This document shows, one piece after another, positions 1 to 64,000 of a DNA stretch of 64,000 bases; position 1 is the stretch's first letter; each line of letters begins with the position of its first letter. A program made the position numbers and the translations under genes. The DNA lies in NCBI GenBank assembly GCA_963422735.1, contig OY730476.1, positions 3,392,001 to 3,456,000 of the forward strand, read 5' to 3'. This stretch comes from Candidatus Latescibacterota bacterium. Lineage in GTDB: Bacteria; Latescibacterota; UBA2968; UBA8231. The notes under the pieces are model-generated. The model searched no databases. It was not told the origin of the DNA and was given only the letters and a program-made list of their open reading frames with translations.

Positions 1-13
1 TAAGGAGTGCCGA

Positions 14-1063
14 GTGAAGCTACTCAAAGAGTTATGCGAAAGTGCGGGGGTGCCCGGCCGGGAGGATCGACTGCGCGAGATTGTGCGGCGGGAGCTGACG
101 CCCCTGACCGATGAGATGCGAGTGGATGCCTTGGGCAACTTGATCGCCGTGAAAAAGGCGAGCAAGAGCAAAAAGGCCAAGAAGCTAATGATCGCTGCGC
201 ACATGGACGAGATCGGTTTCGCGGTTTCGCACATCGACGAGCGGGGCCTTTTGCGGCTGGTGCCTTTAGGTGGGCACGATCCGCGCAATATGGTGGCCCA
301 AAGGGTCGTCGTCAGCGGCAAGAAGCGCGACTTGCCGGGTCTGCTCTACCCAGGTATCAAACCGCCGCACATCCAGACGGTGGCCGACCGCGATGCCAAG
401 CTGGCTATCAGCGACTTTATCGTCGATCTGTACCTGTCGCCGGCCAAGGTCAAGCGCGAGGTCGAGCTTGGCGCAATGGTGACGTTGCAGCGGGATTTTG
501 CTGAAATCGGCGATGGGGTTTCTTGCAAGGCGATGGATGACCGGGTTGCGCTCTACGTGATGATCCGCGCTATGCAGCAGGCCAAGACCTTTGGCTGCGA
601 GATCTATGCGGTGGCCACTGCACAGGAGGAGATTGGCTTGCGGGGTGCCCAGGTAAGTGCGTTTGGGATTGAGCCAGATCTAGGGGTGGCCCTAGACGTG
701 ACGCTGGCGGCCGATATTCCGGGGATACCCGAGCACGAGCAGGTGACGCGCTTAGGGCAGGGCGCGGCGATTAAATTGCTGGACTCGTCGGCGATCTCGC
801 ACCCGGGCTTGGTGGCCCGACTCAGAGGGCTGGCGAAGAAAAGAAAAATCAAATGCCAATTGGAAGTCCTCCCCCTCGGCGGCACGGACGCTGGGGCCAT
901 GCAAAGGGTTCGGTCCGGTGTGCCGGTAGCGACGATTTCCGTGCCGACTCGCTACATTCACACTTCGGTCGAGCTAGTTGACAAAGGCGATTTACAAGCG
1001 GCCGTGGATTTGCTGACCGCCTTTCTCGAAGAGGGCCATCGGGCCGACTTGACGCTCGTCTGA
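14..1063 (+). CDS. M42 family metallo-aminopeptidase (FrvX/YsdC-like)
   Basis: AHMDEIG, LGGHD, KAMDDR, QEEIGLRGA, GGTDA and RYIH motifs typical of M42 peptidases. Confidence 0.92.
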   Translation: MKLLKELCESAGVPGREDRLREIVRRELTPLTDEMRVDALGNLIAVKKASKSKKAKKLMIAAHMDEIGFAVSHIDERGLLRLVPLGGHDPRNMVAQRVVVSGKKRDLPGLLYPGIKPPHIQTVADRDAKLAISDFIVDLYLSPAKVKREVELGAMVTLQRDFAEIGDGVSCKAMDDRVALYVMIRAMQQAKTFGCEIYAVATAQEEIGLRGAQVSAFGIEPDLGVALDVTLAADIPGIPEHEQVTRLGQGAAIKLLDSSAISHPGLVARLRGLAKKRKIKCQLEVLPLGGTDAGAMQRVRSGVPVATISVPTRYIHTSVELVDKGDLQAAVDLLTAFLEEGHRADLTLV

Positions 1064-1155
1064 ACAACTGATGTTACGCAGTTTTCCAGACAATCCTTAA
1101 TTTCGCTCCAATATCTTGGATAACAGGCTTTGATAAACTACAAGATAGAAAACTA

Positions 1156-1344
1156 ATGCGTAACTTTAGTTATAAGAAAGGGACGAGAAAGCGATTGAAG
1201 CACGAAAGTGAGCGTTTGGGAGTACGTGAGACGAGTGAAGATGAAAAGAGCAAAGGAAAATGGGCACGGGCTATAAGATCGTCTCGTGAGAAGAGAGCAG
1301 AGTTTGAGGAGATAGAGAGGGCTGAAAATCAGAAGCGGGACTAA
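1156..1344 (+). CDS. small charged hypothetical protein
   Basis: 62-aa ATG ORF in an AT-richer stretch; no recognised motif. Confidence 0.3.
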   Translation: MRNFSYKKGTRKRLKHESERLGVRETSEDEKSKGKWARAIRSSREKRAEFEEIERAENQKRD

Positions 1345-1388
1345 ATTTAGTCCATTGATTGAGTTATGATTTCGCAAGGAGGTCTAAG

Positions 1389-1634
1389 GTGGAGAGTACT
1401 CTGATTGCTATTGGCGGCGTGGCTATTCTGGGGTTTCTGTGGAAAATTCGCGGGGATATTCCCGCCTTGGATCGGCGGCTCATCGAGCGCATTGGGGCCG
1501 TTGATGTCTCGTTGGGTAATAGAATTTCGGTGCTCGGTAAGCGCGTGGCCCGCATTGAGGGTTTGCTGGAAGGCTTGCACCGAGACGCGCCCCGATACCC
1601 CATCTCGGCTCCCAAGGAAATCCAGCGTCCGTGA
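1389..1634 (+). CDS. small membrane-anchored coiled-coil protein
   Basis: AGGAGG at 1377-1382 then GTG at 1389; N-terminal hydrophobic helix, then heptads ending RVARIEGLLEG. Confidence 0.6.
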   Translation: MESTLIAIGGVAILGFLWKIRGDIPALDRRLIERIGAVDVSLGNRISVLGKRVARIEGLLEGLHRDAPRYPISAPKEIQRP

Positions 1635-1661
1635 TTTCAAGCAAAAAAATAGGAGTCCCGA

Positions 1662-2607
1662 ATGACTTACGCGACCGAACGCGAAATCGAGGACTATCTT
1701 ACCGCCAATCCTGAAGAGATCGAGCCCGGCCTCACTCTGATCGCGCGCCAGCCTAAAGTCGGCAGCGACAAAGATGGACGTCGCGTGATCGTCGAGCTCA
1801 AAGCCGACGCCCTCGCCCGCAATGCAGTCGCTCAGCCGTCGAGTACGCTGCTTGGTTCCACAACGCGGGACTCGACGATATTGCCAATGCCATCGCCGGC
1901 AACCCGCACTTTGAGTACATTGAACCGATCACCAACCTCCCCAAGTCAAGTGGCACCGCACTCACTTCTCAGGCCGCAACGTAAACAGCATGCTTCCTCC
2001 GCGCATCGTGCTCGTCGGTGACGACCCTGACTTGACCACTCAACGCATCGTCGAATTTCTCGTCGAACACGATATTATGATCAAATTCCTGAACTTGGAC
2101 AGCCTTGCAGCTAATGCCCCTCGTGCCCTCGCTCTCGAAGTCAAGCAACCCCTCAGATGCTCCCCGAGGACGAGCGTAACAAACAAGGAACAGCTCGACC
2201 AGAACATCGATCATCATGGCGTCACTGGGTTGTTCGCAGCAGCTCGCGCCATGCTCACCGATCAGCTTCCCAACCTGACTCCAGTGGTCTATCCCGTCGG
2301 CATCTTCTACGCCATCCACTAAGACGGCCGTAAAACCAATTACATCGGGCTCGATGTCAATCGGAGCGACAAGGGTTCCATCGTCCTCATCGTTTTCAAG
2401 GACGCCTCCAGCCTGATTGGCAGCGAGGCCCTCGCCCCGCTGTGCAGTGCCCTCAATGGGCAGCCCGGCAGCGATCGTTTCTACAAGCACTTTGATACGC
2501 TCTTCAAGATCACATCTCTCGAACACTGGAGGCAACACCGCTTCGCCACCGCTGCCCTTGCCGCTAACCTGAATAGCAAGCTCCAAGCCGAACAGAATCC
2601 CCACTGA
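1662..2607 (+). pseudogene. degraded NucS/EndoMS-like PD-(D/E)xK endonuclease
   Basis: N-terminus EREIEDYL..PEEIEPGL..IARQ..VIVELK..AVAQ; continues in other frames (EYAAW, PRIVLVG); frameshifts and an in-frame TAA at 2320-2322. Confidence 0.7.
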
Positions 2608-2653
2608 TGGACGAAACCAAGCACTCGGACGTGGGGACGAAAAGAACATAAAA

Positions 2654-2677
2654 AAGCCCCTGATTTTTCAGGGGCTT
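2654..2677 (-). terminator. intrinsic terminator originally downstream of tRNA-Val (host copy)
   Basis: AAGCCCCTGA-N4-TCAGGGGCTT hairpin followed by a U-run on the minus strand. Confidence 0.75.
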
Positions 2678-2734
2678 AGAAGATGGTGGGCGATACTAGA
2701 CTTGAACTAGTGACCTCCTGCATGTCAAGCAGGC
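2668..2734. repeat. left prophage att site (displaced 3' part of tRNA-Val)
   Basis: 67 bp identical to 33806-33872. Confidence 0.96.
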
Positions 2735-2933
2735 TATACGATATTATTTTACATATACTTATGATCCTATACACAAGAAAATCCCAAGATGCACTCATAT
2801 CGCTGGCCTATGATTAGTGGGTAAACGGGATACATCCGGCGCGGAAAACTAGGGATTCTAGGACGGATTAGAATTGGGCTTGACCCCCAATTTCTCCATC
2901 GTATATTGTCGGTACAGCACTTGGCTAAAAAGC

Positions 2934-2982
2934 AAAAAAACACGGATGCGTACTCATCCTGAGTACTCGTCTGTGTTTTTTT
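2934..2982. terminator. A7/T7-flanked hairpin, probable bidirectional terminator
   Basis: AAAAAAACACGGATGCGTACTCA-TCC-TGAGTACTCGTCTGTGTTTTTTT imperfect inverted repeat. Confidence 0.55.
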
Positions 2983-3206
2983 ATGCCCGCCGCGGCAGGC
3001 GAGGTGGCCATCGAGTACGCGGTCGCTACGCTCGGGTGTCTGCCGTCTGGCCGCTGGCCGGGGGCCGAGGAGGTTCCCCGGCCAGCCTTTCTCCTGTCCT
3101 GTACGTCGTCAAGGGGGGGGTAAAGTAGAAAGGGGCGCTGCTGGTAAACCGTTGCGCCCTTTCTTCCGTTTTTTGTCGCGAATTTCTCGATTTTTGCTAG
3201 GTCATC

Positions 3207-3470
3207 ATGAGCAAGGTCCAAACCCTTCGCTGGTATGGCCGTCTCCGCCGTCGGCTGTTGTCAGAGGAGCCCTTGTGTCGGATCTGCCAAGGGGCGGGCT
3301 ATACGGTGGCGGCGGTCGAACTGGATCACATTGAGCCGGTATCGCGTCGGCCCGATCTGGCGGCCGAGCCGACCAACCTCCAGCCGTTGTGTCGCGCCTG
3401 TCACGAGGCAAAAACCGCCCAGGAGAACCGCCGGCGCGTGGGCGCGACGCTGGCGGGCGACCTGATATGA
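3207..3470 (+). CDS. terminase-associated HNH endonuclease
   Basis: PLCRIC...ELDHIEP...NLQPLCRACHEAKT; lies immediately before the small terminase. Confidence 0.92.
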   Translation: MSKVQTLRWYGRLRRRLLSEEPLCRICQGAGYTVAAVELDHIEPVSRRPDLAAEPTNLQPLCRACHEAKTAQENRRRVGATLAGDLI

Positions 3471-3907
3471 AGCGCGGCCCTAAGCCCAAGCCGCTGGCTC
3501 TCAAAGTGGTAGAGGGCAATCCGGGCAAGCGCCGCTTGCCGCCGCCCGATCCGAGCACCGCCCCGCTGGGCAAGCCGCCTTCTGAGTTGACGCAGGTCGA
3601 ACGGGCGATGTGGCGTCGGGTGGCGCGAGAATGCCCGTGGCTGAGGAAGGCGGACCGGATGCTCGTGGAAACCTACTGCCGGGCGTGGATTCAGATGGTG
3701 GTGGCCGATAGGAAGCTGGTACAGGCGGTGGTCGTGGACGCTGATCGATCTACGCTGACGCCGTTGCAACGAATGCTTGACCAAGCACGCAACGCCTGCC
3801 TGCGGATGATGGCGGAGATGGGGGCGACGGCCAGCAGCCGGGCGCGGGTGGAGGGCTTTGGGCGTACCGACCCGTCTGCTGATCCGGCGCAGCAGTATTT
3901 CGCATAA
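3467..3907 (+). CDS. terminase small subunit (P27 family)
   Basis: MKRGPKPKPLALKVVEGNPGKR N-terminus and MGATASSRAR C-terminal motif. Confidence 0.9.
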   Translation: MKRGPKPKPLALKVVEGNPGKRRLPPPDPSTAPLGKPPSELTQVERAMWRRVARECPWLRKADRMLVETYCRAWIQMVVADRKLVQAVVVDADRSTLTPLQRMLDQARNACLRMMAEMGATASSRARVEGFGRTDPSADPAQQYFA

Positions 3908-4653
3908 TGAACATCCAATACCTGGCCCCTGACGCGTTGAAGCCCTATCCTGGCAATCCGCGCCGCATCCCCCAATCGGCGATAGACGCGGTAGCCACGT
4001 CTATCGCCCAGTACGGGTTCCGTCAGCCTATCGTGATCGATGCTGATGCTGTGGTCATCGTCGGGCACACTCGTCTTGCGGCGGCGCAACAGCTTGGTCT
4101 GGCGTCTGTACCGGTTCATATGGCGAGCCTCACGCCAGACCAGGCGCGGGCGTACCGGCTGGCGGACAACCGCACTGGCGAGTGTGCCGGGTGGGATACA
4201 GACGCGTTGTCGGCCGAATTATCGGCATTGGCCACCGCGCTGAATGCCGACCTCGCGGCGCTGTCTGAGCGTAGCGCATTCGATGCAACGGAATTGGACC
4301 GCCTGCTTGGGCGGTCGTCGAGCCCGACCGATCCCGATGAGGTGCCCGAACCACTCGCTGCGCCGATCCCGAAGCGGGGTGATCTGTGGCGGCTCGGCCC
4401 CCACCGGCTGATGTGCGGCGACAGCACCCATGCCGAGGATGTAGGGCGGTTGCTCGGTGGGGCGGTACCGAACCTGATGGTGACCGACCCGCCATATGGG
4501 GTTGCCTATGAACCGGCGTGGAGAAATAGGGTTTTGAGATCGGATGGCTCGCCCACCGATGGGCGAGCCATAGGCCGACCTAAGAACGACGACCGCGTCG
4601 ACTGGTGCGCTGCGTGGGCCCTGTTTCCCGGCGCACAGGCCGAGCGGCTATGA
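3907..4653 (+). CDS. ParB N-terminal domain fused to a truncated amino-methyltransferase
   Basis: PYPGNPR, GFRQPIV, VGHTRLAAA, RLADNR (ParB), then HRLMCGDS and TDPPY; ORF ends before any SAM-binding DPFxGxG motif. Confidence 0.8.
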   Translation: MNIQYLAPDALKPYPGNPRRIPQSAIDAVATSIAQYGFRQPIVIDADAVVIVGHTRLAAAQQLGLASVPVHMASLTPDQARAYRLADNRTGECAGWDTDALSAELSALATALNADLAALSERSAFDATELDRLLGRSSSPTDPDEVPEPLAAPIPKRGDLWRLGPHRLMCGDSTHAEDVGRLLGGAVPNLMVTDPPYGVAYEPAWRNRVLRSDGSPTDGRAIGRPKNDDRVDWCAAWALFPGAQAERL

Positions 4654-6431
4654 GCGATCCTGTCACCACGTATGCCCAATCCGTCGTCGCCGGCCAGACG
4701 CTGGCCGGCCCGGCGGTGCGAGCGGCTTGTGCACGTCATGTGCGCGACTTGGAGCGGGACGATCTGCACTTTGATGCGCCGGCGGCGGTGCGGGTGCTCG
4801 GCTTCTTCGGCGACGTGCTGCGCCTTTCCGCCGGTGCGCACGAAGGCCAGCCCTTCCAACTGCTGCCCTGGCAACAGTTCATCGTCGGCTCGCTATATGG
4901 CTGGCAGCACCAGGAGGGCCGGCGGCGGTTTCGCCGGGCGTACATCGAAGTGGCCAAAGGTAGCGGCAAGAGTCCACTGGCGGCGGGCTTGGTCCTGTAC
5001 TCGATCTGCGCCGATGGCGAGCCCCGTGCTGAGGCGTATGTGCTTGCGCGCACGGCCGACCAAGCCCTGGTTACGTTCCGCGCCGCCGTCGCGATGGTCG
5101 AGCAGTCGCCCGCCTTAGCCCAGCGCTTGCGCATCAGCGGCGGCCAAAATCCCTACAACATCGCCCACCTCGACAGCATGAGCTTTGCTCGTCGGATGTC
5201 CAGCGAGCAGCACGGCAAGGGCAAGTCCGGTCCCTTACCCCACCTGATTGTCTGCGACGAGTACCACGAGCACGACACGCCGGCCATGCTGGAGTTTTTC
5301 GATGCGGGCACCAAAAGCCGCCGCCAGCCGCTGACGCTGATTATCACCAATGCTGGCTCGGGTGCCGATTCGCCCTGTGGCCAAGAGCACACCTATGCGA
5401 TGCGCGTGGCCGAAGGCACGGTCGCAGACGATGCCTATTTCTCCTACGTGTGCGCACTCGACGAGGCCGACGACCCGTTTGCTTCCGAGGCCTGCTGGCC
5501 GAAAGCCAACCCTTCATTGCCCCATATCCCAGGGTATGAGTACCTACGCAACCAGCAGGCTAAGGCGCAGGGGATGCCTTCCAAGTCCGCCCTAGTCGAG
5601 CGCCTTAACTTTTGCCGCTGGACCGATGCGGAAAGCCCGTGGCTTTCCCGCGAGAAATGGTTGGCCATCGAGGTGGACCAGCTACCGGCGGCGATTGAGA
5701 CCGCGCCTTGTTATGCAGCCATTGACTTGGCACTTAAAGCCGATCTGACCGCCGGTGCCTTAGTATGGGATGTATCGGACGGCGAGACGGCACGCTACGC
5801 GGGGCGGGTTATGGTCTGGACGCCCCAAGAGACGCTGGAGCAGCGGGCTGACCGTGATGGTGCGCCCTATGTAGCGTGGGCGCAAGCCGGCCATTTGATG
5901 GCCGTGCCCGGTGCTGTGATGCATTTCAGTCCGGTCGCGCAGTGGCTAGCGGCGGCGGCCAGCACCTATGACCTGCGGGGGGTGGCCTATGACCCGTGGA
6001 AGATAGATTTACTAGAGGGGGCCTTGGACGAGGCGGGCTTGCCCACCACGCGCGACGCGGGGCTGCCCGGCCTGTTGTTGGCCCCCCATCCGCAAGGCTT
6101 TGTCGCGGGCTCGAAGTCGGGGGCCGATGGCCGCGTCCCCCTGTGGATGCCGCGGTCCATTGATGCGCTGGAGGCCGCCGTTCTTTCGGAGACGATCCAC
6201 GTCGAGCGCAACCCGGCGCTGCGCTGGGCGGCCTTGGGCGCGGTGATCATCGCCGACGCCAGCGACAACCGCCGGCTGACCAAGCGCAAATCAACCACCC
6301 GCATCGATGCGCTGGTGGCCCTGACGATGGCTTGTGGGTTTGCCGCCGCCGGCGAGCACCAAGAGCGCAACCCCTTAGTGGACTACTACACTCAGGCCGG
6401 GACGATCCCGGCCTGGGATTGGAGGGTATGA
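4650..6431 (+). CDS. terminase large subunit
   Basis: LLPWQQF, RRFR, Walker A VAKGSGKS, Walker B IVCDEYH, ITNA, KANPSL, YDPW, RIDALVAL. Confidence 0.95.
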   Translation: MSDPVTTYAQSVVAGQTLAGPAVRAACARHVRDLERDDLHFDAPAAVRVLGFFGDVLRLSAGAHEGQPFQLLPWQQFIVGSLYGWQHQEGRRRFRRAYIEVAKGSGKSPLAAGLVLYSICADGEPRAEAYVLARTADQALVTFRAAVAMVEQSPALAQRLRISGGQNPYNIAHLDSMSFARRMSSEQHGKGKSGPLPHLIVCDEYHEHDTPAMLEFFDAGTKSRRQPLTLIITNAGSGADSPCGQEHTYAMRVAEGTVADDAYFSYVCALDEADDPFASEACWPKANPSLPHIPGYEYLRNQQAKAQGMPSKSALVERLNFCRWTDAESPWLSREKWLAIEVDQLPAAIETAPCYAAIDLALKADLTAGALVWDVSDGETARYAGRVMVWTPQETLEQRADRDGAPYVAWAQAGHLMAVPGAVMHFSPVAQWLAAAASTYDLRGVAYDPWKIDLLEGALDEAGLPTTRDAGLPGLLLAPHPQGFVAGSKSGADGRVPLWMPRSIDALEAAVLSETIHVERNPALRWAALGAVIIADASDNRRLTKRKSTTRIDALVALTMACGFAAAGEHQERNPLVDYYTQAGTIPAWDWRV

Positions 6432-7672
6432 TGGCCTTCGAGTTCGTGCGACGCCTCTTTCAACGGCTCCCTCAACCCGACCCGGACGACCCTGGCTTCT
6501 ACCGCCACTCGGCCGCTCCAACGGCTACGGCCTTGGCGGCGATACCCGCGGCGTATGCGGCCATCGGCCTGTTGGCCTCCAGCTTGGCGCAGTTGCCGCG
6601 CACGGTGGTGCGCCAGGACGACCCGCTCGACGATTACTGGACGCCCGAGCCGACCCACCCGGTGTCCGTCTTGCTGCGCTACCCATCGCGCTTGGTAGAC
6701 CCTTGGCTGTTTTGGGAGTGGCTGTTTCGCGGTTTGTTCACCCACGGCAATGCGTACGCTTGGATTCGTCGCGACGGAGCAGGTCGGCCGCTAGAGCTGG
6801 TCCCCGCAACCTGTGTGCATAGCCAGTGGGCTACGACCCGCCGGGTGGCCTACGACTTGGAGCTATGGGGGGTAGCCGACGCGGGCGGGGCCCCGCCGGG
6901 CATCCGAGCGTGGGCAAGCGACGTGATCGCGCTACACGGGCCGGGCTTTGAGGGCCTGTCCAGTCCCAGTCCGATCCAGTATGCGGCGCGGCGCACCCTC
7001 GAGGCTATGGCGGAGGCTACTACCCACCAGCAAGCACTCTTGCAGGGGGTCAACATTCGGACGGCGATCAAGGCCGACCCCTCGTTGGTTCGGTTGAACA
7101 AGGAACAATTAGATGCCTACCGCGAGAGTCTAAAGAAAACGTATGAGGGGGCGCGTAAGGCCGGCCAAGTGCCGGTGCTGCCGCCGGGCTTCGACTTGGC
7201 CACAGCCGGAGGTCTGTCGGCGACCGACCTCCAATTGATTGAGTTGCTCAAGTGGTCGGTCGAAGACATCGCCCGGGTGTATGACGTGCCGCCGCGCCGG
7301 CTGGGACACTATCACGCGGGCGTACGCTTTTCCACGTCCATTGAGGCGGATTCGGTCGAGTTCGAGCGCCGGCTGACTTCCCACATCCGCCGCGTCGAAG
7401 CCCAGTTGAGCGCCACGCTGTTGTCGAGGGACGACGCCGAGCGCGGCTTGGTCGTGTGCATACCGTCGGACCGCATCCGTGCGGGGAGCTGGTCCGAGCG
7501 CGTGGCGGCCGTGGACCAAGCGGTGGCCAAGGCCGGGGTGATAACCATCAACGAAGGGCGCCGGCACTTGCGCCTGCCGCCGCGGCCCGACGGCGACCGG
7601 CTGCTCCAGCCCAAAGGTGCGCCCGCGCAAACGCAAGAGACGGTCGGCGCCCCAGACGATGACGCCGCCTGA
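6428..7672 (+). CDS. HK97-family portal protein
   Basis: Follows TerL; GNAYAWI, SPIQYA, EDIARVYDVPP, TINEGR motifs. Confidence 0.92.
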   Translation: MMAFEFVRRLFQRLPQPDPDDPGFYRHSAAPTATALAAIPAAYAAIGLLASSLAQLPRTVVRQDDPLDDYWTPEPTHPVSVLLRYPSRLVDPWLFWEWLFRGLFTHGNAYAWIRRDGAGRPLELVPATCVHSQWATTRRVAYDLELWGVADAGGAPPGIRAWASDVIALHGPGFEGLSSPSPIQYAARRTLEAMAEATTHQQALLQGVNIRTAIKADPSLVRLNKEQLDAYRESLKKTYEGARKAGQVPVLPPGFDLATAGGLSATDLQLIELLKWSVEDIARVYDVPPRRLGHYHAGVRFSTSIEADSVEFERRLTSHIRRVEAQLSATLLSRDDAERGLVVCIPSDRIRAGSWSERVAAVDQAVAKAGVITINEGRRHLRLPPRPDGDRLLQPKGAPAQTQETVGAPDDDAA

Positions 7673-7679
7673 GTGCCCT

Positions 7680-7889
7680 ATGACGCCGGCGGAGTTTCGG
7701 GCCGCCCGCCAAGCGCTGCGGATGACCGTGATCGAGCTAGCCTATGCGCTCTCGGTGCATCCACGCACGGTACGCCGCTGGCAAAACGGGAGCACACCGG
7801 TGCCCGGAGTGGCGGCTGTGGCCCTACGGGGTTTGCTCGGAGCATTCCAAGCGCGGACAGGATGTCCGGCGGACAAAATGCCATCTTGA
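7680..7889 (+). CDS. small XRE-type HTH protein
   Basis: MTPAEFRAARQALRMTVIELAYALSVHPRTVRRWQNG. Confidence 0.75.
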   Translation: MTPAEFRAARQALRMTVIELAYALSVHPRTVRRWQNGSTPVPGVAAVALRGLLGAFQARTGCPADKMPS

Positions 7890-7920
7890 CAGTTTTCAGA
7901 CACAAGGGAAATTCAGGGGT

Positions 7921-8670
7921 ATGAACGTTCAAACGCTGCTAACGGTTCGGGCCGCCCGCTACCGGGCGGTCCAAGACCGAGCGGGCGTCTGTTTGCGCTG
8001 CCTAGACCCGGATGCGGCCGCAGTCGACACGGCGACTACGGTCGAGACCGGCACCGACGGTGCGCTAACGGTCCGCGTACAAGGGCCCTTAGACGACTGG
8101 TGGGGCTTTGATGTGCGCAAGTTGATACGTCAGTTGGATGAGGCTGGCCCTACGTCCATCCATCTGCTGATCGAATCGCCCGGCGGCTTCCTAGCGGACG
8201 GACTGGCACTCTACACCGATCTGCGCGGCCGCGCTCGTGACGACGTTACGGTGACCGCCGAGGCGCGCGGCGTGGTAGCGTCGGCCGCGGTGTTGCCGTT
8301 TCTGGCCGCCGACGAGCGTACGATGGCGACCGGCACGATGCTGATGGTGCATGAGCCTTGGTCGTACTTGGGCCTGTTGGGTTCCGCCGACAAAATCGAA
8401 ACCGACGTAGCAAGGGCCCTCCAGGGCCTGCGCGCCAGCGAACAATCCTTGCGCGACGTACTGACCCAGCGCACGGACCAGCCGCGTCCGAAGGTCAGCG
8501 GCTGGCTCAAGTCTGAGACGTGGTTCTCGCCCGAGGAGGCTATCGCGGCCGGCTTAGCCACCGCGGCTATCGAGGAAGAAGTAGAACTAGAAAAAGACCA
8601 GCAGGCTCGCGCCCTGGCGCGTCGCGTCATGGCGTCGTTTCGCCTTCAGTTACAAACGGAGACCCTCTGA
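7921..8670 (+). CDS. ClpP-type prohead maturation protease
   Basis: IESPGG, GVVASAA, LMVHEPW, ETWFSPEEA motifs; lies between portal and capsid. Confidence 0.9.
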   Translation: MNVQTLLTVRAARYRAVQDRAGVCLRCLDPDAAAVDTATTVETGTDGALTVRVQGPLDDWWGFDVRKLIRQLDEAGPTSIHLLIESPGGFLADGLALYTDLRGRARDDVTVTAEARGVVASAAVLPFLAADERTMATGTMLMVHEPWSYLGLLGSADKIETDVARALQGLRASEQSLRDVLTQRTDQPRPKVSGWLKSETWFSPEEAIAAGLATAAIEEEVELEKDQQARALARRVMASFRLQLQTETL

Positions 8671-10049
8671 TGTCCGAGCAAAAGATCAACCCCGTCACCG
8701 CCGTCAACCCGACCGTAGTACAGGCCACCTTCGATAAATGGCGCGGCAAGCCCGCCGACGCGGTTGAGGCCCGCCGGGCGGAAGTCGAGCGCGACTTAGA
8801 AAAAGCCTTTGCACAGGCCGGCCCCAACCTCGACTTGGAGAAGATCGACAGCCTCGGCGGCGGCACGTTGCACGACAAGTGCGGCAAGCTGATTGATCTT
8901 CACTCTGAACTTTCCGGGCTGGAGGACGCGCTGAAAGAGCGCAACGAACTGGACCAAGTAGCCCGCGACATCCGCGCCAGCAACCGCGGCGGTGGCGACC
9001 CCGGGTCGCCACAAGTCCAACCCGTGCCCCTTGCACGCCCGGCGTCGCTTGCGGACTTGGTGCGTCGCGATTTCCGCGACCAAGGACTTGGGCTGGGCTC
9101 GCCCGAGTTCGCGGCCGCCGCTGACCGGCGAAGTCTGATCAATACCCTGTCGGTACACGACGACGCGATCCTGAACACGCTGTTTACCACCGACGCGGGC
9201 TGGCCGCCCGCATCGGTGCGCGATCGGGGCTATGTGCCCTCGCGCCGGCACCCCATCCAAGTGATCGACATCCTCCCGCGCAGTTCAACGACCCAAGAGC
9301 TGATCAAATACATGGAGGAGACCACCTATACCAACAGCGCCGCGGCGGTAGCGGAAGGGGCCGCCGCGCCCGAGTCGACGCTAGCACTGACCGAAAAAGA
9401 GGTCGCGGTGCGCAAGTTGGCCACCCACATCCCCGTAACGCGCGAAGAGCTCGAAGACGAGCCCCAGGTTGAGTCGTACCTCAACGAGACGGTGCCCTTC
9501 ATGGTGCGGCAAGCCGCGGACAAGATGGTGTTGGATGGCAACGGCACGGCCCCCAACGTCAAGGGCATACTGAACGTAACTGGCCTCCAGGAACAGAAAT
9601 GGACGCACAAGAGTAGCTCAAAAGTATTAGATAAGCCGCTGAACACGCTCCGCAAGGCCAAGACCAAAATTCGCGTCGGCGGGCGGGCGATGGCGACCCA
9701 TTTCATCCTCAATCCCAACCTCTGGGACGACATCGTGCTGTCGGAGTCCAGTGCGGGTGGCTACTACTACGGCTCGCCGCAGACGGATTTCGTCGAGCGG
9801 GTGTGGGGCCTGCCGGTGGTGCTGTCGGATCATCTGAGCGATGCCACCGACGAGGACAAAGTGGGCGGCCTCGTCGGCGACTTCAGCCCGATGTGGATAC
9901 AGATGAGGATGCGCCGGGAGTTGGAAACGGAGTGGGGCTACATCAACGACGATTTTGTTAAGGAAATCCGCCGTATCAAGGCCAGCATTCGCTTCGCGTT
10001 GGTGGTCAAAAGGCCCCAAGCATTTGCCAAGATCACCCGGCCGTCGTAA
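8670..10049 (+). CDS. major capsid protein (HK97 fold)
   Basis: VAEGAAAPES, KLATHIPVTREELED, LDGNGTAP..GIL, WGLPVV, GDFS, RPQAF. Confidence 0.93.
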   Translation: MSEQKINPVTAVNPTVVQATFDKWRGKPADAVEARRAEVERDLEKAFAQAGPNLDLEKIDSLGGGTLHDKCGKLIDLHSELSGLEDALKERNELDQVARDIRASNRGGGDPGSPQVQPVPLARPASLADLVRRDFRDQGLGLGSPEFAAAADRRSLINTLSVHDDAILNTLFTTDAGWPPASVRDRGYVPSRRHPIQVIDILPRSSTTQELIKYMEETTYTNSAAAVAEGAAAPESTLALTEKEVAVRKLATHIPVTREELEDEPQVESYLNETVPFMVRQAADKMVLDGNGTAPNVKGILNVTGLQEQKWTHKSSSKVLDKPLNTLRKAKTKIRVGGRAMATHFILNPNLWDDIVLSESSAGGYYYGSPQTDFVERVWGLPVVLSDHLSDATDEDKVGGLVGDFSPMWIQMRMRRELETEWGYINDDFVKEIRRIKASIRFALVVKRPQAFAKITRPS

Positions 10050-10061
10050 GAGAGGAATCGC

Positions 10062-10643
10062 ATGGCGAAGATGGCCACGGACCTCGTCTCCATTGATCGG
10101 CTCAAGCAGGAGCTGCGCCTAGGCGGGGCCACTGCAGAAAGCCGGGCGGCCTTCCAAGAGCACGACGCGCTTTTAGCAGCCCAGATTGACGCGGCGGTGT
10201 CCTTTGTCGCCCGCGAGATCGACGCACCGTTGGTGGAGACGACCCAGACACTCTATGTGCAACCGGCCACCGGGCAGCACCCGCTCGTCTTCGACGTACG
10301 CGCCCTCAAGCGCGTCTCGCGTTTCCAATACTGGTCGCTATCGGGTGCGTTGCGCCAAGCCCCCGACGGCTCCATTCGAGTTCAGGACTTAGGCCGGCTG
10401 GTGTTGGCCGGGTTTCGGGGCGGCTCGCACGGGCTCTACCCGCCCGCCACCGGCTGGCCGGCCGTGCGAGCCGGCTCGCTTTTTCGCTTGGAGGTCGCAC
10501 GCGGCTTGGAGATGACCGAACAGACGATGGCCCTCCGACAGGCCATCGTCTTGTGTGTGCGGCAACTGTACGACGGCTACGGGGAGATACGCCCCACGGC
10601 GGCGTTTTACGCACTCATTCAACCCTGGCGGGTGTATGGCTAG
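10062..10643 (+). CDS. head-tail connector (gp6-like)
   Basis: Follows the capsid; LKQELRL..DALL..IDAA and ALRQAIVL..LYD..ALIQPWR pattern. Confidence 0.75.
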   Translation: MAKMATDLVSIDRLKQELRLGGATAESRAAFQEHDALLAAQIDAAVSFVAREIDAPLVETTQTLYVQPATGQHPLVFDVRALKRVSRFQYWSLSGALRQAPDGSIRVQDLGRLVLAGFRGGSHGLYPPATGWPAVRAGSLFRLEVARGLEMTEQTMALRQAIVLCVRQLYDGYGEIRPTAAFYALIQPWRVYG

Positions 10644-10675
10644 GGGAGGGTGCTCTGCACCCTAGGAGATTTCTT

Positions 10676-11209
10676 ATGAATTTTGAGAAGGCTTTCGAGC
10701 GCACCATGCAGTTAGAGGGTGGCTATGTCCTCCACGAGGTGGCAGGCGATAGCGGCGGCCAAACGTATGCCGGCATCGCCCGCAACGCTTGGCCGGACTT
10801 GCCGCTGTGGCAGCAGACCGAGCGGTTGACGAAGGCACCCGACGAGGACATCGTCGCCTTCGTCCAGACGTTCTATCGACAGCAATTCTGGACAAAGATG
10901 CGGCTGGACGAAGTCGAGGCCGAATGCGCTTTTTGCATCTACGATTTTGGCGTCAATTCGGGCACCCGGCAGGCGATACGGACCGCCCAGCGCGTAGCCC
11001 TACCCGATCAACCCACCGAGCACGACGGGCTGGTGGGACCGAAGACGATCGCGGCGATCAATCAGATGGCTCCGGCCGCCTTTATCGCAAAATACCTATT
11101 GAGTCGTGCGCAGTTTTTTGCGGCGATCACGGTGAAGCGACCGGGGAACCTGAAATTCCTCAACGGCTGGCTCAACCGCATACAAACCTGCATGAACTAT
11201 GCGGCGTGA
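10676..11209 (+). CDS. endolysin, glycoside hydrolase family 108
   Basis: EGGY..DSGGQTYAGI, DFGVNSG, DGLVGPKT, FLNGWLNR. Confidence 0.9.
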   Translation: MNFEKAFERTMQLEGGYVLHEVAGDSGGQTYAGIARNAWPDLPLWQQTERLTKAPDEDIVAFVQTFYRQQFWTKMRLDEVEAECAFCIYDFGVNSGTRQAIRTAQRVALPDQPTEHDGLVGPKTIAAINQMAPAAFIAKYLLSRAQFFAAITVKRPGNLKFLNGWLNRIQTCMNYAA

Positions 11210-11562
11210 TGGACCAGCTCCACATTGGTATCCTCTTCGTCGCCGGCCAAGTGCTGTCGATCTTGTCGGCGACCTACTCGCAAGACGCGAAAACAGATCG
11301 GCGGATTACTCCACTGGAGGTGATGTGGTACGGCCCGGAAAAATGGCGCTTTCTGGCCACGGTGTGTTTTCTTGGGGCCATTGCCCTGTTTGCGCCCGCC
11401 GACTGGTATCAACTGTTGCTAGATGTCTCGTACCAAGGGCTGCCCGTCGGGCAGTTCGGCCTGATCGGGTTTAGCTATGTGGCCGATGACGTGTTGTTCA
11501 AGCTCGACCGCATTTGGCGGCGGCATCTCGGGCCGTGGATGAAAAATGGCGCACGCCCCTGA
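11209..11562 (+). CDS. putative holin
   Basis: 117 aa, about three hydrophobic segments, basic C-terminus, overlaps the endolysin stop. Confidence 0.55.
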   Translation: MDQLHIGILFVAGQVLSILSATYSQDAKTDRRITPLEVMWYGPEKWRFLATVCFLGAIALFAPADWYQLLLDVSYQGLPVGQFGLIGFSYVADDVLFKLDRIWRRHLGPWMKNGARP

Positions 11563-11947
11563 GGGGACGTGCAAAAGCGGAGGACAGACCGTGGAAGGCA
11601 ATCGCCCGATCGTGCTGCGGCGACCCGTGTCGCCCGCCTATGATAAGGCGGGGCGGCTGGTGGCCCAAGCCCCAGCGGAGGCTACGGCCTACGCTCGGGT
11701 GTACGATCGCGGCGGCCACGAATTCTACCGCAACCACGCCGTCGGGGCCGAATGGGACCGTCGGTTCGTCCTACGGCGCGACGGCCTAGAGGCCCTCAGC
11801 AACGACTGGCATCTCGTGTACGAGGGGCAGGTCTATGACATTGTTTCCGTCGCGGCGATAGACCGCGATCGCCGCTGGCAGATTGATGCGGTGTATTCGA
11901 CGCTCGAGCACTCCGCCGAAGGCGGTAAAAAAACGATTGAACCGTGA
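11546..11947 (+). CDS. head closure / head-tail adaptor protein
   Basis: LVYEGQVYDIVSV motif and position. Confidence 0.7.
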   Translation: MAHAPEGTCKSGGQTVEGNRPIVLRRPVSPAYDKAGRLVAQAPAEATAYARVYDRGGHEFYRNHAVGAEWDRRFVLRRDGLEALSNDWHLVYEGQVYDIVSVAAIDRDRRWQIDAVYSTLEHSAEGGKKTIEP

Positions 11948-12342
11948 GTAATCGGGAGGCCATCAATGAACTACTGCGTTGTTGCGCCGAGGGGTTGGGC
12001 AACGGCAACGGATTCGATTTGGTGGTAGAGCGCGGCACGGAAACCACTTCGTTGCCGTATGGCATCTTCTGGCATGTGGCTACGTCCGAATATGAGATGT
12101 GGAGCGGGACTATTCCGCTGGAGCATACGTTTGCAGTGACAATTTACGACAAGGACCAAAAGCAGATGCGGACCAGGGACGACCTCTTGCAACAGGCGCT
12201 GGTTACAAGCCCGGCCTTTGTCCGATCGGTCTTTGTCCGCGAGGAAGTCGATGTGGACCCCGAAGGGCCCATCAAAAACGTCCATATACTGGAGCGCCAC
12301 TACGTATTCAAAGCCCGTGGGGAGGTGTGCGTTGACGCCTGA
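11944..12342 (+). CDS. tail completion/terminator protein (putative)
   Basis: Size, LPYGIF motif and position among connector genes. Confidence 0.5.
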   Translation: MSNREAINELLRCCAEGLGNGNGFDLVVERGTETTSLPYGIFWHVATSEYEMWSGTIPLEHTFAVTIYDKDQKQMRTRDDLLQQALVTSPAFVRSVFVREEVDVDPEGPIKNVHILERHYVFKARGEVCVDA

Positions 12343-12814
12343 TATCGAGTCGTTGGGGCTCCTACAAGCCCAAGAGATCATGGAGAGCCTGCCGGCGGAC
12401 CTGGTGGAAAAGGCCTATGCGCGGCCGGCCGTAGCCGTCGAACGCGAAATCGCCAAACGGCTGCGGCGCTCTACCGCCTATCGGGATAAGTCGGGCACCT
12501 TGCGCAAAAACTGGAGGGCGCGACAGACGCCCAAGCGCTACCGGGGGGTACGGGGTGAAGCCAACCAGGTGCAGCTAGCTCAACTACAAGCGGCTCCGCA
12601 TGTCCACTTGTTGGAACGGGGCACGGCCCCGCGGCGCACAAAGCGCGGGCGGCATACAGGTCGGGTCGTCCCGCGCAGGTTTATCGAGCGGGCACTCAAG
12701 CAGATCGCCCCGCGTACGGTGCCGATCTATACGTCGTACTTAAACGGCCCGCAAGGGCTTAGCAAAGTGGTTCGTGAGGCCGCAAAACGTCGACCGCGCC
12801 GCGATCGACTATAA
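12332..12814 (+). CDS. HK97 gp10-like neck protein
   Basis: SGTLRKN, HLLERGT, RRFIERAL; GGGGAGG before TTG at 12332. Confidence 0.75.
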   Translation: MTPDIESLGLLQAQEIMESLPADLVEKAYARPAVAVEREIAKRLRRSTAYRDKSGTLRKNWRARQTPKRYRGVRGEANQVQLAQLQAAPHVHLLERGTAPRRTKRGRHTGRVVPRRFIERALKQIAPRTVPIYTSYLNGPQGLSKVVREAAKRRPRRDRL

Positions 12815-12828
12815 CTAGGAGAAATGCT

Positions 12829-13500
12829 ATGGCTATTAAAAATGTCGCCGGGTTGACCTTTCGCGACGCTAGGCTGGAGATAGGTCTCAATGGGTCAAAA
12901 ACAGACTTCAAGGAGCTGGGCGGCATCAGTGGCTTCCAGTATTCAGGATCCGAGGCGGGGGTGCAAACCTTTCGTCACTGGAACGGGAAGATTGAACATT
13001 TAGACGACCCAGAGATCGGGGATGTGGTACTAACGGCTCCGTGGCTGGCGCATATGCCGATCTGGAAGGACCTGTATGCCGCACGAGCAGACCGCACACT
13101 CCGCACAGTCCAACTCACCACAAAAAAGGAGACGCTGTTTACGGCAGGGCAGAGTCTGAGTCTGAGCATTTCCTCGACGGGAGTAGTCACGTTAAAAGAT
13201 AGCGGCCCGTCCCTCGAGCAGATGCCATATGGGTCTGTCCTCAAGGTAGTCAAGGACAGCGGCTTTGAGTATTTGCCGGTTATCGGAGTTAAAGAGGCGA
13301 AGCCTGTCGTACATCTAGGTGAAGCATCGTCCGGCTCGAGGACGGTCTCTTCGGTGGAGGTGCCTGCCGTCCGAATAGGCCCCTTCGAGGCGAGGTGCCG
13401 GACGATCAGCGGCCCGACCGAAACGGATGGAATGCTGATCGCTGAAATCACGCTACGGCCCATTAAGGCACTGGGTGCCCCGACGATGGTGAGTGCTTGA
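12829..13500 (+). CDS. major tail tube protein (putative)
   Basis: Strong RBS, beta-rich 223 aa, lies before the chaperones and tape measure. Confidence 0.6.
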   Translation: MAIKNVAGLTFRDARLEIGLNGSKTDFKELGGISGFQYSGSEAGVQTFRHWNGKIEHLDDPEIGDVVLTAPWLAHMPIWKDLYAARADRTLRTVQLTTKKETLFTAGQSLSLSISSTGVVTLKDSGPSLEQMPYGSVLKVVKDSGFEYLPVIGVKEAKPVVHLGEASSGSRTVSSVEVPAVRIGPFEARCRTISGPTETDGMLIAEITLRPIKALGAPTMVSA

Positions 13501-13515
13501 TAAAAGGAGGTCCGT

Positions 13516-13977
13516 ATGCCGGCCAGAGATTTATTGGGGCGTCCGGTGGCACCTTTTGTGTCGGACGACCCGCCCTGTACCATCCCGTTGCAAGTGCCCA
13601 AGTTCGGCACTATAGCCCCCACGCTGAAACGCTTGGCGAGCCATTCGCAAAAAGCCATGGTGCTCTTGCGGGGCCGCGATGTCGAGCTCGAAGAACTCGA
13701 AGATATTCACGTTGAGCTGGTCCGCTGTTGCTTGACCGAGGGGATGGATACCGACGAGACGTTTGAGATGCTCGTGGCACTGGGCGTCAACCTAAGCGAC
13801 AGTGTGCATCCGCTGCTGAAGCGATGCTACGCGCTGTGTGGCCTCAAATCGAGCGAGCTGTCCGAGGAGGAACTCCAAGAGATGGCCGCTAAAATGCAAG
13901 GCAAGCTGCTCGACCAAGAAATCACCGATCAGGCCTTCCTCGACCCTACCTCTGGGCGTGCCGCGAATACGGGGTAA
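13516..13977 (+). CDS. tail assembly chaperone (gpG-like)
   Basis: AGGAGG RBS, acidic helical protein between tube and tape measure. Confidence 0.65.
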   Translation: MPARDLLGRPVAPFVSDDPPCTIPLQVPKFGTIAPTLKRLASHSQKAMVLLRGRDVELEELEDIHVELVRCCLTEGMDTDETFEMLVALGVNLSDSVHPLLKRCYALCGLKSSELSEEELQEMAAKMQGKLLDQEITDQAFLDPTSGRAANTG

Positions 13978-14234
13978 CGCTCTCGGCCCTGTACGAGTTG
14001 TCGGCTGTTGAGGTCGCCTGTTATGTAGAGCATCTGATATCCTATCCTCCTATGGCCAAGAAGATGCCGGAGTTGGTGGCGTTCCACGCGCTCAATTACA
14101 TACAGGCCAATTCTAAAAAAGAGGCCCGACTGCCGAGCATGAGCGATCTACTCGAATGGTATGAGGCGGAAGCGGCGGTGGAAACCGATGTGGTGATCAA
14201 CGCCCGCTTGGCGGCCATGGCCCAGGAAGGCTGA
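13893..14234 (+). CDS. tail chaperone gpT-like segment in the -1 frame
   Basis: -1 frame open from 13893 and overlapping the gpG end; reads LWACREYGVTLSALYELSAVE; no clear RBS/ATG. Confidence 0.55.
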   Translation, partial: NARQAARPRNHRSGLPRPYLWACREYGVTLSALYELSAVEVACYVEHLISYPPMAKKMPELVAFHALNYIQANSKKEARLPSMSDLLEWYEAEAAVETDVVINARLAAMAQEG

Positions 14235-14235
14235 C

Positions 14236-17031
14236 GTGGTGGCCCGTCCGTCCATCGTAACCGATTTCAAAGCCCAAAACGCCCAGTTTCTGCAAGCAGC
14301 CCGGCAGAACACGCAAGCGTTGGAGCGGCTGCGTAAACAGATGCGCCGCACCCAACAGCAAGGGCGCACGATGGGCGAGACCCTCCAGCAAGGGCTGACG
14401 TCCTTGGTCGCCGTCACGTTCGCGGCCACCGCCGGCTTTGCCGCGTTAATCCAGAAAACGACGCAATCGGCCAACGACATACTAACGCTGTCGCGGGCCA
14501 CCTCCATGACGGTGGAGGGTATCCAAGACATGGTGGCCGCTTTCGCCACCGTGGGCATAGCGGCCGAGGATGCGCACGACTTCATTCAGACCTTCACCGA
14601 AAGCATCGGCGAGGCCCAACAAGAGCTAGACCGCAAAGGGGTCAGTACGCGCGAACAGGCCCTGTTCGACTTAGGGTTCTCCGAAGAAGACATTCGTACA
14701 TCTCAAGACAACCTCGACGCCTTTATCGACGACGCCATCCGTAGGCTCCAAGAGCTGCCGGAAACAAAGGCCCAGTTTGTCTTGGGCGAACTGGGCTTGC
14801 CCGACCAAGCGCGCCGCTCGCTCGCGCTTCAACTAGACGACGGCCAGACGGTACGAGAACGGGGCCGCAGCCTCGTAGGCGAGGATTTTTCCAAAGAAGA
14901 GCTCGCTCGCCTAGACACGCTGTTTGGCGAGTTGACCGTTTCTGCCGAGCGCTTAGATCGGGCTCTGAAACGGTTCGTCCTCAACAACGAAGACCGGATA
15001 CGGCGCATGATCTCCACCTACGAGCGCGTCGCGCCGAAGCTGATAGACGCCTTCGCTTCGTTGGCCGACGCCGCGCTGAACACCACAGAGAAGCTGTTGG
15101 ATTTTTTGAATGCGCTCGGCACGAAGAAAGATGAAAAGGGACAAAGCCAATTGACCGGCGAAGATGTCGTGGGCCTGTTGTCCCTTGCGGTAAGCGGCCG
15201 AATGGCGGGCAAGCTCGTGCGATCGGGCCGAGAGGCGGCAGGCAAGCTCGTGCGATCGGGTGCCGGTCAGCGCACAAGAGAGGCAGAAAAGAAGCTGTCT
15301 GATAGGCTCCCGAAGCATGCTCAACAGTTCTCCCGGCTAGTGCATTCCTTTTTCAGGCCGCTGGCCACGGCTGGGAAAAAGCTCTTAGGCCCTCTTTCTA
15401 GGATCGTTGCGCCTCTTCTAAGAATCGTTGCGCCTTTTACTTTGCTGACCCCGGTGATCAAAGCACTAGGAGGGGCCCTCCTTGCCTTGCTAGGAGGGCT
15501 AGTAGGGATAAAAGCGGCGATTGTCGCGGTGGGGACGATAGGTATAGCGGCGGTGGCAGATGAACTTTTCTTCGATGGTGCCGCCCGGAAGTATCTGAGG
15601 CGAAAAATCGCCGGTTTTTGGAACGACCTGTTCGGGGAGGCGGCCGAGGAAGAAAAGAAGCCAACAAAGAAGCCAACAAAGAAGAAAGAACTTCCGCCGT
15701 GGGAAGGTGCACCCGAACCGCGCGACTACACGCTCGACCCGCCGCGGAAGCGCGATCCATTCCGTCAGTTCCTCATTGACCAGCAGAGGGACCTCTACGC
15801 GGAGATCAAGCAGTTGGAGCGATTCGCCGAGGCCGCACAAAAAGCGGCTGAAGGCGACGAGCAGGCTCTCAAGTTTTTTAAGTCCCAACAAGAGCGCAGC
15901 CTAATGACCTTGCAGGCGGCGACGCGCCAAGCGAGCCGCGACATCGAATTCGAGCAATTGTCCGAAGTGGTAAAGGAGCGGAATGACCAGATCATAAAAG
16001 ACCTAGAGAAACAGATCGTCGAAGCCGATCGACTTGCCGAGTTCGCCGACGACCCGACGCTCAAGAATCTGAAAAGGCGACTCGCCTTGGCGCAAAAGCA
16101 GGCGGCAACCGATCAGGTACTACAAGAGACGGAGTACTTGCAGGACAAGTCTTTTGTCGAGGTCCTGATTAAAAACCAAAAGGCGGACCTCGCCCTACAG
16201 CTAGCAAGGCAAAAGAGACTCAGCGAGCTGCAGGACGATCCCGAATATCTGAAGTTGGTCGATCAGATAGCCCAAGCAGCGTCGGAGAGCCAGCTATCGC
16301 AACTAGAAAACCAGCTCCGGGTGTTTAACAACGCCGACTCAGTGCGCAAGCGCAGGCTGACGGCCTTGGCACAATTGGATTTGCAAATAGCCCAAGCCGA
16401 GGACGCCTTGAAGCAGTTGCCCTCCACTCGTGAGCACCGGCGCAGCCTAGAACAGATACAAGCGGCACACCAGCTCGCGCTGACGCAGGAACAGATAGCC
16501 AACTTTGCCGCTGGAGCGGAAGGGCGCCATGCACAGCGGACGGCCCAAGTCCAACTCGATTTTTTGCAGCGGGCCGAACAGGCCCAATGGCAGCTAAATC
16601 ATCTGCATCTCGATTACTTTGATATCGCACGAAGTGGCTTGTTCGATCTAGTCACGGGGGCCAAGTCGCTGAAGCAGACGGCCCTATCGTTCATCGAGCG
16701 GCTCTATCAGAAAACGACCGAACGCTTCCTCGATGCGACCCTGAACCAACTCTTTGCGGCCCGTAGTGGTTCGCCTAAGCCGAATCCATGGCTGTACCAC
16801 CAGTCTTCGTCCCCCGGGCAGCTCCGAGTAGCGGCAAAGCCGGTCGTCGAAGCCGGAGCCGAGCCGCTCGCGGTCCATATTGATGCACGCGGCGGCGATG
16901 CCGCGTCCGTCCACCGGGCGATCGACCAAGCAATTCCGGCTATCGCCGCCGCCACCGAGCAGCTCCAACTCGAACGAATGAGCACCGATCCGCAGGCGAC
17001 GCGGCGTTGGAGGCAGGGTATGCAGGGTTGA
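14236..17031 (+). CDS. tail tape measure protein
   Basis: 931 aa, Ala/Leu/Gln-rich helical protein with a central hydrophobic segment; canonical position. Confidence 0.85.
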   Translation: MVARPSIVTDFKAQNAQFLQAARQNTQALERLRKQMRRTQQQGRTMGETLQQGLTSLVAVTFAATAGFAALIQKTTQSANDILTLSRATSMTVEGIQDMVAAFATVGIAAEDAHDFIQTFTESIGEAQQELDRKGVSTREQALFDLGFSEEDIRTSQDNLDAFIDDAIRRLQELPETKAQFVLGELGLPDQARRSLALQLDDGQTVRERGRSLVGEDFSKEELARLDTLFGELTVSAERLDRALKRFVLNNEDRIRRMISTYERVAPKLIDAFASLADAALNTTEKLLDFLNALGTKKDEKGQSQLTGEDVVGLLSLAVSGRMAGKLVRSGREAAGKLVRSGAGQRTREAEKKLSDRLPKHAQQFSRLVHSFFRPLATAGKKLLGPLSRIVAPLLRIVAPFTLLTPVIKALGGALLALLGGLVGIKAAIVAVGTIGIAAVADELFFDGAARKYLRRKIAGFWNDLFGEAAEEEKKPTKKPTKKKELPPWEGAPEPRDYTLDPPRKRDPFRQFLIDQQRDLYAEIKQLERFAEAAQKAAEGDEQALKFFKSQQERSLMTLQAATRQASRDIEFEQLSEVVKERNDQIIKDLEKQIVEADRLAEFADDPTLKNLKRRLALAQKQAATDQVLQETEYLQDKSFVEVLIKNQKADLALQLARQKRLSELQDDPEYLKLVDQIAQAASESQLSQLENQLRVFNNADSVRKRRLTALAQLDLQIAQAEDALKQLPSTREHRRSLEQIQAAHQLALTQEQIANFAAGAEGRHAQRTAQVQLDFLQRAEQAQWQLNHLHLDYFDIARSGLFDLVTGAKSLKQTALSFIERLYQKTTERFLDATLNQLFAARSGSPKPNPWLYHQSSSPGQLRVAAKPVVEAGAEPLAVHIDARGGDAASVHRAIDQAIPAIAAATEQLQLERMSTDPQATRRWRQGMQG

Positions 17032-17033
17032 TC

Positions 17034-17654
17034 ATGGGCGATACCGGCATCCTCTTTCCTGAGCCGACGTACCTGCGCTCCTTTTCCCCGCCGGTGCTGG
17101 CGCCCATCGAACAGGTCGTGCATCGGTCTAAGTGGACCGGTCGCACCTTCGTGTACACGTACGCCGCGGTGTGGTCGGGCAAGGTCTGGCTGCGCCGATT
17201 TAGCGTCCAGCAAGAAGCGGCCACCGACCGCTTCAATCCGGTCTTATTCAACATGCTCGTCGGCCAACAGAATACCTTTGACCTGCAATTGCCTCTGCCG
17301 ACCCTCCCCCTGCGCAGCAGGGGCACAGCGACCTATGCGCTGGATGCCGCCAGCCAAACGCTGCGGTGGACACCCCAGAATAAGAGGGACCTAAACGGTA
17401 CGTTGGTAGGCCAATTCTGCTCCATCGGCGGACGCGTATATCAGGTGTGGAAAACACAGGAGACCGCCGCCTATCTGATACCGGACACCATCCCTCCGGC
17501 GGACGCCGTACCCCAGTCGCTGAAGCCGTCGGCGTCCGCCGAGGCACGGCTGCGGGCGCACATAACCTCGCACACGATGGGCCAAAATGACTACAACGAA
17601 CTGGAGGGGCCCTTCACCTTTACTTGGGAGGAGGTGCTCCAGCCCCCGGAGTGA
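17034..17654 (+). CDS. distal tail protein (putative)
   Basis: First gene after the tape measure; ends FTFTWEEV. Confidence 0.5.
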   Translation: MGDTGILFPEPTYLRSFSPPVLAPIEQVVHRSKWTGRTFVYTYAAVWSGKVWLRRFSVQQEAATDRFNPVLFNMLVGQQNTFDLQLPLPTLPLRSRGTATYALDAASQTLRWTPQNKRDLNGTLVGQFCSIGGRVYQVWKTQETAAYLIPDTIPPADAVPQSLKPSASAEARLRAHITSHTMGQNDYNELEGPFTFTWEEVLQPPE

Positions 17655-17659
17655 TTGCT

Positions 17660-18154
17660 ATGGCCAGAGAGTATATTCTGCTGGAGATTGATGCGCCCGA
17701 CGACCCGCTGCGCTACTGGTCTGGCGACGAGGATAGCGACTTGGCCGATGGGTTGCTATCTGAGGGGGAAGGCCCCTATACGGCTGTGGAGGTGCTCAAC
17801 GTCGAGCCCCTAGCAACCACGCGAAGCAATGCGATGCCGACACTGACGGTGCACCTGTGCTTGCAACCGACGGACGCCGGCTATGAAGTGCTCCGCACCG
17901 CCGAGCAGGCCCTCGACGGCTTGGTGCGCCTGACCGACGATCGGACGCTCCAAACCGAACACTGGCGCTTCTGGGGCCGCACCCGCCGGCGGAGCCTACA
18001 GGCGGGCTTGTTTACGTTGGAGCTGGTGCATGTTGCGGCGAGGTTTCTCGAAGATGACCCGAACCCGGCCGTATGGAATGCCGAGCGCGACAAGGGGTTT
18101 GAGTTCTTGCAAGCGACCGCTGAGCGCTTAGACGCGACGACGTGGCCAGACTAA
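17660..18154 (+). CDS. minor tail protein (putative)
   Basis: LLEIDAPDDPLRYWSG and DKGFEFL motifs; position. Confidence 0.5.
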   Translation: MAREYILLEIDAPDDPLRYWSGDEDSDLADGLLSEGEGPYTAVEVLNVEPLATTRSNAMPTLTVHLCLQPTDAGYEVLRTAEQALDGLVRLTDDRTLQTEHWRFWGRTRRRSLQAGLFTLELVHVAARFLEDDPNPAVWNAERDKGFEFLQATAERLDATTWPD

Positions 18155-18170
18155 CGAGCGAAGGGGCGAA

Positions 18171-18959
18171 ATGACCTCACGCATCACAAGAGGCGAGCTG
18201 GCGGCGGCCGGCTTCCAAGCCGGCCAGGCATGGCTCACTAAGGCCTCCCTTTTGGGCCTTAGCACCCCGTGGACGGCCGCTGGTGTGGCCGGCATCAGCC
18301 TGCTGCATGCCTTCTTCAACAATCCCAAACCCACCGTAGCCTTAGACGATGGCCAGCAGTCGCCCGACAAGGCGCAGACCTATCCCGACGAGCCGCCCTT
18401 CGCCCAATGGGCCATCGGCCCTGCGCTGGTCGGCGGAGCCATCGTCTATGCCCACATCAACCGCTTCAAGGGGCCAAACGATAAGAAGCGGCGCAAGGTG
18501 CTGCATCTGGCTATTGCGCTGACCGAAGGCAGCCTGCCAGAGCCTGACATCCTATACGTCTGGATCAATGGACGGCGAACGGAGTATGAACGACAGGAAA
18601 CTTCGGACGGCCACCTGAATCCGGATGGGACGACCACCGACTGGTATGAGCCGGTATCGGACGATTCCGGTGCGAGAGTGTTTGTGGGATATGGGGACGA
18701 TAGTAATGGTGAGTGGAAGTTTACATCGATATGGCCCCTAAAAAATGAGTATTGGTCTCCCCGCGCCGGCGATATCCACATAAGCCCCCGAAAGTCCGTT
18801 CAAGATAAAGATAACTTCGTCCTTCGGGTCGTCAGTCGGTTCATCAAAAAAACCGATGGTGCTATGGAGTTAAAGACCATTAAAGAGGTCTACTTTAACC
18901 CCCTAGAGGTCAGTGTTATGCACTCAAGCACAACCACGGCAGCTACGCGCTCAAGATAA
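18171..18959 (+). CDS. tail tip (J-like) protein N-terminal part, apparently truncated
   Basis: Hydrophobic Gly/Ala N-terminus, [24 protein letters not shown]; only 262 aa. Confidence 0.6.
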
Positions 18960-19582
18960 ACGCCGCTACCGACCACAACCATGCGGCCTACGCATCCAAA
19001 AGCCACAACCACAGCGGCTTCACTTCTTGGGCGACCTTTGCGGCCCATAAGCACGACGCCACCTACGCCGCCAAGAGCCACCGCCATAGCCACGCCCATA
19101 GCTCTGAGCAGTGGTTTGCTCAGCACAACCACTCGGCCTACGCGCTCAAAAGCCACAACCACAGCGGCTTCACTTCTTGGGCGACCTTTGCGGCCCATAA
19201 GCACGACGCCACCTACGCCGCCAAGAGCCACCGCCATAGCCACGCCCATAGCTCTGAGCAGTGGTTTGTTCAGCACGGCCACACCGCCTACGCACCCAAG
19301 AGCCATAGCCATCCAACCCTCAAGGGCGACAAGGGAGACAAAGGGGACAAGGGCGATCAAGGACTGCGCGGCTACCGGGGCTTCAAAGGTGACAAGGGCG
19401 ACAAGGGCGACAAGGGCGACAAGGGCGACAAGGGCGACAAAGGCGATAGGGGAGCGCCCGGCGTCCAGCATTCGCATCCGTATGCTCACTATAGCCATGG
19501 CCATGGTTCGCACGGCCATTCAGGGTTCGTTGTCATTAACGGCGTACATTACTCAGTCGCTATTAGTAGCAGTTCCGTATAG
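18899..19582 (+). CDS. start-less His-rich/collagen-like tail fibre frame
   Basis: 227 open codons (stop TAA 18896-18898 to TAG 19580-19582): YAxKxHxH repeats then (GDK)n collagen triplets; missing from the ORF track because it has no start codon. Confidence 0.75.
18997..19276. repeat. 150-bp-period tandem duplication in the fibre frame
   Basis: 18997-19126 recurs almost exactly at 19147-19276. Confidence 0.9.
19322..19445 (+). repeat. 9-bp AAGGGCGAC tandem repeats (collagen Gly-Asp-Lys)
   Basis: Directly visible microsatellite. Confidence 0.9.
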
Positions 19583-19621
19583 TCAACTATCTCAACGTTT
19601 ACCCCCAGAAGGGAGACGACC

Positions 19622-19918
19622 ATGTCTCAACCTATTCAGCAACGACTGCAAGGGGCACTGACTCAACAAAACGAGTTAGTCCAAACTTGGACGAACTATA
19701 TCCAAGAGAAAGAGGAGGAGGCGGACTTTTGGACTAAGGAGGCCGCCGCGGCCAAAGACACCAACCCGCAGAAAGCCGAATGTTTCACCTGCTGTGCGAA
19801 GAACGCACGGGAGGAGGTCGAGCGCGGCCAGCTCGAAAGGCAAGCCCTCCTCGATACGACCACCCCCTTGCAAACCGCGCTGGACGAACTGGCCACCGCG
19901 AAGGAGCCGGCCGAATGA
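19622..19918 (+). CDS. hypothetical coiled-coil protein with CFTCC motif
   Basis: GGGAGA RBS, ATG, 98 aa helical hairpin-like composition. Confidence 0.65.
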   Translation: MSQPIQQRLQGALTQQNELVQTWTNYIQEKEEEADFWTKEAAAAKDTNPQKAECFTCCAKNAREEVERGQLERQALLDTTTPLQTALDELATAKEPAE

Positions 19919-20118
19919 GTGGCGGAAGTTGGGAGTATCAGTATCAGGCAGTGCGCAGGCTCGGTGAACAGTTGACCGAAGAAGGCGACCCCTTGCGCCG
20001 GGCCTTGGGCGAGCACTTGTTGGTCTGTGCCGAAGCCTGTCGGCTCATTGAGTGGTCCGACTCCGGCGACAGCCCCCCGGACGGATGGCGAGAGGCCGTC
20101 GAGGAGATTGTACAATGA
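19915..20118 (+). CDS. small phage hypothetical protein (MSGGSxxY N-terminus)
   Basis: AAGGAG RBS, ATGA overlap with the previous gene. Confidence 0.65.
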   Translation: MSGGSWEYQYQAVRRLGEQLTEEGDPLRRALGEHLLVCAEACRLIEWSDSGDSPPDGWREAVEEIVQ

Positions 20119-20432
20119 ACCCGAATGACAAAGAGCAAATCGTCGCCGTCGCCGCAACGTTGGGCGCGGCCACAACCCCTCAAGAGGAGGCCGATGCCCT
20201 CGAAAGCCTCCAGGGCTTGCTCGGCCAGCAGGGCGACGACGACGCGCTGGATCAGCTTCACCAGCACCTGAGCGGACTCTACCACAACCTTGAGCACCAA
20301 TGCGAGGCGACGCGCAAAGAGCTCGGCCCGATTGGGCTGATTATCGGCTTGGAGCGTCTGTCGGCGCAGTGCGAGATCCTCAAGCCGATCGTAGCGCAAT
20401 TAGATACGCTGCGACCGAAACCCTCATCCTAA
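20115..20432 (+). CDS. hypothetical helical phage protein
   Basis: GAGGAG RBS, ATGA overlap. Confidence 0.6.
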   Translation: MNPNDKEQIVAVAATLGAATTPQEEADALESLQGLLGQQGDDDALDQLHQHLSGLYHNLEHQCEATRKELGPIGLIIGLERLSAQCEILKPIVAQLDTLRPKPSS

Positions 20433-20444
20433 AGGAGCCGTCTC

Positions 20445-20591
20445 TTGCTGGCTCATATCGCTGCGGGCGGCCTCGTCGAGGTCGTTGACGCGCTGGTTCA
20501 CCTTGTGACGGTCTTCGGCGGCGGGCTGATGGCCGTGCTGCCCGCCGCCTTCTATGCGCTCTGGCAGCGCATCCGCAGAAAGAGAACGTAG
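20445..20591 (+). CDS. 48-aa membrane protein with basic C-terminus
   Basis: AAGGAG at 20432, TTG start; MLAHIAAGGLVEVVDALVHLVTVFGGGLMAVLPAAFYALWQRIRRKRT. Confidence 0.55.
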   Translation: MLAHIAAGGLVEVVDALVHLVTVFGGGLMAVLPAAFYALWQRIRRKRT

Positions 20592-20611
20592 CGCAGCGTC
20601 CTTCCATCACT

Positions 20612-22948
20612 TTACGGACACCAAGATAGCCCTAGGTCGTTTAAGTCGTGCGACGGTATATCTTGCAACGCTTCTGGGATGCACCCCGTCAACTCGTTGC
20701 TGTTAAGGAATAGCCATTCTAGGTTTTGGAGTTGGCCTAGCTCCGCCGGGATCGAACCCGTCAACCCGTTGTAGCTAAGGTCTAGCCATTCTAGGTTTGG
20801 GAGTTGGCCTAGCTCCGCCGGGATCGAACCCGTCAACTCGTTGCCGTTAAGGAATAGCCATCCCAGGTTTGGGAGTTGGCCTAGCTCCGCCGGGATCGAA
20901 CCCGTCAACTCGTTGCTGTTAAGGAATAGCCATTCTAGGTTTTGGAGTTGGCCTAGCTCCGCCGGGATCGAACCCGTCAACCCGTTGTCTTCAAGGTCTA
21001 GCCATTCTAGGTTTGGGAGTTGGCCTAGCTCCGCCGGGATCGAACCCGTCAACCCGTTGCCGTTAAGGTCTAGCCGTTGCAGGTGTTGGAGTTGGCCTAG
21101 CTCCGCCGGGATCGAACCCGTCAACCCGTTGTCTTCAAGGTCTAGCCATTCTAGGTTTGGGAGTTGGCCTAGCTCCGCCGGGATCGAACCCGTCAACCCG
21201 TTGCCGTTAAGGTCTAGCCGTTGCAGGTGTTGGAGTTGGCCTAGCTCCGCCGGGATCGAACCCGTCAACTCGTTGCCGTTAAGGGATAGCCATCCCAGGT
21301 TTGGGAGTTGGCCTAGCTCCGCCGGGATCGAACCCGTCAACCCGTTGCCGTTAAGGTCTAGCGCTCCCAGGTTTTGGAGTTGGCCTAGCTCCGCCGGGAT
21401 CGAACCCGTCAACCCGTTGCCGTTAAGGTCTAGCGCTCCCAGGTTTTGGAGTTGGCCTAGCTCCGCCGGGATCGAACCCGTCAACTCGTTGCTGTTAAGG
21501 GATAGCCATTCTAGGTTTTGGAGTTGGCCTAGCTCCGCCGGGATCGAACCCGTCAACTCGTTGCTGTTAAGGAATAGCCATTCTAGGTTTTGGAGTTGGC
21601 CTAGCTCCGCCGGGATCGAACCCGTCAACTCGTTGCTGTTAAGGAATAGCCATTCTAGGTTTTGGAGTTGGCCTAGCTCCGCCGGGATCGAACCCGTCAA
21701 CCCGTTGACGCCAAGGGATAGCCGTTGCAGGTTTTGGAGTTGGCCTAGCTCCGCCGGGATCGAACCCGTCAACCCGTTGTCTTCAAGGTCTAGCCATTCT
21801 AGGTTTTGGAGTTGGCCTAGCTCCGCCGGGATCGAACCCGTCAACCCGTTGTCGAAGAGGGATAGGGTATCGACTCGCCCTTCGTCATCCGTAGTAACGC
21901 CATGCCATTGCTCAAGCGGTTCTGTGCTGAGCCAGTTGGTGTCGTTATTCCAGTTAGGGCCGCCGGTAGCCCAATAGAGCGCGACCAACACCGCCCGATC
22001 GGCAGCGGCAGCGGGACCTGTCAGCGGCAGCCCGATCCCCGCCGGCAGGGACGGATCGGACGGATCAACCACATAGGTGGCAATCAGATAGGCGTCGGTG
22101 AAATCAATCGCGTCATCGCCGTTCACATCGCCGAACCAGAGGTCGGGAACAGCCGCCGCCGGGTTAACGCTGTATATCGCCAGCATCAGCGCATCAACTA
22201 TATCTACCCGACCGTTGCCGTCCACATCGCCTAACAGCCCGCTGCTGAGCCGCTTTCCGCGTGGCAGCCGATCCGCCGCGTCCACGACCCACTCCACCGG
22301 AGCCATCCCCGTCCGCCACCGAAAGCTCGCGTCCACATACGGCACCAAGCCCGCACCGGCCACGGCCACGCCATACGTCCGCTCCACCGCTACCGGAGCC
22401 GGTGGCGGCGCCGCCCCCAAAGCCGCCGGAATCCCGGCCTGCCCATCGACCAGCACCATCCGCCCACTCGCGGCCAGCCCGCCGCTGCTGAGCCGATAGA
22501 GGTACACCCCGGCACCCACCGCACGACCGGCCGCATCCGTGCCGTCCCAACGTGCGGTGTGCGCTCCGGCCGGCTGGTGGGCATCCACTAACGAAGCCAC
22601 CTGTTGCCCCAGCAGGTTAAACACCTCTAGCCGTACGTAGCCCGCCGCCGGCAGTTGGTAGGGAATCCTCGTCGAAGGGTTAAATGGGTTCGGGTAATTC
22701 GGCCCCAGCACCAAGCCGTCCGGCGGCGCAGAGCCTGCGGACAAGGACGGCAACGACAGCGCGAAATGGCCGGCCTCGTCGGTGGTGGCCCCCACGGAGC
22801 GGCGCAGATCGGATAGGTCGAACAGCCGCACGTGGGCGGCCACCACCGGCTCGCCCGAAGGAAGGCGTACCCACCCTTCAACCAGCGGTTCGGCCAAGAC
22901 CCGAGCCGACAATGACAGCCCGACAAAAATGGCAAATAATACGTTCAT
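20612..22948 (-). CDS. secreted eukaryote-like LRR protein (signal peptide, Ig-like, FlgD-Ig, dockerin-like pair, LRR N-cap, 17 plant-type LRRs)
   Basis: GAGGGGAG RBS then ATG at 22948; NYPNPFNPST..WDG..GVYLYRL; GDVDGNGRVDIVD/GDVNGDDAIDFTD; LxxLxLxxNxLTGSIPAELGQL repeats. Confidence 0.92.
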   Translation of the reverse strand: MNVLFAIFVGLSLSARVLAEPLVEGWVRLPSGEPVVAAHVRLFDLSDLRRSVGATTDEAGHFALSLPSLSAGSAPPDGLVLGPNYPNPFNPSTRIPYQLPAAGYVRLEVFNLLGQQVASLVDAHQPAGAHTARWDGTDAAGRAVGAGVYLYRLSSGGLAASGRMVLVDGQAGIPAALGAAPPPAPVAVERTYGVAVAGAGLVPYVDASFRWRTGMAPVEWVVDAADRLPRGKRLSSGLLGDVDGNGRVDIVDALMLAIYSVNPAAAVPDLWFGDVNGDDAIDFTDAYLIATYVVDPSDPSLPAGIGLPLTGPAAAADRAVLVALYWATGGPNWNNDTNWLSTEPLEQWHGVTTDDEGRVDTLSLFDNGLTGSIPAELGQLQNLEWLDLEDNGLTGSIPAELGQLQNLQRLSLGVNGLTGSIPAELGQLQNLEWLFLNSNELTGSIPAELGQLQNLEWLFLNSNELTGSIPAELGQLQNLEWLSLNSNELTGSIPAELGQLQNLGALDLNGNGLTGSIPAELGQLQNLGALDLNGNGLTGSIPAELGQLPNLGWLSLNGNELTGSIPAELGQLQHLQRLDLNGNGLTGSIPAELGQLPNLEWLDLEDNGLTGSIPAELGQLQHLQRLDLNGNGLTGSIPAELGQLPNLEWLDLEDNGLTGSIPAELGQLQNLEWLFLNSNELTGSIPAELGQLPNLGWLFLNGNELTGSIPAELGQLPNLEWLDLSYNGLTGSIPAELGQLQNLEWLFLNSNELTGCIPEALQDIPSHDLNDLGLSWCP
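20728..21845. repeat. 72-bp-period coding tandem array (16 copies of an invariant 38-bp core)
   Basis: GGAGTTGGCCTAGCTCCGCCGGGATCGAACCCGTCAAC recurs every 72 bp from 20728 to 21808. Confidence 0.95.
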
Positions 22949-23041
22949 AGTTTCAATCCGCTCCCCTCGCCCAAGTGAGGGGAGACAACACAAACGATAC
23001 AAAAAACGCCGACATGGAAACATCACTAATAGAGACATAGC

Positions 23042-23070
23042 TTGGCCCTTGATTATCTAATAGTTATATT
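23042..23070 (+). promoter_or_regulatory. probable sigma70 promoter of the RelE/HTH operon (leaderless)
   Basis: TTGGCC-17-TATATT, with ATG 6 nt downstream. Confidence 0.5.
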
Positions 23071-23076
23071 TATTAC

Positions 23077-23334
23077 ATGTTCACGGTAACGGTAGCTAAG
23101 GAAGCAAGGCGGCAGCTCCGCACGATGCCAAACAACGTGGAGAGAACCATCATCAGCAAGATTGAGCAACTATCCGCCGACCCCTTCGCCGCGAACAACA
23201 ACGTCTCCGCGCTGAAGCAAGGCGCGGGATTTCGACTCCGAGTCGGCGATTGGCGGGTGCTGTATGTCCTGGATTCGGAAGCGAAAACCATTACGGTCGC
23301 CACCATTCTGCCACGTGGAGAAGCCTACCGATGA
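23077..23334 (+). CDS. RelE/ParE family toxin
   Basis: 85 aa, FRLRVGDWRVLY, ILPRGEAYR. Confidence 0.9.
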   Translation: MFTVTVAKEARRQLRTMPNNVERTIISKIEQLSADPFAANNNVSALKQGAGFRLRVGDWRVLYVLDSEAKTITVATILPRGEAYR

Positions 23335-23699
23335 CCCGCACCCCTCAAATCATTACCTTAGCCGGTGAGGAATACGCTATTGTCCCTCGCGCCGAATACG
23401 ATGCACTATGCACTGTCGTTGACGAAGACGCTTTGGATGCCGCCATCATCCGACACATCCTCGAGGACCCCGATCAGGAACTCGTGCCCCTCTCTCTGGC
23501 CAAGCGCATGGCCGATGGGGAACATCCGGTCCGGGTATGGCGTGAGTATCGCGGCATGAAAGCCAGCCAACTAGCCACTGCCGCCCACATCGCGGCGTCT
23601 TACCTATCCGATATAGAGCACGAGAAAAAGCCCGGGTCGATCAAAGCTATGAAGCGCATCGCGGCGGCACTCAACCTCACGGTGGACGATTTGATTTAG
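23331..23699 (+). CDS. XRE-HTH antitoxin
   Basis: GEEYAIVPRAEYDAL N-terminus; HPVRVWREYRGM..LA..YLSDIEH.KKPGS HTH; overlaps the toxin. Confidence 0.88.
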   Translation: MTRTPQIITLAGEEYAIVPRAEYDALCTVVDEDALDAAIIRHILEDPDQELVPLSLAKRMADGEHPVRVWREYRGMKASQLATAAHIAASYLSDIEHEKKPGSIKAMKRIAAALNLTVDDLI

Positions 23700-23781
23700 G
23701 TTCAAGCGGCCCCGACCACGCCACCCGGCCGACGATGCGGTCGTCACGGCTGACGGGGCGCGGCGAAACTCGTTGTCGGCG

Positions 23782-24039
23782 TTACAGCTTGATAACGGCA
23801 ATGAGGATGCTGGTAATAGCCACCAGCGTGCCTATCGTCCAGATGAAATGGGCGTCAATGCGCTTGTTCGTCTCGGCTATCTGCTGACTCAACAGGCGGC
23901 TGGTCTCGTCGATACGCCGGTTGGTCTCAATCATCTGCTGGCGCAGGTCTTGGATGTCTTCGCGCAAGTACGAGATACCCCAATGCAGCTCGTCAGCCGC
24001 CGGCGCCGGACGGGGCTGAGGGTTGTCACCTTCGCTCAT
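23782..24039 (-). CDS. small coiled-coil protein with C-terminal TM helix (DUF1640/CCDC90-like)
   Basis: Heptads ETNRRIDET..ETNKRID, then FIWTIGTLVAITSILIAVIKL. Confidence 0.7.
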   Translation of the reverse strand: MSEGDNPQPRPAPAADELHWGISYLREDIQDLRQQMIETNRRIDETSRLLSQQIAETNKRIDAHFIWTIGTLVAITSILIAVIKL

Positions 24040-24066
24040 GGTTCCAATCGTTTCGTTCCTCGTGGC

Positions 24067-24357
24067 CTAGCCGGGCAAGCGGGATAAAATCAGCGTACCC
24101 AGCGCGAGCAATGTTGTAAGCTGAAGGCCGATGAGCCAACGGAAGTCGCGGCGGTGGTTGCTCTCAATCGTCTCCAAGCGACGGTGGACCGCCGCCACGT
24201 CTTGCCGCATATCCTGCCGCACCTGGGCAATGCCTTGTTCAATGCGGTCTAAGTGGGCGTTGGTCTGGCGGTTTTGCTCAGTTAGCTGCTCGGCGATGCC
24301 TTCCAATCGCCCGATGCGACGGTCGTGGTCTTGGGCTTGCGTGATAGGTTCCGACAT
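24067..24357 (-). CDS. small coiled-coil protein with C-terminal TM helix
   Basis: RIGRLEG, heptads, then DFRWLIGLQLTTLLALGTLIL. Confidence 0.7.
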   Translation of the reverse strand: MSEPITQAQDHDRRIGRLEGIAEQLTEQNRQTNAHLDRIEQGIAQVRQDMRQDVAAVHRRLETIESNHRRDFRWLIGLQLTTLLALGTLILSRLPG

Positions 24358-24368
24358 TATCGGCTACC

Positions 24369-24683
24369 TCATACTTCCGATTCCACCGCCAGCCGTTGCC
24401 TGGTGGTCTGCTCCCGGCGAGCCTGTGCAAGATCATAGCTTGCCTGCATCCGCATCCAATGCTCGGCGGTGCCCCAGCCGATGTGCTCCAAAGCCAGCGC
24501 CAAGTCCGCAGAGAGGTTAGCCCGACCGTTGACAAGGCACGAAAGCATTTCGCGTTCACAGCTCAAGCGAACCGCCGCCTCCGTAACATTCCAGCCCACC
24601 TCTTCCATATTCTCCCGGATCAATTCGCCCAGATGCGGCGGGTTCAGCATGGGGCCTGTACGGGGGCTATCATGGTTGCTCAT
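24369..24683 (-). CDS. higA: HigA family antitoxin
   Basis: NPPHLGELIRE, LSADLALAL, AEHWMRMQASYDL. Confidence 0.9.
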   Translation of the reverse strand: MSNHDSPRTGPMLNPPHLGELIRENMEEVGWNVTEAAVRLSCEREMLSCLVNGRANLSADLALALEHIGWGTAEHWMRMQASYDLAQARREQTTRQRLAVESEV

Positions 24684-24699
24684 CCGTCTTTCTCTCCAA

Positions 24700-24972
24700 T
24701 TAGTGGTAGTCGATCAGGTCCACCTCTACCGCCTCACCATCCTCAAAGCGGAACACCACCCGCCAGTTGCCGGATACGCGTACGCTCCATTGACCCACCC
24801 TTCCCCCCTTCAAAGGATGCAGCCGGAAGCCGGGGGCGTCCGCGCTGCCGGGATGGGTTGCCTCTTGTAGCCGAAACAGAATGCGTCGGAGCCGGGACAC
24901 CAAGCCCGCCGGCAGCCGGGCCGGGTCGTCCCGCTCATGCAGGCTCCGCAGGCCTTTGTGCCTGATCTTCAC
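24700..24972 (-). CDS. higB: HigB (RelE-like killer) toxin
   Basis: RHKGL, PGFRLHPLKG, WSVRVSGNWRVVFRF..VDLIDYH; upstream of higA. Confidence 0.92.
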   Translation of the reverse strand: MKIRHKGLRSLHERDDPARLPAGLVSRLRRILFRLQEATHPGSADAPGFRLHPLKGGRVGQWSVRVSGNWRVVFRFEDGEAVEVDLIDYH

Positions 24973-25034
24973 GGATCAAATGTACTTTGTTCCAATGTTG
25001 GGTTTCAATCCGTAATCTCCTGCCTCACACTGGT

Positions 25035-25595
25035 TCATGGCTGGATTAGTTCAGCTTCAACAGGATAGACACCAGCAAGCCCACCACGCCAAATAGGATA
25101 CCGACAAGCCAGCGGAACTGACTGTCTGCACGGCGGCCTTGCTCTTGGATGGCCCGCTCGATGCCGTCTAGTCTGCGTCTGCTTTAAGTCCGCCAATACC
25201 TGCCCGGTATAGAGGCTGTAGATGCTGCCAAGCTCAGCAGCAATGCGCGGCTTAGCCGATTGCAAGAAGGGGAGAGTCGCGTCGTACGTAAAGGACACAG
25301 CGTTGGGCGCGACCCTTAGTCCGCGCCACGTTTCGACACGAGCTTGATCTTTAGCTTGAACCTTATGTTGAACAAGGAGACCAACTAGCACCAACGTGAC
25401 AGCAGCAGCCAGTAACAAGTTGCCATCGCCACCGCCACTACCACCACCGCCACCGTGGCAATGATAGGGCTTACTTCCAGCGTGGCACCCATACTTATCG
25501 GTCCCTCCACTATGTGCGTATAAAATCGTCGCCTCGGCCAACAATACCATCCCTAAAATAAATGCGATCATCCTTGTCTTACCCCTTCGTCTCAT
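25035..25595 (-). CDS. exported YHYH-domain protein with truncated C-terminal domain
   Basis: Signal peptide then AHSGGTDKYGCH..YHCH, Gly linker, TM helix; the last ~45 aa come from the out-of-frame fused remnant. Confidence 0.7.
   Translation of the reverse strand: MRRRGKTRMIAFILGMVLLAEATILYAHSGGTDKYGCHAGSKPYHCHGGGGGSGGGDGNLLLAAAVTLVLVGLLVQHKVQAKDQARVETWRGLRVAPNAVSFTYDATLPFLQSAKPRIAAELGSIYSLYTGQVLADLKQTQTRRHRAGHPRARPPCRQSVPLACRYPIWRGGLAGVYPVEAELIQP
25046..25183 (-). pseudogene. C-terminal remnant of a third coiled-coil/TM gene
   Basis: Start-less frame RLDGIERAIQEQGRRADSQFRWLVGILFGVVGLLVSILLKLN*. Confidence 0.65.
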
Positions 25596-25598
25596 GGT

Positions 25599-26087
25599 TC
25601 AGTCCTTTTCAACACGGGCCGCATCACAGCCAATGGTCGGGGTGTCCTCAGTGCTCAGGGGGTCTTCGGCCGCACCGTTAGACGAGGCCGAATCACCGCT
25701 TCTGGCTTCCAACAACTGCTGCATCATCTGCTTTAGCTCCTCAACCTCGTCCTTTTTTTTCTCCTCCTGACGCACTGAGGCGGCGTGGAATTCCTTGAAC
25801 TGCTTCAATAAGTCCATCGCCCAAGCCGGGGGTTCTTCGCTGTCACCAGCCGGTTTGGGCTCCGCTCGAATTGCTTGTTCGGTGCTGCGTTGTGGCCCGA
25901 CGTAGAATTCCAAGCCGAGAGCAGATGCGACTTCAGCGGCACGCTCTATAGACGGAATGTGCCCCTCTAAAATTCCTTGGACACTGCGAGTTGGTAGACC
26001 AGCACGGGCTGCGGCAGCCCGTGCTGAGAGATTTTCTTGGACTAGCCGATCTCGAATTGCCTTAACGAAATCATCATAGATCTCCAT
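25599..26087 (-). CDS. CI-like prophage repressor (HTH, no S24 peptidase domain)
   Basis: SARAAAARAGL..SVQGILEGHIPSIERAAEVASALGLEFYVG; divergent from the cro-like gene. Confidence 0.75.
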   Translation of the reverse strand: MEIYDDFVKAIRDRLVQENLSARAAAARAGLPTRSVQGILEGHIPSIERAAEVASALGLEFYVGPQRSTEQAIRAEPKPAGDSEEPPAWAMDLLKQFKEFHAASVRQEEKKKDEVEELKQMMQQLLEARSGDSASSNGAAEDPLSTEDTPTIGCDAARVEKD

Positions 26088-26182
26088 GGAGGCAAAATAT
26101 AGCACACATAGAAAGGCCTGTCATGTGAAAATAATCTCACAAACTACTTGATTTTGTGATTAATATAGCATAAATTAGCTAT
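26088..26182. promoter_or_regulatory. cI/cro divergent promoters and operators
   Basis: Plus strand TTGATT-17-TAAATT (26148-26176); minus strand ATGACA-17-TATATT (26124-26096); palindrome TGTGA-N8-TCACA at 26124-26141 with degenerate copies at 26089-26106 and 26155-26172. Confidence 0.7.
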
Positions 26183-26434
26183 ATGTCTCACGAATATATC
26201 ATCAAACTACTCGAAGTCATGGCGACAGAGATGCGCCGTAGCCCACATACGATAGGGCGGCTTGCTTCGGGTAGCGGCGATTTCTATGTGAGGCTGGTAC
26301 GCGGGCACGATCTGACGATACGTCGTGCCGCACGCGTTTTCCAGTGGCTTTCCGACCACTGGCCGGACGGCCTCGACTGGCCTGAGGACATTCCTCGTCC
26401 TTTGCCGCGGCCGGAGTCGAAGAAGGAGGCGTGA
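26183..26434 (+). CDS. Cro-like regulator
   Basis: 83 aa, TIGRLASGSGDFYVRL..G..LTIRR..QWLSDHWP..WP.DIPRP; divergent from cI. Confidence 0.7.
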   Translation: MSHEYIIKLLEVMATEMRRSPHTIGRLASGSGDFYVRLVRGHDLTIRRAARVFQWLSDHWPDGLDWPEDIPRPLPRPESKKEA

Positions 26435-27126
26435 TGAGCCGCCGTGCGCTCGATCTCTTCTGCGGCGGCGGTGGCGCGGCCCTCGGCCTTCTTCAGGCTG
26501 GCTTCGAGGAGGTGGTGGGCATTGACCACCATCGACGAAACGCCGCCGTCTATCCGGGCCGCTTCGTGTGTGCCGACGCGCTCGCGCCGCCCGTCTCGCT
26601 GGCCGACTTCGACTTGATTTGGGCGTCGCCGCCTTGCCAGCGGTTCAGCGCGGGTACGGTACAACGAGGCGGCCCTGCGGCGGCACGCCATCCCGATCTA
26701 ATCCCCCAGACCCGCGCCCTGTTGGCTGGCCATCCGTTCACGATCATCGAGAATGTGCCCCGTGCGCCGATTCGCGCCGACGTGGTGTTGACCGGGCCGA
26801 TGGTGGGACTGGAGCGCATCCAGCGGCAGCGGCACTTCGAGTTGTCGTTCTGGCCCGGGCTCATGCCGCCGCGCGTGAACGTCCCTCGCTGGCTGTGGCA
26901 AGCAGGCCGCGCGGTAACGGTGACGACCTCGCTGTCGGCATCGAGCCATTACTATCCGCGTCGCCGCGCTGGGCTTCCGGGTCATGTGCCTATCAAGGAG
27001 GCGCGGGCGGTGATGGGCATTACGACGCCGATGACGGCCCGGCAGGTCGGCGAGGCGGTGCCCCCGGCCTATGCCGCGCTGTTGGGTCAGCGGGCCCGGG
27101 CGGTGATGGAGGCGGAGGCCTCATGA
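26434..27126 (+). CDS. short C5 DNA cytosine methyltransferase
   Basis: LDLFCGGGG (motif I), WASPPCQ (IV), IENV (VI), GEAVPP (X). Confidence 0.88.
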   Translation: MSRRALDLFCGGGGAALGLLQAGFEEVVGIDHHRRNAAVYPGRFVCADALAPPVSLADFDLIWASPPCQRFSAGTVQRGGPAAARHPDLIPQTRALLAGHPFTIIENVPRAPIRADVVLTGPMVGLERIQRQRHFELSFWPGLMPPRVNVPRWLWQAGRAVTVTTSLSASSHYYPRRRAGLPGHVPIKEARAVMGITTPMTARQVGEAVPPAYAALLGQRARAVMEAEAS

Positions 27127-27386
27127 ATGATCAGATGAACCTGTTCGGGCCTGCCGACCAACACAAACAGGTGCGGGTGGAGGTGGAGGTTAAGCCACCA
27201 CACTGGGCTATCGCCTTCCGCTCCATCGCCGGGCCTACGAATAGTCGCACCAGCATCGCAGCGATCGTGCCGACGGATTGGGCGAGATCGGATAGTATGC
27301 CCTCGCTGACGGTAGGCAACCTCGACCCCGAAGACATCGTCGCGGCCATCCGTCGCGGCGACATCCTGCTAACCTACACGGAGTAG
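27123..27386 (+). CDS. small protein with an Eco57I/type IIL TRD-like motif
   Basis: GGAGG RBS; WAIAFRSIAGPTNSRTSIAAIVP. Confidence 0.5.
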   Translation: MNDQMNLFGPADQHKQVRVEVEVKPPHWAIAFRSIAGPTNSRTSIAAIVPTDWARSDSMPSLTVGNLDPEDIVAAIRRGDILLTYTE

Positions 27387-27392
27387 AAGCTG

Positions 27393-27842
27393 ATGGAAGA
27401 CCTAGCTTCCCAATACGAACCCATGGCCAATAACCGCAACAAGGAACGTATCCGCTCCTTGCCGCGGTACAAGCCCTGTCTGTGGTGCAACGACTCGATG
27501 TATTTGCACCGGGATCGCTATCTGTGCCGGGATAGCATGGGTTGCGCCTACGTCGAGGTCGCGCCGGCCTACGCTCCAGCCTTGACGCTGCGGTGGGACG
27601 TCGCCTCGCGCACCGCGAGCGGGGTCTGCTACCGCGTCGAGGCCCGCCCCGCCGACGACCCCGCCGACTGGGCCTGCTCGTGCCCGGCTCGGCGGACGTG
27701 CTGGCATATCCGCTACGGCCGCGAGCTGGTCGCCTGTGGCGTACGGCCCCTGGCCGACCAGCCCCTGCGGCTGGCGGTACCCGGCTTCATTCACTGGCTG
27801 CGGGCTCGGCCCCGCGCAAAGAGCGAAGGGAGAGCCGCATGA
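27393..27842 (+). CDS. zinc-finger (SWIM) protein
   Basis: CLWC..C..C and WACSCPARRTCWH. Confidence 0.7.
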   Translation: MEDLASQYEPMANNRNKERIRSLPRYKPCLWCNDSMYLHRDRYLCRDSMGCAYVEVAPAYAPALTLRWDVASRTASGVCYRVEARPADDPADWACSCPARRTCWHIRYGRELVACGVRPLADQPLRLAVPGFIHWLRARPRAKSEGRAA

Positions 27843-28777
27843 GCACCCCAACGAATAAACTTCAGCCGGTGTCGGCCCTTGCTCCCCTGGGGGCCGACCT
27901 TTCGCTCAAGGAGCTCGGCCAAACCTTTGCCGCGTCGGGGTTTTTTTCCGACACCCAAGGTTCCGCTCAAGCCGTCGTCAAGGTGTTGGCGGGTCAGGAG
28001 TTGGGCATCCCGCCGGTGGCGGCGATGACGGGCATCCACCTCATAGGGGGCCGTATTACCCTCGGCGCGAGCCTGATGGCCGCGCTGGTCAAACGGAGTG
28101 GCCGCTACACGTTCCGGGTGCGTACCCTGAGCGACGAGGAAGTGGCCATTGAATTTTTCACCGGCGACGAGTCGCTCGGGATAAGCCGCTTCACGCTCCG
28201 GGACGCGAAGCGGGCAGGCATGAAGAACCTCGACACGTTCCCGCGCAATATGCTGTACGCAAGGGCCATGTCGAATGGAGTCCGATGGTTCTGCCCCGAT
28301 CTATTCGGCGGCGCGGTGTACACCCCCGAGGAACTTTCCGAGGTCTCACCCCGCCCCGAGCCGGTGCCTCAGCGGCTGGAGGAGCCGGCCGAGCCGGTGG
28401 AGTCTGCCGAGCCGGTGGAGTCTGCTCCGGCGGAGAAGCCGGCCGAGCCGGTGAAGTCCGCCCCCGCGGAGAAGCCGACTCAGACCCATAGCTGGGTCAG
28501 TCCCTATGAGCGTTTTCGTAAACGTTGTTTTGAGTTGGAATGGGAGTTGAAAAAGGCGCTAGGACCAAAGGCTTATCAGAGCGTCCTCAAAGCGTTCGAC
28601 TTGGGCGACAGCTCCGAGGTCGCTCAGGATGATACCGAGACGATGTCGCGGGTCGTCCTCGCGTTGGAGGCTCGGCTGGCCGGCTCCGAGGCTACGGAGC
28701 AGGACGCATTGGCGGCCCTCCCTAGCGATGGGGGCGGCCCGTACCATGCCGTCGCGGAGGGTCTCTACTCTAGATGA
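27839..28777 (+). CDS. single-strand annealing recombinase (RecT/Bet-like)
   Basis: VKVLAGQELGIPPVAAM..IHLIGG, AKRAG, FPRNMLYARA..RWFCPDLFGG.VYTPEE. Confidence 0.75.
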   Translation: MSTPTNKLQPVSALAPLGADLSLKELGQTFAASGFFSDTQGSAQAVVKVLAGQELGIPPVAAMTGIHLIGGRITLGASLMAALVKRSGRYTFRVRTLSDEEVAIEFFTGDESLGISRFTLRDAKRAGMKNLDTFPRNMLYARAMSNGVRWFCPDLFGGAVYTPEELSEVSPRPEPVPQRLEEPAEPVESAEPVESAPAEKPAEPVKSAPAEKPTQTHSWVSPYERFRKRCFELEWELKKALGPKAYQSVLKAFDLGDSSEVAQDDTETMSRVVLALEARLAGSEATEQDALAALPSDGGGPYHAVAEGLYSR

Positions 28778-28825
28778 ACGGAGCGTCGGCTCGGAGGGGG
28801 GGCTATCAGCGCGGCGGGACGGGTC

Positions 28826-28859
28826 GCCGAGCAAGCGGTACTAGTACCGCTTGCTCGGC
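28826..28859. repeat. perfect 34-bp palindrome
   Basis: GCCGAGCAAGCGGTACT|AGTACCGCTTGCTCGGC. Confidence 0.97.
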
Positions 28860-28919
28860 CCGTCGCGCGCTTTCGTCCGTCGTGCTCGGGTCCGACGCCC
28901 AACCCCAAGAGGATCCTCC

Positions 28920-29717
28920 ATGCTGACGCGCCATCCCCTATCCGCCCTTTGGGGCGACCTGCCCGACGACGAATTTGCCGCCCTCGTTGAGGACATCCGC
29001 CAGCGCGGCCTGATCGAGCCGATCCTGACCTATCAGGATCAAATCCTCGACGGCTGGCACCGCTACCGCGCCTGCCAAGCAGCGGGTCAGCCCCTGAGAG
29101 CCCCCATGATCCTGGAGTACAACCAAGCACGCCGGGGCGACCCGGCCAGCTATGTTATCGCCCGCAACGCCGTGCGCCGCCATCTGACCGCCTCGCAGCG
29201 AGCGGCGGCGGTCGTGGCGGCTTTTCAGTGGCAATCACACGGCGGCGATAGACGTTGCGAAGCTGGAGCAAGCGGTACTAGTACCGCTTGCTCGGCGGCC
29301 GAGCTGGCCGCTAAAGCGGGGGTGGGTGAATCCACCATCCGCCACGCCAAGACCGCCGAGCGGGCGGGGTTAGGCGACCGGGTGCGTTCCGGCGAGCTGT
29401 CGGCTAAGGCGGCGGCACAAGCCGGGGGCCGGGCGAAAAAGCCCCCGCCGCCGACGAAGGTCGAACGGCTCGAAGCGGCCTTGGGGGAAGCGCAACGGGA
29501 TGCGGCTGCTCAAGCCGAGCGCATGGAAGCGCTGGAGGAGCAACTTCAGTTCTGGGCAGACCAAGACCGCCCGCACGACGCGGCGCGGTGGGCCACGCTC
29601 AACAGCCAACGCGAGCAAATCCGCGCCCTCAAAGCGGATTGCTTCCATTGGAAAAGCTATGCGCAACGCCTACGACAGCAGCTTAAGGCGCTCGGCGCGG
29701 ATACCGATCGCGGATGA
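28920..29717 (+). CDS. ParB-fold protein with HTH and C-terminal coiled coil
   Basis: HPLSAL, LVEDIRQRGLIEPI, ILDGWHRYRAC, NAVRRHLTASQRA, GGDRR, AELAAKAGVGESTIRHAK. Confidence 0.8.
   Translation: MLTRHPLSALWGDLPDDEFAALVEDIRQRGLIEPILTYQDQILDGWHRYRACQAAGQPLRAPMILEYNQARRGDPASYVIARNAVRRHLTASQRAAAVVAAFQWQSHGGDRRCEAGASGTSTACSAAELAAKAGVGESTIRHAKTAERAGLGDRVRSGELSAKAAAQAGGRAKKPPPPTKVERLEAALGEAQRDAAAQAERMEALEEQLQFWADQDRPHDAARWATLNSQREQIRALKADCFHWKSYAQRLRQQLKALGADTDRG
29266..29293. repeat. perfect 28-bp palindrome inside the ParB-like ORF, identical to the upstream core
   Basis: GAGCAAGCGGTACTAGTACCGCTTGCTC. Confidence 0.97.
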
Positions 29718-31219
29718 CTCCTTTGCGTTCCTACCAAGAGGAGGCCATCGCGGCGCTGCGTGGCCTGATGCAGGCCGGCCACCGGCGCCTCATCCTTTGC
29801 TCGCCGACCGGCTCCGGCAAGACGGAGATGGCGATGTGGTTTGTCGAAGCCGCCGCCCGCCGCGGTAAGCGCGTCGCCTTCCTGTGTGATCGCCTCGCCT
29901 TAGTCTCGCAGACCGCCCAACGCTTCCGCGACAACGGCATTGAGCACGGCGTGGTGCAGGGCCACAACACCCGCTACCAGGGCCTGCCGGTGCAAGTGTG
30001 CTCGGTGCAGACGGTGGAGCGGCGCGGTTTTCCGACCGAATGGGACTTCATAGTGGTGGACGAAGCCCATACGCTTAGGCAGGCCACCCTCCAATTCCTC
30101 CGCACGTGGGGCGGCCCCACCCTCGGCCTGACGGCGACGCCTTTTGCCGAGGGACTCGCCGACACCTATTCCGGGGTGGTCAACGCCCGGACCACCGCGC
30201 AGCTTTTGGCCGACGGCTGGCTGGCCCCGCTGAAGGTCTATGTCGCGGTGCCTATTGACATGACCGGAGCCGAGACCAAGCCCGGCGGCGAGTGGCGCGA
30301 CAAGGACGTGGAAAAGCGCGGTCGAACCCTCGTGGGCGACATCGTCTCCGAGTGGCAAGACAAGACCCGAAAGCACTTCGGCGGCCCGGTCAAGACGCTG
30401 GTTTTCTCGGCCACGGTTGCTCATGGTCAACAGCTGTGCGACGCCTTCGGGCAGGCCGGCCACGATTTCCAACTCATCAGCTACCGCGACCGCGACCCGG
30501 CCGGCCGACAAGCCCGGATCGAAGCCTTTCGGCAGGGACGGATTACCGGTCTGGTCTCGTGCGAAGCGCTCGCCAAAGGGTTCGACGTGCCCGATGTGCT
30601 CTGTGGTATCTCAGCCCGCCCCTACCGCAAGTCCTTTTCGGCCCATGTCCAGCAGATGGGCCGGCTGATGCGCGCCGCGCCCGGCAAAGACTTCGGCCTG
30701 TGGCTCGACCACACGGGCAACTACCTCGGCTTCCTCAACGACATGGAGGATTTCTTCCAACACGGCGTCTGTTCGCTGAAGCAGGCCAAGCCCGACAAAG
30801 ACCGGCAACGGCAAGCCCGCACCCCTTCCTCGCCGGTCTGCCCCGCCTGTGGCTTGGTCCTGCGCGGCAAAGACGGGGTCTGCCCCGCCTGTGGAGCCGT
30901 GCGCCCGCAGCGCGGTTGTGATGTAGCGGTGGCCGCCGGCCGCATGGAATCCGTTGAGGGCGTCCAGTCCAAGGCGGCTTGGAAACAAGACCGACATTGG
31001 GTCTGGCAACAGCTGTGTCGCATCGCCACCGCTCGACGACCCGACCAACCCGAGCGCGCCCGCAAGTTCGCCCTCGCCCAGTTCCGAGCGCTGTACAACG
31101 CGTGGCCCACTACCCACTTCCACTCAGACACCCGACCCGCCGATGTCCGGGTCGAGCGCGCCGTGCGCTACCGACTGCGCAAATGGTACGATCAACAGCG
31201 GCTGCGGAGCAACGCATGA
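29714..31219 (+). CDS. SF2 DEAH helicase (RadD/YejH-like) with Zn finger
   Basis: LRSYQ, PTGSGKT, DEAH, LTATP, GFDVP, QQMGRLMR, CPAC..CPAC. Confidence 0.92.
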   Translation: MTPLRSYQEEAIAALRGLMQAGHRRLILCSPTGSGKTEMAMWFVEAAARRGKRVAFLCDRLALVSQTAQRFRDNGIEHGVVQGHNTRYQGLPVQVCSVQTVERRGFPTEWDFIVVDEAHTLRQATLQFLRTWGGPTLGLTATPFAEGLADTYSGVVNARTTAQLLADGWLAPLKVYVAVPIDMTGAETKPGGEWRDKDVEKRGRTLVGDIVSEWQDKTRKHFGGPVKTLVFSATVAHGQQLCDAFGQAGHDFQLISYRDRDPAGRQARIEAFRQGRITGLVSCEALAKGFDVPDVLCGISARPYRKSFSAHVQQMGRLMRAAPGKDFGLWLDHTGNYLGFLNDMEDFFQHGVCSLKQAKPDKDRQRQARTPSSPVCPACGLVLRGKDGVCPACGAVRPQRGCDVAVAAGRMESVEGVQSKAAWKQDRHWVWQQLCRIATARRPDQPERARKFALAQFRALYNAWPTTHFHSDTRPADVRVERAVRYRLRKWYDQQRLRSNA

Positions 31220-31607
31220 GGATTCTGTAGAAATCGACCCGGCCGACGGTTAATCAGGACGGTGGGGCCGGGGCGTTCGCACGACCAGAGAGCACCAGAA
31301 GCCAAGCACCGCGCAGAGACCACGTGCTCTGCGCCGATCCGTGCTTTTGGGCTCCATCAGGAGCCACCACGGGGCGCGGCATAGCTCCACCCTAGCCGAA
31401 GGCAGCAAGGGGGCCGCAGGGCCTGGTACCAAGGTCCTAAGTAGGCTGCACATCCCGTCCGGTACCTGGGCGGGTGCAACCGACCGACGAACTCATCCGA
31501 AAGGGGAGAAGGAAACGGTATCGGGCGCACGGACGACCTAGCCGCTCGCCATGAGTGGGGGCTAAGTCGCCGTGTGCCTCCCTCAGAATCTAAACCGAAG
31601 GGGAGGA

Positions 31608-31697
31608 GGGCCCTAGTAGGGGGACCCAGAGAGCCTAGGGGCAGACCCTAGGGGGCCCTAGTAATGGGACCCAGAGATCCTAAGGGCAGACCCTAGG
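31608..31697. repeat. 2 x 45-bp tandem repeat, CTAG-rich, iteron-like
   Basis: 31608-31652 and 31653-31697 differ at 4 positions. Confidence 0.85.
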
Positions 31698-31805
31698 ACC
31701 AGAAAGGAGACATCCATTGAAAAAAATAGGGGAGATCGTGCCGATCGTGTGGCTGCTGTTCAGCCTAGTCGTTATCGCCTCTCATCTGGCGCGGTTCCTC
31801 GCCCG

Positions 31806-32009
31806 ATGAAACCCATGAAAGCCTTCTCATGGTACGGTGGGAAGTTTTCTCATCTCGACGGGCTGCTACCCCGGCTACCAGCGTGTCATCATTATGGCGA
31901 GCCGTTTGCCGGCTCGGCGGCCGTACTGCTCAACCCAGACCCCGCGCCCTACGACCCGCAAGCCTATCACGATCAGCCCCAGCTTGCTTTGTCTTTAACC
32001 GATAACTAA
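31806..32009 (+). pseudogene. N-terminal fragment of a Dam-type adenine methyltransferase
   Basis: FSWYGGK..LLPRLP..HYGEPFAGSAAVLLN, then unrelated sequence and stop; no DPPY. Confidence 0.75.
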
Positions 32010-32019
32010 GGAGCAGCGA

Positions 32020-32214
32020 ATGCCACCTATCGAAAAAGCTCGCATCGAACGCGCCGCACGGATATATCGCAGCAACCGCGAGGCCGCCGCCTTGGGCATT
32101 GCCCCGGGCAGCTTCAGCCGCCGGTGTCGCCGCTACGACATTGAGACGCCGCAAAAACGCCAGCGCCGCCAGCGTGAAACGAGGAAGGCCGAGCAGACCC
32201 AGTGCTTGATCTAA
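32020..32214 (+). CDS. small Fis-like HTH protein
   Basis: AAGGAG RBS; SNREAAALGIAPGSFSRRCRRYDI. Confidence 0.65.
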   Translation: MPPIEKARIERAARIYRSNREAAALGIAPGSFSRRCRRYDIETPQKRQRRQRETRKAEQTQCLI

Positions 32215-32225
32215 AGGAGAAGCCG

Positions 32226-32429
32226 ATGAGCGAACTAACGAATGAAAAACTGATGTCGGTCGCCGAAGTGGCCGACTATCTGGCTGCGCCGGCGCGCACG
32301 GTGCGCTACTGGGCGCAAAAGAAGATATTGCCCGCCCTGCAACTGCCTAATGGTCAGTACCGTTTTCGACGCCGCGACCTCGACCGGTTCCTATACCGTT
32401 GCCGCATCCCACCCCCCTCCTCTCAGTAG
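32226..32429 (+). CDS. excisionase-like HTH_17 protein
   Basis: LMSVAEVADYL..TVRYW..LPA..GQYRFRRRDLDRF; converges on the integrase. Confidence 0.85.
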   Translation: MSELTNEKLMSVAEVADYLAAPARTVRYWAQKKILPALQLPNGQYRFRRRDLDRFLYRCRIPPPSSQ

Positions 32430-33634
32430 GCCAACGCGTCGGTCGGATGGGCTTCAGGCTGGAGCGCATGGAGGTAGTGCAGCGTAGTATCTAGGCGCGA
32501 ATGCCCCATCCGCGCCATGACCGTGGCCGGATCGACCCCAGCCCGCAACAGCATCGTCGCATACGTGTGCCGAAGCGAGTAGATCGTTATCGACGCATCC
32601 AAGCCCTCTTGCTCGATCATATGCACAAACGGACGACGCAGGCTACTAAACGACAGCGGACGGCCTCGATACTGGGGTTGTCGCCTACTACCCGCCACCA
32701 GCACAAAAGGCCCCAAAAGCCCCGCCTTGCTCTGCCGGTGATGCTCCTGTTGCCAAAATTCAACGAAGGGTGCTTTCACGTCGAGTACGCGCAACTCGGC
32801 ATCTTTAGGCGTCCACCGCTGCCCCGTCGGCGATACCGCCGCCTGCACGGAGAGCACCCGGCGCTCCACGTCCAACCACTGCCACTGACACCAGCACATC
32901 TCCTCGTTTCTCAGGCCGGCATACAACCCCAACCGCACCACCATCGGCAGTGCCCCACTCAGAGGTCGGGTGTAGTGCAAGGAGGCCTTGAGCAGATGGT
33001 TGACCTCCTCCAAGCTGAGGATGCGCCGCGGCACGGTCCGCCGCGGGGTAGGCACGGATACCCGACGAGCCGGGTTTTCTCCCAGCATGCCTAACCGTAC
33101 CGCTTGGTCCAAAAGCAGCCGCAGCTTCGTCAGCTTGTGATGTACCGTCCAAGGCGAGTAGCGTTGGCCCTGCCCCTCCAGCCAAGTAGCCAGATCCGCC
33201 TCGGTCATATCTAAGCGCGGATGGGCTTCCTGCAGCCAGCCTAGGACGCAGTCGGCCAGCCCCATGTGATTGCGATGGCTTTTGCGGGTGGCATCGCCGG
33301 CTTTGGAGTGAGTCAGCGCGTAGTTTTCGTAGGCGGCTCGAAGCGTGGTAAAATCTACGGCCTGCCTCGTCGCCGGTCCGCCCGCCGTCTGCCAAGCAAT
33401 GAAGGTTAAGGCCGCCTCTTCTCTTTTTAGCCAGCCCCGGCCAATCCATTCGGTAATCTGGTCAGCGGAGGCCACCCCTGTGCGCGTGGCCTCTTCCAGC
33501 CGCTCCAACTGGCGCTTGAGAAAGCCGGCGGCTTGGCGGCTTTTCAGGTAGCGAGAGCGGTACTTTTTTTCGTCCGGCAGGGCAACCGAATAGCTGACCC
33601 GCCAGTAGGAACCTGTCTTTTTGACCGAGGCCAT
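32423..33634 (-). CDS. tyrosine recombinase (phage integrase)
   Basis: AGLRNEE, TPK, YSLRHTYAT, MGHS..TT.HY; adjacent to att/tRNA. Confidence 0.95.
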   Translation of the reverse strand: MASVKKTGSYWRVSYSVALPDEKKYRSRYLKSRQAAGFLKRQLERLEEATRTGVASADQITEWIGRGWLKREEAALTFIAWQTAGGPATRQAVDFTTLRAAYENYALTHSKAGDATRKSHRNHMGLADCVLGWLQEAHPRLDMTEADLATWLEGQGQRYSPWTVHHKLTKLRLLLDQAVRLGMLGENPARRVSVPTPRRTVPRRILSLEEVNHLLKASLHYTRPLSGALPMVVRLGLYAGLRNEEMCWCQWQWLDVERRVLSVQAAVSPTGQRWTPKDAELRVLDVKAPFVEFWQQEHHRQSKAGLLGPFVLVAGSRRQPQYRGRPLSFSSLRRPFVHMIEQEGLDASITIYSLRHTYATMLLRAGVDPATVMARMGHSRLDTTLHYLHALQPEAHPTDALAY

Positions 33635-33791
33635 TCTGCCTCCGAAAAAGTTGCCACAAGATTATCACAAGAAAAAGGCTCGCGTAGCTGCCTTAACGCT
33701 ACTATGACTGCCCTTATTGCCGCAACTGCCGATTGGAGAGAAGATAGGGTGCGGTGAGGTGAATCACAAGGAAAAACAAGGAGATAGAAGA

Positions 33792-33815
33792 AAGCCCCTG
33801 AAAAATCAGGGGCTT
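33792..33815 (-). terminator. phage-supplied terminator hairpin downstream of tRNA-Val
   Basis: Same stem as 2654-2677 with the loop inverted and a shorter U-tract. Confidence 0.65.
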
Positions 33816-33872
33816 AGAAGATGGTGGGCGATACTAGACTTGAACTAGTGACCTCCTGCATGTCAAGCAGGC
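33806..33872. repeat. right prophage att site
   Basis: Identical to 2668-2734. Confidence 0.96.
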
Positions 33873-33898
33873 GCTCTAGCCAGCTGAGCTAATCGCCC
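33822..33898 (-). tRNA. tRNA-Val(GAC)
   Basis: GGGCGATTAGCTCAGCTGGCTAGAGCGCCTGCTTGACATGCAGGAGGTCACTAGTTCAAGTCTAGTATCGCCCACCA folds as a cloverleaf; anticodon GAC; encoded CCA. Confidence 0.97.
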
Positions 33899-33927
33899 TT
33901 ATGTTGCCTAATTACAGACAGGCCAAT

Positions 33928-33956
33928 AATATATTCCAGCATACCAACTGCGTCAA
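33928..33956 (-). promoter_or_regulatory. sigma70 promoter of tRNA-Val
   Basis: TTGACG-17-TATATT on the minus strand. Confidence 0.7.
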
Positions 33957-33979
33957 GATCGCGCCAAGAGGAGAGCAAA

Positions 33980-35032
33980 ATGCTTACTACCTACCGAGTT
34001 GGACTCATCGGCTGCGGGCGCATGGGTGCCACTATTGACGACGAAGTCAAAGGCCGCCCCGATGCCCAACTCTATCTACCGTATTCGCACGCGGCGGCAA
34101 TAGTCGCTTGCGAGCGCATGGAACTGGTCGCCGTCTGCGACCCGATTGAGGTGAAGGCCGAACGCATCCGCGCCCGCTACGGTGCCCAACGAGCTTATGC
34201 CGATTACAGGGAAATGATTGAGCGCGAAAATCTCGACGTGGTCAGCATTGCCACCCGGCCAGGTACTCACGCCGAGCAGGTGATTTTCGCCGCCGAAGCC
34301 GGCGTCAAAGGCATCTATTGCGAGAAGGCACTGTGCAACGCCGTCCACGAGATGGACGCAATGCTGCAAGTTTGCACACCGCGAGGCGTCAAATTCAACT
34401 ACGGTACGCAGCGGCGTTATGCTGCACTCTACCGCCATGCGCGCACCATGATCGAGCGCGGCGACATCGGTCAGATGCAGACGGTCGTGGCCCACTGCGG
34501 GATCAGCGCGGCGCAGTGGGGGCACACGCACGCGGCGGACATGATGCTCTTTTTTGCGCTGGACGCAGAGGCAGAATTCGCCCAAGGGACGGTGCAGGCA
34601 GAGGCCGCGGATTGGGAGGGCGACCGGCTGACCGTAGATCCGAGGGTCAACAATGGATATGTAAAGTTCAAAAACGGAGTTCACGCCTACTTGGTGGGTG
34701 CGCCCGGCTGGGAATTTGAAATCAGCGGCACCGAGGGTCAGCTACGCACCCTGAGCAATGGGATGGGCTATAGCCTGCGCAAGAAAGACGAGCATGGGGA
34801 ATTGCGCCCGGTGGCCGCGTCCGAAGCTCTCGTTGAGAGCGGTACGCTGCGCGGGATGGAGGACATCGTCCGGGCACTCGACGAGGACGGCGATACCCAA
34901 GGCAATCTGCCGCTCGCTTGTCGCAGCCAAGAGCTAATTTTCGCGATTGTCGAGTCGCATCGGCAGGGCGGGGCACGGGTGGCCTTGCCGTTGGAGAACC
35001 GGGCTTTATCGATTGCTCCAGATCACTACTAG
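33980..35032 (+). CDS. Gfo/Idh/MocA family oxidoreductase
   Basis: GLIGCGRMG, DVVSIATRP..H, IYCEKA. Confidence 0.9.
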   Translation: MLTTYRVGLIGCGRMGATIDDEVKGRPDAQLYLPYSHAAAIVACERMELVAVCDPIEVKAERIRARYGAQRAYADYREMIERENLDVVSIATRPGTHAEQVIFAAEAGVKGIYCEKALCNAVHEMDAMLQVCTPRGVKFNYGTQRRYAALYRHARTMIERGDIGQMQTVVAHCGISAAQWGHTHAADMMLFFALDAEAEFAQGTVQAEAADWEGDRLTVDPRVNNGYVKFKNGVHAYLVGAPGWEFEISGTEGQLRTLSNGMGYSLRKKDEHGELRPVAASEALVESGTLRGMEDIVRALDEDGDTQGNLPLACRSQELIFAIVESHRQGGARVALPLENRALSIAPDHY

Positions 35033-35037
35033 CGCCA

Positions 35038-35461
35038 ATGCAGATCAGCGCCGTCTCCTGCGAGAAACATCGCAACTCAGCACTCGAAGCCGCCGGGCAG
35101 GAATATATCGAGCGACTCTCGCGACAGGTGTGGGTCGCGCTCTGCTTAGGCAGGCGCGGGTCGGCCTGCCGGGTCGGCTGTTGAAAGGGACGTATGTCGT
35201 CGGTCGTACGTGGAAGGAGAGCCTTTCACCTCTGAGCAGTTGGCGCAGTGGCCTCAGCGGCTCATGAACCAAGGCCACTCGCACTTAGTGCTAGTAATAG
35301 GAGGGGCCGAGGGAATGCCGGCGGGGTAGAGTCTCAAATACAAGAGCAGTGGTCGCTGGCTTTTTCCCACCAGCTAGCGCGCCTACTATTGTTGGAAACC
35401 CTGTATCGGTCCTTTGACCTTTTTAAGCGGCGGACAGTGCCACAAATAGCCGCACCGCTTA
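35038..35461 (+). pseudogene. rlmH: degraded 23S rRNA m3-pseudouridine-1915 methyltransferase
   Basis: MQISAV..EYIERLS N-terminus, IGGAEG, WSL..FSHQLARLLLLETLYRSF spread over three frames. Confidence 0.7.
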
Positions 35462-36586
35462 AAAGTATATCATTAGCTTGTCCCAAAACCCCATGCGGCC
35501 GATGCTCTTTTCAGCGTGGATGGGCACCACGGCCAGTAGGCTATCGCCCAGCGAGACCCGCAGCTTGCCCAGTTCGTCGCCGGCAGCAACCGGTGCTGGA
35601 AATTCCTCGGGCAGATCTAGGTGGCGGACGATCTGTTTCTCCTGTTTGGGGGTGAGCACAGCGACTATGGTGTCTTGGGCCAAAACGCGCACCTCTGGTT
35701 CGACTCCCCAGTCCAGCACGACCTTGCCCATCAGTTCGCCGGTTTCGACGATGGGCACGCGCGAGAAGTTATTAAAGCCCCAGCTTAGCAGGCGGCGGGT
35801 CTCCCGGCTGCGGACGCGCGCGGATGGAGCACCCAAGATCACGGAGATCAGGCGCATCTCGTGGCGCTCGGCCGTGGCGACCAGACAGTACCCGGCGCGT
35901 CGAGTATAGCCGGTTTTAAACCCGTCAATGCCCCGGAACCTCCCTAGGAGTTTGTTGGTGGCGCGGAGTATAAACTTGCCGTTGCGGAACGGCTTGGAGC
36001 GAATGGAGGACCAAGCCAAAATTTCGGGGTACACCAAGAGCGCACGGGCAATTTTGGAGAGGTCGCGGGCCGTAGTGATGTTGCCGTTGTCGCGAGGGGT
36101 ATCGTCGAGACCATGCACGTTGACGTAGTGCGTGTGGGTCATGCCGAGGCTTTGTGCTCGGCTGTTCATCAGATCGACGAAGCCCTCGGCCGAGCCGCCG
36201 ATGTGCTCGGCGATGGCGACGCAGGCGTCGTTGGCCGAGACGATGACGACAGCTTCCATGAGCTGTTCCAGCGTAAAGACTTCGCCCTGAGCTAGATAGA
36301 CCTGAGAGCCGCCGGTTTTGGCGGCGCGGCGGGAGGCTTGGATCGGGTCGTCCAGCGAGACCTTACCGGCTGTGACTAAGTCCATGACCACCAGCTCGAG
36401 CATCAGTTTGAGGGTGCTGGCGGGCGAGCGCTGCAAATCTGGGTTGTGGGCGAAGAGTACGGCACCGCTTTCGGCTTCGAGCAAGATGGCGGCGGCATAC
36501 GGCGGGTTCGGGCCGGGGTCGAAGACAGCGGCTTGAAGCGGTACATACGACAGACATACGGCGACACACAGCGAGCGAATGTACAT
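35459..36586 (-). CDS. D-alanyl-D-alanine carboxypeptidase (peptidase S11)
   Basis: PASTLK (SxxK), SAND (SxN), HGL, KTG. Confidence 0.93.
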   Translation of the reverse strand: MYIRSLCVAVCLSYVPLQAAVFDPGPNPPYAAAILLEAESGAVLFAHNPDLQRSPASTLKLMLELVVMDLVTAGKVSLDDPIQASRRAAKTGGSQVYLAQGEVFTLEQLMEAVVIVSANDACVAIAEHIGGSAEGFVDLMNSRAQSLGMTHTHYVNVHGLDDTPRDNGNITTARDLSKIARALLVYPEILAWSSIRSKPFRNGKFILRATNKLLGRFRGIDGFKTGYTRRAGYCLVATAERHEMRLISVILGAPSARVRSRETRRLLSWGFNNFSRVPIVETGELMGKVVLDWGVEPEVRVLAQDTIVAVLTPKQEKQIVRHLDLPEEFPAPVAAGDELGKLRVSLGDSLLAVVPIHAEKSIGRMGFWDKLMIYF

Positions 36587-36776
36587 TGTCTCTCTCGATC
36601 AAAAAGCGGACGGGGATTACAAAACGCGGGGACTACAAAACGAAAACGGGGTGATTCCAAATGTAATAGTTTAGGCATTTTAGGTCAATCACCGATCTAA
36701 CAGTAGGCGAGAAAAGCGTTGCACCATTTGCTCACGAGGACCAGCGGAGTACTTCTAGACCCAGAAAGGACGACTT

Positions 36777-37760
36777 ATGACTGCGGCAACCATGCCTCAA
36801 CTCACGTATAGCGGCAAGCCGATCGCCATGGATCAGGTAGGCGAGCTCCACCGCTCGGATGATATAATCGACGATCGGGACGCACTCTGGGAGCGGATGG
36901 AAGAAGACGGGTATTTGTTTTTGCCTAAGTATTTGGACCGACGCGAAGTGTTGGCGGCGCGGGCAGAATTGTGCGATCGCCTCTTCAAGTCCGGGGTGCT
37001 AGACCCGGCCCGTCCGCCCATGGAAGGCGTAGTGACCACGGGCAAGACGATCAATCCGGCCGCCACTGGCCCGTTTATGCCAATTTTAGCGCGCAACAAC
37101 CCACCTCTGGACCAGGTACTCTACGACGGCCCGATGATGGCCTTTTACGAGTTCTTCTTAGGAGGTCCCGTCCGGCATTACGACTACACTTGGTTCCGCG
37201 CCAAGCAGCCGGGTGCGCACACGGCGACGACCCCGCATTGCGACATCGTCTATATGGGCCGGGGGACCAAGGAGCTTTATACGTCGTGGACGCCCTTCAG
37301 CGACGTGCCCTACGAGATGGGGGGGCTGATGGTGTTGGAGGGGTCGCACAAGGACAAAGCCCTGAAACAAGGCTACGGCCAGACCGATGTGGATGCGTTT
37401 TGCGAAAATGACGGCCCAGCAGCGGGCCAAATCGTCGCGGCCGCTCAAGAGCAGGGTCGCGAGTTGACACAAAAAGAACGCGAGCAAATTCGCTGGAATT
37501 CGTCTGGAGCCTACTCGCACGACGCGATTGCCGTGCGCGAGGAACTGCAGGGCCGCTGGCTGACGACCGAGTACCAGATGGGGGATTTACTGATCTTCTG
37601 CATGTATTTGTTGCACGCTAGCTCAGACAACCAGACGGACCGCATTCGCCTCTCCTCCGATACGCGCTACCAGCGTTCACACGAGTCAATAGACGAGCGC
37701 TGGATCGGCGACGACCCGCCCGCGCACGGCATCCGCGCCAAGCGGGGCATGGTGTGCTGA
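36777..37760 (+). CDS. phytanoyl-CoA dioxygenase (PhyH) family protein
   Basis: DGYLFL, PHCD, WTPF, GGLMVLEGSH, GDLLIF..LHAS..RLSSDTRY. Confidence 0.9.
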   Translation: MTAATMPQLTYSGKPIAMDQVGELHRSDDIIDDRDALWERMEEDGYLFLPKYLDRREVLAARAELCDRLFKSGVLDPARPPMEGVVTTGKTINPAATGPFMPILARNNPPLDQVLYDGPMMAFYEFFLGGPVRHYDYTWFRAKQPGAHTATTPHCDIVYMGRGTKELYTSWTPFSDVPYEMGGLMVLEGSHKDKALKQGYGQTDVDAFCENDGPAAGQIVAAAQEQGRELTQKEREQIRWNSSGAYSHDAIAVREELQGRWLTTEYQMGDLLIFCMYLLHASSDNQTDRIRLSSDTRYQRSHESIDERWIGDDPPAHGIRAKRGMVC

Positions 37761-38351
37761 TTAGTTTACGGATGGATCTTTGGGAAATACGGAGATGGGG
37801 CGATATTTGCCCCCCATAGAATAGAGGACTGATTGCCAGATGGTTTCGGGCGTGGGCGCGAGAGCTAGCTCGGAGTCGCCCGGGGCCAAAAACCAAGTGC
37901 CAGCGCTAATCTCGGATTCGAGCTGACCCGGCTCCCAGCCGGCATGGCCCAAGTAGAACCGCAGCCGCGGCGCGTCGGCCCGGAAAACTTCAGCGTCGGC
38001 GGACTTGATATCGAGGTTGCCGCCTAAATAGAGGCCGTCGAGAATTTTCGTCCCCCCCTCGACTAAGCCGTCGAGCCGGTGCAAAAAGAAAAGATAGCGC
38101 TGGTGCACTGGCCCGCCCTGATAGAATATCTGCCCCAACTCCGCACACGCATCTTCGCCGCCCGCGAGGTGTTGTAGGGAGTCAGTCGCATAACGCCGCA
38201 CCCGCTCGCCGAGGGGCTGGTTGAGCACCAAACCCATGGTGATGTCTTCTTCCCTATAGTGGGTAATGAGCACGACCGTGCGGTCGAAGGCAGGCGCTTC
38301 GACCGCGGGAGTAGCGACTAACAGGGTGCCGGTTTGGAGCGGTGCGGGCAT
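37761..38351 (-). CDS. YqgE/AlgH family protein
   Basis: LLVATP, FDRTVVLI, GLVLNQP, GGPV, LGHAGWEPGQLESEI. Confidence 0.92.
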   Translation of the reverse strand: MPAPLQTGTLLVATPAVEAPAFDRTVVLITHYREEDITMGLVLNQPLGERVRRYATDSLQHLAGGEDACAELGQIFYQGGPVHQRYLFFLHRLDGLVEGGTKILDGLYLGGNLDIKSADAEVFRADAPRLRFYLGHAGWEPGQLESEISAGTWFLAPGDSELALAPTPETIWQSVLYSMGGKYRPISVFPKDPSVN

Positions 38352-38419
38352 GACAGGTATCAGGTATAGCGAGTGCTGCTATGGACTATAATAAAGGTCG
38401 AGTGGCAAAACAACTTCCC

Positions 38420-39577
38420 TCAAGAGTAAGCCAAGTAACGGCGGCGAATAGCGTCAAAGGCTTGGCACGCCTCCGTCCAAGCAGCCTGCAACTCGGCAAC
38501 GGTTGCACCCGCGTCGAGTGCGCGGCGGATCTGGTCGGTGCCGGCGAGGCGGTCGAAGTTGTGGATGCCGCCGGCGGGCACGCGCCAGGCGAATTCGCTC
38601 GGGTAGAGCCGACGCACGGCCGCGAGTGCCTCGAAGCCAACGCCGATAGGCTCGAAGGTTACGCGATCGAGGACGTGGACTTGGACGCCTTCGCAGATCT
38701 CGCCCGCGTACTTGCCGGCCGCCGGCTGGAAAAACACCGGGCGGAAGCCCACCCCAGGTAGTGCTCGGTTGTTGAGCGCGTCAGCTAGGCGCACCCCATA
38801 GATAAATGGTGCGCCAAACTGCTCAAAAGGCTTGGCGGTCCCCCGTCCTTCAGACACGTTCGTCCCCTCGAAGAAACAGGTTCCCGGATAGATTACCGCC
38901 GTCTCCGGGCTAGGCATGTTGGGCGATGGCAGCACCCACGGCAGGCCGGTGTCCTCCCAGTAAAAGGAGCGTCGCCAGCCCTCCATGGCGATGACGTGCA
39001 GTTCCGCACCGATTCCGTATTCCTCGTTGAAGACTCGGGCGAGCTCGCCGATGCTCAGGCCGTAGCGCACTGGGATCGGGTACTGCCCGACGAAAGAGGC
39101 AAACGCCGGGTCGAGACAATTTCCGGCGATGGCTTGGCCGCCAATGGGGTTGGGGCGGTCGAGGACGAGGAAGGGAATGCCCGCTTGGGCGCAGGCGGCC
39201 ATGCTCAGGCTCATGGTGTAGAGATAGGTATAAAAACGTGCACCGACGTCTTGAATGTCAAAGAGCATTAGTTCGACGCCCGCGAGCATGGCCGCGTCCG
39301 GTGCCCGCGTTTGGCCGTAGAGGCTGTAGGTTGGTACGCCGGTGCGGTCATCGGTGGAATGGGCGATGTGCTCGCCGTCCTGTGCTGCGCCGCGGATCCC
39401 GTGCTCCGGCCCGTACAAGGCGATGAGCGTACAGAGATCGGATTGGTGCAGCCGGTCTGCTGTGGACTGCAGGTGCGCATCGACTCCTGAGTGATTGGTA
39501 ATCAGGCCGACGCGCCGTCCGCGGATCAGGTCAGCGTCCGCGAGCAGGCGTTCGCACCCGAGGACGACGCGGCTCAT
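38420..39577 (-). CDS. exo-beta-N-acetylmuramidase NamZ (DUF1343)
   Basis: GLITNHSG, PEHGIRG, DIQDVGARFYTY, DRPNP, PSPNMP, SEGRGT. Confidence 0.92.
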   Translation of the reverse strand: MSRVVLGCERLLADADLIRGRRVGLITNHSGVDAHLQSTADRLHQSDLCTLIALYGPEHGIRGAAQDGEHIAHSTDDRTGVPTYSLYGQTRAPDAAMLAGVELMLFDIQDVGARFYTYLYTMSLSMAACAQAGIPFLVLDRPNPIGGQAIAGNCLDPAFASFVGQYPIPVRYGLSIGELARVFNEEYGIGAELHVIAMEGWRRSFYWEDTGLPWVLPSPNMPSPETAVIYPGTCFFEGTNVSEGRGTAKPFEQFGAPFIYGVRLADALNNRALPGVGFRPVFFQPAAGKYAGEICEGVQVHVLDRVTFEPIGVGFEALAAVRRLYPSEFAWRVPAGGIHNFDRLAGTDQIRRALDAGATVAELQAAWTEACQAFDAIRRRYLAYS

Positions 39578-40614
39578 TGGGCTGCACCCGGCTCGGGCAC
39601 GAGAGCGGAGGCGCGCTGGACGCGGCGAGCAAAGTACTGGTAGTGGACGCTGCCCGAATAGACGCCGTCGCGTGCGACTGATGCGCAGCGGATGGCTCGG
39701 CTCTGGCGGCGGCGGCGATAGATATTGCGCGGATGCGCGAGGCACCAAAGCAAGGCGGCACAAGGGGCCGGTGCGCTGGACCACCGGCCTCGGCGGATGT
39801 AGTAGAGTACGGCCAACACCTCCAACCACAGGCGCAAGGGCAGCAGCCACAGCAGGCGGCTCAGCCCTGCGTTTTTGCACAGCGTGATGAGGCTATTGCG
39901 ATGGTTGAAGTACGTCTTGCGGTAGGTGGCTGGAGGCTGGGAAAAGCCCGAGTAATGAAAAACCACGGATTGCGGCACGGCGCGGATCTGGTAACCAGCG
40001 AGTTGGAGACGCCAACACAAGTCGATTTCCTCAAAGTGCATGAAGTACTCGGGGTCGAAAAATCCAGCTTGGCGCACCGCAGAGACGCGGAGGAAGAGGG
40101 CTGCGCCGCAGGCCCAAAAGAGCGGTACGGACGCATCGTATTGGCCCTCGTCGCGCTCGCAGCAGTCGAAGATCCGCCCCCGACAAAAGGCGTATCCCAA
40201 GGCGTCGATATAGCCGCCAGCCCCGCCTCCGTAGTCGAAGTGCTCGGGCGCGCTGGCCGAGCGCAGCTTGGGCTGGCAGGCGGCGATCCGGGGGTTGCTG
40301 TCGGCCATGGCGACGAGGGGGGCGAGCCAGTTAGGCTCGACGCGGGTGTCGTCGTTGAGCAGCACGGCATAGCGGGTGTGAGCGGCTGCCAAACCCCGGT
40401 TGCAGGCTGCGGCAAATCCGAGATTGCGCTCGTTGCGCAAAACTTCTAGCTCGGGAAAGGCGGCTTTGGCCCGCTGCAAGCTGGGCGCGTTGCCGCCGTC
40501 GTCAACGACGAGCACACAGACGGGATGATCGCTGTGTGCATAGACCGAGGCCAAGCAGTCGTAAAGCACGTCCGCGCGGTAGTGCGGGATGACGACGGTG
40601 ACGGCCTCGATCAT
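39574..40614 (-). CDS. glycosyltransferase family 2
   Basis: VVDDG, NLGFAAACN, LLNDD, CGAALF, EEIDLCWR. Confidence 0.92.
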   Translation of the reverse strand: MIEAVTVVIPHYRADVLYDCLASVYAHSDHPVCVLVVDDGGNAPSLQRAKAAFPELEVLRNERNLGFAAACNRGLAAAHTRYAVLLNDDTRVEPNWLAPLVAMADSNPRIAACQPKLRSASAPEHFDYGGGAGGYIDALGYAFCRGRIFDCCERDEGQYDASVPLFWACGAALFLRVSAVRQAGFFDPEYFMHFEEIDLCWRLQLAGYQIRAVPQSVVFHYSGFSQPPATYRKTYFNHRNSLITLCKNAGLSRLLWLLPLRLWLEVLAVLYYIRRGRWSSAPAPCAALLWCLAHPRNIYRRRRQSRAIRCASVARDGVYSGSVHYQYFARRVQRASALVPEPGAAQ

Positions 40615-43187
40615 TGGGGGGCGGACTGGTGGAGGATGCGCTCGGCCTCGACCAATTTCGGCCGCTCGCCGTATTGCTCTTTGTACTGGTGGAGGATGGC
40701 CAGTGCTCCGGCAAGATCGCCCTTGGCCTGTAGGGCGGCGGCCAATTCGTAGTAGCCCTCCCAGCGGGCCGGCGCGAGGGCGATAGCTTGGTGATAGAGA
40801 CCCTCGGCGCGGTCGTAGGCCGAGTAAGGAGCTTGGATCAGCACCCCGATCAGGGCGATGATATTGTCGTAGGTGGCGACCGGCTCAATGCCCACGCGCT
40901 CGATGAGGAACCGCGCGGCCTCGTAGATGTGCTCGGTCGCTACGTCGTGCTGGCCGAGTTCGCTGAAGTAATCGGCTGCCGCATAGTGGTTTTCCCAACT
41001 TAGGTAGATATTGTCCCGCGCCCACTGCATGAGCTGCGGCACCTCGGCTCTGCGCCCCTGCTCCTCGTAGCTGCGGGCCAACTGCAAGACGCAGGCCCAG
41101 TAGTTGCCCAAGAGGCGCTCGGAGTTTTCGTCCTTGTACAAGGACGGGTCGTTGAGGCCGCGGAAGCGGTATTTTTCGAGGAGATTGCGCTCTAGGGCCT
41201 CGTCATCTACTCCGTCTGTAGGTTCGGGCGAGACTTTTACGCTCATGCCGACCATCGTCAAATAGGGGTCGAGGTTGAGCAGATTGCTGGTGGGAACAGT
41301 GATGGCAAAGTGAATGGGTTTTTTCCACTCGTTCCAAGCCAGAATTTTGATGACCATGACGTCTTGGATGCGGAGGACCGGGTACTCGGGGGGAGTGCTC
41401 ACTTCTACGTTGATTCCCAATTTTTTGAGTTCCGGTGGCACCTTGGGCTCAGGCCAGTACCGTTTGTAGAAATTGACCATCTGCGTGTCGGTGAGCACCG
41501 AGTCGATGAAGTCGTCGGTGTAGCGGATGTCGATGCGCGGTTCGCGGTCGCGCAGTTGTTTGATGTACCAGTTGGTGTTCAACAGGCTCAAGTTGACCAC
41601 CCGCACATCGCGCCGCACCCCTTCTACTTCCTGCAAAAACCACAGCGGAAAGGTGTCGTTGTCCCCATTGGTGAACAGGATGGAGCCTTCCTCGCAGCTA
41701 GTCAGCATGTTGTGCGCGTAATCATAGGCGATAAAGTCGCCCGTGCGGTCTTCCACGTGATAGAGCCGCGCCGCCACCCCGGCCGGCAGCAACAACCCAG
41801 CTGCCGCCACCGCCAATACCACCGCCCGATGCCGCCCCCACTGCTGGCGCACCGCCTCCACCACGCCCAGCCAGCCCAGCCCGATCCACAGCGCGAACGC
41901 CAAGTACATCCCGCCGAACACGTAGTGCCGCTCGCGCGGCTGCGGGTCTGGCATGTTCAGGTAGAACGACAGCCCAAACCCCATAATCAAGAACAGTAGC
42001 AACACCCCCCCGAACCGCCGCCAGTCCTGTCGCCCGTGCCACCACAACCCCCACAGCCCCAGCCCGTACGGCACCAGCGAAATGGATACCCGATCCGGCA
42101 GGTTTATGGTGGCCTTGCGGAACTCCTCGACCCGCTCCAGAAGCGGAAAGGGAAACTGCTGAAAGAAGTACTTCATCTGCTGATCCCAAAACTGATAGGT
42201 GCGGCTCGCCCGCGCCGTCAGCATGGTCGTCAGCATGCTCTCGGTGCCGTATTGCTCGCGGTTGAGGAACTTGAGGAACGCCGACCAAGTCTCTGGATCG
42301 TTCTCGTCGATGGCCGGATTCAAGCCGGAGCGAATGTACAACGCGCCATACGTGGAATAGCCCAGCGCGAACAGTATGAGAACGCCTAGCAGCAGGGCAA
42401 AGAGCCGTCGGTCGCGGCCGTACAGGTACGCCAGCAGCCCAGCCAGCCCCAACACCATCACCCCATTCGACTGCGCCCCCGGACCCAATGCCACCACCAC
42501 CAGTCCGCCGACCGCGCCCCAGCCGACCAGCAGCACGATCAGCCGTTGCAACTGGCGGTCGGCAAACCACGCCAGCAGCATGAGCGATGGAATCGTCAAC
42601 AGGCACAACATGTGCAGGCCGCCGCCGAGGCCGAACAAATAGGCCAGCACCAACAGCCAGCGATCATTGGCCGCCCCAGCGCCGCTGCCTTCCCAGTAGA
42701 AAATCAGCCACAGCCCCAAGCACGTAAACAAAATGGAGTAGCCGTACACCTCGGCTTCGGAGGCATTGTACCACTGGGTGTAGGAGAACGCCAACGTCAG
42801 CGCGGCCACAGCCCCACCGGCGAGGACGCCGATGTCGCGGGCGTCGCCCAGCGGTTGCAGGGGCTGGCCGCCCAACGCCCGCCGTCCCAATGCGACGGTC
42901 GATAGATAGACACACCAAATCGCCAGCGCGGACGTCAGCGCGGACATGAAGTTGACGCGGATGGCGACTTCGCCGATGGGAAACAAGGTAAAGACTCGTC
43001 CCAACAGCACGTACAAAGGAGCGCCCGGAGGGTGGGGCACACCGAGAATATAGGATGTGGCGATGAACTCGCCGCAGTCCCAAAACGACACGGTCGGCGC
43101 GAGGGTCTTCACGTACATCCCCAACGTCAGCACGAAAATTCCCACTCCAAAAACCCGGTGGATTACAGCGGAATTAGGCATTGGCAA
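40611..43187 (-). CDS. DUF2723 / TMEM260-like membrane glycosyltransferase with C-terminal TPR
   Basis: TLAPTVSFWDCGEF, HPPGAPLY, EAEVY, RERHY, GDNDTFPLW. Confidence 0.9.
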   Translation of the reverse strand: MPMPNSAVIHRVFGVGIFVLTLGMYVKTLAPTVSFWDCGEFIATSYILGVPHPPGAPLYVLLGRVFTLFPIGEVAIRVNFMSALTSALAIWCVYLSTVALGRRALGGQPLQPLGDARDIGVLAGGAVAALTLAFSYTQWYNASEAEVYGYSILFTCLGLWLIFYWEGSGAGAANDRWLLVLAYLFGLGGGLHMLCLLTIPSLMLLAWFADRQLQRLIVLLVGWGAVGGLVVVALGPGAQSNGVMVLGLAGLLAYLYGRDRRLFALLLGVLILFALGYSTYGALYIRSGLNPAIDENDPETWSAFLKFLNREQYGTESMLTTMLTARASRTYQFWDQQMKYFFQQFPFPLLERVEEFRKATINLPDRVSISLVPYGLGLWGLWWHGRQDWRRFGGVLLLFLIMGFGLSFYLNMPDPQPRERHYVFGGMYLAFALWIGLGWLGVVEAVRQQWGRHRAVVLAVAAAGLLLPAGVAARLYHVEDRTGDFIAYDYAHNMLTSCEEGSILFTNGDNDTFPLWFLQEVEGVRRDVRVVNLSLLNTNWYIKQLRDREPRIDIRYTDDFIDSVLTDTQMVNFYKRYWPEPKVPPELKKLGINVEVSTPPEYPVLRIQDVMVIKILAWNEWKKPIHFAITVPTSNLLNLDPYLTMVGMSVKVSPEPTDGVDDEALERNLLEKYRFRGLNDPSLYKDENSERLLGNYWACVLQLARSYEEQGRRAEVPQLMQWARDNIYLSWENHYAAADYFSELGQHDVATEHIYEAARFLIERVGIEPVATYDNIIALIGVLIQAPYSAYDRAEGLYHQAIALAPARWEGYYELAAALQAKGDLAGALAILHQYKEQYGERPKLVEAERILHQSAPQ

Positions 43188-43264
43188 ATGATCTTAGGTG
43201 AATGCGCGGATAGACGATCTATTCAAATATAAGAAATATAATAGGTAAAAGGCCGCCGACTGTC

Positions 43265-43918
43265 CTATCCCACCAACTCGGCCGTGCCCCAAGTGCTCGG
43301 ATCGCGTTCTACGCCCATGTCCGAGATCGACGACCAAGACTGGGTGCCGTGCTGCGCGTCGTGCAACAGGTACGCAAACCCCACCCGGCTAAACTCTCTC
43401 GGCGCAAAACCATTGAGGCCCGCGGCTGGCAGTTTGATCTCTAGCTGATAGCTCCGCTTGAGTCGGCGCAAGCCGGTTTCAATCGCGTCTTCCGGGCAGG
43501 GCGGTGCCTGTTCGCGGGCGTCCTCAATGGAGGTCTGGCGGGCGATGGGTTGCTTGCCGTCTTTGCCGCTGCCGCCGGGCAAGACGTAAAATCGGTGGCA
43601 GAAGCGGTTGGCGCGGTGCTCCTTGACGTCGCGAGTGTCGATGAATAGTTCGAGGCTGTCGCCGGCCGCGGGTTGGAGCGGATTGAGCTTGTAGGTGGTC
43701 TTGTTCTTGACCTCGCAGGCAAAGTACAGGCCGCTGTCGTCGTAGGACATATAGACCGAGGCAAAGGGCTGGTGGCCATCGACGGCCATCAGGTCGGGCA
43801 CGTGCGCTGCGTCGTCCCAATCGCGCAAGTTGCCGTCGATTTTGGGCGGCTTCTGCCGCAGCGGGCAGCGAAAGGAAAACTCGAAAAAGGCGCGTTGGGG
43901 CAGGCGCAGATCGCTCAT
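43265..43918 (-). CDS. CBM9/DOMON-like sugar-binding domain protein
   Basis: PKIDGNLRDW, YDDSGLYF, DSLELFID. Confidence 0.75.
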   Translation of the reverse strand: MSDLRLPQRAFFEFSFRCPLRQKPPKIDGNLRDWDDAAHVPDLMAVDGHQPFASVYMSYDDSGLYFACEVKNKTTYKLNPLQPAAGDSLELFIDTRDVKEHRANRFCHRFYVLPGGSGKDGKQPIARQTSIEDAREQAPPCPEDAIETGLRRLKRSYQLEIKLPAAGLNGFAPREFSRVGFAYLLHDAQHGTQSWSSISDMGVERDPSTWGTAELVG

Positions 43919-46900
43919 GCTCGCTGCGCCTTTGTCTCGCGCCGCAGCACTTCGGCGAGAATACGTCCGGTGTGCGATTGCCGGCTTTGGGCTACTTTTT
44001 CTGGCGGACCTGCGGCCACGAGCATCCCCCCTTGATCGCCCCCCTCTGGCCCTAGGTCAATGAGGTGATCCGCGGTCTTGATGACATCCATATTGTGCTC
44101 GATGACAACCATAGTGTTGCCAGCATCAACGAGGCGGTGAAGCACAGTGAGCAGGCATTCAATGTCGGCCAAGTGCAGGCCGGTGGTTGGCTCGTCGAGG
44201 ATGTAGAGGGTCTGCCCGGTGTCGGGGCGGCACAATTCGGCGGCCAGCTTGAGGCGCTGGGCCTCGCCGCCGGACAGGGTGGTAGAGGATTGTCCCAAGG
44301 ACATGTAGCCCAAGCCGACGTCTTCCATTATTTGCAGACGCTTGCGAATGCGGGGGATGTTCTCGCAGAGGACGAGCGCATCGCGCACCCGCATTTGCAG
44401 CACGTCGGCAATCGAGTGTCCCTTGAACTGCACCCGCAACACTTCGGGCGTGTAACGCTGGCCGCGGCAGTGGTCGCATTCGACCCAGACATCCGGCAAG
44501 AAGTGCATCTCAATGCAGCGTTGCCCCAGCCCCTCGCAGGTCTCGCAGCGGCCTCCGGGCTTGTTAAAACTGAAGCGGCCGGCTGCAAAACCGGCGACCT
44601 TGGCGTCCGGCAGGTCCGCGTAGAGCTGGCGCATCAGGTCGAAGACGCCCATTGCGGTGGCCGGTGTGGAGCGCGGGGAGTGGCCAATGGGGGCTTGGTC
44701 GATGTGGATGACCTTGTCGATGTGCTCAACCCCGTCAATTTGGTCATGCTCGCCAACCGGGCGGCTGGCCTTGTGCAGCTCGTTGGCGAGTGCGTTGAAG
44801 AGCACGCTTTCCACGAGCGAGGACTTGCCCGACCCCGAGACGCCGGTGACGCACACGAGGCGGCCGAGCGGGATCGGCACGTCGATGTTTTTGAGGTTGT
44901 GCTGGCGCGCCCCGCGCACTACGAGCTGCCCGTTGCGGCGCTTGCGGCGGCTGGCCGGGACTGGGATGTGCAATTCGCCGCGCAGGTACGCGCTGGTGAG
45001 CGACTGCCGGTCGTTGCCGAGCCGGCTTGGCACCCCGGCCGCGACGAGGTCGCCTCCTTCGCTGCCCGCGCCCGGGCCGAGATCGACGATGTGATCGGCT
45101 CCTTCGAGGGTATCGCGGTCGTGCTCGACTAATACGACGGTATTGCCCAAGTCCTTCAGGGACTTGAGGGCATCCAATAGCCGGGCGTTGTCGCGTGGAT
45201 GCAGGCCGATGGTCGGCTCGTCGAGCAGGTAGAGTACGCCGGTGAGGCCGGAGCCGATCTGGGAGGCGAGGCGGATGCGTTGGGCCTCGCCGCCGGATAG
45301 GGTCGCGGCGCGCCGCTCCAAGTCGATATAACCGAGGCCGACGCGTTCCAAAAAGCCGAGGCGTGTGCGGATTTCTTGCAACAGCTCGCCAGCGATGTCG
45401 CGCTCGCGCTCGTGGAGGTACAGGTCGCTGAAGAAAGACAAGCTCTCGGCGATGGGCAGGCGGGCGACTTGGACGATGCTCTTGTCGCGGAGGTACACGG
45501 CGCGGCTGTCGGTATGTAGGCGGCTGCCCTCGCATGTCGAGCACGGGACTTGGCACAAGAGATGCCGGTGTCGCTTGCTGGTGCTCGCGTATTCGTCGAG
45601 GGTTGGCAAGACGCCGGTGTAGCGGAAGCCGAGGTCGTCCACGGTCAATTGCTGCTCGGGTGCGCCGTAGAGCAGGGTGCGCCGGGCTTCGGGCGCGAGC
45701 GCGGCATATGGCGTGTCCAAGCTGAAGCCCAAGGCATTCCCCGCGGTGGAGAGGAGGCGGGCAAACTCCGGGTCTTGTACCGGCCCCCAAGCGCGGATGG
45801 CCCCCTCGCGCACACTCAGATGCGGCACTACGACCCGCTCGCGATCGATGCCTTGGCCCAGCCCCAACCCCTCACAGACTTGGCACATGCCTTGTTGGTG
45901 GTTGAAGGAGAAGCACTGTGGCGACAGGGGCGAGAAGGCCCGGCCGCACCCCGGGCAGGAGTAGCGGCGGCTGAAGCGTTCCTCGGTCTCGTCGTCGGGC
46001 GCGGCCACGATCAGCTCTCCTCCCCCTAGCTCTAGGGCGCGCTCGACGGATTCGGTGAGGCGGCCTCGGCCGTTGGCGCGGACAGCGAGGCGATCAACGA
46101 CGAGCTCGATGCGGTGGCGATGGCGGCGCTCTAGCTGGATTTTCTCGCGCAAATCGTGGACCGTGCCGTCGATACGGGCGCGGAGGAAGCCATCGCTGCG
46201 GGCGCGTGCCAACAGGGTTTCGTAGCCTTCGTTGTGGCGCGGCTCTATGGGGGCGAGGATGAGGATGCGGCGGCCGGTGGGCATCTGCTGGATGCGCTCG
46301 ACCATTTCCTGCGCGGTCTGCGTACCGGCCGGCACTTGGCAGCGCGGGCAGTGCTGGGTCCCCAAGGCCGCGTACAGGGCGCGGATGTAATCGTACACTT
46401 CGGTGACCGTGCCGACCGTGGAGCGGGGGTTGCGGCTGGGAGCTTTCTGCTCGATGGCAATGGCTGGCGACAGCCCGGAGACGCGCTCGACCTTGGGCTT
46501 TTGCATCTGTTCGAGAAACTGTCGCGCATACGCCGACAGCGACTCCACGTAGCGCCGCTGGCCCTCGGCGTACAAGGTATCAAAAGCCAGCGAAGATTTG
46601 CCCGAGCCGGAGACGCCGGAGATGACCGTTAGCTGGTCTCGGGGGATTTTGACGTCGATGTTGCGCAAATTGTGCTGGCGTGCGCCGAGGATCTCGATTT
46701 CCCGGATCCAGCCGTTGCCCTCGCGGTGGCCGTTGGTCGCCGCTGGCAGCGCGGCCCGCTGCGGTTTGAGTGCCTTTTTGAGCGCGCGGCCGGTGTGCGA
46801 ATGCTCGTTTTGGGCCACGGCTTCCGGCGGCCCGGCCGCAATAACCCAACCGCCGTCCTCGCCTCCTTCGGGGCCTAAGTCGAGGATGTAATCCGCAGTC

Positions 46901-49581
46901 TTGATGACCTCTGTGTTGTGCTCGACGACGATGACGCTGTTGCCTTGATCGGCAAAGGTGTGGAGGATGCGCAGCAGCTTATCCACGTCGGCAAAGTGCA
47001 GGCCGGTGGTCGGCTCGTCGAGGATGTAGAGGGTGCGGCCCGTGCTGCGGCGGCAGAGTTCTTTGGCCAGTTTGATGCGCTGGGCCTCGCCGCCGGATAG
47101 GGTGGGAGCGGGCTGGCCGAGCTTGATGTAGCCGAGGCCCACGTCGTACAGGGTCTGGAGTACGCGGCGCACGGGGGCCACGTGCTCAAAGAGGTCGAGT
47201 GCTTCTTCGACCTCCATTTCCAGCACGTCGGCGATCGAATGGCCCTTGTATTTGATGGTCTGGGTCTGGCGATTGAAGCGGCGGCCTGCACAGACTTCGC
47301 AGGTGACCCAGATATCGGCGAGGAATTCCATCTCCACCAAGTTCGCGCCGTTGCCCGCGCAGGCTTCGCAGCGCCCACCTTTGACGTTAAAGGAAAAGCG
47401 GCCCGGCTGGTAGCCGCGCAGGCGGGCCTCGGGCAGCTTGGCAAAGAGCTGGCGAACGGGCGTGAAAGCGTCGGTGTACGTGGCCGGGTTGGAACGGGGT
47501 GTGCGGCCGATGGGCTTCTGGTCGATGCGGATGACCTTGTCGAGGTGTTCAACGCCCTCGATAGCCGCGTGTGCGCCTGGCTCGTGCAGGGCGCGGTGTA
47601 GGACGCAGTCGAGCTGTTTGAAGACGATGTCGTTGATCAGCGAGCTTTTGCCCGAGCCGGAGACGCCGGTGACGCAGGTGAACAGCCCGAGGGGAATGCG
47701 CACCTCGATGTCTTTGAGGTTGTGCTGGCGTGCCCCTTCGACGACCAGCCACTTGCCGTTGCCGCGACGGCGCTGGCTGGGGACCGGGATAGCTTCCTCG
47801 CCCGCGAGATAGCGGCCCGTGAGGGATTGGGGGCTGTGTTCTACGTGACTCGGCGAGCCAAAGGCGACTAGCTCGCCGCCGCGCTCGCCCGCCCCGGGAC
47901 CAAAGTCCACGACTACATCGGCCTCGCGCATGGTCTCTTCGTCGTGCTCGACGACGATGACTGTGTTGCCGATATCGCGCAGGCGTTTGAGGGTGGCCAA
48001 CAGCCGCTGGTTGTCGCGGTGGTGCAGACCAATGGAAGGTTCGTCGAGGATGTATAGTACGCCGACTAAACCGGAGCCGATCTGGGAGGCGAGGCGGATG
48101 CGCTGGGCCTCGCCGCCGGACAGGGTATGCGCGCCGCGGTCGAGGGTTAGATAGCCCAAGCCCATGTCGCACATAAGCTGCAAGCGGCCGCGGATTTCTT
48201 TGAGCGCCTCTTCGGCGATGAGGGCGTTGGCGTCCTCAAAGGCAACGGCGCGAAAGAAGTTGCGCGCTTCTTCGATGGCAATGGCGGTTAGTTGCGGGAG
48301 GTTGCGCCCGTCGATTTTGACGGCGAGGGACTCTGGCCGCAGGCGGCCGCCGTCGCACCGCGCACAGTGCTGCACACCCATGTATTGCTCTAATTCGCGG
48401 CGCTGTTTCTCCTTGGCACCGCGAAATTTTTCTTCGAGAAACGGGATGACGCCTTCGTATTTGTCGTTGTGCGACCAACTCGAGCTACGGAGGTTGGTGT
48501 ATGTGAAGGTGATTTTTTCGTCGCCGAGGCCGTAGAGGAAGCCGCGCTTCTGCTCGGCTGCGAGCGTTCCCCACGGCGTGTCGAGATCAAAGCCGAGGTG
48601 CTCGGCCGCGCCTTCGTATAAATGCAGACGCCAGCGGTTGCTACCCATCTCACCGAGCGGCGCGAGTGCTCCGGTGCGCAGGGTTTTGGACGGGTCGGGC
48701 ACCATCAGGTGCTCGCTCATCAGCACTTGCGTGCCGAGGCCGTGGCAGTCTGGGCACATGCCTTGGGGGTTGTTGAAGGAAAACATCTGCGGCGTTGGCT
48801 CCTGATAGGAGATGCCGCAGGCCGTGCAGTCGAAGCGATCGCTGAGCAGGAAGTCGTCGGCTCCTTCGCGGGCCACGATGAAGGTCCCCTGCCCGAGGCG
48901 CAGCGCATTGTCAATGGCTTCTTCCAAACGGCGGTCTTCCCGCTCGTGGAGAATTAAGCGATCGACCACGACTTCGATGCTGTGGCGGCTGTAGCGATCG
49001 AGCTGGGGGGCGTGGTCGAGGGTAAAAATTTGGCCATCAACGCGTACGCGGATGTAGCCGGCCTTTTGCAAGTCGGCAAAAAGCTCTTGGTATTCGCCTT
49101 TGCGCTCTTGGACGACTGGGGCGAGGATGTGCAGGCGCGAGTTGACAGGCAGGGCGCGGATGCGTGCGGCGATCTGCGTGCGGCTCTGCGCGCCGATAGG
49201 CTCGCCGCACTCGGTGCAGTGCGGGATGCCGACACGGGCGAAGAGCACGCGCAAATAGTCGTAGATTTCTGTGATGGTGCCGACGGTGGAGCGGGGGCTT
49301 TGGCCGGCGGTTTTCTGGGCGATGGATATGGTGGGGGATAGGCCCGTGATCTGATCGACGTCGGGTTTTTCCATCTGGCCCAAAAACTGGCGCGCATACG
49401 CCGACAGCGAAGTGACGTAGCGGCGCTGCCCTTCGGCGTACAGGGTATCGAAGGCCAGCGAGGACTTGCCCGAGCCGGAGACGCCAGTGAAGCAGATCAG
49501 TTTGTTTTTGGGCAGTGTGAGGTGGACGTTTTTGAGGTTGTGGACGCGGGCACCGCGGACGACGATAGCTTGTGTTTCCAT
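43915..49581 (-). CDS. uvrA: excinuclease ABC subunit A, tandem double-length form (1888 aa)
   Basis: Two complete UvrA units, four GVSGSGKSS Walker A and four LSGGEAQR signatures. Confidence 0.96.
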
Positions 49582-49779
49582 GACTTCGTGTTTCGCAAAG
49601 GGAGAGAAGCGAAAACAAAAAATATACTATACGGATGTGCAGCGGGCAAGCGGCGGAGTGCGGAATGGTGCGAAGGGGTTTTAGCAATGCGTTGAGGGAT
49701 CAGGGTGCCGCTTGTGAATTTCCACCCGCAAGGCGGTAATGGACCGCTAAACATCTTCAAACATTCCCCGCGCGGTCGC

Positions 49780-49808
49780 TTGACGCCCCCATTTCGTCTG
49801 TGTATAAT
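49780..49808 (+). promoter_or_regulatory. near-consensus sigma70 promoter
   Basis: TTGACG-17-TATAAT. Confidence 0.75.
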
Positions 49809-49865
49809 GACCGCTCGGTAATCCAGTAAAATCAATTGCTTATCACCCAAGAGGAGTTGCTAATA

Positions 49866-50666
49866 ATGATTCAATTAGGAGCCAATTCGGTGCTTTTTGC
49901 AGGATTCGATCTAGAAACGGCGATGCGCCATATTCACCTCGCCGGTTACGACAGCGTCGAGTTGGCGGCGATCAAGGGCATGTGCGAACACTTGGAGTTG
50001 GACAACTGGAAGGCGCAGGCCAACCAAATCAAAGAGCTAGCGGAGAAATACGAGCTAAAATTACTGGCCATGGAAGAGGCCGCACTTGACGAAGAGCGCC
50101 TGATGCTCGCCTTTGCGGCCGGTGCTGAGATCGGTATTCCCGTCGTTAACGTCGGCCCGGGGGGCAAAAGCGATGTAGAGGACGATTTCGACCGGCAGGT
50201 CGCGCTGTTGGCCAAAATGGCCGATAGGGCGCACGAACACGGGGTGACGCTGTGTGCCAAGGCGCACGTGGGACAGTGCATATACGATACGCCGACCACG
50301 TTGCGGGCGATGGAGCGGATCGACTCGCCGGGGTTTGGGGTGGATATGGATCCGAGCCACATCCATCGGGCGGGGGAGAATACGGTAGAGGCCCTGTCGG
50401 CGGTCATCTCGCGGGTAAAGCACGTGCATATCCGGGATTGCGCTGTGGCAGAAGGCGGGCCGGGCGCGCCGGAGTTGCAGGCGTGTGGGCGGGGCAACAT
50501 CGATTTGTTCGGGTACGTCAAGGTGCTGCACGAATCTGGGCTGGATGTGGCGGCCAACTTGGAAGTGATTGGTGCCAAGGAGTATGACTTGGGGCAGGTG
50601 GCGACGATTGCGGCAGAGAGCCGAGGGTATTTGAACGCCTGTTTGCGGGCTTGCGGTGCCCGTTAG
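49866..50666 (+). CDS. sugar phosphate isomerase/epimerase (xylose isomerase-like TIM barrel)
   Basis: GYDSVEL, DMDPSH, HVHIRD, GRGNID. Confidence 0.85.
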   Translation: MIQLGANSVLFAGFDLETAMRHIHLAGYDSVELAAIKGMCEHLELDNWKAQANQIKELAEKYELKLLAMEEAALDEERLMLAFAAGAEIGIPVVNVGPGGKSDVEDDFDRQVALLAKMADRAHEHGVTLCAKAHVGQCIYDTPTTLRAMERIDSPGFGVDMDPSHIHRAGENTVEALSAVISRVKHVHIRDCAVAEGGPGAPELQACGRGNIDLFGYVKVLHESGLDVAANLEVIGAKEYDLGQVATIAAESRGYLNACLRACGAR

Positions 50667-51216
50667 TCGAGCCTTCGTCGCCATCCGGGTGCCGCCGGTG
50701 CTAGGAAAGCTGAGCGACGCGATGCGCCTGTTGTGGCCGGCGCAGGGTGTGAGTTGGGTGCCGCCGGAAAACCTCCATCTGACGCTGCGCTTTCTCGGCG
50801 CGGCAGAGGACGCACAAATCGCCGCGCTGAGACAGGGGCTGGCGGTGGTTGCCGCCCGGCACGAGGGGTTTGTTGCGGCTGTAGGGCAAAGCGGCTGCTT
50901 CCCCAATCGCCGCCAGCCAAAGGTTATTTGGGCTAGAGTGGCGGATGCAGACGGGCGGTTGGGTGCTTTGCAACGGGATGTTGAAGAAGTGGTGTGCGCG
51001 GCTGGTTGGGTGCCAGAAGAACGGGCCTTCCGCTCGCACGTGACGCTGGGTCGGGTGCGAACGGGGGTGCGTCCTCCAAGGAGCAAGTGGAGCGGCAACC
51101 TGCCGCAGTTGCAAGTTCCGGTGGAGGTGGTGGAGCTGATCGAAAGCATTCTCAAGCCGGCCGGAGCCGAGTATCGGACCCTGCACCGAGCGATGCTTAC
51201 AAAAGATAGTGGTTAG
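50656..51216 (+). CDS. thpR: RNA 2',3'-cyclic phosphodiesterase (2H family)
   Basis: RAFVAI, NLHLTLRFLG, HVTLGR. Confidence 0.9.
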   Translation: MPVSRAFVAIRVPPVLGKLSDAMRLLWPAQGVSWVPPENLHLTLRFLGAAEDAQIAALRQGLAVVAARHEGFVAAVGQSGCFPNRRQPKVIWARVADADGRLGALQRDVEEVVCAAGWVPEERAFRSHVTLGRVRTGVRPPRSKWSGNLPQLQVPVEVVELIESILKPAGAEYRTLHRAMLTKDSG

Positions 51217-51311
51217 TGATCAGTGATCAGTGGCCAGTCCCGGCCCGGCCTTGCCCCAAAGGGAGCGGGGACGGGGGACTGATCACTAAACACTGTTCAC
51301 TGTTCACTGAT
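51207..51311. repeat. inverted array of 7-bp tandem repeats
   Basis: (CAGTGAT/TAGTGGT)n on the left, (CACTGTT/CACTGAT)n on the right; a related (TAGTGGT)n run is at 53201-53230. Confidence 0.8.
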
Positions 51312-51324
51312 TTAAAGGAATTCC

Positions 51325-52086
51325 ATGACCGGCAGACCCTACATCCTCGCCGAGACCAATTGGCAGACCGTGGCGCAAACCCCTTACGAGGTGGCGGTCC
51401 TCCCGTGGGGGGCGACTGAAGCCCACAATTACCACCTGCCCTATTCGACCGATATAGTGCAGTGCGATGAAATCGTCGCGGCCGCGGCTCGCATCGCTTG
51501 GGAGCAAGACGCCAAGGTCATCGTCTTGCCGACAGTGCCCTTTGGAGTCAACACCGGCCAGCTCGACATCAAGCTGGATCTCAATCTCAATCCCTCGACC
51601 CAATTCGCCGTCCTGCAAGACTTGGTCGAGGTACTCGCCCATCAGGGCATTCCCAAACTGCTCATTGTAAACGGCCACGGCGGCAACGACTTCAAGCAGA
51701 TGGTGCGGGAGCTTTTGCCACGCTCCGCGATGTTTATTTGCTGCATGGATTGGTACCGCATCGCCGATAAGGAGCTTTTCGCGGCTGGCGGCGACCACGC
51801 CAACGAAATGGAAACCAGCCTCATGCAGCACTTGCGGCCGGATTGGGTCTTGCCCCTGTCGGAGGCTGGCTGCGGCCGCGAGCACAAGTTTAAGATCACC
51901 GCACTGCGGGAAGGCTGGGTCTGGACCCAGCGCGATTGGACGCAGGCGACCGACGACACGGGCATCGGCGACCCGCGCCAAGCCACCCCGGAAAAGGGCC
52001 GCCGCTGCTTGGAGCAAGTGGCAGCCCAACTCGCCGGATTTTTGGTCGAATTGGCCGCCGCCGACCTAGGCGGTCTTTATGAGTAG
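51325..52086 (+). CDS. creatininase family amidohydrolase
   Basis: LPWGATEAHNYHLP..TD, NGHGGN, DHANEMETS. Confidence 0.92.
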   Translation: MTGRPYILAETNWQTVAQTPYEVAVLPWGATEAHNYHLPYSTDIVQCDEIVAAAARIAWEQDAKVIVLPTVPFGVNTGQLDIKLDLNLNPSTQFAVLQDLVEVLAHQGIPKLLIVNGHGGNDFKQMVRELLPRSAMFICCMDWYRIADKELFAAGGDHANEMETSLMQHLRPDWVLPLSEAGCGREHKFKITALREGWVWTQRDWTQATDDTGIGDPRQATPEKGRRCLEQVAAQLAGFLVELAAADLGGLYE

Positions 52087-53149
52087 GGCCGTGCAGTTCT
52101 ACGCGTTCGTCGCCCCCGGGCTAGAGGAGATCGCCCAACGAGAAATCGCGGCGCGTTTGGGGGCCGAGCGACAGAGCCAGCAGCGCGGCGTGGTGTTCTT
52201 TGCGACGGACGCTCCGCCGCAAGCCTTGCTCGGATTGGGGACGACCGAGGATGTGTTCGCGTTGGTGGCGTGCGGCCCAGTGGCTGCGGCGCGGGAGGGC
52301 TTGACAGAGGCTGGCGCACTCGTCGCGGAGTCGCCGCTTTTTGAAGAGGCCGTGGGCGCGCATCGCCGCGCTCGCCCTAAGCGGATCAAGCGCATCACCT
52401 ACCGGATCGTGGCCCAGCGTCGCGGCGGGCAGCAGCGCTATGTGCGCCAAGAGATGCGCCGCGCTTTGCAGCGGGCCATCGCTTGGCGTTTCCCGCGCTG
52501 GAAGCACGTGGCCGAGCAAGCGCTGTTGGAGGTGTGGGGTTTGGAGACTGCGGGCCAGTTGCTCTGCGGGGTGCGGCTTTCCGACGAGACCATGCGCCAC
52601 CGCACCTATAAGGTGGCGCAAGTGGAGGCTTCGTTGCGGCCGACGGTGGCGCGGGCCTTAGTGATGCTATCTGAGCCAGCAGACGGCGACGTCTTTCTCG
52701 ACCCCATGTGCGGGGCTGGGACCATTCTCATTGAGCGGGGGCTGTACGGTCGCTACGCTCAGCTCCTAGGCTGCGACATTCGCCCGGCCGCTGTGGCTGC
52801 TGCCCGCACGAATATCGGCCCGCGTTACAAGCCGATCGCCATCCGCGAATGGGATGCGCGGGATTTGCCTTTGGACGAGGGCAGCGTAGATCGGGTGGTG
52901 TGCAATCTGCCCTTTGGCAAAAAGATCGGCGAGCCGCAAGTGCTGCGTGCGCTCTACGAGGGCTTTGCCGGCGAGGTGGCAAGGGTGCTAAGAGCTGGTG
53001 GAGTGGCCGTGTGCCTGACCAGCGAGCGCACCCTGCTGGCCGAAGCATTCGGCGCATGGCCCGCGCTGTACATGGAGCGCGTGTGCCCGGTCGAAGTGCT
53101 GGGACAGCAGGCATTTTGTTGTAAATTGAAGAAGCGCGCTGAATGTTAG
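52079..53149 (+). CDS. THUMP-domain RNA guanine-N2 methyltransferase (UPF0020)
   Basis: PGLEEIA..E, ASLRPTVA, LDPMCGAGT, NLPFG. Confidence 0.85.
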   Translation: MSRAVQFYAFVAPGLEEIAQREIAARLGAERQSQQRGVVFFATDAPPQALLGLGTTEDVFALVACGPVAAAREGLTEAGALVAESPLFEEAVGAHRRARPKRIKRITYRIVAQRRGGQQRYVRQEMRRALQRAIAWRFPRWKHVAEQALLEVWGLETAGQLLCGVRLSDETMRHRTYKVAQVEASLRPTVARALVMLSEPADGDVFLDPMCGAGTILIERGLYGRYAQLLGCDIRPAAVAAARTNIGPRYKPIAIREWDARDLPLDEGSVDRVVCNLPFGKKIGEPQVLRALYEGFAGEVARVLRAGGVAVCLTSERTLLAEAFGAWPALYMERVCPVEVLGQQAFCCKLKKRAEC

Positions 53150-53397
53150 ATCGGCGAATGAGGCATCACATTACGGACTTTCCTAAATAAGGACTGTTTA
53201 ATCAGTGGTTAGTGGTTAGTGGTTAGTGGTCCGTTCCATCCGCCCCCTTGGCGACGGGCCCCGGAACATTGACGCGGGGGACCGCGCTGGTCCGGACGAG
53301 GGCTACGGGCCAGCCGAGTGATACCACCTACATGAAACCGGAATCCCCAACCGTACACTAGGAAATTCCGTCACATTACAAACACAAGGAGCTTGTC

Positions 53398-54186
53398 ATG
53401 GCTGATTTTACGGGCCAAGTAGTTATCGTAACCGGCGGTGCCAAGGGCATTGGCGCGGGGATTTCGCGGGCGTTCGCCGGCCAAGGAGCGCAGGTTGCAG
53501 CGTTGGACATAGACGCGGAGGCTGGCGTAGCCTTGGCCGAGGAAGAGAGCCAGATCCGCTTTTTTGAGGCCAACGTGGCCAGCGACGAGGTTTGCGCCCA
53601 GACTGTGGGACAGATCATCGACGATTGGGGCCGCATCGACGTGTTGTGCAACAACGTCGGCATCCAGCCCGTGCCCAGCTATCTGCCGGCCCACGAGCTG
53701 CCGGTGGAGATGTGGGACCGGATCATTGACGTCAACCTGAAGAGCTTCTTCCTGATGGCTAGGCACTGCCTGCCGCAGATGATGGAACAGCGCAAGGGGG
53801 TCATCATCAACACGGCCAGCGTCCAGGGCTTGCAGTCGGCTTCGATGGTTTCGGCCTATGCCGCCAGCAAGGGCGGGATTATCTCCTTGACGCGGCAACT
53901 CGCGCTCGACTACGCCCAGTACGGGATCCGGGTCTTAGCGGTCAACCCAGGGGGCATCCAGACGCCGCTAGTCGATGAGGTTATCGAGGCATTCGGCCAT
54001 GAGCGCGAACAATTCTTCAAGGGGTACGCCAAGATCCATCCGATCGGCCGCTATGGCCAGCCCGAAGACATCGCCAACGCCATGTTGTTCTTAGCCAGTG
54101 ACAAGGCATCGTTTATGACTGGCGAGAACGTCTGCGTCGATGGCGGGCTGATGGCTAAGGGGGCGTGGGCTGAGGTCGAGGAGTGA
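53398..54186 (+). CDS. SDR family oxidoreductase
   Basis: TGGAKGIG, NNVG, YAASK, PG. Confidence 0.93.
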   Translation: MADFTGQVVIVTGGAKGIGAGISRAFAGQGAQVAALDIDAEAGVALAEEESQIRFFEANVASDEVCAQTVGQIIDDWGRIDVLCNNVGIQPVPSYLPAHELPVEMWDRIIDVNLKSFFLMARHCLPQMMEQRKGVIINTASVQGLQSASMVSAYAASKGGIISLTRQLALDYAQYGIRVLAVNPGGIQTPLVDEVIEAFGHEREQFFKGYAKIHPIGRYGQPEDIANAMLFLASDKASFMTGENVCVDGGLMAKGAWAEVEE

Positions 54187-54435
54187 GAGAGCCGGGTTTG
54201 TCGCGTGAGTAGTTCAGCGAAGAAGAATATATCTATAGGCCCGGCCAATTGTTCGCCCATTACTTCCTGACCGACGGCATAAAGGCCACGGCTGAGTGGC
54301 AAGCGTCTCTCGCTCAGTCCGAGGCGTTTGTCGCGTTTAGGGACGGCATTGCCCGGTGCTGTGACGCTGATTGACCCCTTCCTACTTTCCCTGAAACATC
54401 GCGTATATTCGAAGCGTAATAAAACTACAGGATTA

Positions 54436-55065
54436 ATGGATGGAATCATGGAGGTTATTGTGCATAATGCTTATGACCTCAAATATCTGTCTTCAAGGGA
54501 TATAAACTATAATCCTGCGCTCTCAAAAGATTGGATCAGGCTCCTAAAGGCCAATGGAACGATTTATGTCTTTGTGGGATTCCGGTTTATTTCCTCTCTT
54601 TACGATGTCCTAGATAGTTCGGAATGTTCTTCAATAGCTGGATTGTGCGGCATTATACGCAAGAGACAGGTAAAAAGAGAGGCTTCTATCCTCGCCACGA
54701 CGATATTCTAATGTTCACAAAAAAAGAATTTATTTTTAATTTGGATGATATTCGCGTACCCCAAAAATATTACCGTGAATGTAACAACATGCGAGGGGCA
54801 AATCTAGGCGACGTTTGGGAATTTTCTCACGTTCACTACTGTAATGAGAATAGACAGAATCACCCAACTCAAAAACTGGAAGGGCTAATGGGGCTAATGA
54901 TATTAACTTCAAGCAATGAAGGATCGCTAGTTCTAGACCCATTCTTGAGGTAGTGGAACGACACTCAGGGTATGTCAACAACTCAATCGAGTCGGTGTCG
55001 GAATTGAATTGAACCCTGACTACGTAAAATGTCGAAAGAACGCTTGCAGAAAGAAAATGTGATTA
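54436..55065 (+). pseudogene. degraded beta-class N4/N6 DNA methyltransferase
   Basis: RLLKANGTIYVF, DVWEF, HPTQK, VLDPF/GSGTT, GIELNPDY split by frameshifts; AT-rich. Confidence 0.85.
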
Positions 55066-55436
55066 ACGACTAATATACCTAGTGCGGCCTCTTTTTCCGC
55101 ATCGGCTTCGACTGCAATGGGATATACTAGCGGCAGGTTGTTCGTGGCGGCGGCTGGCAACGCCTCGTTCAAGCTCATCAGAGCCGTCAAGATCAAACAA
55201 ATCTTCTTCGTTCCCATGTGATAGGTCTTTCTTCTTGGAAGAGGGGAAATCCATTCCATCGGCGAGGGGCTGGAAGTCCATGGGGATACTCGTTGTTGTC
55301 TCCAGCAGGGCCGCATCCTTTTGTGGACGAAGGCTTCGGGGCCTGTCCGCAAAAGGATGCTTGGCTAGCGGCGCGGTTCGTCTGCGCCGCCAGCTTCTTC
55401 ACGGGCTACCCGCGGCCAAGACTCGGCCTGCTTGGT

Positions 55437-57928
55437 TCAAGCGCTAGGTCGATGGACGTTCAGTTGGAGTGCGTAGGTGTCGGTATCGCCATCGGCATCG
55501 CGCACCGTCCAGCGAATCCCACATCGTCCGGCTGCCCTCGGCGTTCCACTGACCGACGAGGCTGTAACCGTTAAGCCGACGCAGGAGCCGCTGACGGAGT
55601 AGCGCAACGATCCGTTTCCGCCGCTGGCCGACGGCCGACTAAAACTGAAGTACTGTCCGACGATGGCTCCTCTGGACGTGCCCGACGAAGCGAACGTAGG
55701 CGTGGTATCGGCAGCGACGGAGATTTGCAGTGCGTAAGTGTCGTCGTCGCCGTCGGTATCCCGTACCGTCCACGTAATCCCGCATTGTCCGGCTGCCCTC
55801 GGCTGTCCACTGACCGACGAGGCTGTAACCGTTAAGCCGGCGCAAGAGCCGCTGACCGAGTACGTCAACGGCGCGTTGCCACCTTTGGCCGACGGCCGGG
55901 TGAAACTGAAATACTGGCCTATGATGGCGTCCTTGGACATGCGCGACGAGGTGAACACCGGTACGAGATCCTCATCGGCGTCGCGCAACGTCACCGTCGC
56001 CTGCGAGGGCCTACCGACCGTTACCCCCGAAGGCAGCAGCGTCCCAAACGACAGCGTTACGGTCTCGTCGGCGCTATCGTCGTCCTCGTTGGCTGTCAGC
56101 GTAAACGACTGCGACGACGAGCCAGCCGCAAACGACAACCACACCGTCCCATCTTTCAGACCCGCCACCGCGTAGTCGCCCGCTTCGGTGCCCGCATCCG
56201 CCGACACTTGCACCGGAATATGCACCGCCTGCGACGGCACCGGCGACAGCGACACCGTGATCAAGACCCCAGCACCCCCTTCGGTCACCTTATACGAGGC
56301 CGACCCAAACGACACCACTGAGGACCGCTGAGGCGGGGCCATGTCGATGTCCACTGTCATCATGTCGGTGGCGCGATCGTAGGTTATGTTGGTAAGTGCC
56401 AAGTCCAAGCGGTTCGGGTCCCGGTTTCTGCCGAGGCTGGGAGATGTTCCATTGCTTTTAATGCTATGATTGGTTGCTTGACGCAAACCGACTTGGCCTG
56501 TCAAGGCATTGACCGCCGTGACCTTATCCCGCCCGGGAAACGGATCGGAGAGCATGTCTTGGTATTCTTGTGTGCTCGGACGTTGCTGCTTGTCCCGAGC
56601 GTCTCGGTAGCGCCTTTCGTCGGCGACGATCAGAATAGGTCGCTCTTCCCCTCGAAACTCTCGACGCCAAATCATCAAGCCTTGCCCTTCGTTGCCCGGT
56701 GCGGCGTAGTCGTAGAACGCGAGGTAGCGTCCGCCAAACGGCTGCGTCGTGCGGCGATTGAGTAGATAGGAAACCCCGCCGCGGTCAATCCGATGCGTCG
56801 TCCCCGCCGCGATGGCGTAGTCATCCTGACTGCCAAGGATCTCGGTCGGCGTGAGCCAGCCGAGGTCCATCCGATAGAAGGGATTGATCGGATTGGGACA
56901 GGAACGGTAGCCTACATAGTAGCCGTCGTCTTCCGATCTCGGCCCCTGTTCGCCCCCACCTTGCATCAACGTCCACCCCAGCATGTTGGCTCCCCTCGCA
57001 TTGGTATAGCCCGCCGTGCCCGGCACGTAGCGATTATCTGTTGCAACCCAACTCCCCTCACCATGCTCAAGCCCTAGCAGATGGCCGATTTCATGGGCGT
57101 GCGTGCCGATCCCGGCGAACTCGTCGATGTCATAGTCGTTGTTGCCCCAGCCTTGGCGCTCACCCATCACGTAGCGGTAGCCGACGCTTTCGGGAAACCG
57201 TGCCTTTGGAATGGACGATGTAGTCGCATCCACTTGCGGATGCAGCAGACCGTAGTTGTCATAGGTGGCCCCTGAATACAGGTAAACTACCTTATGACGC
57301 AAGCGGCGAGCGGTGTCATAAGAGTTATTAGGGAGGTCGTACTCATTCGTGTGCGGATACCACCCATCCACCGCGGCCTGCGCCGCCGCATACGCGTCGT
57401 CCCAGAACCAGTCCCCCATGAGTCTGGTTGAGCCACCTGGCCGCTGAGTCATATCATTTATCTTAATCTCGGCATAATGGGCCTTGGTTTCCGGCAGTTC
57501 CACCCAGCGGGGATAGCCTTGATCATCGGCCGGATTGATCATGCGCACATGCAGTTGGAACACCCCGTTGGACACCGAATCGTAGTACGCCCGCACACTG
57601 CCGAACACCTCCGGCAGCGTATGGCCTTGGTGCCGACAAAATCCGGCAGGCCGTCATAGCCGCCGCTGAACAGCCGCTCAAAATCGCGCAGCGTATAACT
57701 GGAATCAGGGTCAGGATACGCTCCGCCGTCATTGGATCCGTGAGGCCGGTCCTGGAGGTGATAGTCGTATCCGTCCGCTGACGTGGTCGCATCTTGGAAG
57801 GTGACCAGCACCACATCCAGCGTACAGGGCGAAACCCAACTAAGAGCCGAACCGCGCGCCTCGACCGCAGACATACCGAGCGTCTGTATCAGGACGATAG
57901 CGAGGAATGCGTATATAGAGTGCATCAC
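55437..57928 (-). pseudogene. secreted M6-like metalloprotease with Calx-beta and two Ig-like repeats, frameshifted near 57610-57635
   Basis: Signal peptide ORF 57928-57539 out of frame with 57608-55437; GSVRAYY..S, HEIGHLLG, R.DLGW. Confidence 0.8.
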
Positions 57929-58077
57929 TGAGCCTCCTCCTTGATCTGACCCCAGGACAACGACGAGGTGCTCGTGGGGGTCAACAGGTCTTCATACTCC
58001 ACCGTGCGTCCTCCTAAGACCGCCCGGCGGAGGAATGTGAGGTTTTTGAATATTCTCTCATGCCCCCAGCTCAGCCC

Positions 58078-58734
58078 TCAACCACATCCGTTGCAACCGT
58101 AGCTCTTGACAAACGCACAGTTCTGACCTACTGGCTCAGTATGAAAGTAGAACGAATAAAAACCCACAGGGTCGGAAAACACTCTCGTCGTAACCAAGGT
58201 GTCTCCGCCGTAGGTCAAGGTGAAGAGGCTTTTGAGGTCGGAGCCGTCTGGATAATCGAGGTGATCAAGTCCGCTGGTCAAGACGGTGTAGCCGGCGGCG
58301 TCAGCCCCGTCGAAGCGAAACATAGACTGCTCGCCATCGGCGGTGCGCTCCATCAGGTGCGTCCCCTCCCAGCGTAGCTTCTTGCCGGCGATGAAATGCG
58401 GCGGGGCCGGCGGCCAGTTGGCCGGCATGTCGCTGATCACGTAATACGTCTTGCCGTCGATGACCTCCGTGCGCAATACCTCTATGGTGAAGAGGGGGAA
58501 ATTGGAAGATTTATCGAGGGGTGCCTCTAGAAAGTACACGGGATATAGGGAGATAAGTCTGTCCTCAAAACCAAAAGGACCCTGGTTATCGTAAGAATGG
58601 CGGTAGGTCCACGAGTTGCCCACGGCCAATGGCAGGTAATCGGCCACCTCGTCGTCGGTGGCGGCGGCTGGCTGCACTCCGCTCAGGCTGAGCAGCACCG
58701 CTAAGATCAAGCAAGTCCTCTTTTTCGCTTCCAT
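58078..58734 (-). CDS. secreted hypothetical protein
   Basis: AAGGAG RBS, signal peptide, YLPLAVGNSWTY motif. Confidence 0.7.
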   Translation of the reverse strand: MEAKKRTCLILAVLLSLSGVQPAAATDDEVADYLPLAVGNSWTYRHSYDNQGPFGFEDRLISLYPVYFLEAPLDKSSNFPLFTIEVLRTEVIDGKTYYVISDMPANWPPAPPHFIAGKKLRWEGTHLMERTADGEQSMFRFDGADAAGYTVLTSGLDHLDYPDGSDLKSLFTLTYGGDTLVTTRVFSDPVGFYSFYFHTEPVGQNCAFVKSYGCNGCG

Positions 58735-59360
58735 GATAGGTCTCCTTGGTGAGCGATGAGAAATCCGTTCCAGCGGCGAGGAGCCGACCCGAGACGGAAT
58801 GGGAAGGGTACTCAACGACAATACCCCTATGTCGTGCGGCCTCCTTTTCCGCACCGGCTTCGACTTCGACGATAGATAAGCATCTTCCGTGCCAACGAGT
58901 AGGCTACGCACCAAAAAAGTCTTCCCAAGTACCCTAAAGAATTGAAAAACAGGAATTTAAAAAGGTAGGAGGAATTCTCCTACGCTTCGTTGAGCCGCCG
59001 TCGTTGCTCGGTATATGAACCACCTTTTGCTCCTATCAAACCACCTTCTGTTCCCTTGCACCACGTTTTGTGCATTTCGTGCCAGCTATCCGACCGCACA
59101 CACAAAAATCCTTTAGGAATGCCCTAAAGGATTGAAAAACGTGAATCTTACAAATGTAGAAGGGAGTTTTTCTACACTGCGCCGCTCAGCCGTTGGTGCT
59201 TGTCACTTGAACAACGTTTTGTGCATCGGGGCCGCGCTTCCCAAGCCGCTAAGACGACCACGCATTTCCCACGCGCTGACGTGACTGACATCTGACCATC
59301 GCCTTTTTTGGGCCGCTATTGATTCCCACAACCATCAACTGACACTGGGATGCACAAACC

Positions 59361-59531
59361 ATGACCGTTGAAGACCCCCTTTTTTATCTCAAGTTGCACG
59401 GATGGTGCCTCATCGAAAACGTCATCCCTGAAGCGGCAGTCAATGGGGTGCGGCAAAGTATCGAAGTCACCGCAGCCGGGTACGCCCGAATGCCAGCGTC
59501 TCGCCGAGGAACTCCGCCCTATTGCCCATAG
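59361..59531 (+). pseudogene. N-terminal remnant of a PhyH-family gene
   Basis: MTVEDPLFYLKLHGWCLIENVIPEAAVNGVR resembles the GY/WxxIxxV start of PhyH proteins; stops after 56 aa. Confidence 0.55.
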
Positions 59532-59648
59532 AGGTCTATCGGGCGTTGCCCGAAGATGCGAAACCGCTGTTGCACCATTGGGTGCGGCCATAGCCCTGTA
59601 GAACGGGGACGTGCCCAGGCGTTGGTGCTTCTTGAGCCTAATGAGTAG

Positions 59649-59770
59649 GAGATGCTTCGCCTCCACTCCGTTGCGGCTCAGCATGACAGACCGAGAGCTG
59701 CCCACTTTAGTCATGCTGAGCGGAGTGCAACGGAGGTCACGCCTAACGGCGCGGTGAAGCGAAGTATCTC
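59649..59770. repeat. REP-like inverted-repeat element
   Basis: GAGATGCTTCG..CTCAGCATGAC (59649-59687) vs GTCATGCTGAG..CGAAGTATCTC (59710-59770). Confidence 0.75.
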
Positions 59771-59793
59771 ATACCAGCACGACAGGCCGGGAG

Positions 59794-61713
59794 TTACATG
59801 TTCGTCAGCCAGCGCCCTTTTTCCGCGGTCAGCGCATAGATCGCGCCCCATACCCCCGAGACGGAAACCTCGCCCAAAATCAACCCCAGAAAGAACGGCT
59901 TGGCGTTCTGGAACAGGCGCACGCCGCCAAAGCGGACGATGACCAGCTTCAGGAGCCAAGCAATCAGGGCCGAGAACCAGATTTGACTCGTCAGCCAGCC
60001 CACGGCAATGGCAAAGCCAACCGGGTGCAAGGGCCACCAAAACCACCGGTGCTGCGCCCATATTAGAAAGCCCTCCACAGCCGCGCCAATCCCCTTGAAG
60101 AGCCAGCCGCGCATGTTGGCCTCGGGCATGTTGAGGATGGTCGGGCCGATGTAGGGCCAGCCGTGGGCACCAGCCCAGTCGATCAGCGACAGATTAATCG
60201 CTCCATAGGTATAGGCTAGCGTCAAAGTCATGTAAGCCGCGGCCAAAAGGCTGCACACCAGTGCCAGCATCAGGCCCCAAAACAGCCGCGTCTTGGGGCC
60301 GGGGATCAGCTCGGCAAGTTTGAGGCCGTTGGCGCAGGCGACCATTGGCGAGGTGCGCGATTCGCCCTGCCAAATAAAGGTGAAGTTGAGGGCGACCAAG
60401 CCCTTGGCCCCGAGGACTGAGGTGCCCAAACCCGAAATGATGAAGTACGCCGGGACAATGGGGCTGCGGGCGGTGGCTACGCCGCCGGTGGCCACTACGC
60501 GCGCGACCAAGATGAAGAAGAGCAGACTAACGATGAGCAGGAGCGGGAGCATCCCAATGGGCACCCCCGAACGCCAGAGCCAAACGGCGACGAAGAGTAA
60601 GCTGCCCAAAAAGCCGACCAAGGCCGTGCGATAGCTGAGTAACTCCTCGCTGTCATCGACGCCGCCGTGCGGGTTCCAGAGTTTGCGTACGACTTCTTTG
60701 AGATGGGGCCGGGCGGTCCACAGTCCACATAGTACCAATACAATGACCGCACCGGTGGCTTGATGGGTCAGATCGGCTGGCTGCGAGTACTCGTACGCGC
60801 TCAGGCGCTCGGTGCTGGCGATGCCCAAAGTCTTGAAGACCCCCTCCTCTACCTTGGAGAAGACATAAAAAAACCAGATGCTAAACGCGATCTCCAGATT
60901 GACCAAGTAGAAGAAGCCGACCCAAGCTAGGTTGAGCGCAATCGGCAGGTGCAAGGTCTGATTGAGGAGGGAAAAACGGCCACTGGGGCGGTATTCGGGC
61001 ACGAGTGGGAAGTAGTGGTTGAGGGCGTTGAGACTGAGCAGGATAAAAGGCACGGCAAACCCCAGCCACATTCGCTGATCCTTAAAAAAAGAAGCCACGC
61101 ACACATTGGCGTCTTTCTCAATCATGTTCTGCGGTAGCTGGACCATGGGATAGGTCAGCCGCTCGTGCATTGACCACTGGCGGTGGAGGATGGCACTCAG
61201 GCAGATCAGCATGAAGCTCATGGCCACGATCAAGGCCAGCCAGTAGGCCATCGGCTCCACCCAGACGCCCCACGGGATGGCTTCGCCCTGCGGCAGACCC
61301 TCGTAGTAATTCTTGATGGCCTCAAAGTCCTGCGGCGCGATCCACGAGGGGATAAAGTCGTAGAACAGCTCGGCGTAGTTGTTTTCTGGGGTGGCGTAAT
61401 AGAAGGGATAGACAATGGTACCAATGAGGAAGAACATCAGGCCCCAAGTCGGCACAGTGACCGCCATCAGCAGCATGCAGTAAATCAGGACGAGATCGGC
61501 TTTGGACAGGGCGAAATGGCGGCCGATAAGGGCCACGAACCCATTGACGGCAAAAGTCAGGACAAAAAAGAGAAAGAGGGCACCCGGCGAAGAGGGATTG
61601 AAGCCGACCCAATAGTAATTGAATACGACCCCATACGGGGCGAGCAGCCCCACCGCTAGGGAGAGGGCTATGCCGGTTAGCAGTCCCTTGATGCTAAAAG
61701 GCGATTTGGGCAT
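59794..61713 (-). CDS. polytopic membrane protein (DUF6785-like, putative transporter)
   Basis: Many TM segments; RQW..ERLTYP, WWPLHPVG, PFFLGLILGE. Confidence 0.8.
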   Translation of the reverse strand: MPKSPFSIKGLLTGIALSLAVGLLAPYGVVFNYYWVGFNPSSPGALFLFFVLTFAVNGFVALIGRHFALSKADLVLIYCMLLMAVTVPTWGLMFFLIGTIVYPFYYATPENNYAELFYDFIPSWIAPQDFEAIKNYYEGLPQGEAIPWGVWVEPMAYWLALIVAMSFMLICLSAILHRQWSMHERLTYPMVQLPQNMIEKDANVCVASFFKDQRMWLGFAVPFILLSLNALNHYFPLVPEYRPSGRFSLLNQTLHLPIALNLAWVGFFYLVNLEIAFSIWFFYVFSKVEEGVFKTLGIASTERLSAYEYSQPADLTHQATGAVIVLVLCGLWTARPHLKEVVRKLWNPHGGVDDSEELLSYRTALVGFLGSLLFVAVWLWRSGVPIGMLPLLLIVSLLFFILVARVVATGGVATARSPIVPAYFIISGLGTSVLGAKGLVALNFTFIWQGESRTSPMVACANGLKLAELIPGPKTRLFWGLMLALVCSLLAAAYMTLTLAYTYGAINLSLIDWAGAHGWPYIGPTILNMPEANMRGWLFKGIGAAVEGFLIWAQHRWFWWPLHPVGFAIAVGWLTSQIWFSALIAWLLKLVIVRFGGVRLFQNAKPFFLGLILGEVSVSGVWGAIYALTAEKGRWLTNM

Positions 61714-61742
61714 GTCCGGGCCGGCGAGCTTAGTCGAGTACC

Positions 61743-62522
61743 CTACTCGGCGGCCGAGGCGGCCAAAAGCCCCCCATCCACCGGCAGGGACGCTCCGGTG
61801 ATGCAGCCGGCAGCCGGCGAGCAGAGGAAGACCACCGCTCGGCCAATGTCTTCGGGGGTTCCCGGACGACGTAGAGGGACTATCTCATGGTGCTGCTCCC
61901 CAAGGGGTGCTGGAGCGAGTTCGTTGAAGACGTGATCGGTGTCCATGTAGCCGGGCATGATGGCGTTGCAGCGGATTCCGTATTCGCCCAAGTCAACGGC
62001 CATGCTTTCGGTCAGGCGCAAGACGCCGGCTTTGGCGGTCCCGTAGGCCGTGTCGTTCTTCCACGCCCGACGCCCGTGTACCGAGGAGGTGCTGACGATG
62101 GCTCCCCCGTCGCCCTGCGCCACCATGGCGCACGCAGCTTGCTGCGAGCACAGGAAAAAACCCTTGAGGCCCACATCGAGGTTTTGATCCCAGTTTTCCT
62201 CGCTGAGTTCGAGGAAGTGCTCGCCCGTGCCGCCGTAGGGATTGTTGGCCAAGATGTCAATGCGGCCAAACCGTTCGAGAAAGGCCGCAAACATCGCCTC
62301 GACTTGGTCGCTAGCGGAAATATCGCCAGCGAAGAATTCGGCCTCCCGGCCCATGGCGCGGATCAGGCCTAGGGTTTTGCCGACATCCTCGTCGTCGTGC
62401 AAGTCGTTGATCCCCACGTCGCAGCCGGCTTCGGCTAAAGCGAGGGCAATGCCGCGGCCAATGCGGCGCTTGCCGCCGGTGACGAAGGCTTTCTTTCCGC
62501 GTAGCAAATAGGGGTCGGACAT
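61743..62522 (-). CDS. SDR family oxidoreductase
   Basis: TGGKRRIGRG, YGTAK, PG. Confidence 0.9.
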   Translation of the reverse strand: MSDPYLLRGKKAFVTGGKRRIGRGIALALAEAGCDVGINDLHDDEDVGKTLGLIRAMGREAEFFAGDISASDQVEAMFAAFLERFGRIDILANNPYGGTGEHFLELSEENWDQNLDVGLKGFFLCSQQAACAMVAQGDGGAIVSTSSVHGRRAWKNDTAYGTAKAGVLRLTESMAVDLGEYGIRCNAIMPGYMDTDHVFNELAPAPLGEQHHEIVPLRRPGTPEDIGRAVVFLCSPAAGCITGASLPVDGGLLAASAAE

Positions 62523-62537
62523 GGTGTGCTCCTTGGG

Positions 62538-63272
62538 TTAGACGATCTCGGGGTGTTCGTGTATCGAGGGAGTGGCCATAATGCGCTTTTGGCGTTCGGT
62601 CAGCTCGCCGTACTCTTCGAGGTTGTAAAACTCCTTGGCCCACGTCGAGTAGCCGGGGCTGTACTTATAGAGCAACGTGCGGCGCTGGTGCTCGGCGCAC
62701 CACGGCATGGTGCCGTGGATGAGGGCCTCGGTAAAGAACAAGGCATCCCCGGCCTTAGCTGTGGGTTGGACGACGTAATGCACATCGCGCTCAAAGAGCC
62801 TGACATTTTGGGGCAGGTTGCGAGAGTAATTGGTCTTGTGGCTGCCCGGCACGCAGGCAAAGCCGCCGTCGCCCGCATTGGCATCGGCGAGAAAAAAGGT
62901 CACCACGCTCAGGCCATTGCGCATCTGGCCGTCGCGGTAGCTGAACCAGTGGTCGGTATCTTGGCTGGGGCCGCCGTGGAGACCGCCCCGGGTATCGCCT
63001 CGGTTCATGATAATGGCGTAGTCGTGATCGATTCGGACTTTGGGGCCGATGAGTTCGATTAAGTAGGGCAGCATTTTGGGGTGGTCGATCAGGTTTTTAG
63101 TGGCTTGGCCCCAGTTGCTGGCCTTGTTCAGGTCGTTGCGGGGATGATTGTCCCAGCCGGCAAGGCGCCGGTCCACCAGCGCGTTGAGCTCGTCCAATTC
63201 CTGTGGGCTGAGGACGTCTTTGATGACCAGATAGCCCTCCAAGTCAAAGACGAATTTTTCTTCTTCGTTCAT
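62538..63272 (-). CDS. PhyH family dioxygenase
   Basis: EGYLVIKDVL, LHGG, GGFACVPGSHK, AGDALFFTEALIHG. Confidence 0.9.
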   Translation of the reverse strand: MNEEEKFVFDLEGYLVIKDVLSPQELDELNALVDRRLAGWDNHPRNDLNKASNWGQATKNLIDHPKMLPYLIELIGPKVRIDHDYAIIMNRGDTRGGLHGGPSQDTDHWFSYRDGQMRNGLSVVTFFLADANAGDGGFACVPGSHKTNYSRNLPQNVRLFERDVHYVVQPTAKAGDALFFTEALIHGTMPWCAEHQRRTLLYKYSPGYSTWAKEFYNLEEYGELTERQKRIMATPSIHEHPEIV

Positions 63273-63283
63273 GGCGTGCTCCT

Positions 63284-64000
63284 TTACGCGTAAATGCTCT
63301 GCATCTGATAGACGTCGAGCGAGAGCAACTCGGCACTCTGGCCCTGTGCGCGCAGCGAGACCCCGACGCTGTCGGCGCGGTCGGGATAGACCCGAGCCGC
63401 CACGCATTGCTGGTCGTTGGCAAATACTTCGACGACGCTCTTATCGACGAAAATCCGCAGCTTGAGCGTCTCGCCCGGAGTGAGGACGACCGGGGCGGTC
63501 TCCGGGGCGCGGGAGAGGACATCGGGCGCGACAGAAGAATACGAGGTGTCGAGCGAGATCAGACTCTGGTGAAGGTCGCTGCCAAAGACGCGGTTGCTGA
63601 AGCCCCGGTTTTTGAAAAAGGCGATGCGTGTGTACTCCTCCCTGCCGGGAGTGCGCAGGACGTTGAGTTCGACCATGGGTGCGTCTTTGGGATCGATTTC
63701 GGCGACGAGTTCCATGGCGTTGCCGCGGACCGCATCGAGGACGAGCTCTTCGTTGGCCGGGAGGGTGGTCTTGCCGACGCGCTGGTGGTCCCGCCGAAGC
63801 GACGCGAGGTCGCCAGCCGGCTCCATGGCCAGCTCGTCGCCGACGACAGTCAGCCGACGGGGCAAGGTCATAATTTGGTTCCAGCCCTTGGTCGGTTTGC
63901 CGGGGTTCATGTTGAAGATGGTCAAGACGCCGCCTTGGCCATCGGGAGTGGCCGAAGGGGCGTGGACGCCCGAGGGCACGGCCGCACCGAGGTTGAATTT
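63284..64000 (-). CDS. glycoside hydrolase family 32 protein, C-terminal part (runs off the window)
   Basis: MTLPRRL, LRIFVDKSVVEVFAN, ARVYP. Confidence 0.88.
   Translation of the reverse strand, partial: KFNLGAAVPSGVHAPSATPDGQGGVLTIFNMNPGKPTKGWNQIMTLPRRLTVVGDELAMEPAGDLASLRRDHQRVGKTTLPANEELVLDAVRGNAMELVAEIDPKDAPMVELNVLRTPGREEYTRIAFFKNRGFSNRVFGSDLHQSLISLDTSYSSVAPDVLSRAPETAPVVLTPGETLKLRIFVDKSVVEVFANDQQCVAARVYPDRADSVGVSLRAQGQSAELLSLDVYQMQSIYA

What the first reader, a model, noticed from the sequence alone, without database searches (positions are those of the whole stretch)
20612..22948. Prophage-borne secreted eukaryote-like LRR protein (an 'LRR-phage' analogue of ankyphages)
Seen: inside the att-bounded prophage, antisense to the late operon, a 778-aa gene with a signal peptide, an FlgD-Ig-type module, two dockerin-like Ca loops, an LRR N-cap and 17 LRRs of the 24-aa plant-receptor type (LxxLxLxxNxLTGSIPxELGxL). 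Established: sponge-associated phages carrying ankyrin proteins dampen eukaryotic immune responses, and sponge symbionts are rich in eukaryote-like repeat proteins. Inference: the N-terminal module looks like a host-lineage surface-protein scaffold captured by the phage as a lysogenic-conversion gene, which then spreads a host-interaction or receptor-masking factor. Two TA pairs next to it could stabilise it.
Basis: partly seen in the sequence, partly recalled or inferred. Interest (0 to 1): 0.8.

Follow-up and report, generated by a model that had tools for sequence, protein, structure and literature searches.

The report
Prophage-carried secreted LRR protein of host type
An integrated phage carries a secreted leucine-rich-repeat protein that belongs to a large family of surface or secreted proteins native to the host's own bacterial lineage, so the phage can hand a ready-made binding protein to its host.

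Summary
A 778-aa gene (20612-22948, minus strand) lies inside a 31-kb prophage bounded by 85-nt att repeats at tRNA-Val, antisense to the late operon and beside two toxin-antitoxin pairs. It encodes a signal peptide, an Ig-like piece, a T9SS-type sorting (FlgD_ig) domain, a dockerin and 17 exact 24-aa plant-type LRRs.

The new point is that the first ~310 residues are a conserved leader module. It occurs in 62 of 168 genomes of the phylum, and 1,984 cluster representatives match it at E<=1e-30. In relatives it is fused to ankyrin, LRR, beta-propeller or cadherin domains. Those relatives are chromosomal: the closest LRR homologues sit among housekeeping genes, and terminase genes occur in only 4 of 76 genomes of the family.

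This host has only two intact copies, one of them on the prophage. No related phage with such cargo was found, and there are no expression data.

The best reading is a whole host-lineage gene captured as a lysogenic-conversion cargo gene. What the protein binds is unknown, and a sponge habitat is not shown by any search. I rate it a new variant of a known kind, interest 0.6.

The parts
2650..2734 (.). Left att repeat: a copy of the 3' part of tRNA-Val plus a downstream hairpin
   Evidence: 85-nt direct repeat, 94% identical to 33788-33872
33788..33872 (.). Right att repeat, overlapping the intact tRNA-Val(gac) gene at 33822-33898 (-)
32423..33634 (-). Tyrosine integrase
   Evidence: Pfam Phage_integrase 66.7 bits; XerC/XerD-type hits below their cut-offs
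3389..20432 (+). Late operon: ParB/methylase-like 3907-4653, TerL 4605-6431, portal 6332-7672, protease 7744-8670, HK97-type capsid 8520-10049, head closure 11546-11947, tape measure 14236-17031, tail and fibre genes up to about 19603, and two small unknown ORFs
   Evidence: PHROG and Pfam hits
20612..22948 (-). The 778-aa cargo gene: leader module + LRR array
22892..22948 (-). Signal peptide (res 1-19, cleavage inferred after VLA)
   Evidence: Read from the sequence. The hydrophobic stretch followed by A-E-P-L is conserved in 18 aligned homologues. No predictor was run.
22748..22882 (-). Ig-like beta-sandwich (CarboxypepD_reg-like, res 23-67)
   Evidence: Pfam 24.2 bits, below cut-off; four strands with pLDDT about 90 in the model
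22448..22723 (-). T9SS type A sorting-domain / FlgD_ig-type beta-sandwich (res 76-167), here near the N-terminus
   Evidence: TIGR04183 and PF13860 over their cut-offs. Foldseek matches include FlgD, PorU, PorZ and the RgpB CTD. In 72 of 76 hits in the own genome the same domain is C-terminal.
22070..22234 (-). Dockerin type I with two Ca-loop motifs (res 239-293)
   Evidence: Pfam Dockerin_1 28.7 bits, cut-off 22.9; invariant D241, D252, D274, D285
22031..22063 (-). Conserved junction DPSDPSLPAGIG (res 296-306), after which the homologues diverge into different cargo domains
   Evidence: L301, P302, G304, I305 and G306 are invariant in 18 sequences; G306 is invariant and the other four nearly invariant (90% or more) in 66 sequences
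21875..21940 (-). LRR N-terminal cap (res 337-358)
   Evidence: Aligned with the N-caps of plant receptor ectodomains
20651..21874 (-). 17 LRR units of 24 aa (res 359-766). Variation is confined to positions 2, 3, 5, 7, 8, 10, 23 and 24.
20612..20650 (-). C-terminal tail HDLNDLGLSWCP and stop codon. Together with the last repeat it forms a cap that is shared with chromosomal homologues.
23077..23699 (+). ParE-like toxin (23077-23334) and HTH antitoxin-like protein (23331-23699)
   Evidence: Pfam ParE_toxin 26.7 bits and HTH_3/HTH_31
24369..24972 (-). HigA antitoxin (24369-24683) and HigB toxin (24700-24972)
   Evidence: TIGR02607 68.3 bits; PF05015 49.1 bits
25599..26105 (-). HTH repressor-like gene, on the same strand as the LRR gene and facing the early genes (RecT-like, ParB-like, helicase, 26284-31219 +)
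   Evidence: Pfam HTH_3; PHROG hits

Best explanation
The gene is a complete member of a lineage-specific family of exported modular proteins, and a temperate tailed phage has picked it up and carries it as accessory cargo (a 'moron').

Shown:
- It lies inside an att-bounded, gene-complete prophage, on the strand of the repressor and opposite to the late genes.
- Its first ~310 residues are a conserved leader module: signal peptide, Ig-like piece, T9SS-type sorting domain, small beta domain, dockerin, then the junction LPxGIG. In related genomes this module precedes interchangeable binding domains.
- Those relatives are chromosomal.
- This host keeps only two intact copies and one decayed remnant.

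Inferred:
- In the lysogen the protein is exported by Sec.
- The leader module takes it to, or holds it at, the cell envelope.
- The 17-repeat solenoid binds an external ligand through its concave face, which is the only part that varies between repeats.
- The lysogen thereby gains a binding specificity (adhesion to, or masking from, a eukaryotic host or another cell) that its reduced genome no longer encodes.
- The phage gains a fitter host.
For: Position and prophage:
- att repeats, tRNA-Val, integrase, head, tail and replication genes.
- Independent contigs of three runs under three coded organism labels and three studies join the 5' part of the gene to the ParE/HTH pair and beyond (X5 record 9 covers 22032-24289; X1 record 2 covers 22713-24289). 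One of these runs may be the source sample.
- The stretch 21900-25000 is held in 12 runs of 9 studies.

Family:
- The top 120 database hits match 88-100% of res 1-335 at 53-63% identity. By my reading of their Pfam column, 12 of 120 carry LRR and about 25 of 120 carry ankyrin. The rest carry LDL-B/NHL-type propellers, CARDB, PD40 or cadherin.
- The profile of the module finds 1,984 representatives at E<=1e-30. In nearly all of the top 150 it starts within the first 50 residues.
- It is present in 62 of 168 genomes of the phylum and 25 of 30 of the genus.

Chromosomal nature of the relatives:
- 40-kb neighbourhoods of the 5 closest LRR homologues hold metabolic and housekeeping genes. None of the other 33 prophage proteins of the window matches there.
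- TerL_ATPase occurs in 4 of 76 genomes of the family.
- TerL_ATPase and HK97 capsid occur in 0 of 5 complete congeners that have 9-12 or more module genes. The window's own TerL and capsid do match these models.

Host link:
- A paralogue at genome 1473087-1475699 has the same module (55% identity) followed by PD40 repeats and a sulfatase-modifying domain.
- A remnant with an in-frame stop lies at genome 4342219.
- On the module tree, the prophage copy and the host paralogue fall in the same starred 11-row clade, both on long branches.
- GC content of the gene is 0.609, of the prophage 0.615 and of the genome 0.595.

Export and surface:
- The host encodes SprA (611 bits summed), PorU (632 bits) and an adjacent PorV-like gene, plus 72 proteins with a C-terminal sorting domain.
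- Two LRR homologues in relatives start instead with a lipoprotein-type signal, LLIACGD.

Ligand binding:
- Variation between repeats is restricted to positions 2, 3, 5, 7 and 8 of LxxLxLxxN, plus positions 10, 23 and 24. The rest is invariant.
Against: - No related phage with such cargo was found: the 5 terminase loci of the phylum and 68 IMG/VR loci, of which only +-10 kb was seen. Carriage may therefore be a one-off accident.
- The sorting-type domain is not C-terminal, which is the position the known T9SS signal occupies, so the export route beyond Sec is unproven.
- The candidate cohesin partners reach only 21-24 bits against a cut-off of 24.1.
- The consensus scan found no promoter on the minus strand just upstream of the start and no terminator. 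That scan covers sigma-70-type sites only.
- The habitat and any eukaryotic host are not shown by any search. The only taxon label is 'Gemmatimonadota bacterium' on three named homologues.
- The left junction (LRR array to late operon) was not checked with independent reads.
Confidence: 0.6

Rival explanations
1. Neutral passenger. The gene was picked up by illegitimate recombination or imprecise excision and is simply carried along. It gives no benefit to phage or lysogen and is on its way to decay.
For: It is a single instance: no related phage shares it. The host genome is losing the family, with one remnant and 2 copies against 9-12 or more in congeners. The neighbouring tail-fibre reading frame is interrupted, so the prophage may itself be decaying.
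Against: The 2.3-kb frame is intact. The repeats are kept in exact 24-aa register with the structural positions invariant. Near-identical sequence occurs in runs of several studies. The gene sits in the accessory region beside two TA pairs, on the repressor strand.
Confidence: 0.2
2. Phage-serving surface factor. The exported LRR protein masks or binds the phage's own receptor (superinfection exclusion), or traps competing phages, rather than acting on a eukaryote.
For: The location next to the tail-fibre genes and the lysogeny region is typical of exclusion genes (inference). The product is exported and envelope-directed.
Against: The same architecture is common in genomes without any such prophage, so the family's primary role is not phage-related. 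No experiment or homology links it to exclusion systems. I did not scan the PADLOC defence library.
Confidence: 0.12
3. Virion component. The LRR protein is a tail or receptor-binding accessory of the phage.
For: LRR proteins occur in phage records: phrog_6688 matches at 1.6e-98, there are Leptospira LE1-type phages, and one IMG/VR contig has a 399-aa LRR protein without a signal peptide.
Against: It is transcribed against the late operon. It has a Sec-type signal peptide and a host-type leader module. Its homologues are chromosomal proteins in phage-free genomes.
Confidence: 0.04
4. Assembly artefact. The gene was joined to the prophage by misassembly across the repeat array.
For: A 1.2-kb array of 72-nt repeats is hard to assemble. 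The junction on the array side was not checked.
Against: The genome is one 4.95-Mb contig. Contigs of other runs join the gene's 5' part to the TA pair and onward to the repressor region.
Confidence: 0.03

Closest known systems
Ankyphage ANKp (Jahn et al., bioRxiv 10.1101/608950; passages read)
   Same: A phage-encoded eukaryote-like repeat protein with an N-terminal signal peptide and no membrane anchor, thought to be secreted from the infected or lysogenic symbiont and to act on the bacterium-eukaryote interaction.
   Different: The repeats are LRR, not ankyrin. The protein has 778 aa with a ~310-aa host-type leader module, whereas the ANKp gene is 568 nt. It is known here only as an integrated prophage. 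There is no functional assay, and no further phages with the same cargo, whereas ANK was reported on 418 IMG/VR contigs.
Phage LRR proteins: phrog_6688, Leptospira phage LE1-type 'leucine rich repeat protein', IMG/VR contig behind L266
   Same: LRR arrays encoded on phage records.
   Different: Those seen here lack the signal peptide and the leader module. Only 9 of 50,697 GenBank phage records match at all, at <60% identity and at most 53% coverage.
Plant LRR receptor-kinase ectodomains (MIK2, GSO1, FLS2, PXY/TDR)
   Same: The same 24-residue repeat class with an N-cap; these are the best sequence matches among solved structures.
   Different: No transmembrane helix or kinase. The N-cap has no cysteine pairs. 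The repeats are nearly identical to each other.
Xanthomonas type III effectors XopAE, XopAC/AvrAC, XopL
   Same: Bacterial proteins with plant-type LRRs; these are the best NCBIfam hits.
   Different: Scores of 229, 187 and 127 bits are far below the curated cut-offs of 600, 450 and 500. Only the LRRs match. The protein here has a Sec signal, not a type III one.
T9SS cargo proteins with type A C-terminal sorting domain (TIGR04183)
   Same: The same domain family. The host has SprA, PorU and a PorV-like gene, plus 72 ordinary cargo candidates.
   Different: The domain sits at res 76-167 of 778, with 611 residues behind it, not at the C-terminus.
Cellulosome-type dockerin I modules
   Same: A duplicated Ca-binding loop-helix motif, over the Pfam cut-off.
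   Different: No carbohydrate-active domain. The cohesin partner is uncertain.

Membership tests
tRNA-integrated temperate tailed prophage | Direct att repeats, one of them at the 3' end of a tRNA gene | tested here: met
   85-nt repeat 2650-2734 / 33788-33872; tRNA-Val 33822-33898
tRNA-integrated temperate tailed prophage | Integrase plus head, tail and replication genes between the repeats | tested here: met
   No lysis genes were recognised, and the tail-fibre frame is interrupted.
Phage moron / lysogenic-conversion gene | Accessory gene inside the prophage, oriented apart from the late operon | tested here: met
   Minus strand, convergent with the late genes, on the same strand as the repressor and HigBA
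Phage moron / lysogenic-conversion gene | Own promoter and terminator | tested here: inconclusive
   The sigma-70-type scan found none in the right place. The promoter type of this lineage is not covered by the scan.
Phage moron / lysogenic-conversion gene | Expressed in the lysogen and changing its phenotype | not testable with these tools
   No run on record as RNA holds the stretch
Plant-specific (24-residue) LRR class | Repeat consensus LxxLxLxxNxLxGxIPxxLGxL of 24 residues with an N-cap | tested here: met
   17 units at exact 24-aa spacing; top PDB matches are plant receptor ectodomains, N-cap included. The class name is recalled, not from a call.
T9SS type A cargo | Sorting domain matches the family model | tested here: met
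   TIGR04183 28.2 bits, cut-off 23
T9SS type A cargo | Sorting domain at the C-terminus | tested here: not met
   611 residues follow it. In 72 of 76 hits in the own genome at most 15 residues follow.
T9SS type A cargo | Secretion machinery in the genome | tested here: met
   SprA and PorU over their cut-offs; a PorV-like gene (152 bits, below 250) lies next to PorU
Dockerin-cohesin display | Dockerin module | tested here: met
   PF00404 28.7 bits, cut-off 22.9
Dockerin-cohesin display | Cohesin-bearing partner in the genome | tested here: inconclusive
   Two proteins have a cohesin-like stretch (24.1 and 23.5 bits; 21.3 bits; cut-off 24.1) directly before a C-terminal sorting domain
XopAE / XopAC / XopL effectors | Score over the curated family cut-off | tested here: not met
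   229/600, 187/450 and 127/500 bits
Ankyphage-type cargo | Ankyrin repeats | tested here: not met
   No ankyrin family among the Pfam hits
Ankyphage-type cargo | Dampens phagocytosis or the immune response of eukaryotic cells | not testable with these tools
   Requires a bench assay
Leader-module family of this lineage (defined here) | Res 1-~310 align end to end, with the invariant NYPNPFNP..T.IPY, the two GD..D loops and the LPxGIG junction | tested here: met
   54-61% identity to 16 of 17 homologues (45% to the G144 one), 63 invariant columns; 66-sequence alignment; profile score 499 bits

The most novel reading that the evidence does not exclude
The conserved N-terminal module is a lineage-specific delivery leader: Sec signal, a T9SS-type sorting domain moved to the N-terminal side, a dockerin, and a fixed LPxGIG junction. 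Through it these bacteria export or display interchangeable eukaryote-like binding domains (LRR, ankyrin, propellers, cadherin). The prophage gene would then be a plug-in for that host-specific system. It would let a phage move a binding specificity horizontally into a strain that has lost most of its own set. It would also point to the long-sought export route of symbiont eukaryote-like proteins in this lineage.
Probability: 0.3. Interest if true: 0.8.

Novelty: new variant of a known kind. Interest (0 to 1): 0.6.

Why it matters
Phage-borne eukaryote-like proteins are so far documented mainly for ankyrin repeats. This is a clean, att-bounded case with a plant-type LRR protein, and it shows where such cargo comes from: a complete gene of a family native to the host lineage.

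The leader module is the more useful lead. Robbins et al. (PMC8163846, passages read) note that most sponge-symbiont genomes encode eukaryote-like repeat proteins but few encode the usual secretion systems. A shared, recognisable N-terminal module on well over a thousand such proteins gives a concrete, testable candidate for the export or display route. It also gives a simple sequence handle for finding these proteins.

I found no paper describing either point. Supplementary files, such as the ankyphage annotation tables, were closed and may list other repeat types.

Tried and rejected
- Complex prediction of the cohesin-like domain of a host protein with the dockerin: no verdict, score 0.24 against a mark of 0.32, so it says nothing either way.
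- Expression: no RNA holder is listed among the runs. Run X7 is only guessed to be RNA and covers scattered pieces, so nothing can be concluded.
- Promoter and terminator scan: nothing usable.
- IMG/VR scan with the LRR block and with the tail protein 18171-18959: no relatives.
- Genome-contig scan with the module alignment: it returned only sorting-domain matches (res ~24-189) in MAGs labelled mostly as FCB-group phyla (Zixibacteria, KSB1, Bacteroidota, Calditrichota, Ignavibacteriota, Cloacimonadota, Latescibacterota, Gemmatimonadota, Poribacteria and others). The close relatives seen by the genome search did not appear, so it gave no taxonomy for the module.
- Protein atlas: best score 0.80, leads only. 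Some clusters labelled as viral carry Por_Secre_tail with cohesin.
- Foldseek on the four-domain model: only per-domain beta-sandwich matches with low TM-scores. These are consistent with the HMM calls but add little.
- Module-like hit near the G098 terminase: it proved to be an ordinary 332-aa protein with a C-terminal sorting domain among host genes.
- PD40 hit near the second prophage of the own genome: it is a chromosomal 1197-aa peptidase-like gene beyond the prophage end.
- Other terminase families (Terminase_3, Terminase_6, GpA) were not searched in the relatives.
- I did not try to decode the coded run, sample or organism labels.
Full report
**What is there.** The frame at 20612-23038 (minus strand) is open for 808 codons.

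Domain matches:
- Pfam finds LRR_1/LRR_8/LRR_4/LRR_14 (E 1e-40 to 1e-57), FlgD_ig at res 101-154, Dockerin_1 at res 239-293, and a sub-threshold CarboxypepD_reg at res 23-67.
- NCBIfam adds the T9SS type A sorting domain TIGR04183 at res 85-165, over its cut-off.
- NCBIfam also gives LRR-only matches to XopAE, XopAC and XopL, far below their cut-offs.

The LRR part is 17 units at exactly 24-residue spacing (res 359-766). LTGSIPAELGQL is invariant in 16 of 17 units. Differences are confined to positions 2, 3, 5, 7, 8, 10, 23 and 24, which include the exposed positions of the LxxLxLxxN strand. At DNA level this is a 72-nt unit repeated 16.2 times at 91% identity, with exact two-unit duplications of up to 184 nt. 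Among solved structures the best sequence matches are plant LRR receptor-kinase ectodomains (MIK2, GSO1, FLS2, PXY), aligned from the N-cap onward. The signal peptide was read by eye only.

**The prophage.**
- An 85-nt direct repeat (2650-2734 and 33788-33872, 94%) overlaps the 3' half of tRNA-Val(gac).
- Between the repeats lie a tyrosine integrase and a repressor-like HTH gene.
- The early genes include RecT-like, ParB-like and helicase genes.
- The late operon has TerL, portal, protease, HK97-type capsid, head-closure protein, a 931-aa tape measure and tail genes.
- The LRR gene converges on the end of the late operon and shares its strand with HigBA, a YHYH-domain gene and the repressor.
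- A ParE-like/HTH pair lies between them on the other strand.

This is the usual place for accessory cargo. Contigs of other public runs (three coded organism labels, three studies) join the 5' part of the gene to the ParE pair and on to the repressor region with few differences. The stretch 21900-25000 is held in 12 runs of 9 studies. One run may be the source sample. The junction on the repeat-array side was not checked.

**What the N-terminal part is.** A search with res 1-335 returned 2,035 proteins at E<=0.001 among the 8,000 candidates scored. The best 120 match 88-100% of the module at 53-63% identity and then diverge. By my reading of the Pfam column, 12 of 120 carry LRRs and about 25 of 120 carry ankyrin repeats. 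The others carry LDL-receptor-B/NHL-type propellers, CARDB, PD40 or cadherin domains.

Alignments of 18 and of 66 sequences show conservation up to a junction DPSDPxLPxGIG, after which the sequences differ. The LP.GIG core is invariant in the 18; in the 66, G306 is invariant and the other four positions are nearly invariant. A profile of the module finds 1,984 cluster representatives at E<=1e-30 among 1.84 billion. In nearly all of the top 150 the module starts within the first 50 residues of proteins 330-3,936 aa long.

The AlphaFold model (pLDDT 75.8) shows:
- a signal helix;
- a four-strand sandwich;
- a six-strand sandwich at res 93-166;
- a disordered linker;
- a small beta unit;
- the two dockerin helices.

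Foldseek matches include FlgD, PorU, PorZ and the RgpB C-terminal domain.

**The module belongs to the host lineage, and the relatives are not on phages.**
- Distribution: within the phylum as held here, 62 of 168 genomes have the module at E<=1e-50 (family f1 42 of 75, genus g1 25 of 30). The own genome has 2 (similar).
- Host copies: the second host copy (genome 1473087-1475699, 870 aa) has the module at 55% identity, followed by PD40 repeats and a sulfatase-modifying-type domain. A third copy at genome 4342219 is a remnant with an in-frame stop.
- Closest LRR homologues: these have 46-57% identity and include a 701-aa gene in G144 with the same C-terminal cap. They lie among dehydrogenases, a cysteinyl-tRNA synthetase and other housekeeping genes. 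None of the other 33 window-prophage proteins tested matches those five 40-kb neighbourhoods. In G133 and G134 they stand in tandem with 2,400-3,000-aa family members.
- Terminase and capsid genes: TerL_ATPase genes occur in only 4 of 76 genomes of the family. Five complete congeners with 9-12 or more module genes have neither TerL_ATPase nor HK97 capsid genes, although the window's own TerL and capsid match these models.
- Module tree: the cargo classes need at least 32 changes on a tree of 112 modules where 4 would be the minimum. This uses my crude motif labels and a quick tree. The prophage copy and the host paralogue sit on long branches in one starred 11-row clade. I read this as repeated reshuffling of cargo behind a constant leader.
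- Base composition gives no sign of foreign origin.

**Search for other phages with such cargo.**
- The window's TerL has relatives in 4 other genomes of 168 and at a second, degenerate prophage in the own genome, all at 49% identity or less.
- The regions fetched around them hold no module, LRR or ankyrin gene.
- In IMG/VR, 42 loci match the module alignment, but only over the sorting-domain part.
- The 68 TerL relatives there are at most 42% identical and show no family member within +-10 kb.
- A strict DNA pattern for the repeat found three stretches. One is a real array, in a 399-aa protein without signal peptide or module.
- Among 50,697 GenBank phage records, 9 have an LRR match, all partial.
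- phrog_6688 shows that LRR proteins do exist in phages.

So this is, as far as I could see, a single case.

**How it may work.**
- Shown: a Sec-type N-terminus; a sorting-type domain of the family that this host uses on 72 of 76 hits as a C-terminal T9SS signal; T9SS core genes in the host; and a dockerin.
- Not met: the C-terminal position that defines T9SS cargo. Here 611 residues follow the domain.
- Possible docking partners: two host proteins carry a borderline cohesin-like stretch directly before a C-terminal sorting domain.
- Supporting hint: two LRR homologues in relatives replace the front of the module with a lipoprotein-type signal, which fits an envelope location for the LRR domain.

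I therefore infer Sec export, envelope targeting or retention through the module, and ligand binding by the concave face of the solenoid. The ligand is unknown. A role towards a eukaryotic host is plausible by analogy with ANKp (10.1101/608950, passages read) and with the enrichment of such repeat proteins in sponge symbionts (PMC8163846, passages read). No call shows the habitat. The only taxon label is 'Gemmatimonadota bacterium' on three named homologues.

**Verdict.** The gene is a complete host-lineage family member captured by a temperate phage, in a host that has lost most of its own copies. It is a new variant of a known kind (phage-borne eukaryote-like repeat protein). The leader module shared by well over a thousand proteins is the more promising lead.

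I found no paper on either point in the searches.

Noticed in passing
window 18890-19603: The C-terminal tail-fibre part is open from 18899 to 19603 but has no start codon. It contains two 150-nt repeats rich in HxH motifs followed by 14 collagen-like GDK triplets. It overlaps the end of ORF 18171-18959 by 60 nt, at a run of five C (AACCCCCTA). This is either a -1 frameshift site or a homopolymer error or mutation.
   Followed up: partly
own genome 2766296-2778000 (outside the window): A second, apparently degenerate prophage. Its TerL is 46% identical to the window's. Two of its early genes are about 90% identical to 26568-27386 and 27393-27842. An 894-aa tail protein contains a piece of the small coiled-coil protein 24067-24357.
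   Followed up: partly
own genome 4342219-4342590 (outside the window): A remnant of a leader-module gene, with an in-frame stop inside the signal peptide and truncation after the IPYQL motif.
   Followed up: yes
own genome 3540545-3543829 (outside the window): A 1094-aa membrane protein with many predicted helices and four inserted blocks of plant-type LRRs, each with its own N-cap. It is the only other locus of this genome with a long match (38% identity) to the LRR block; a short 31-aa match lies at genome ~4533437-4533559.
   Followed up: no
own genome 3516818-3519067 and 3600057-3605339 (outside the window): Two paralogous proteins (749 and 1760 aa) that end with a dockerin-like pair, a borderline cohesin-like domain and a C-terminal T9SS sorting domain.
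   Followed up: partly
window 28829-28859 and 29266-29296: Two identical 31-nt palindromic sites, one just before and one inside the 5' part of the ParB-like gene 28851-29717. They could be its binding sites.
   Followed up: no
window 31608-31697: Two tandem 45-nt repeats (91% identical) in the gap between the helicase gene and the integrase gene.
   Followed up: no
window 2650-2683 versus 33788-33821: The part of the att repeat beyond the tRNA is a GC-stem hairpin. Its loop is inverted between the two copies (TTTTT versus AAAAA), which accounts for the mismatches.
   Followed up: no
L093/L094 (G132) and L095/L096 (G140): LRR homologues in two relatives start with a lipoprotein-type signal (LLIACGD) and keep only the rear part of the leader module (from about res 190). 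In G140 the gene lies between two identical 282-aa transposase-like genes.
   Followed up: no
L266 (IMG/VR contig of 76 kb): A 399-aa protein with about ten plant-type LRRs, no signal peptide and no leader module. It matches phrog_6688.
   Followed up: partly
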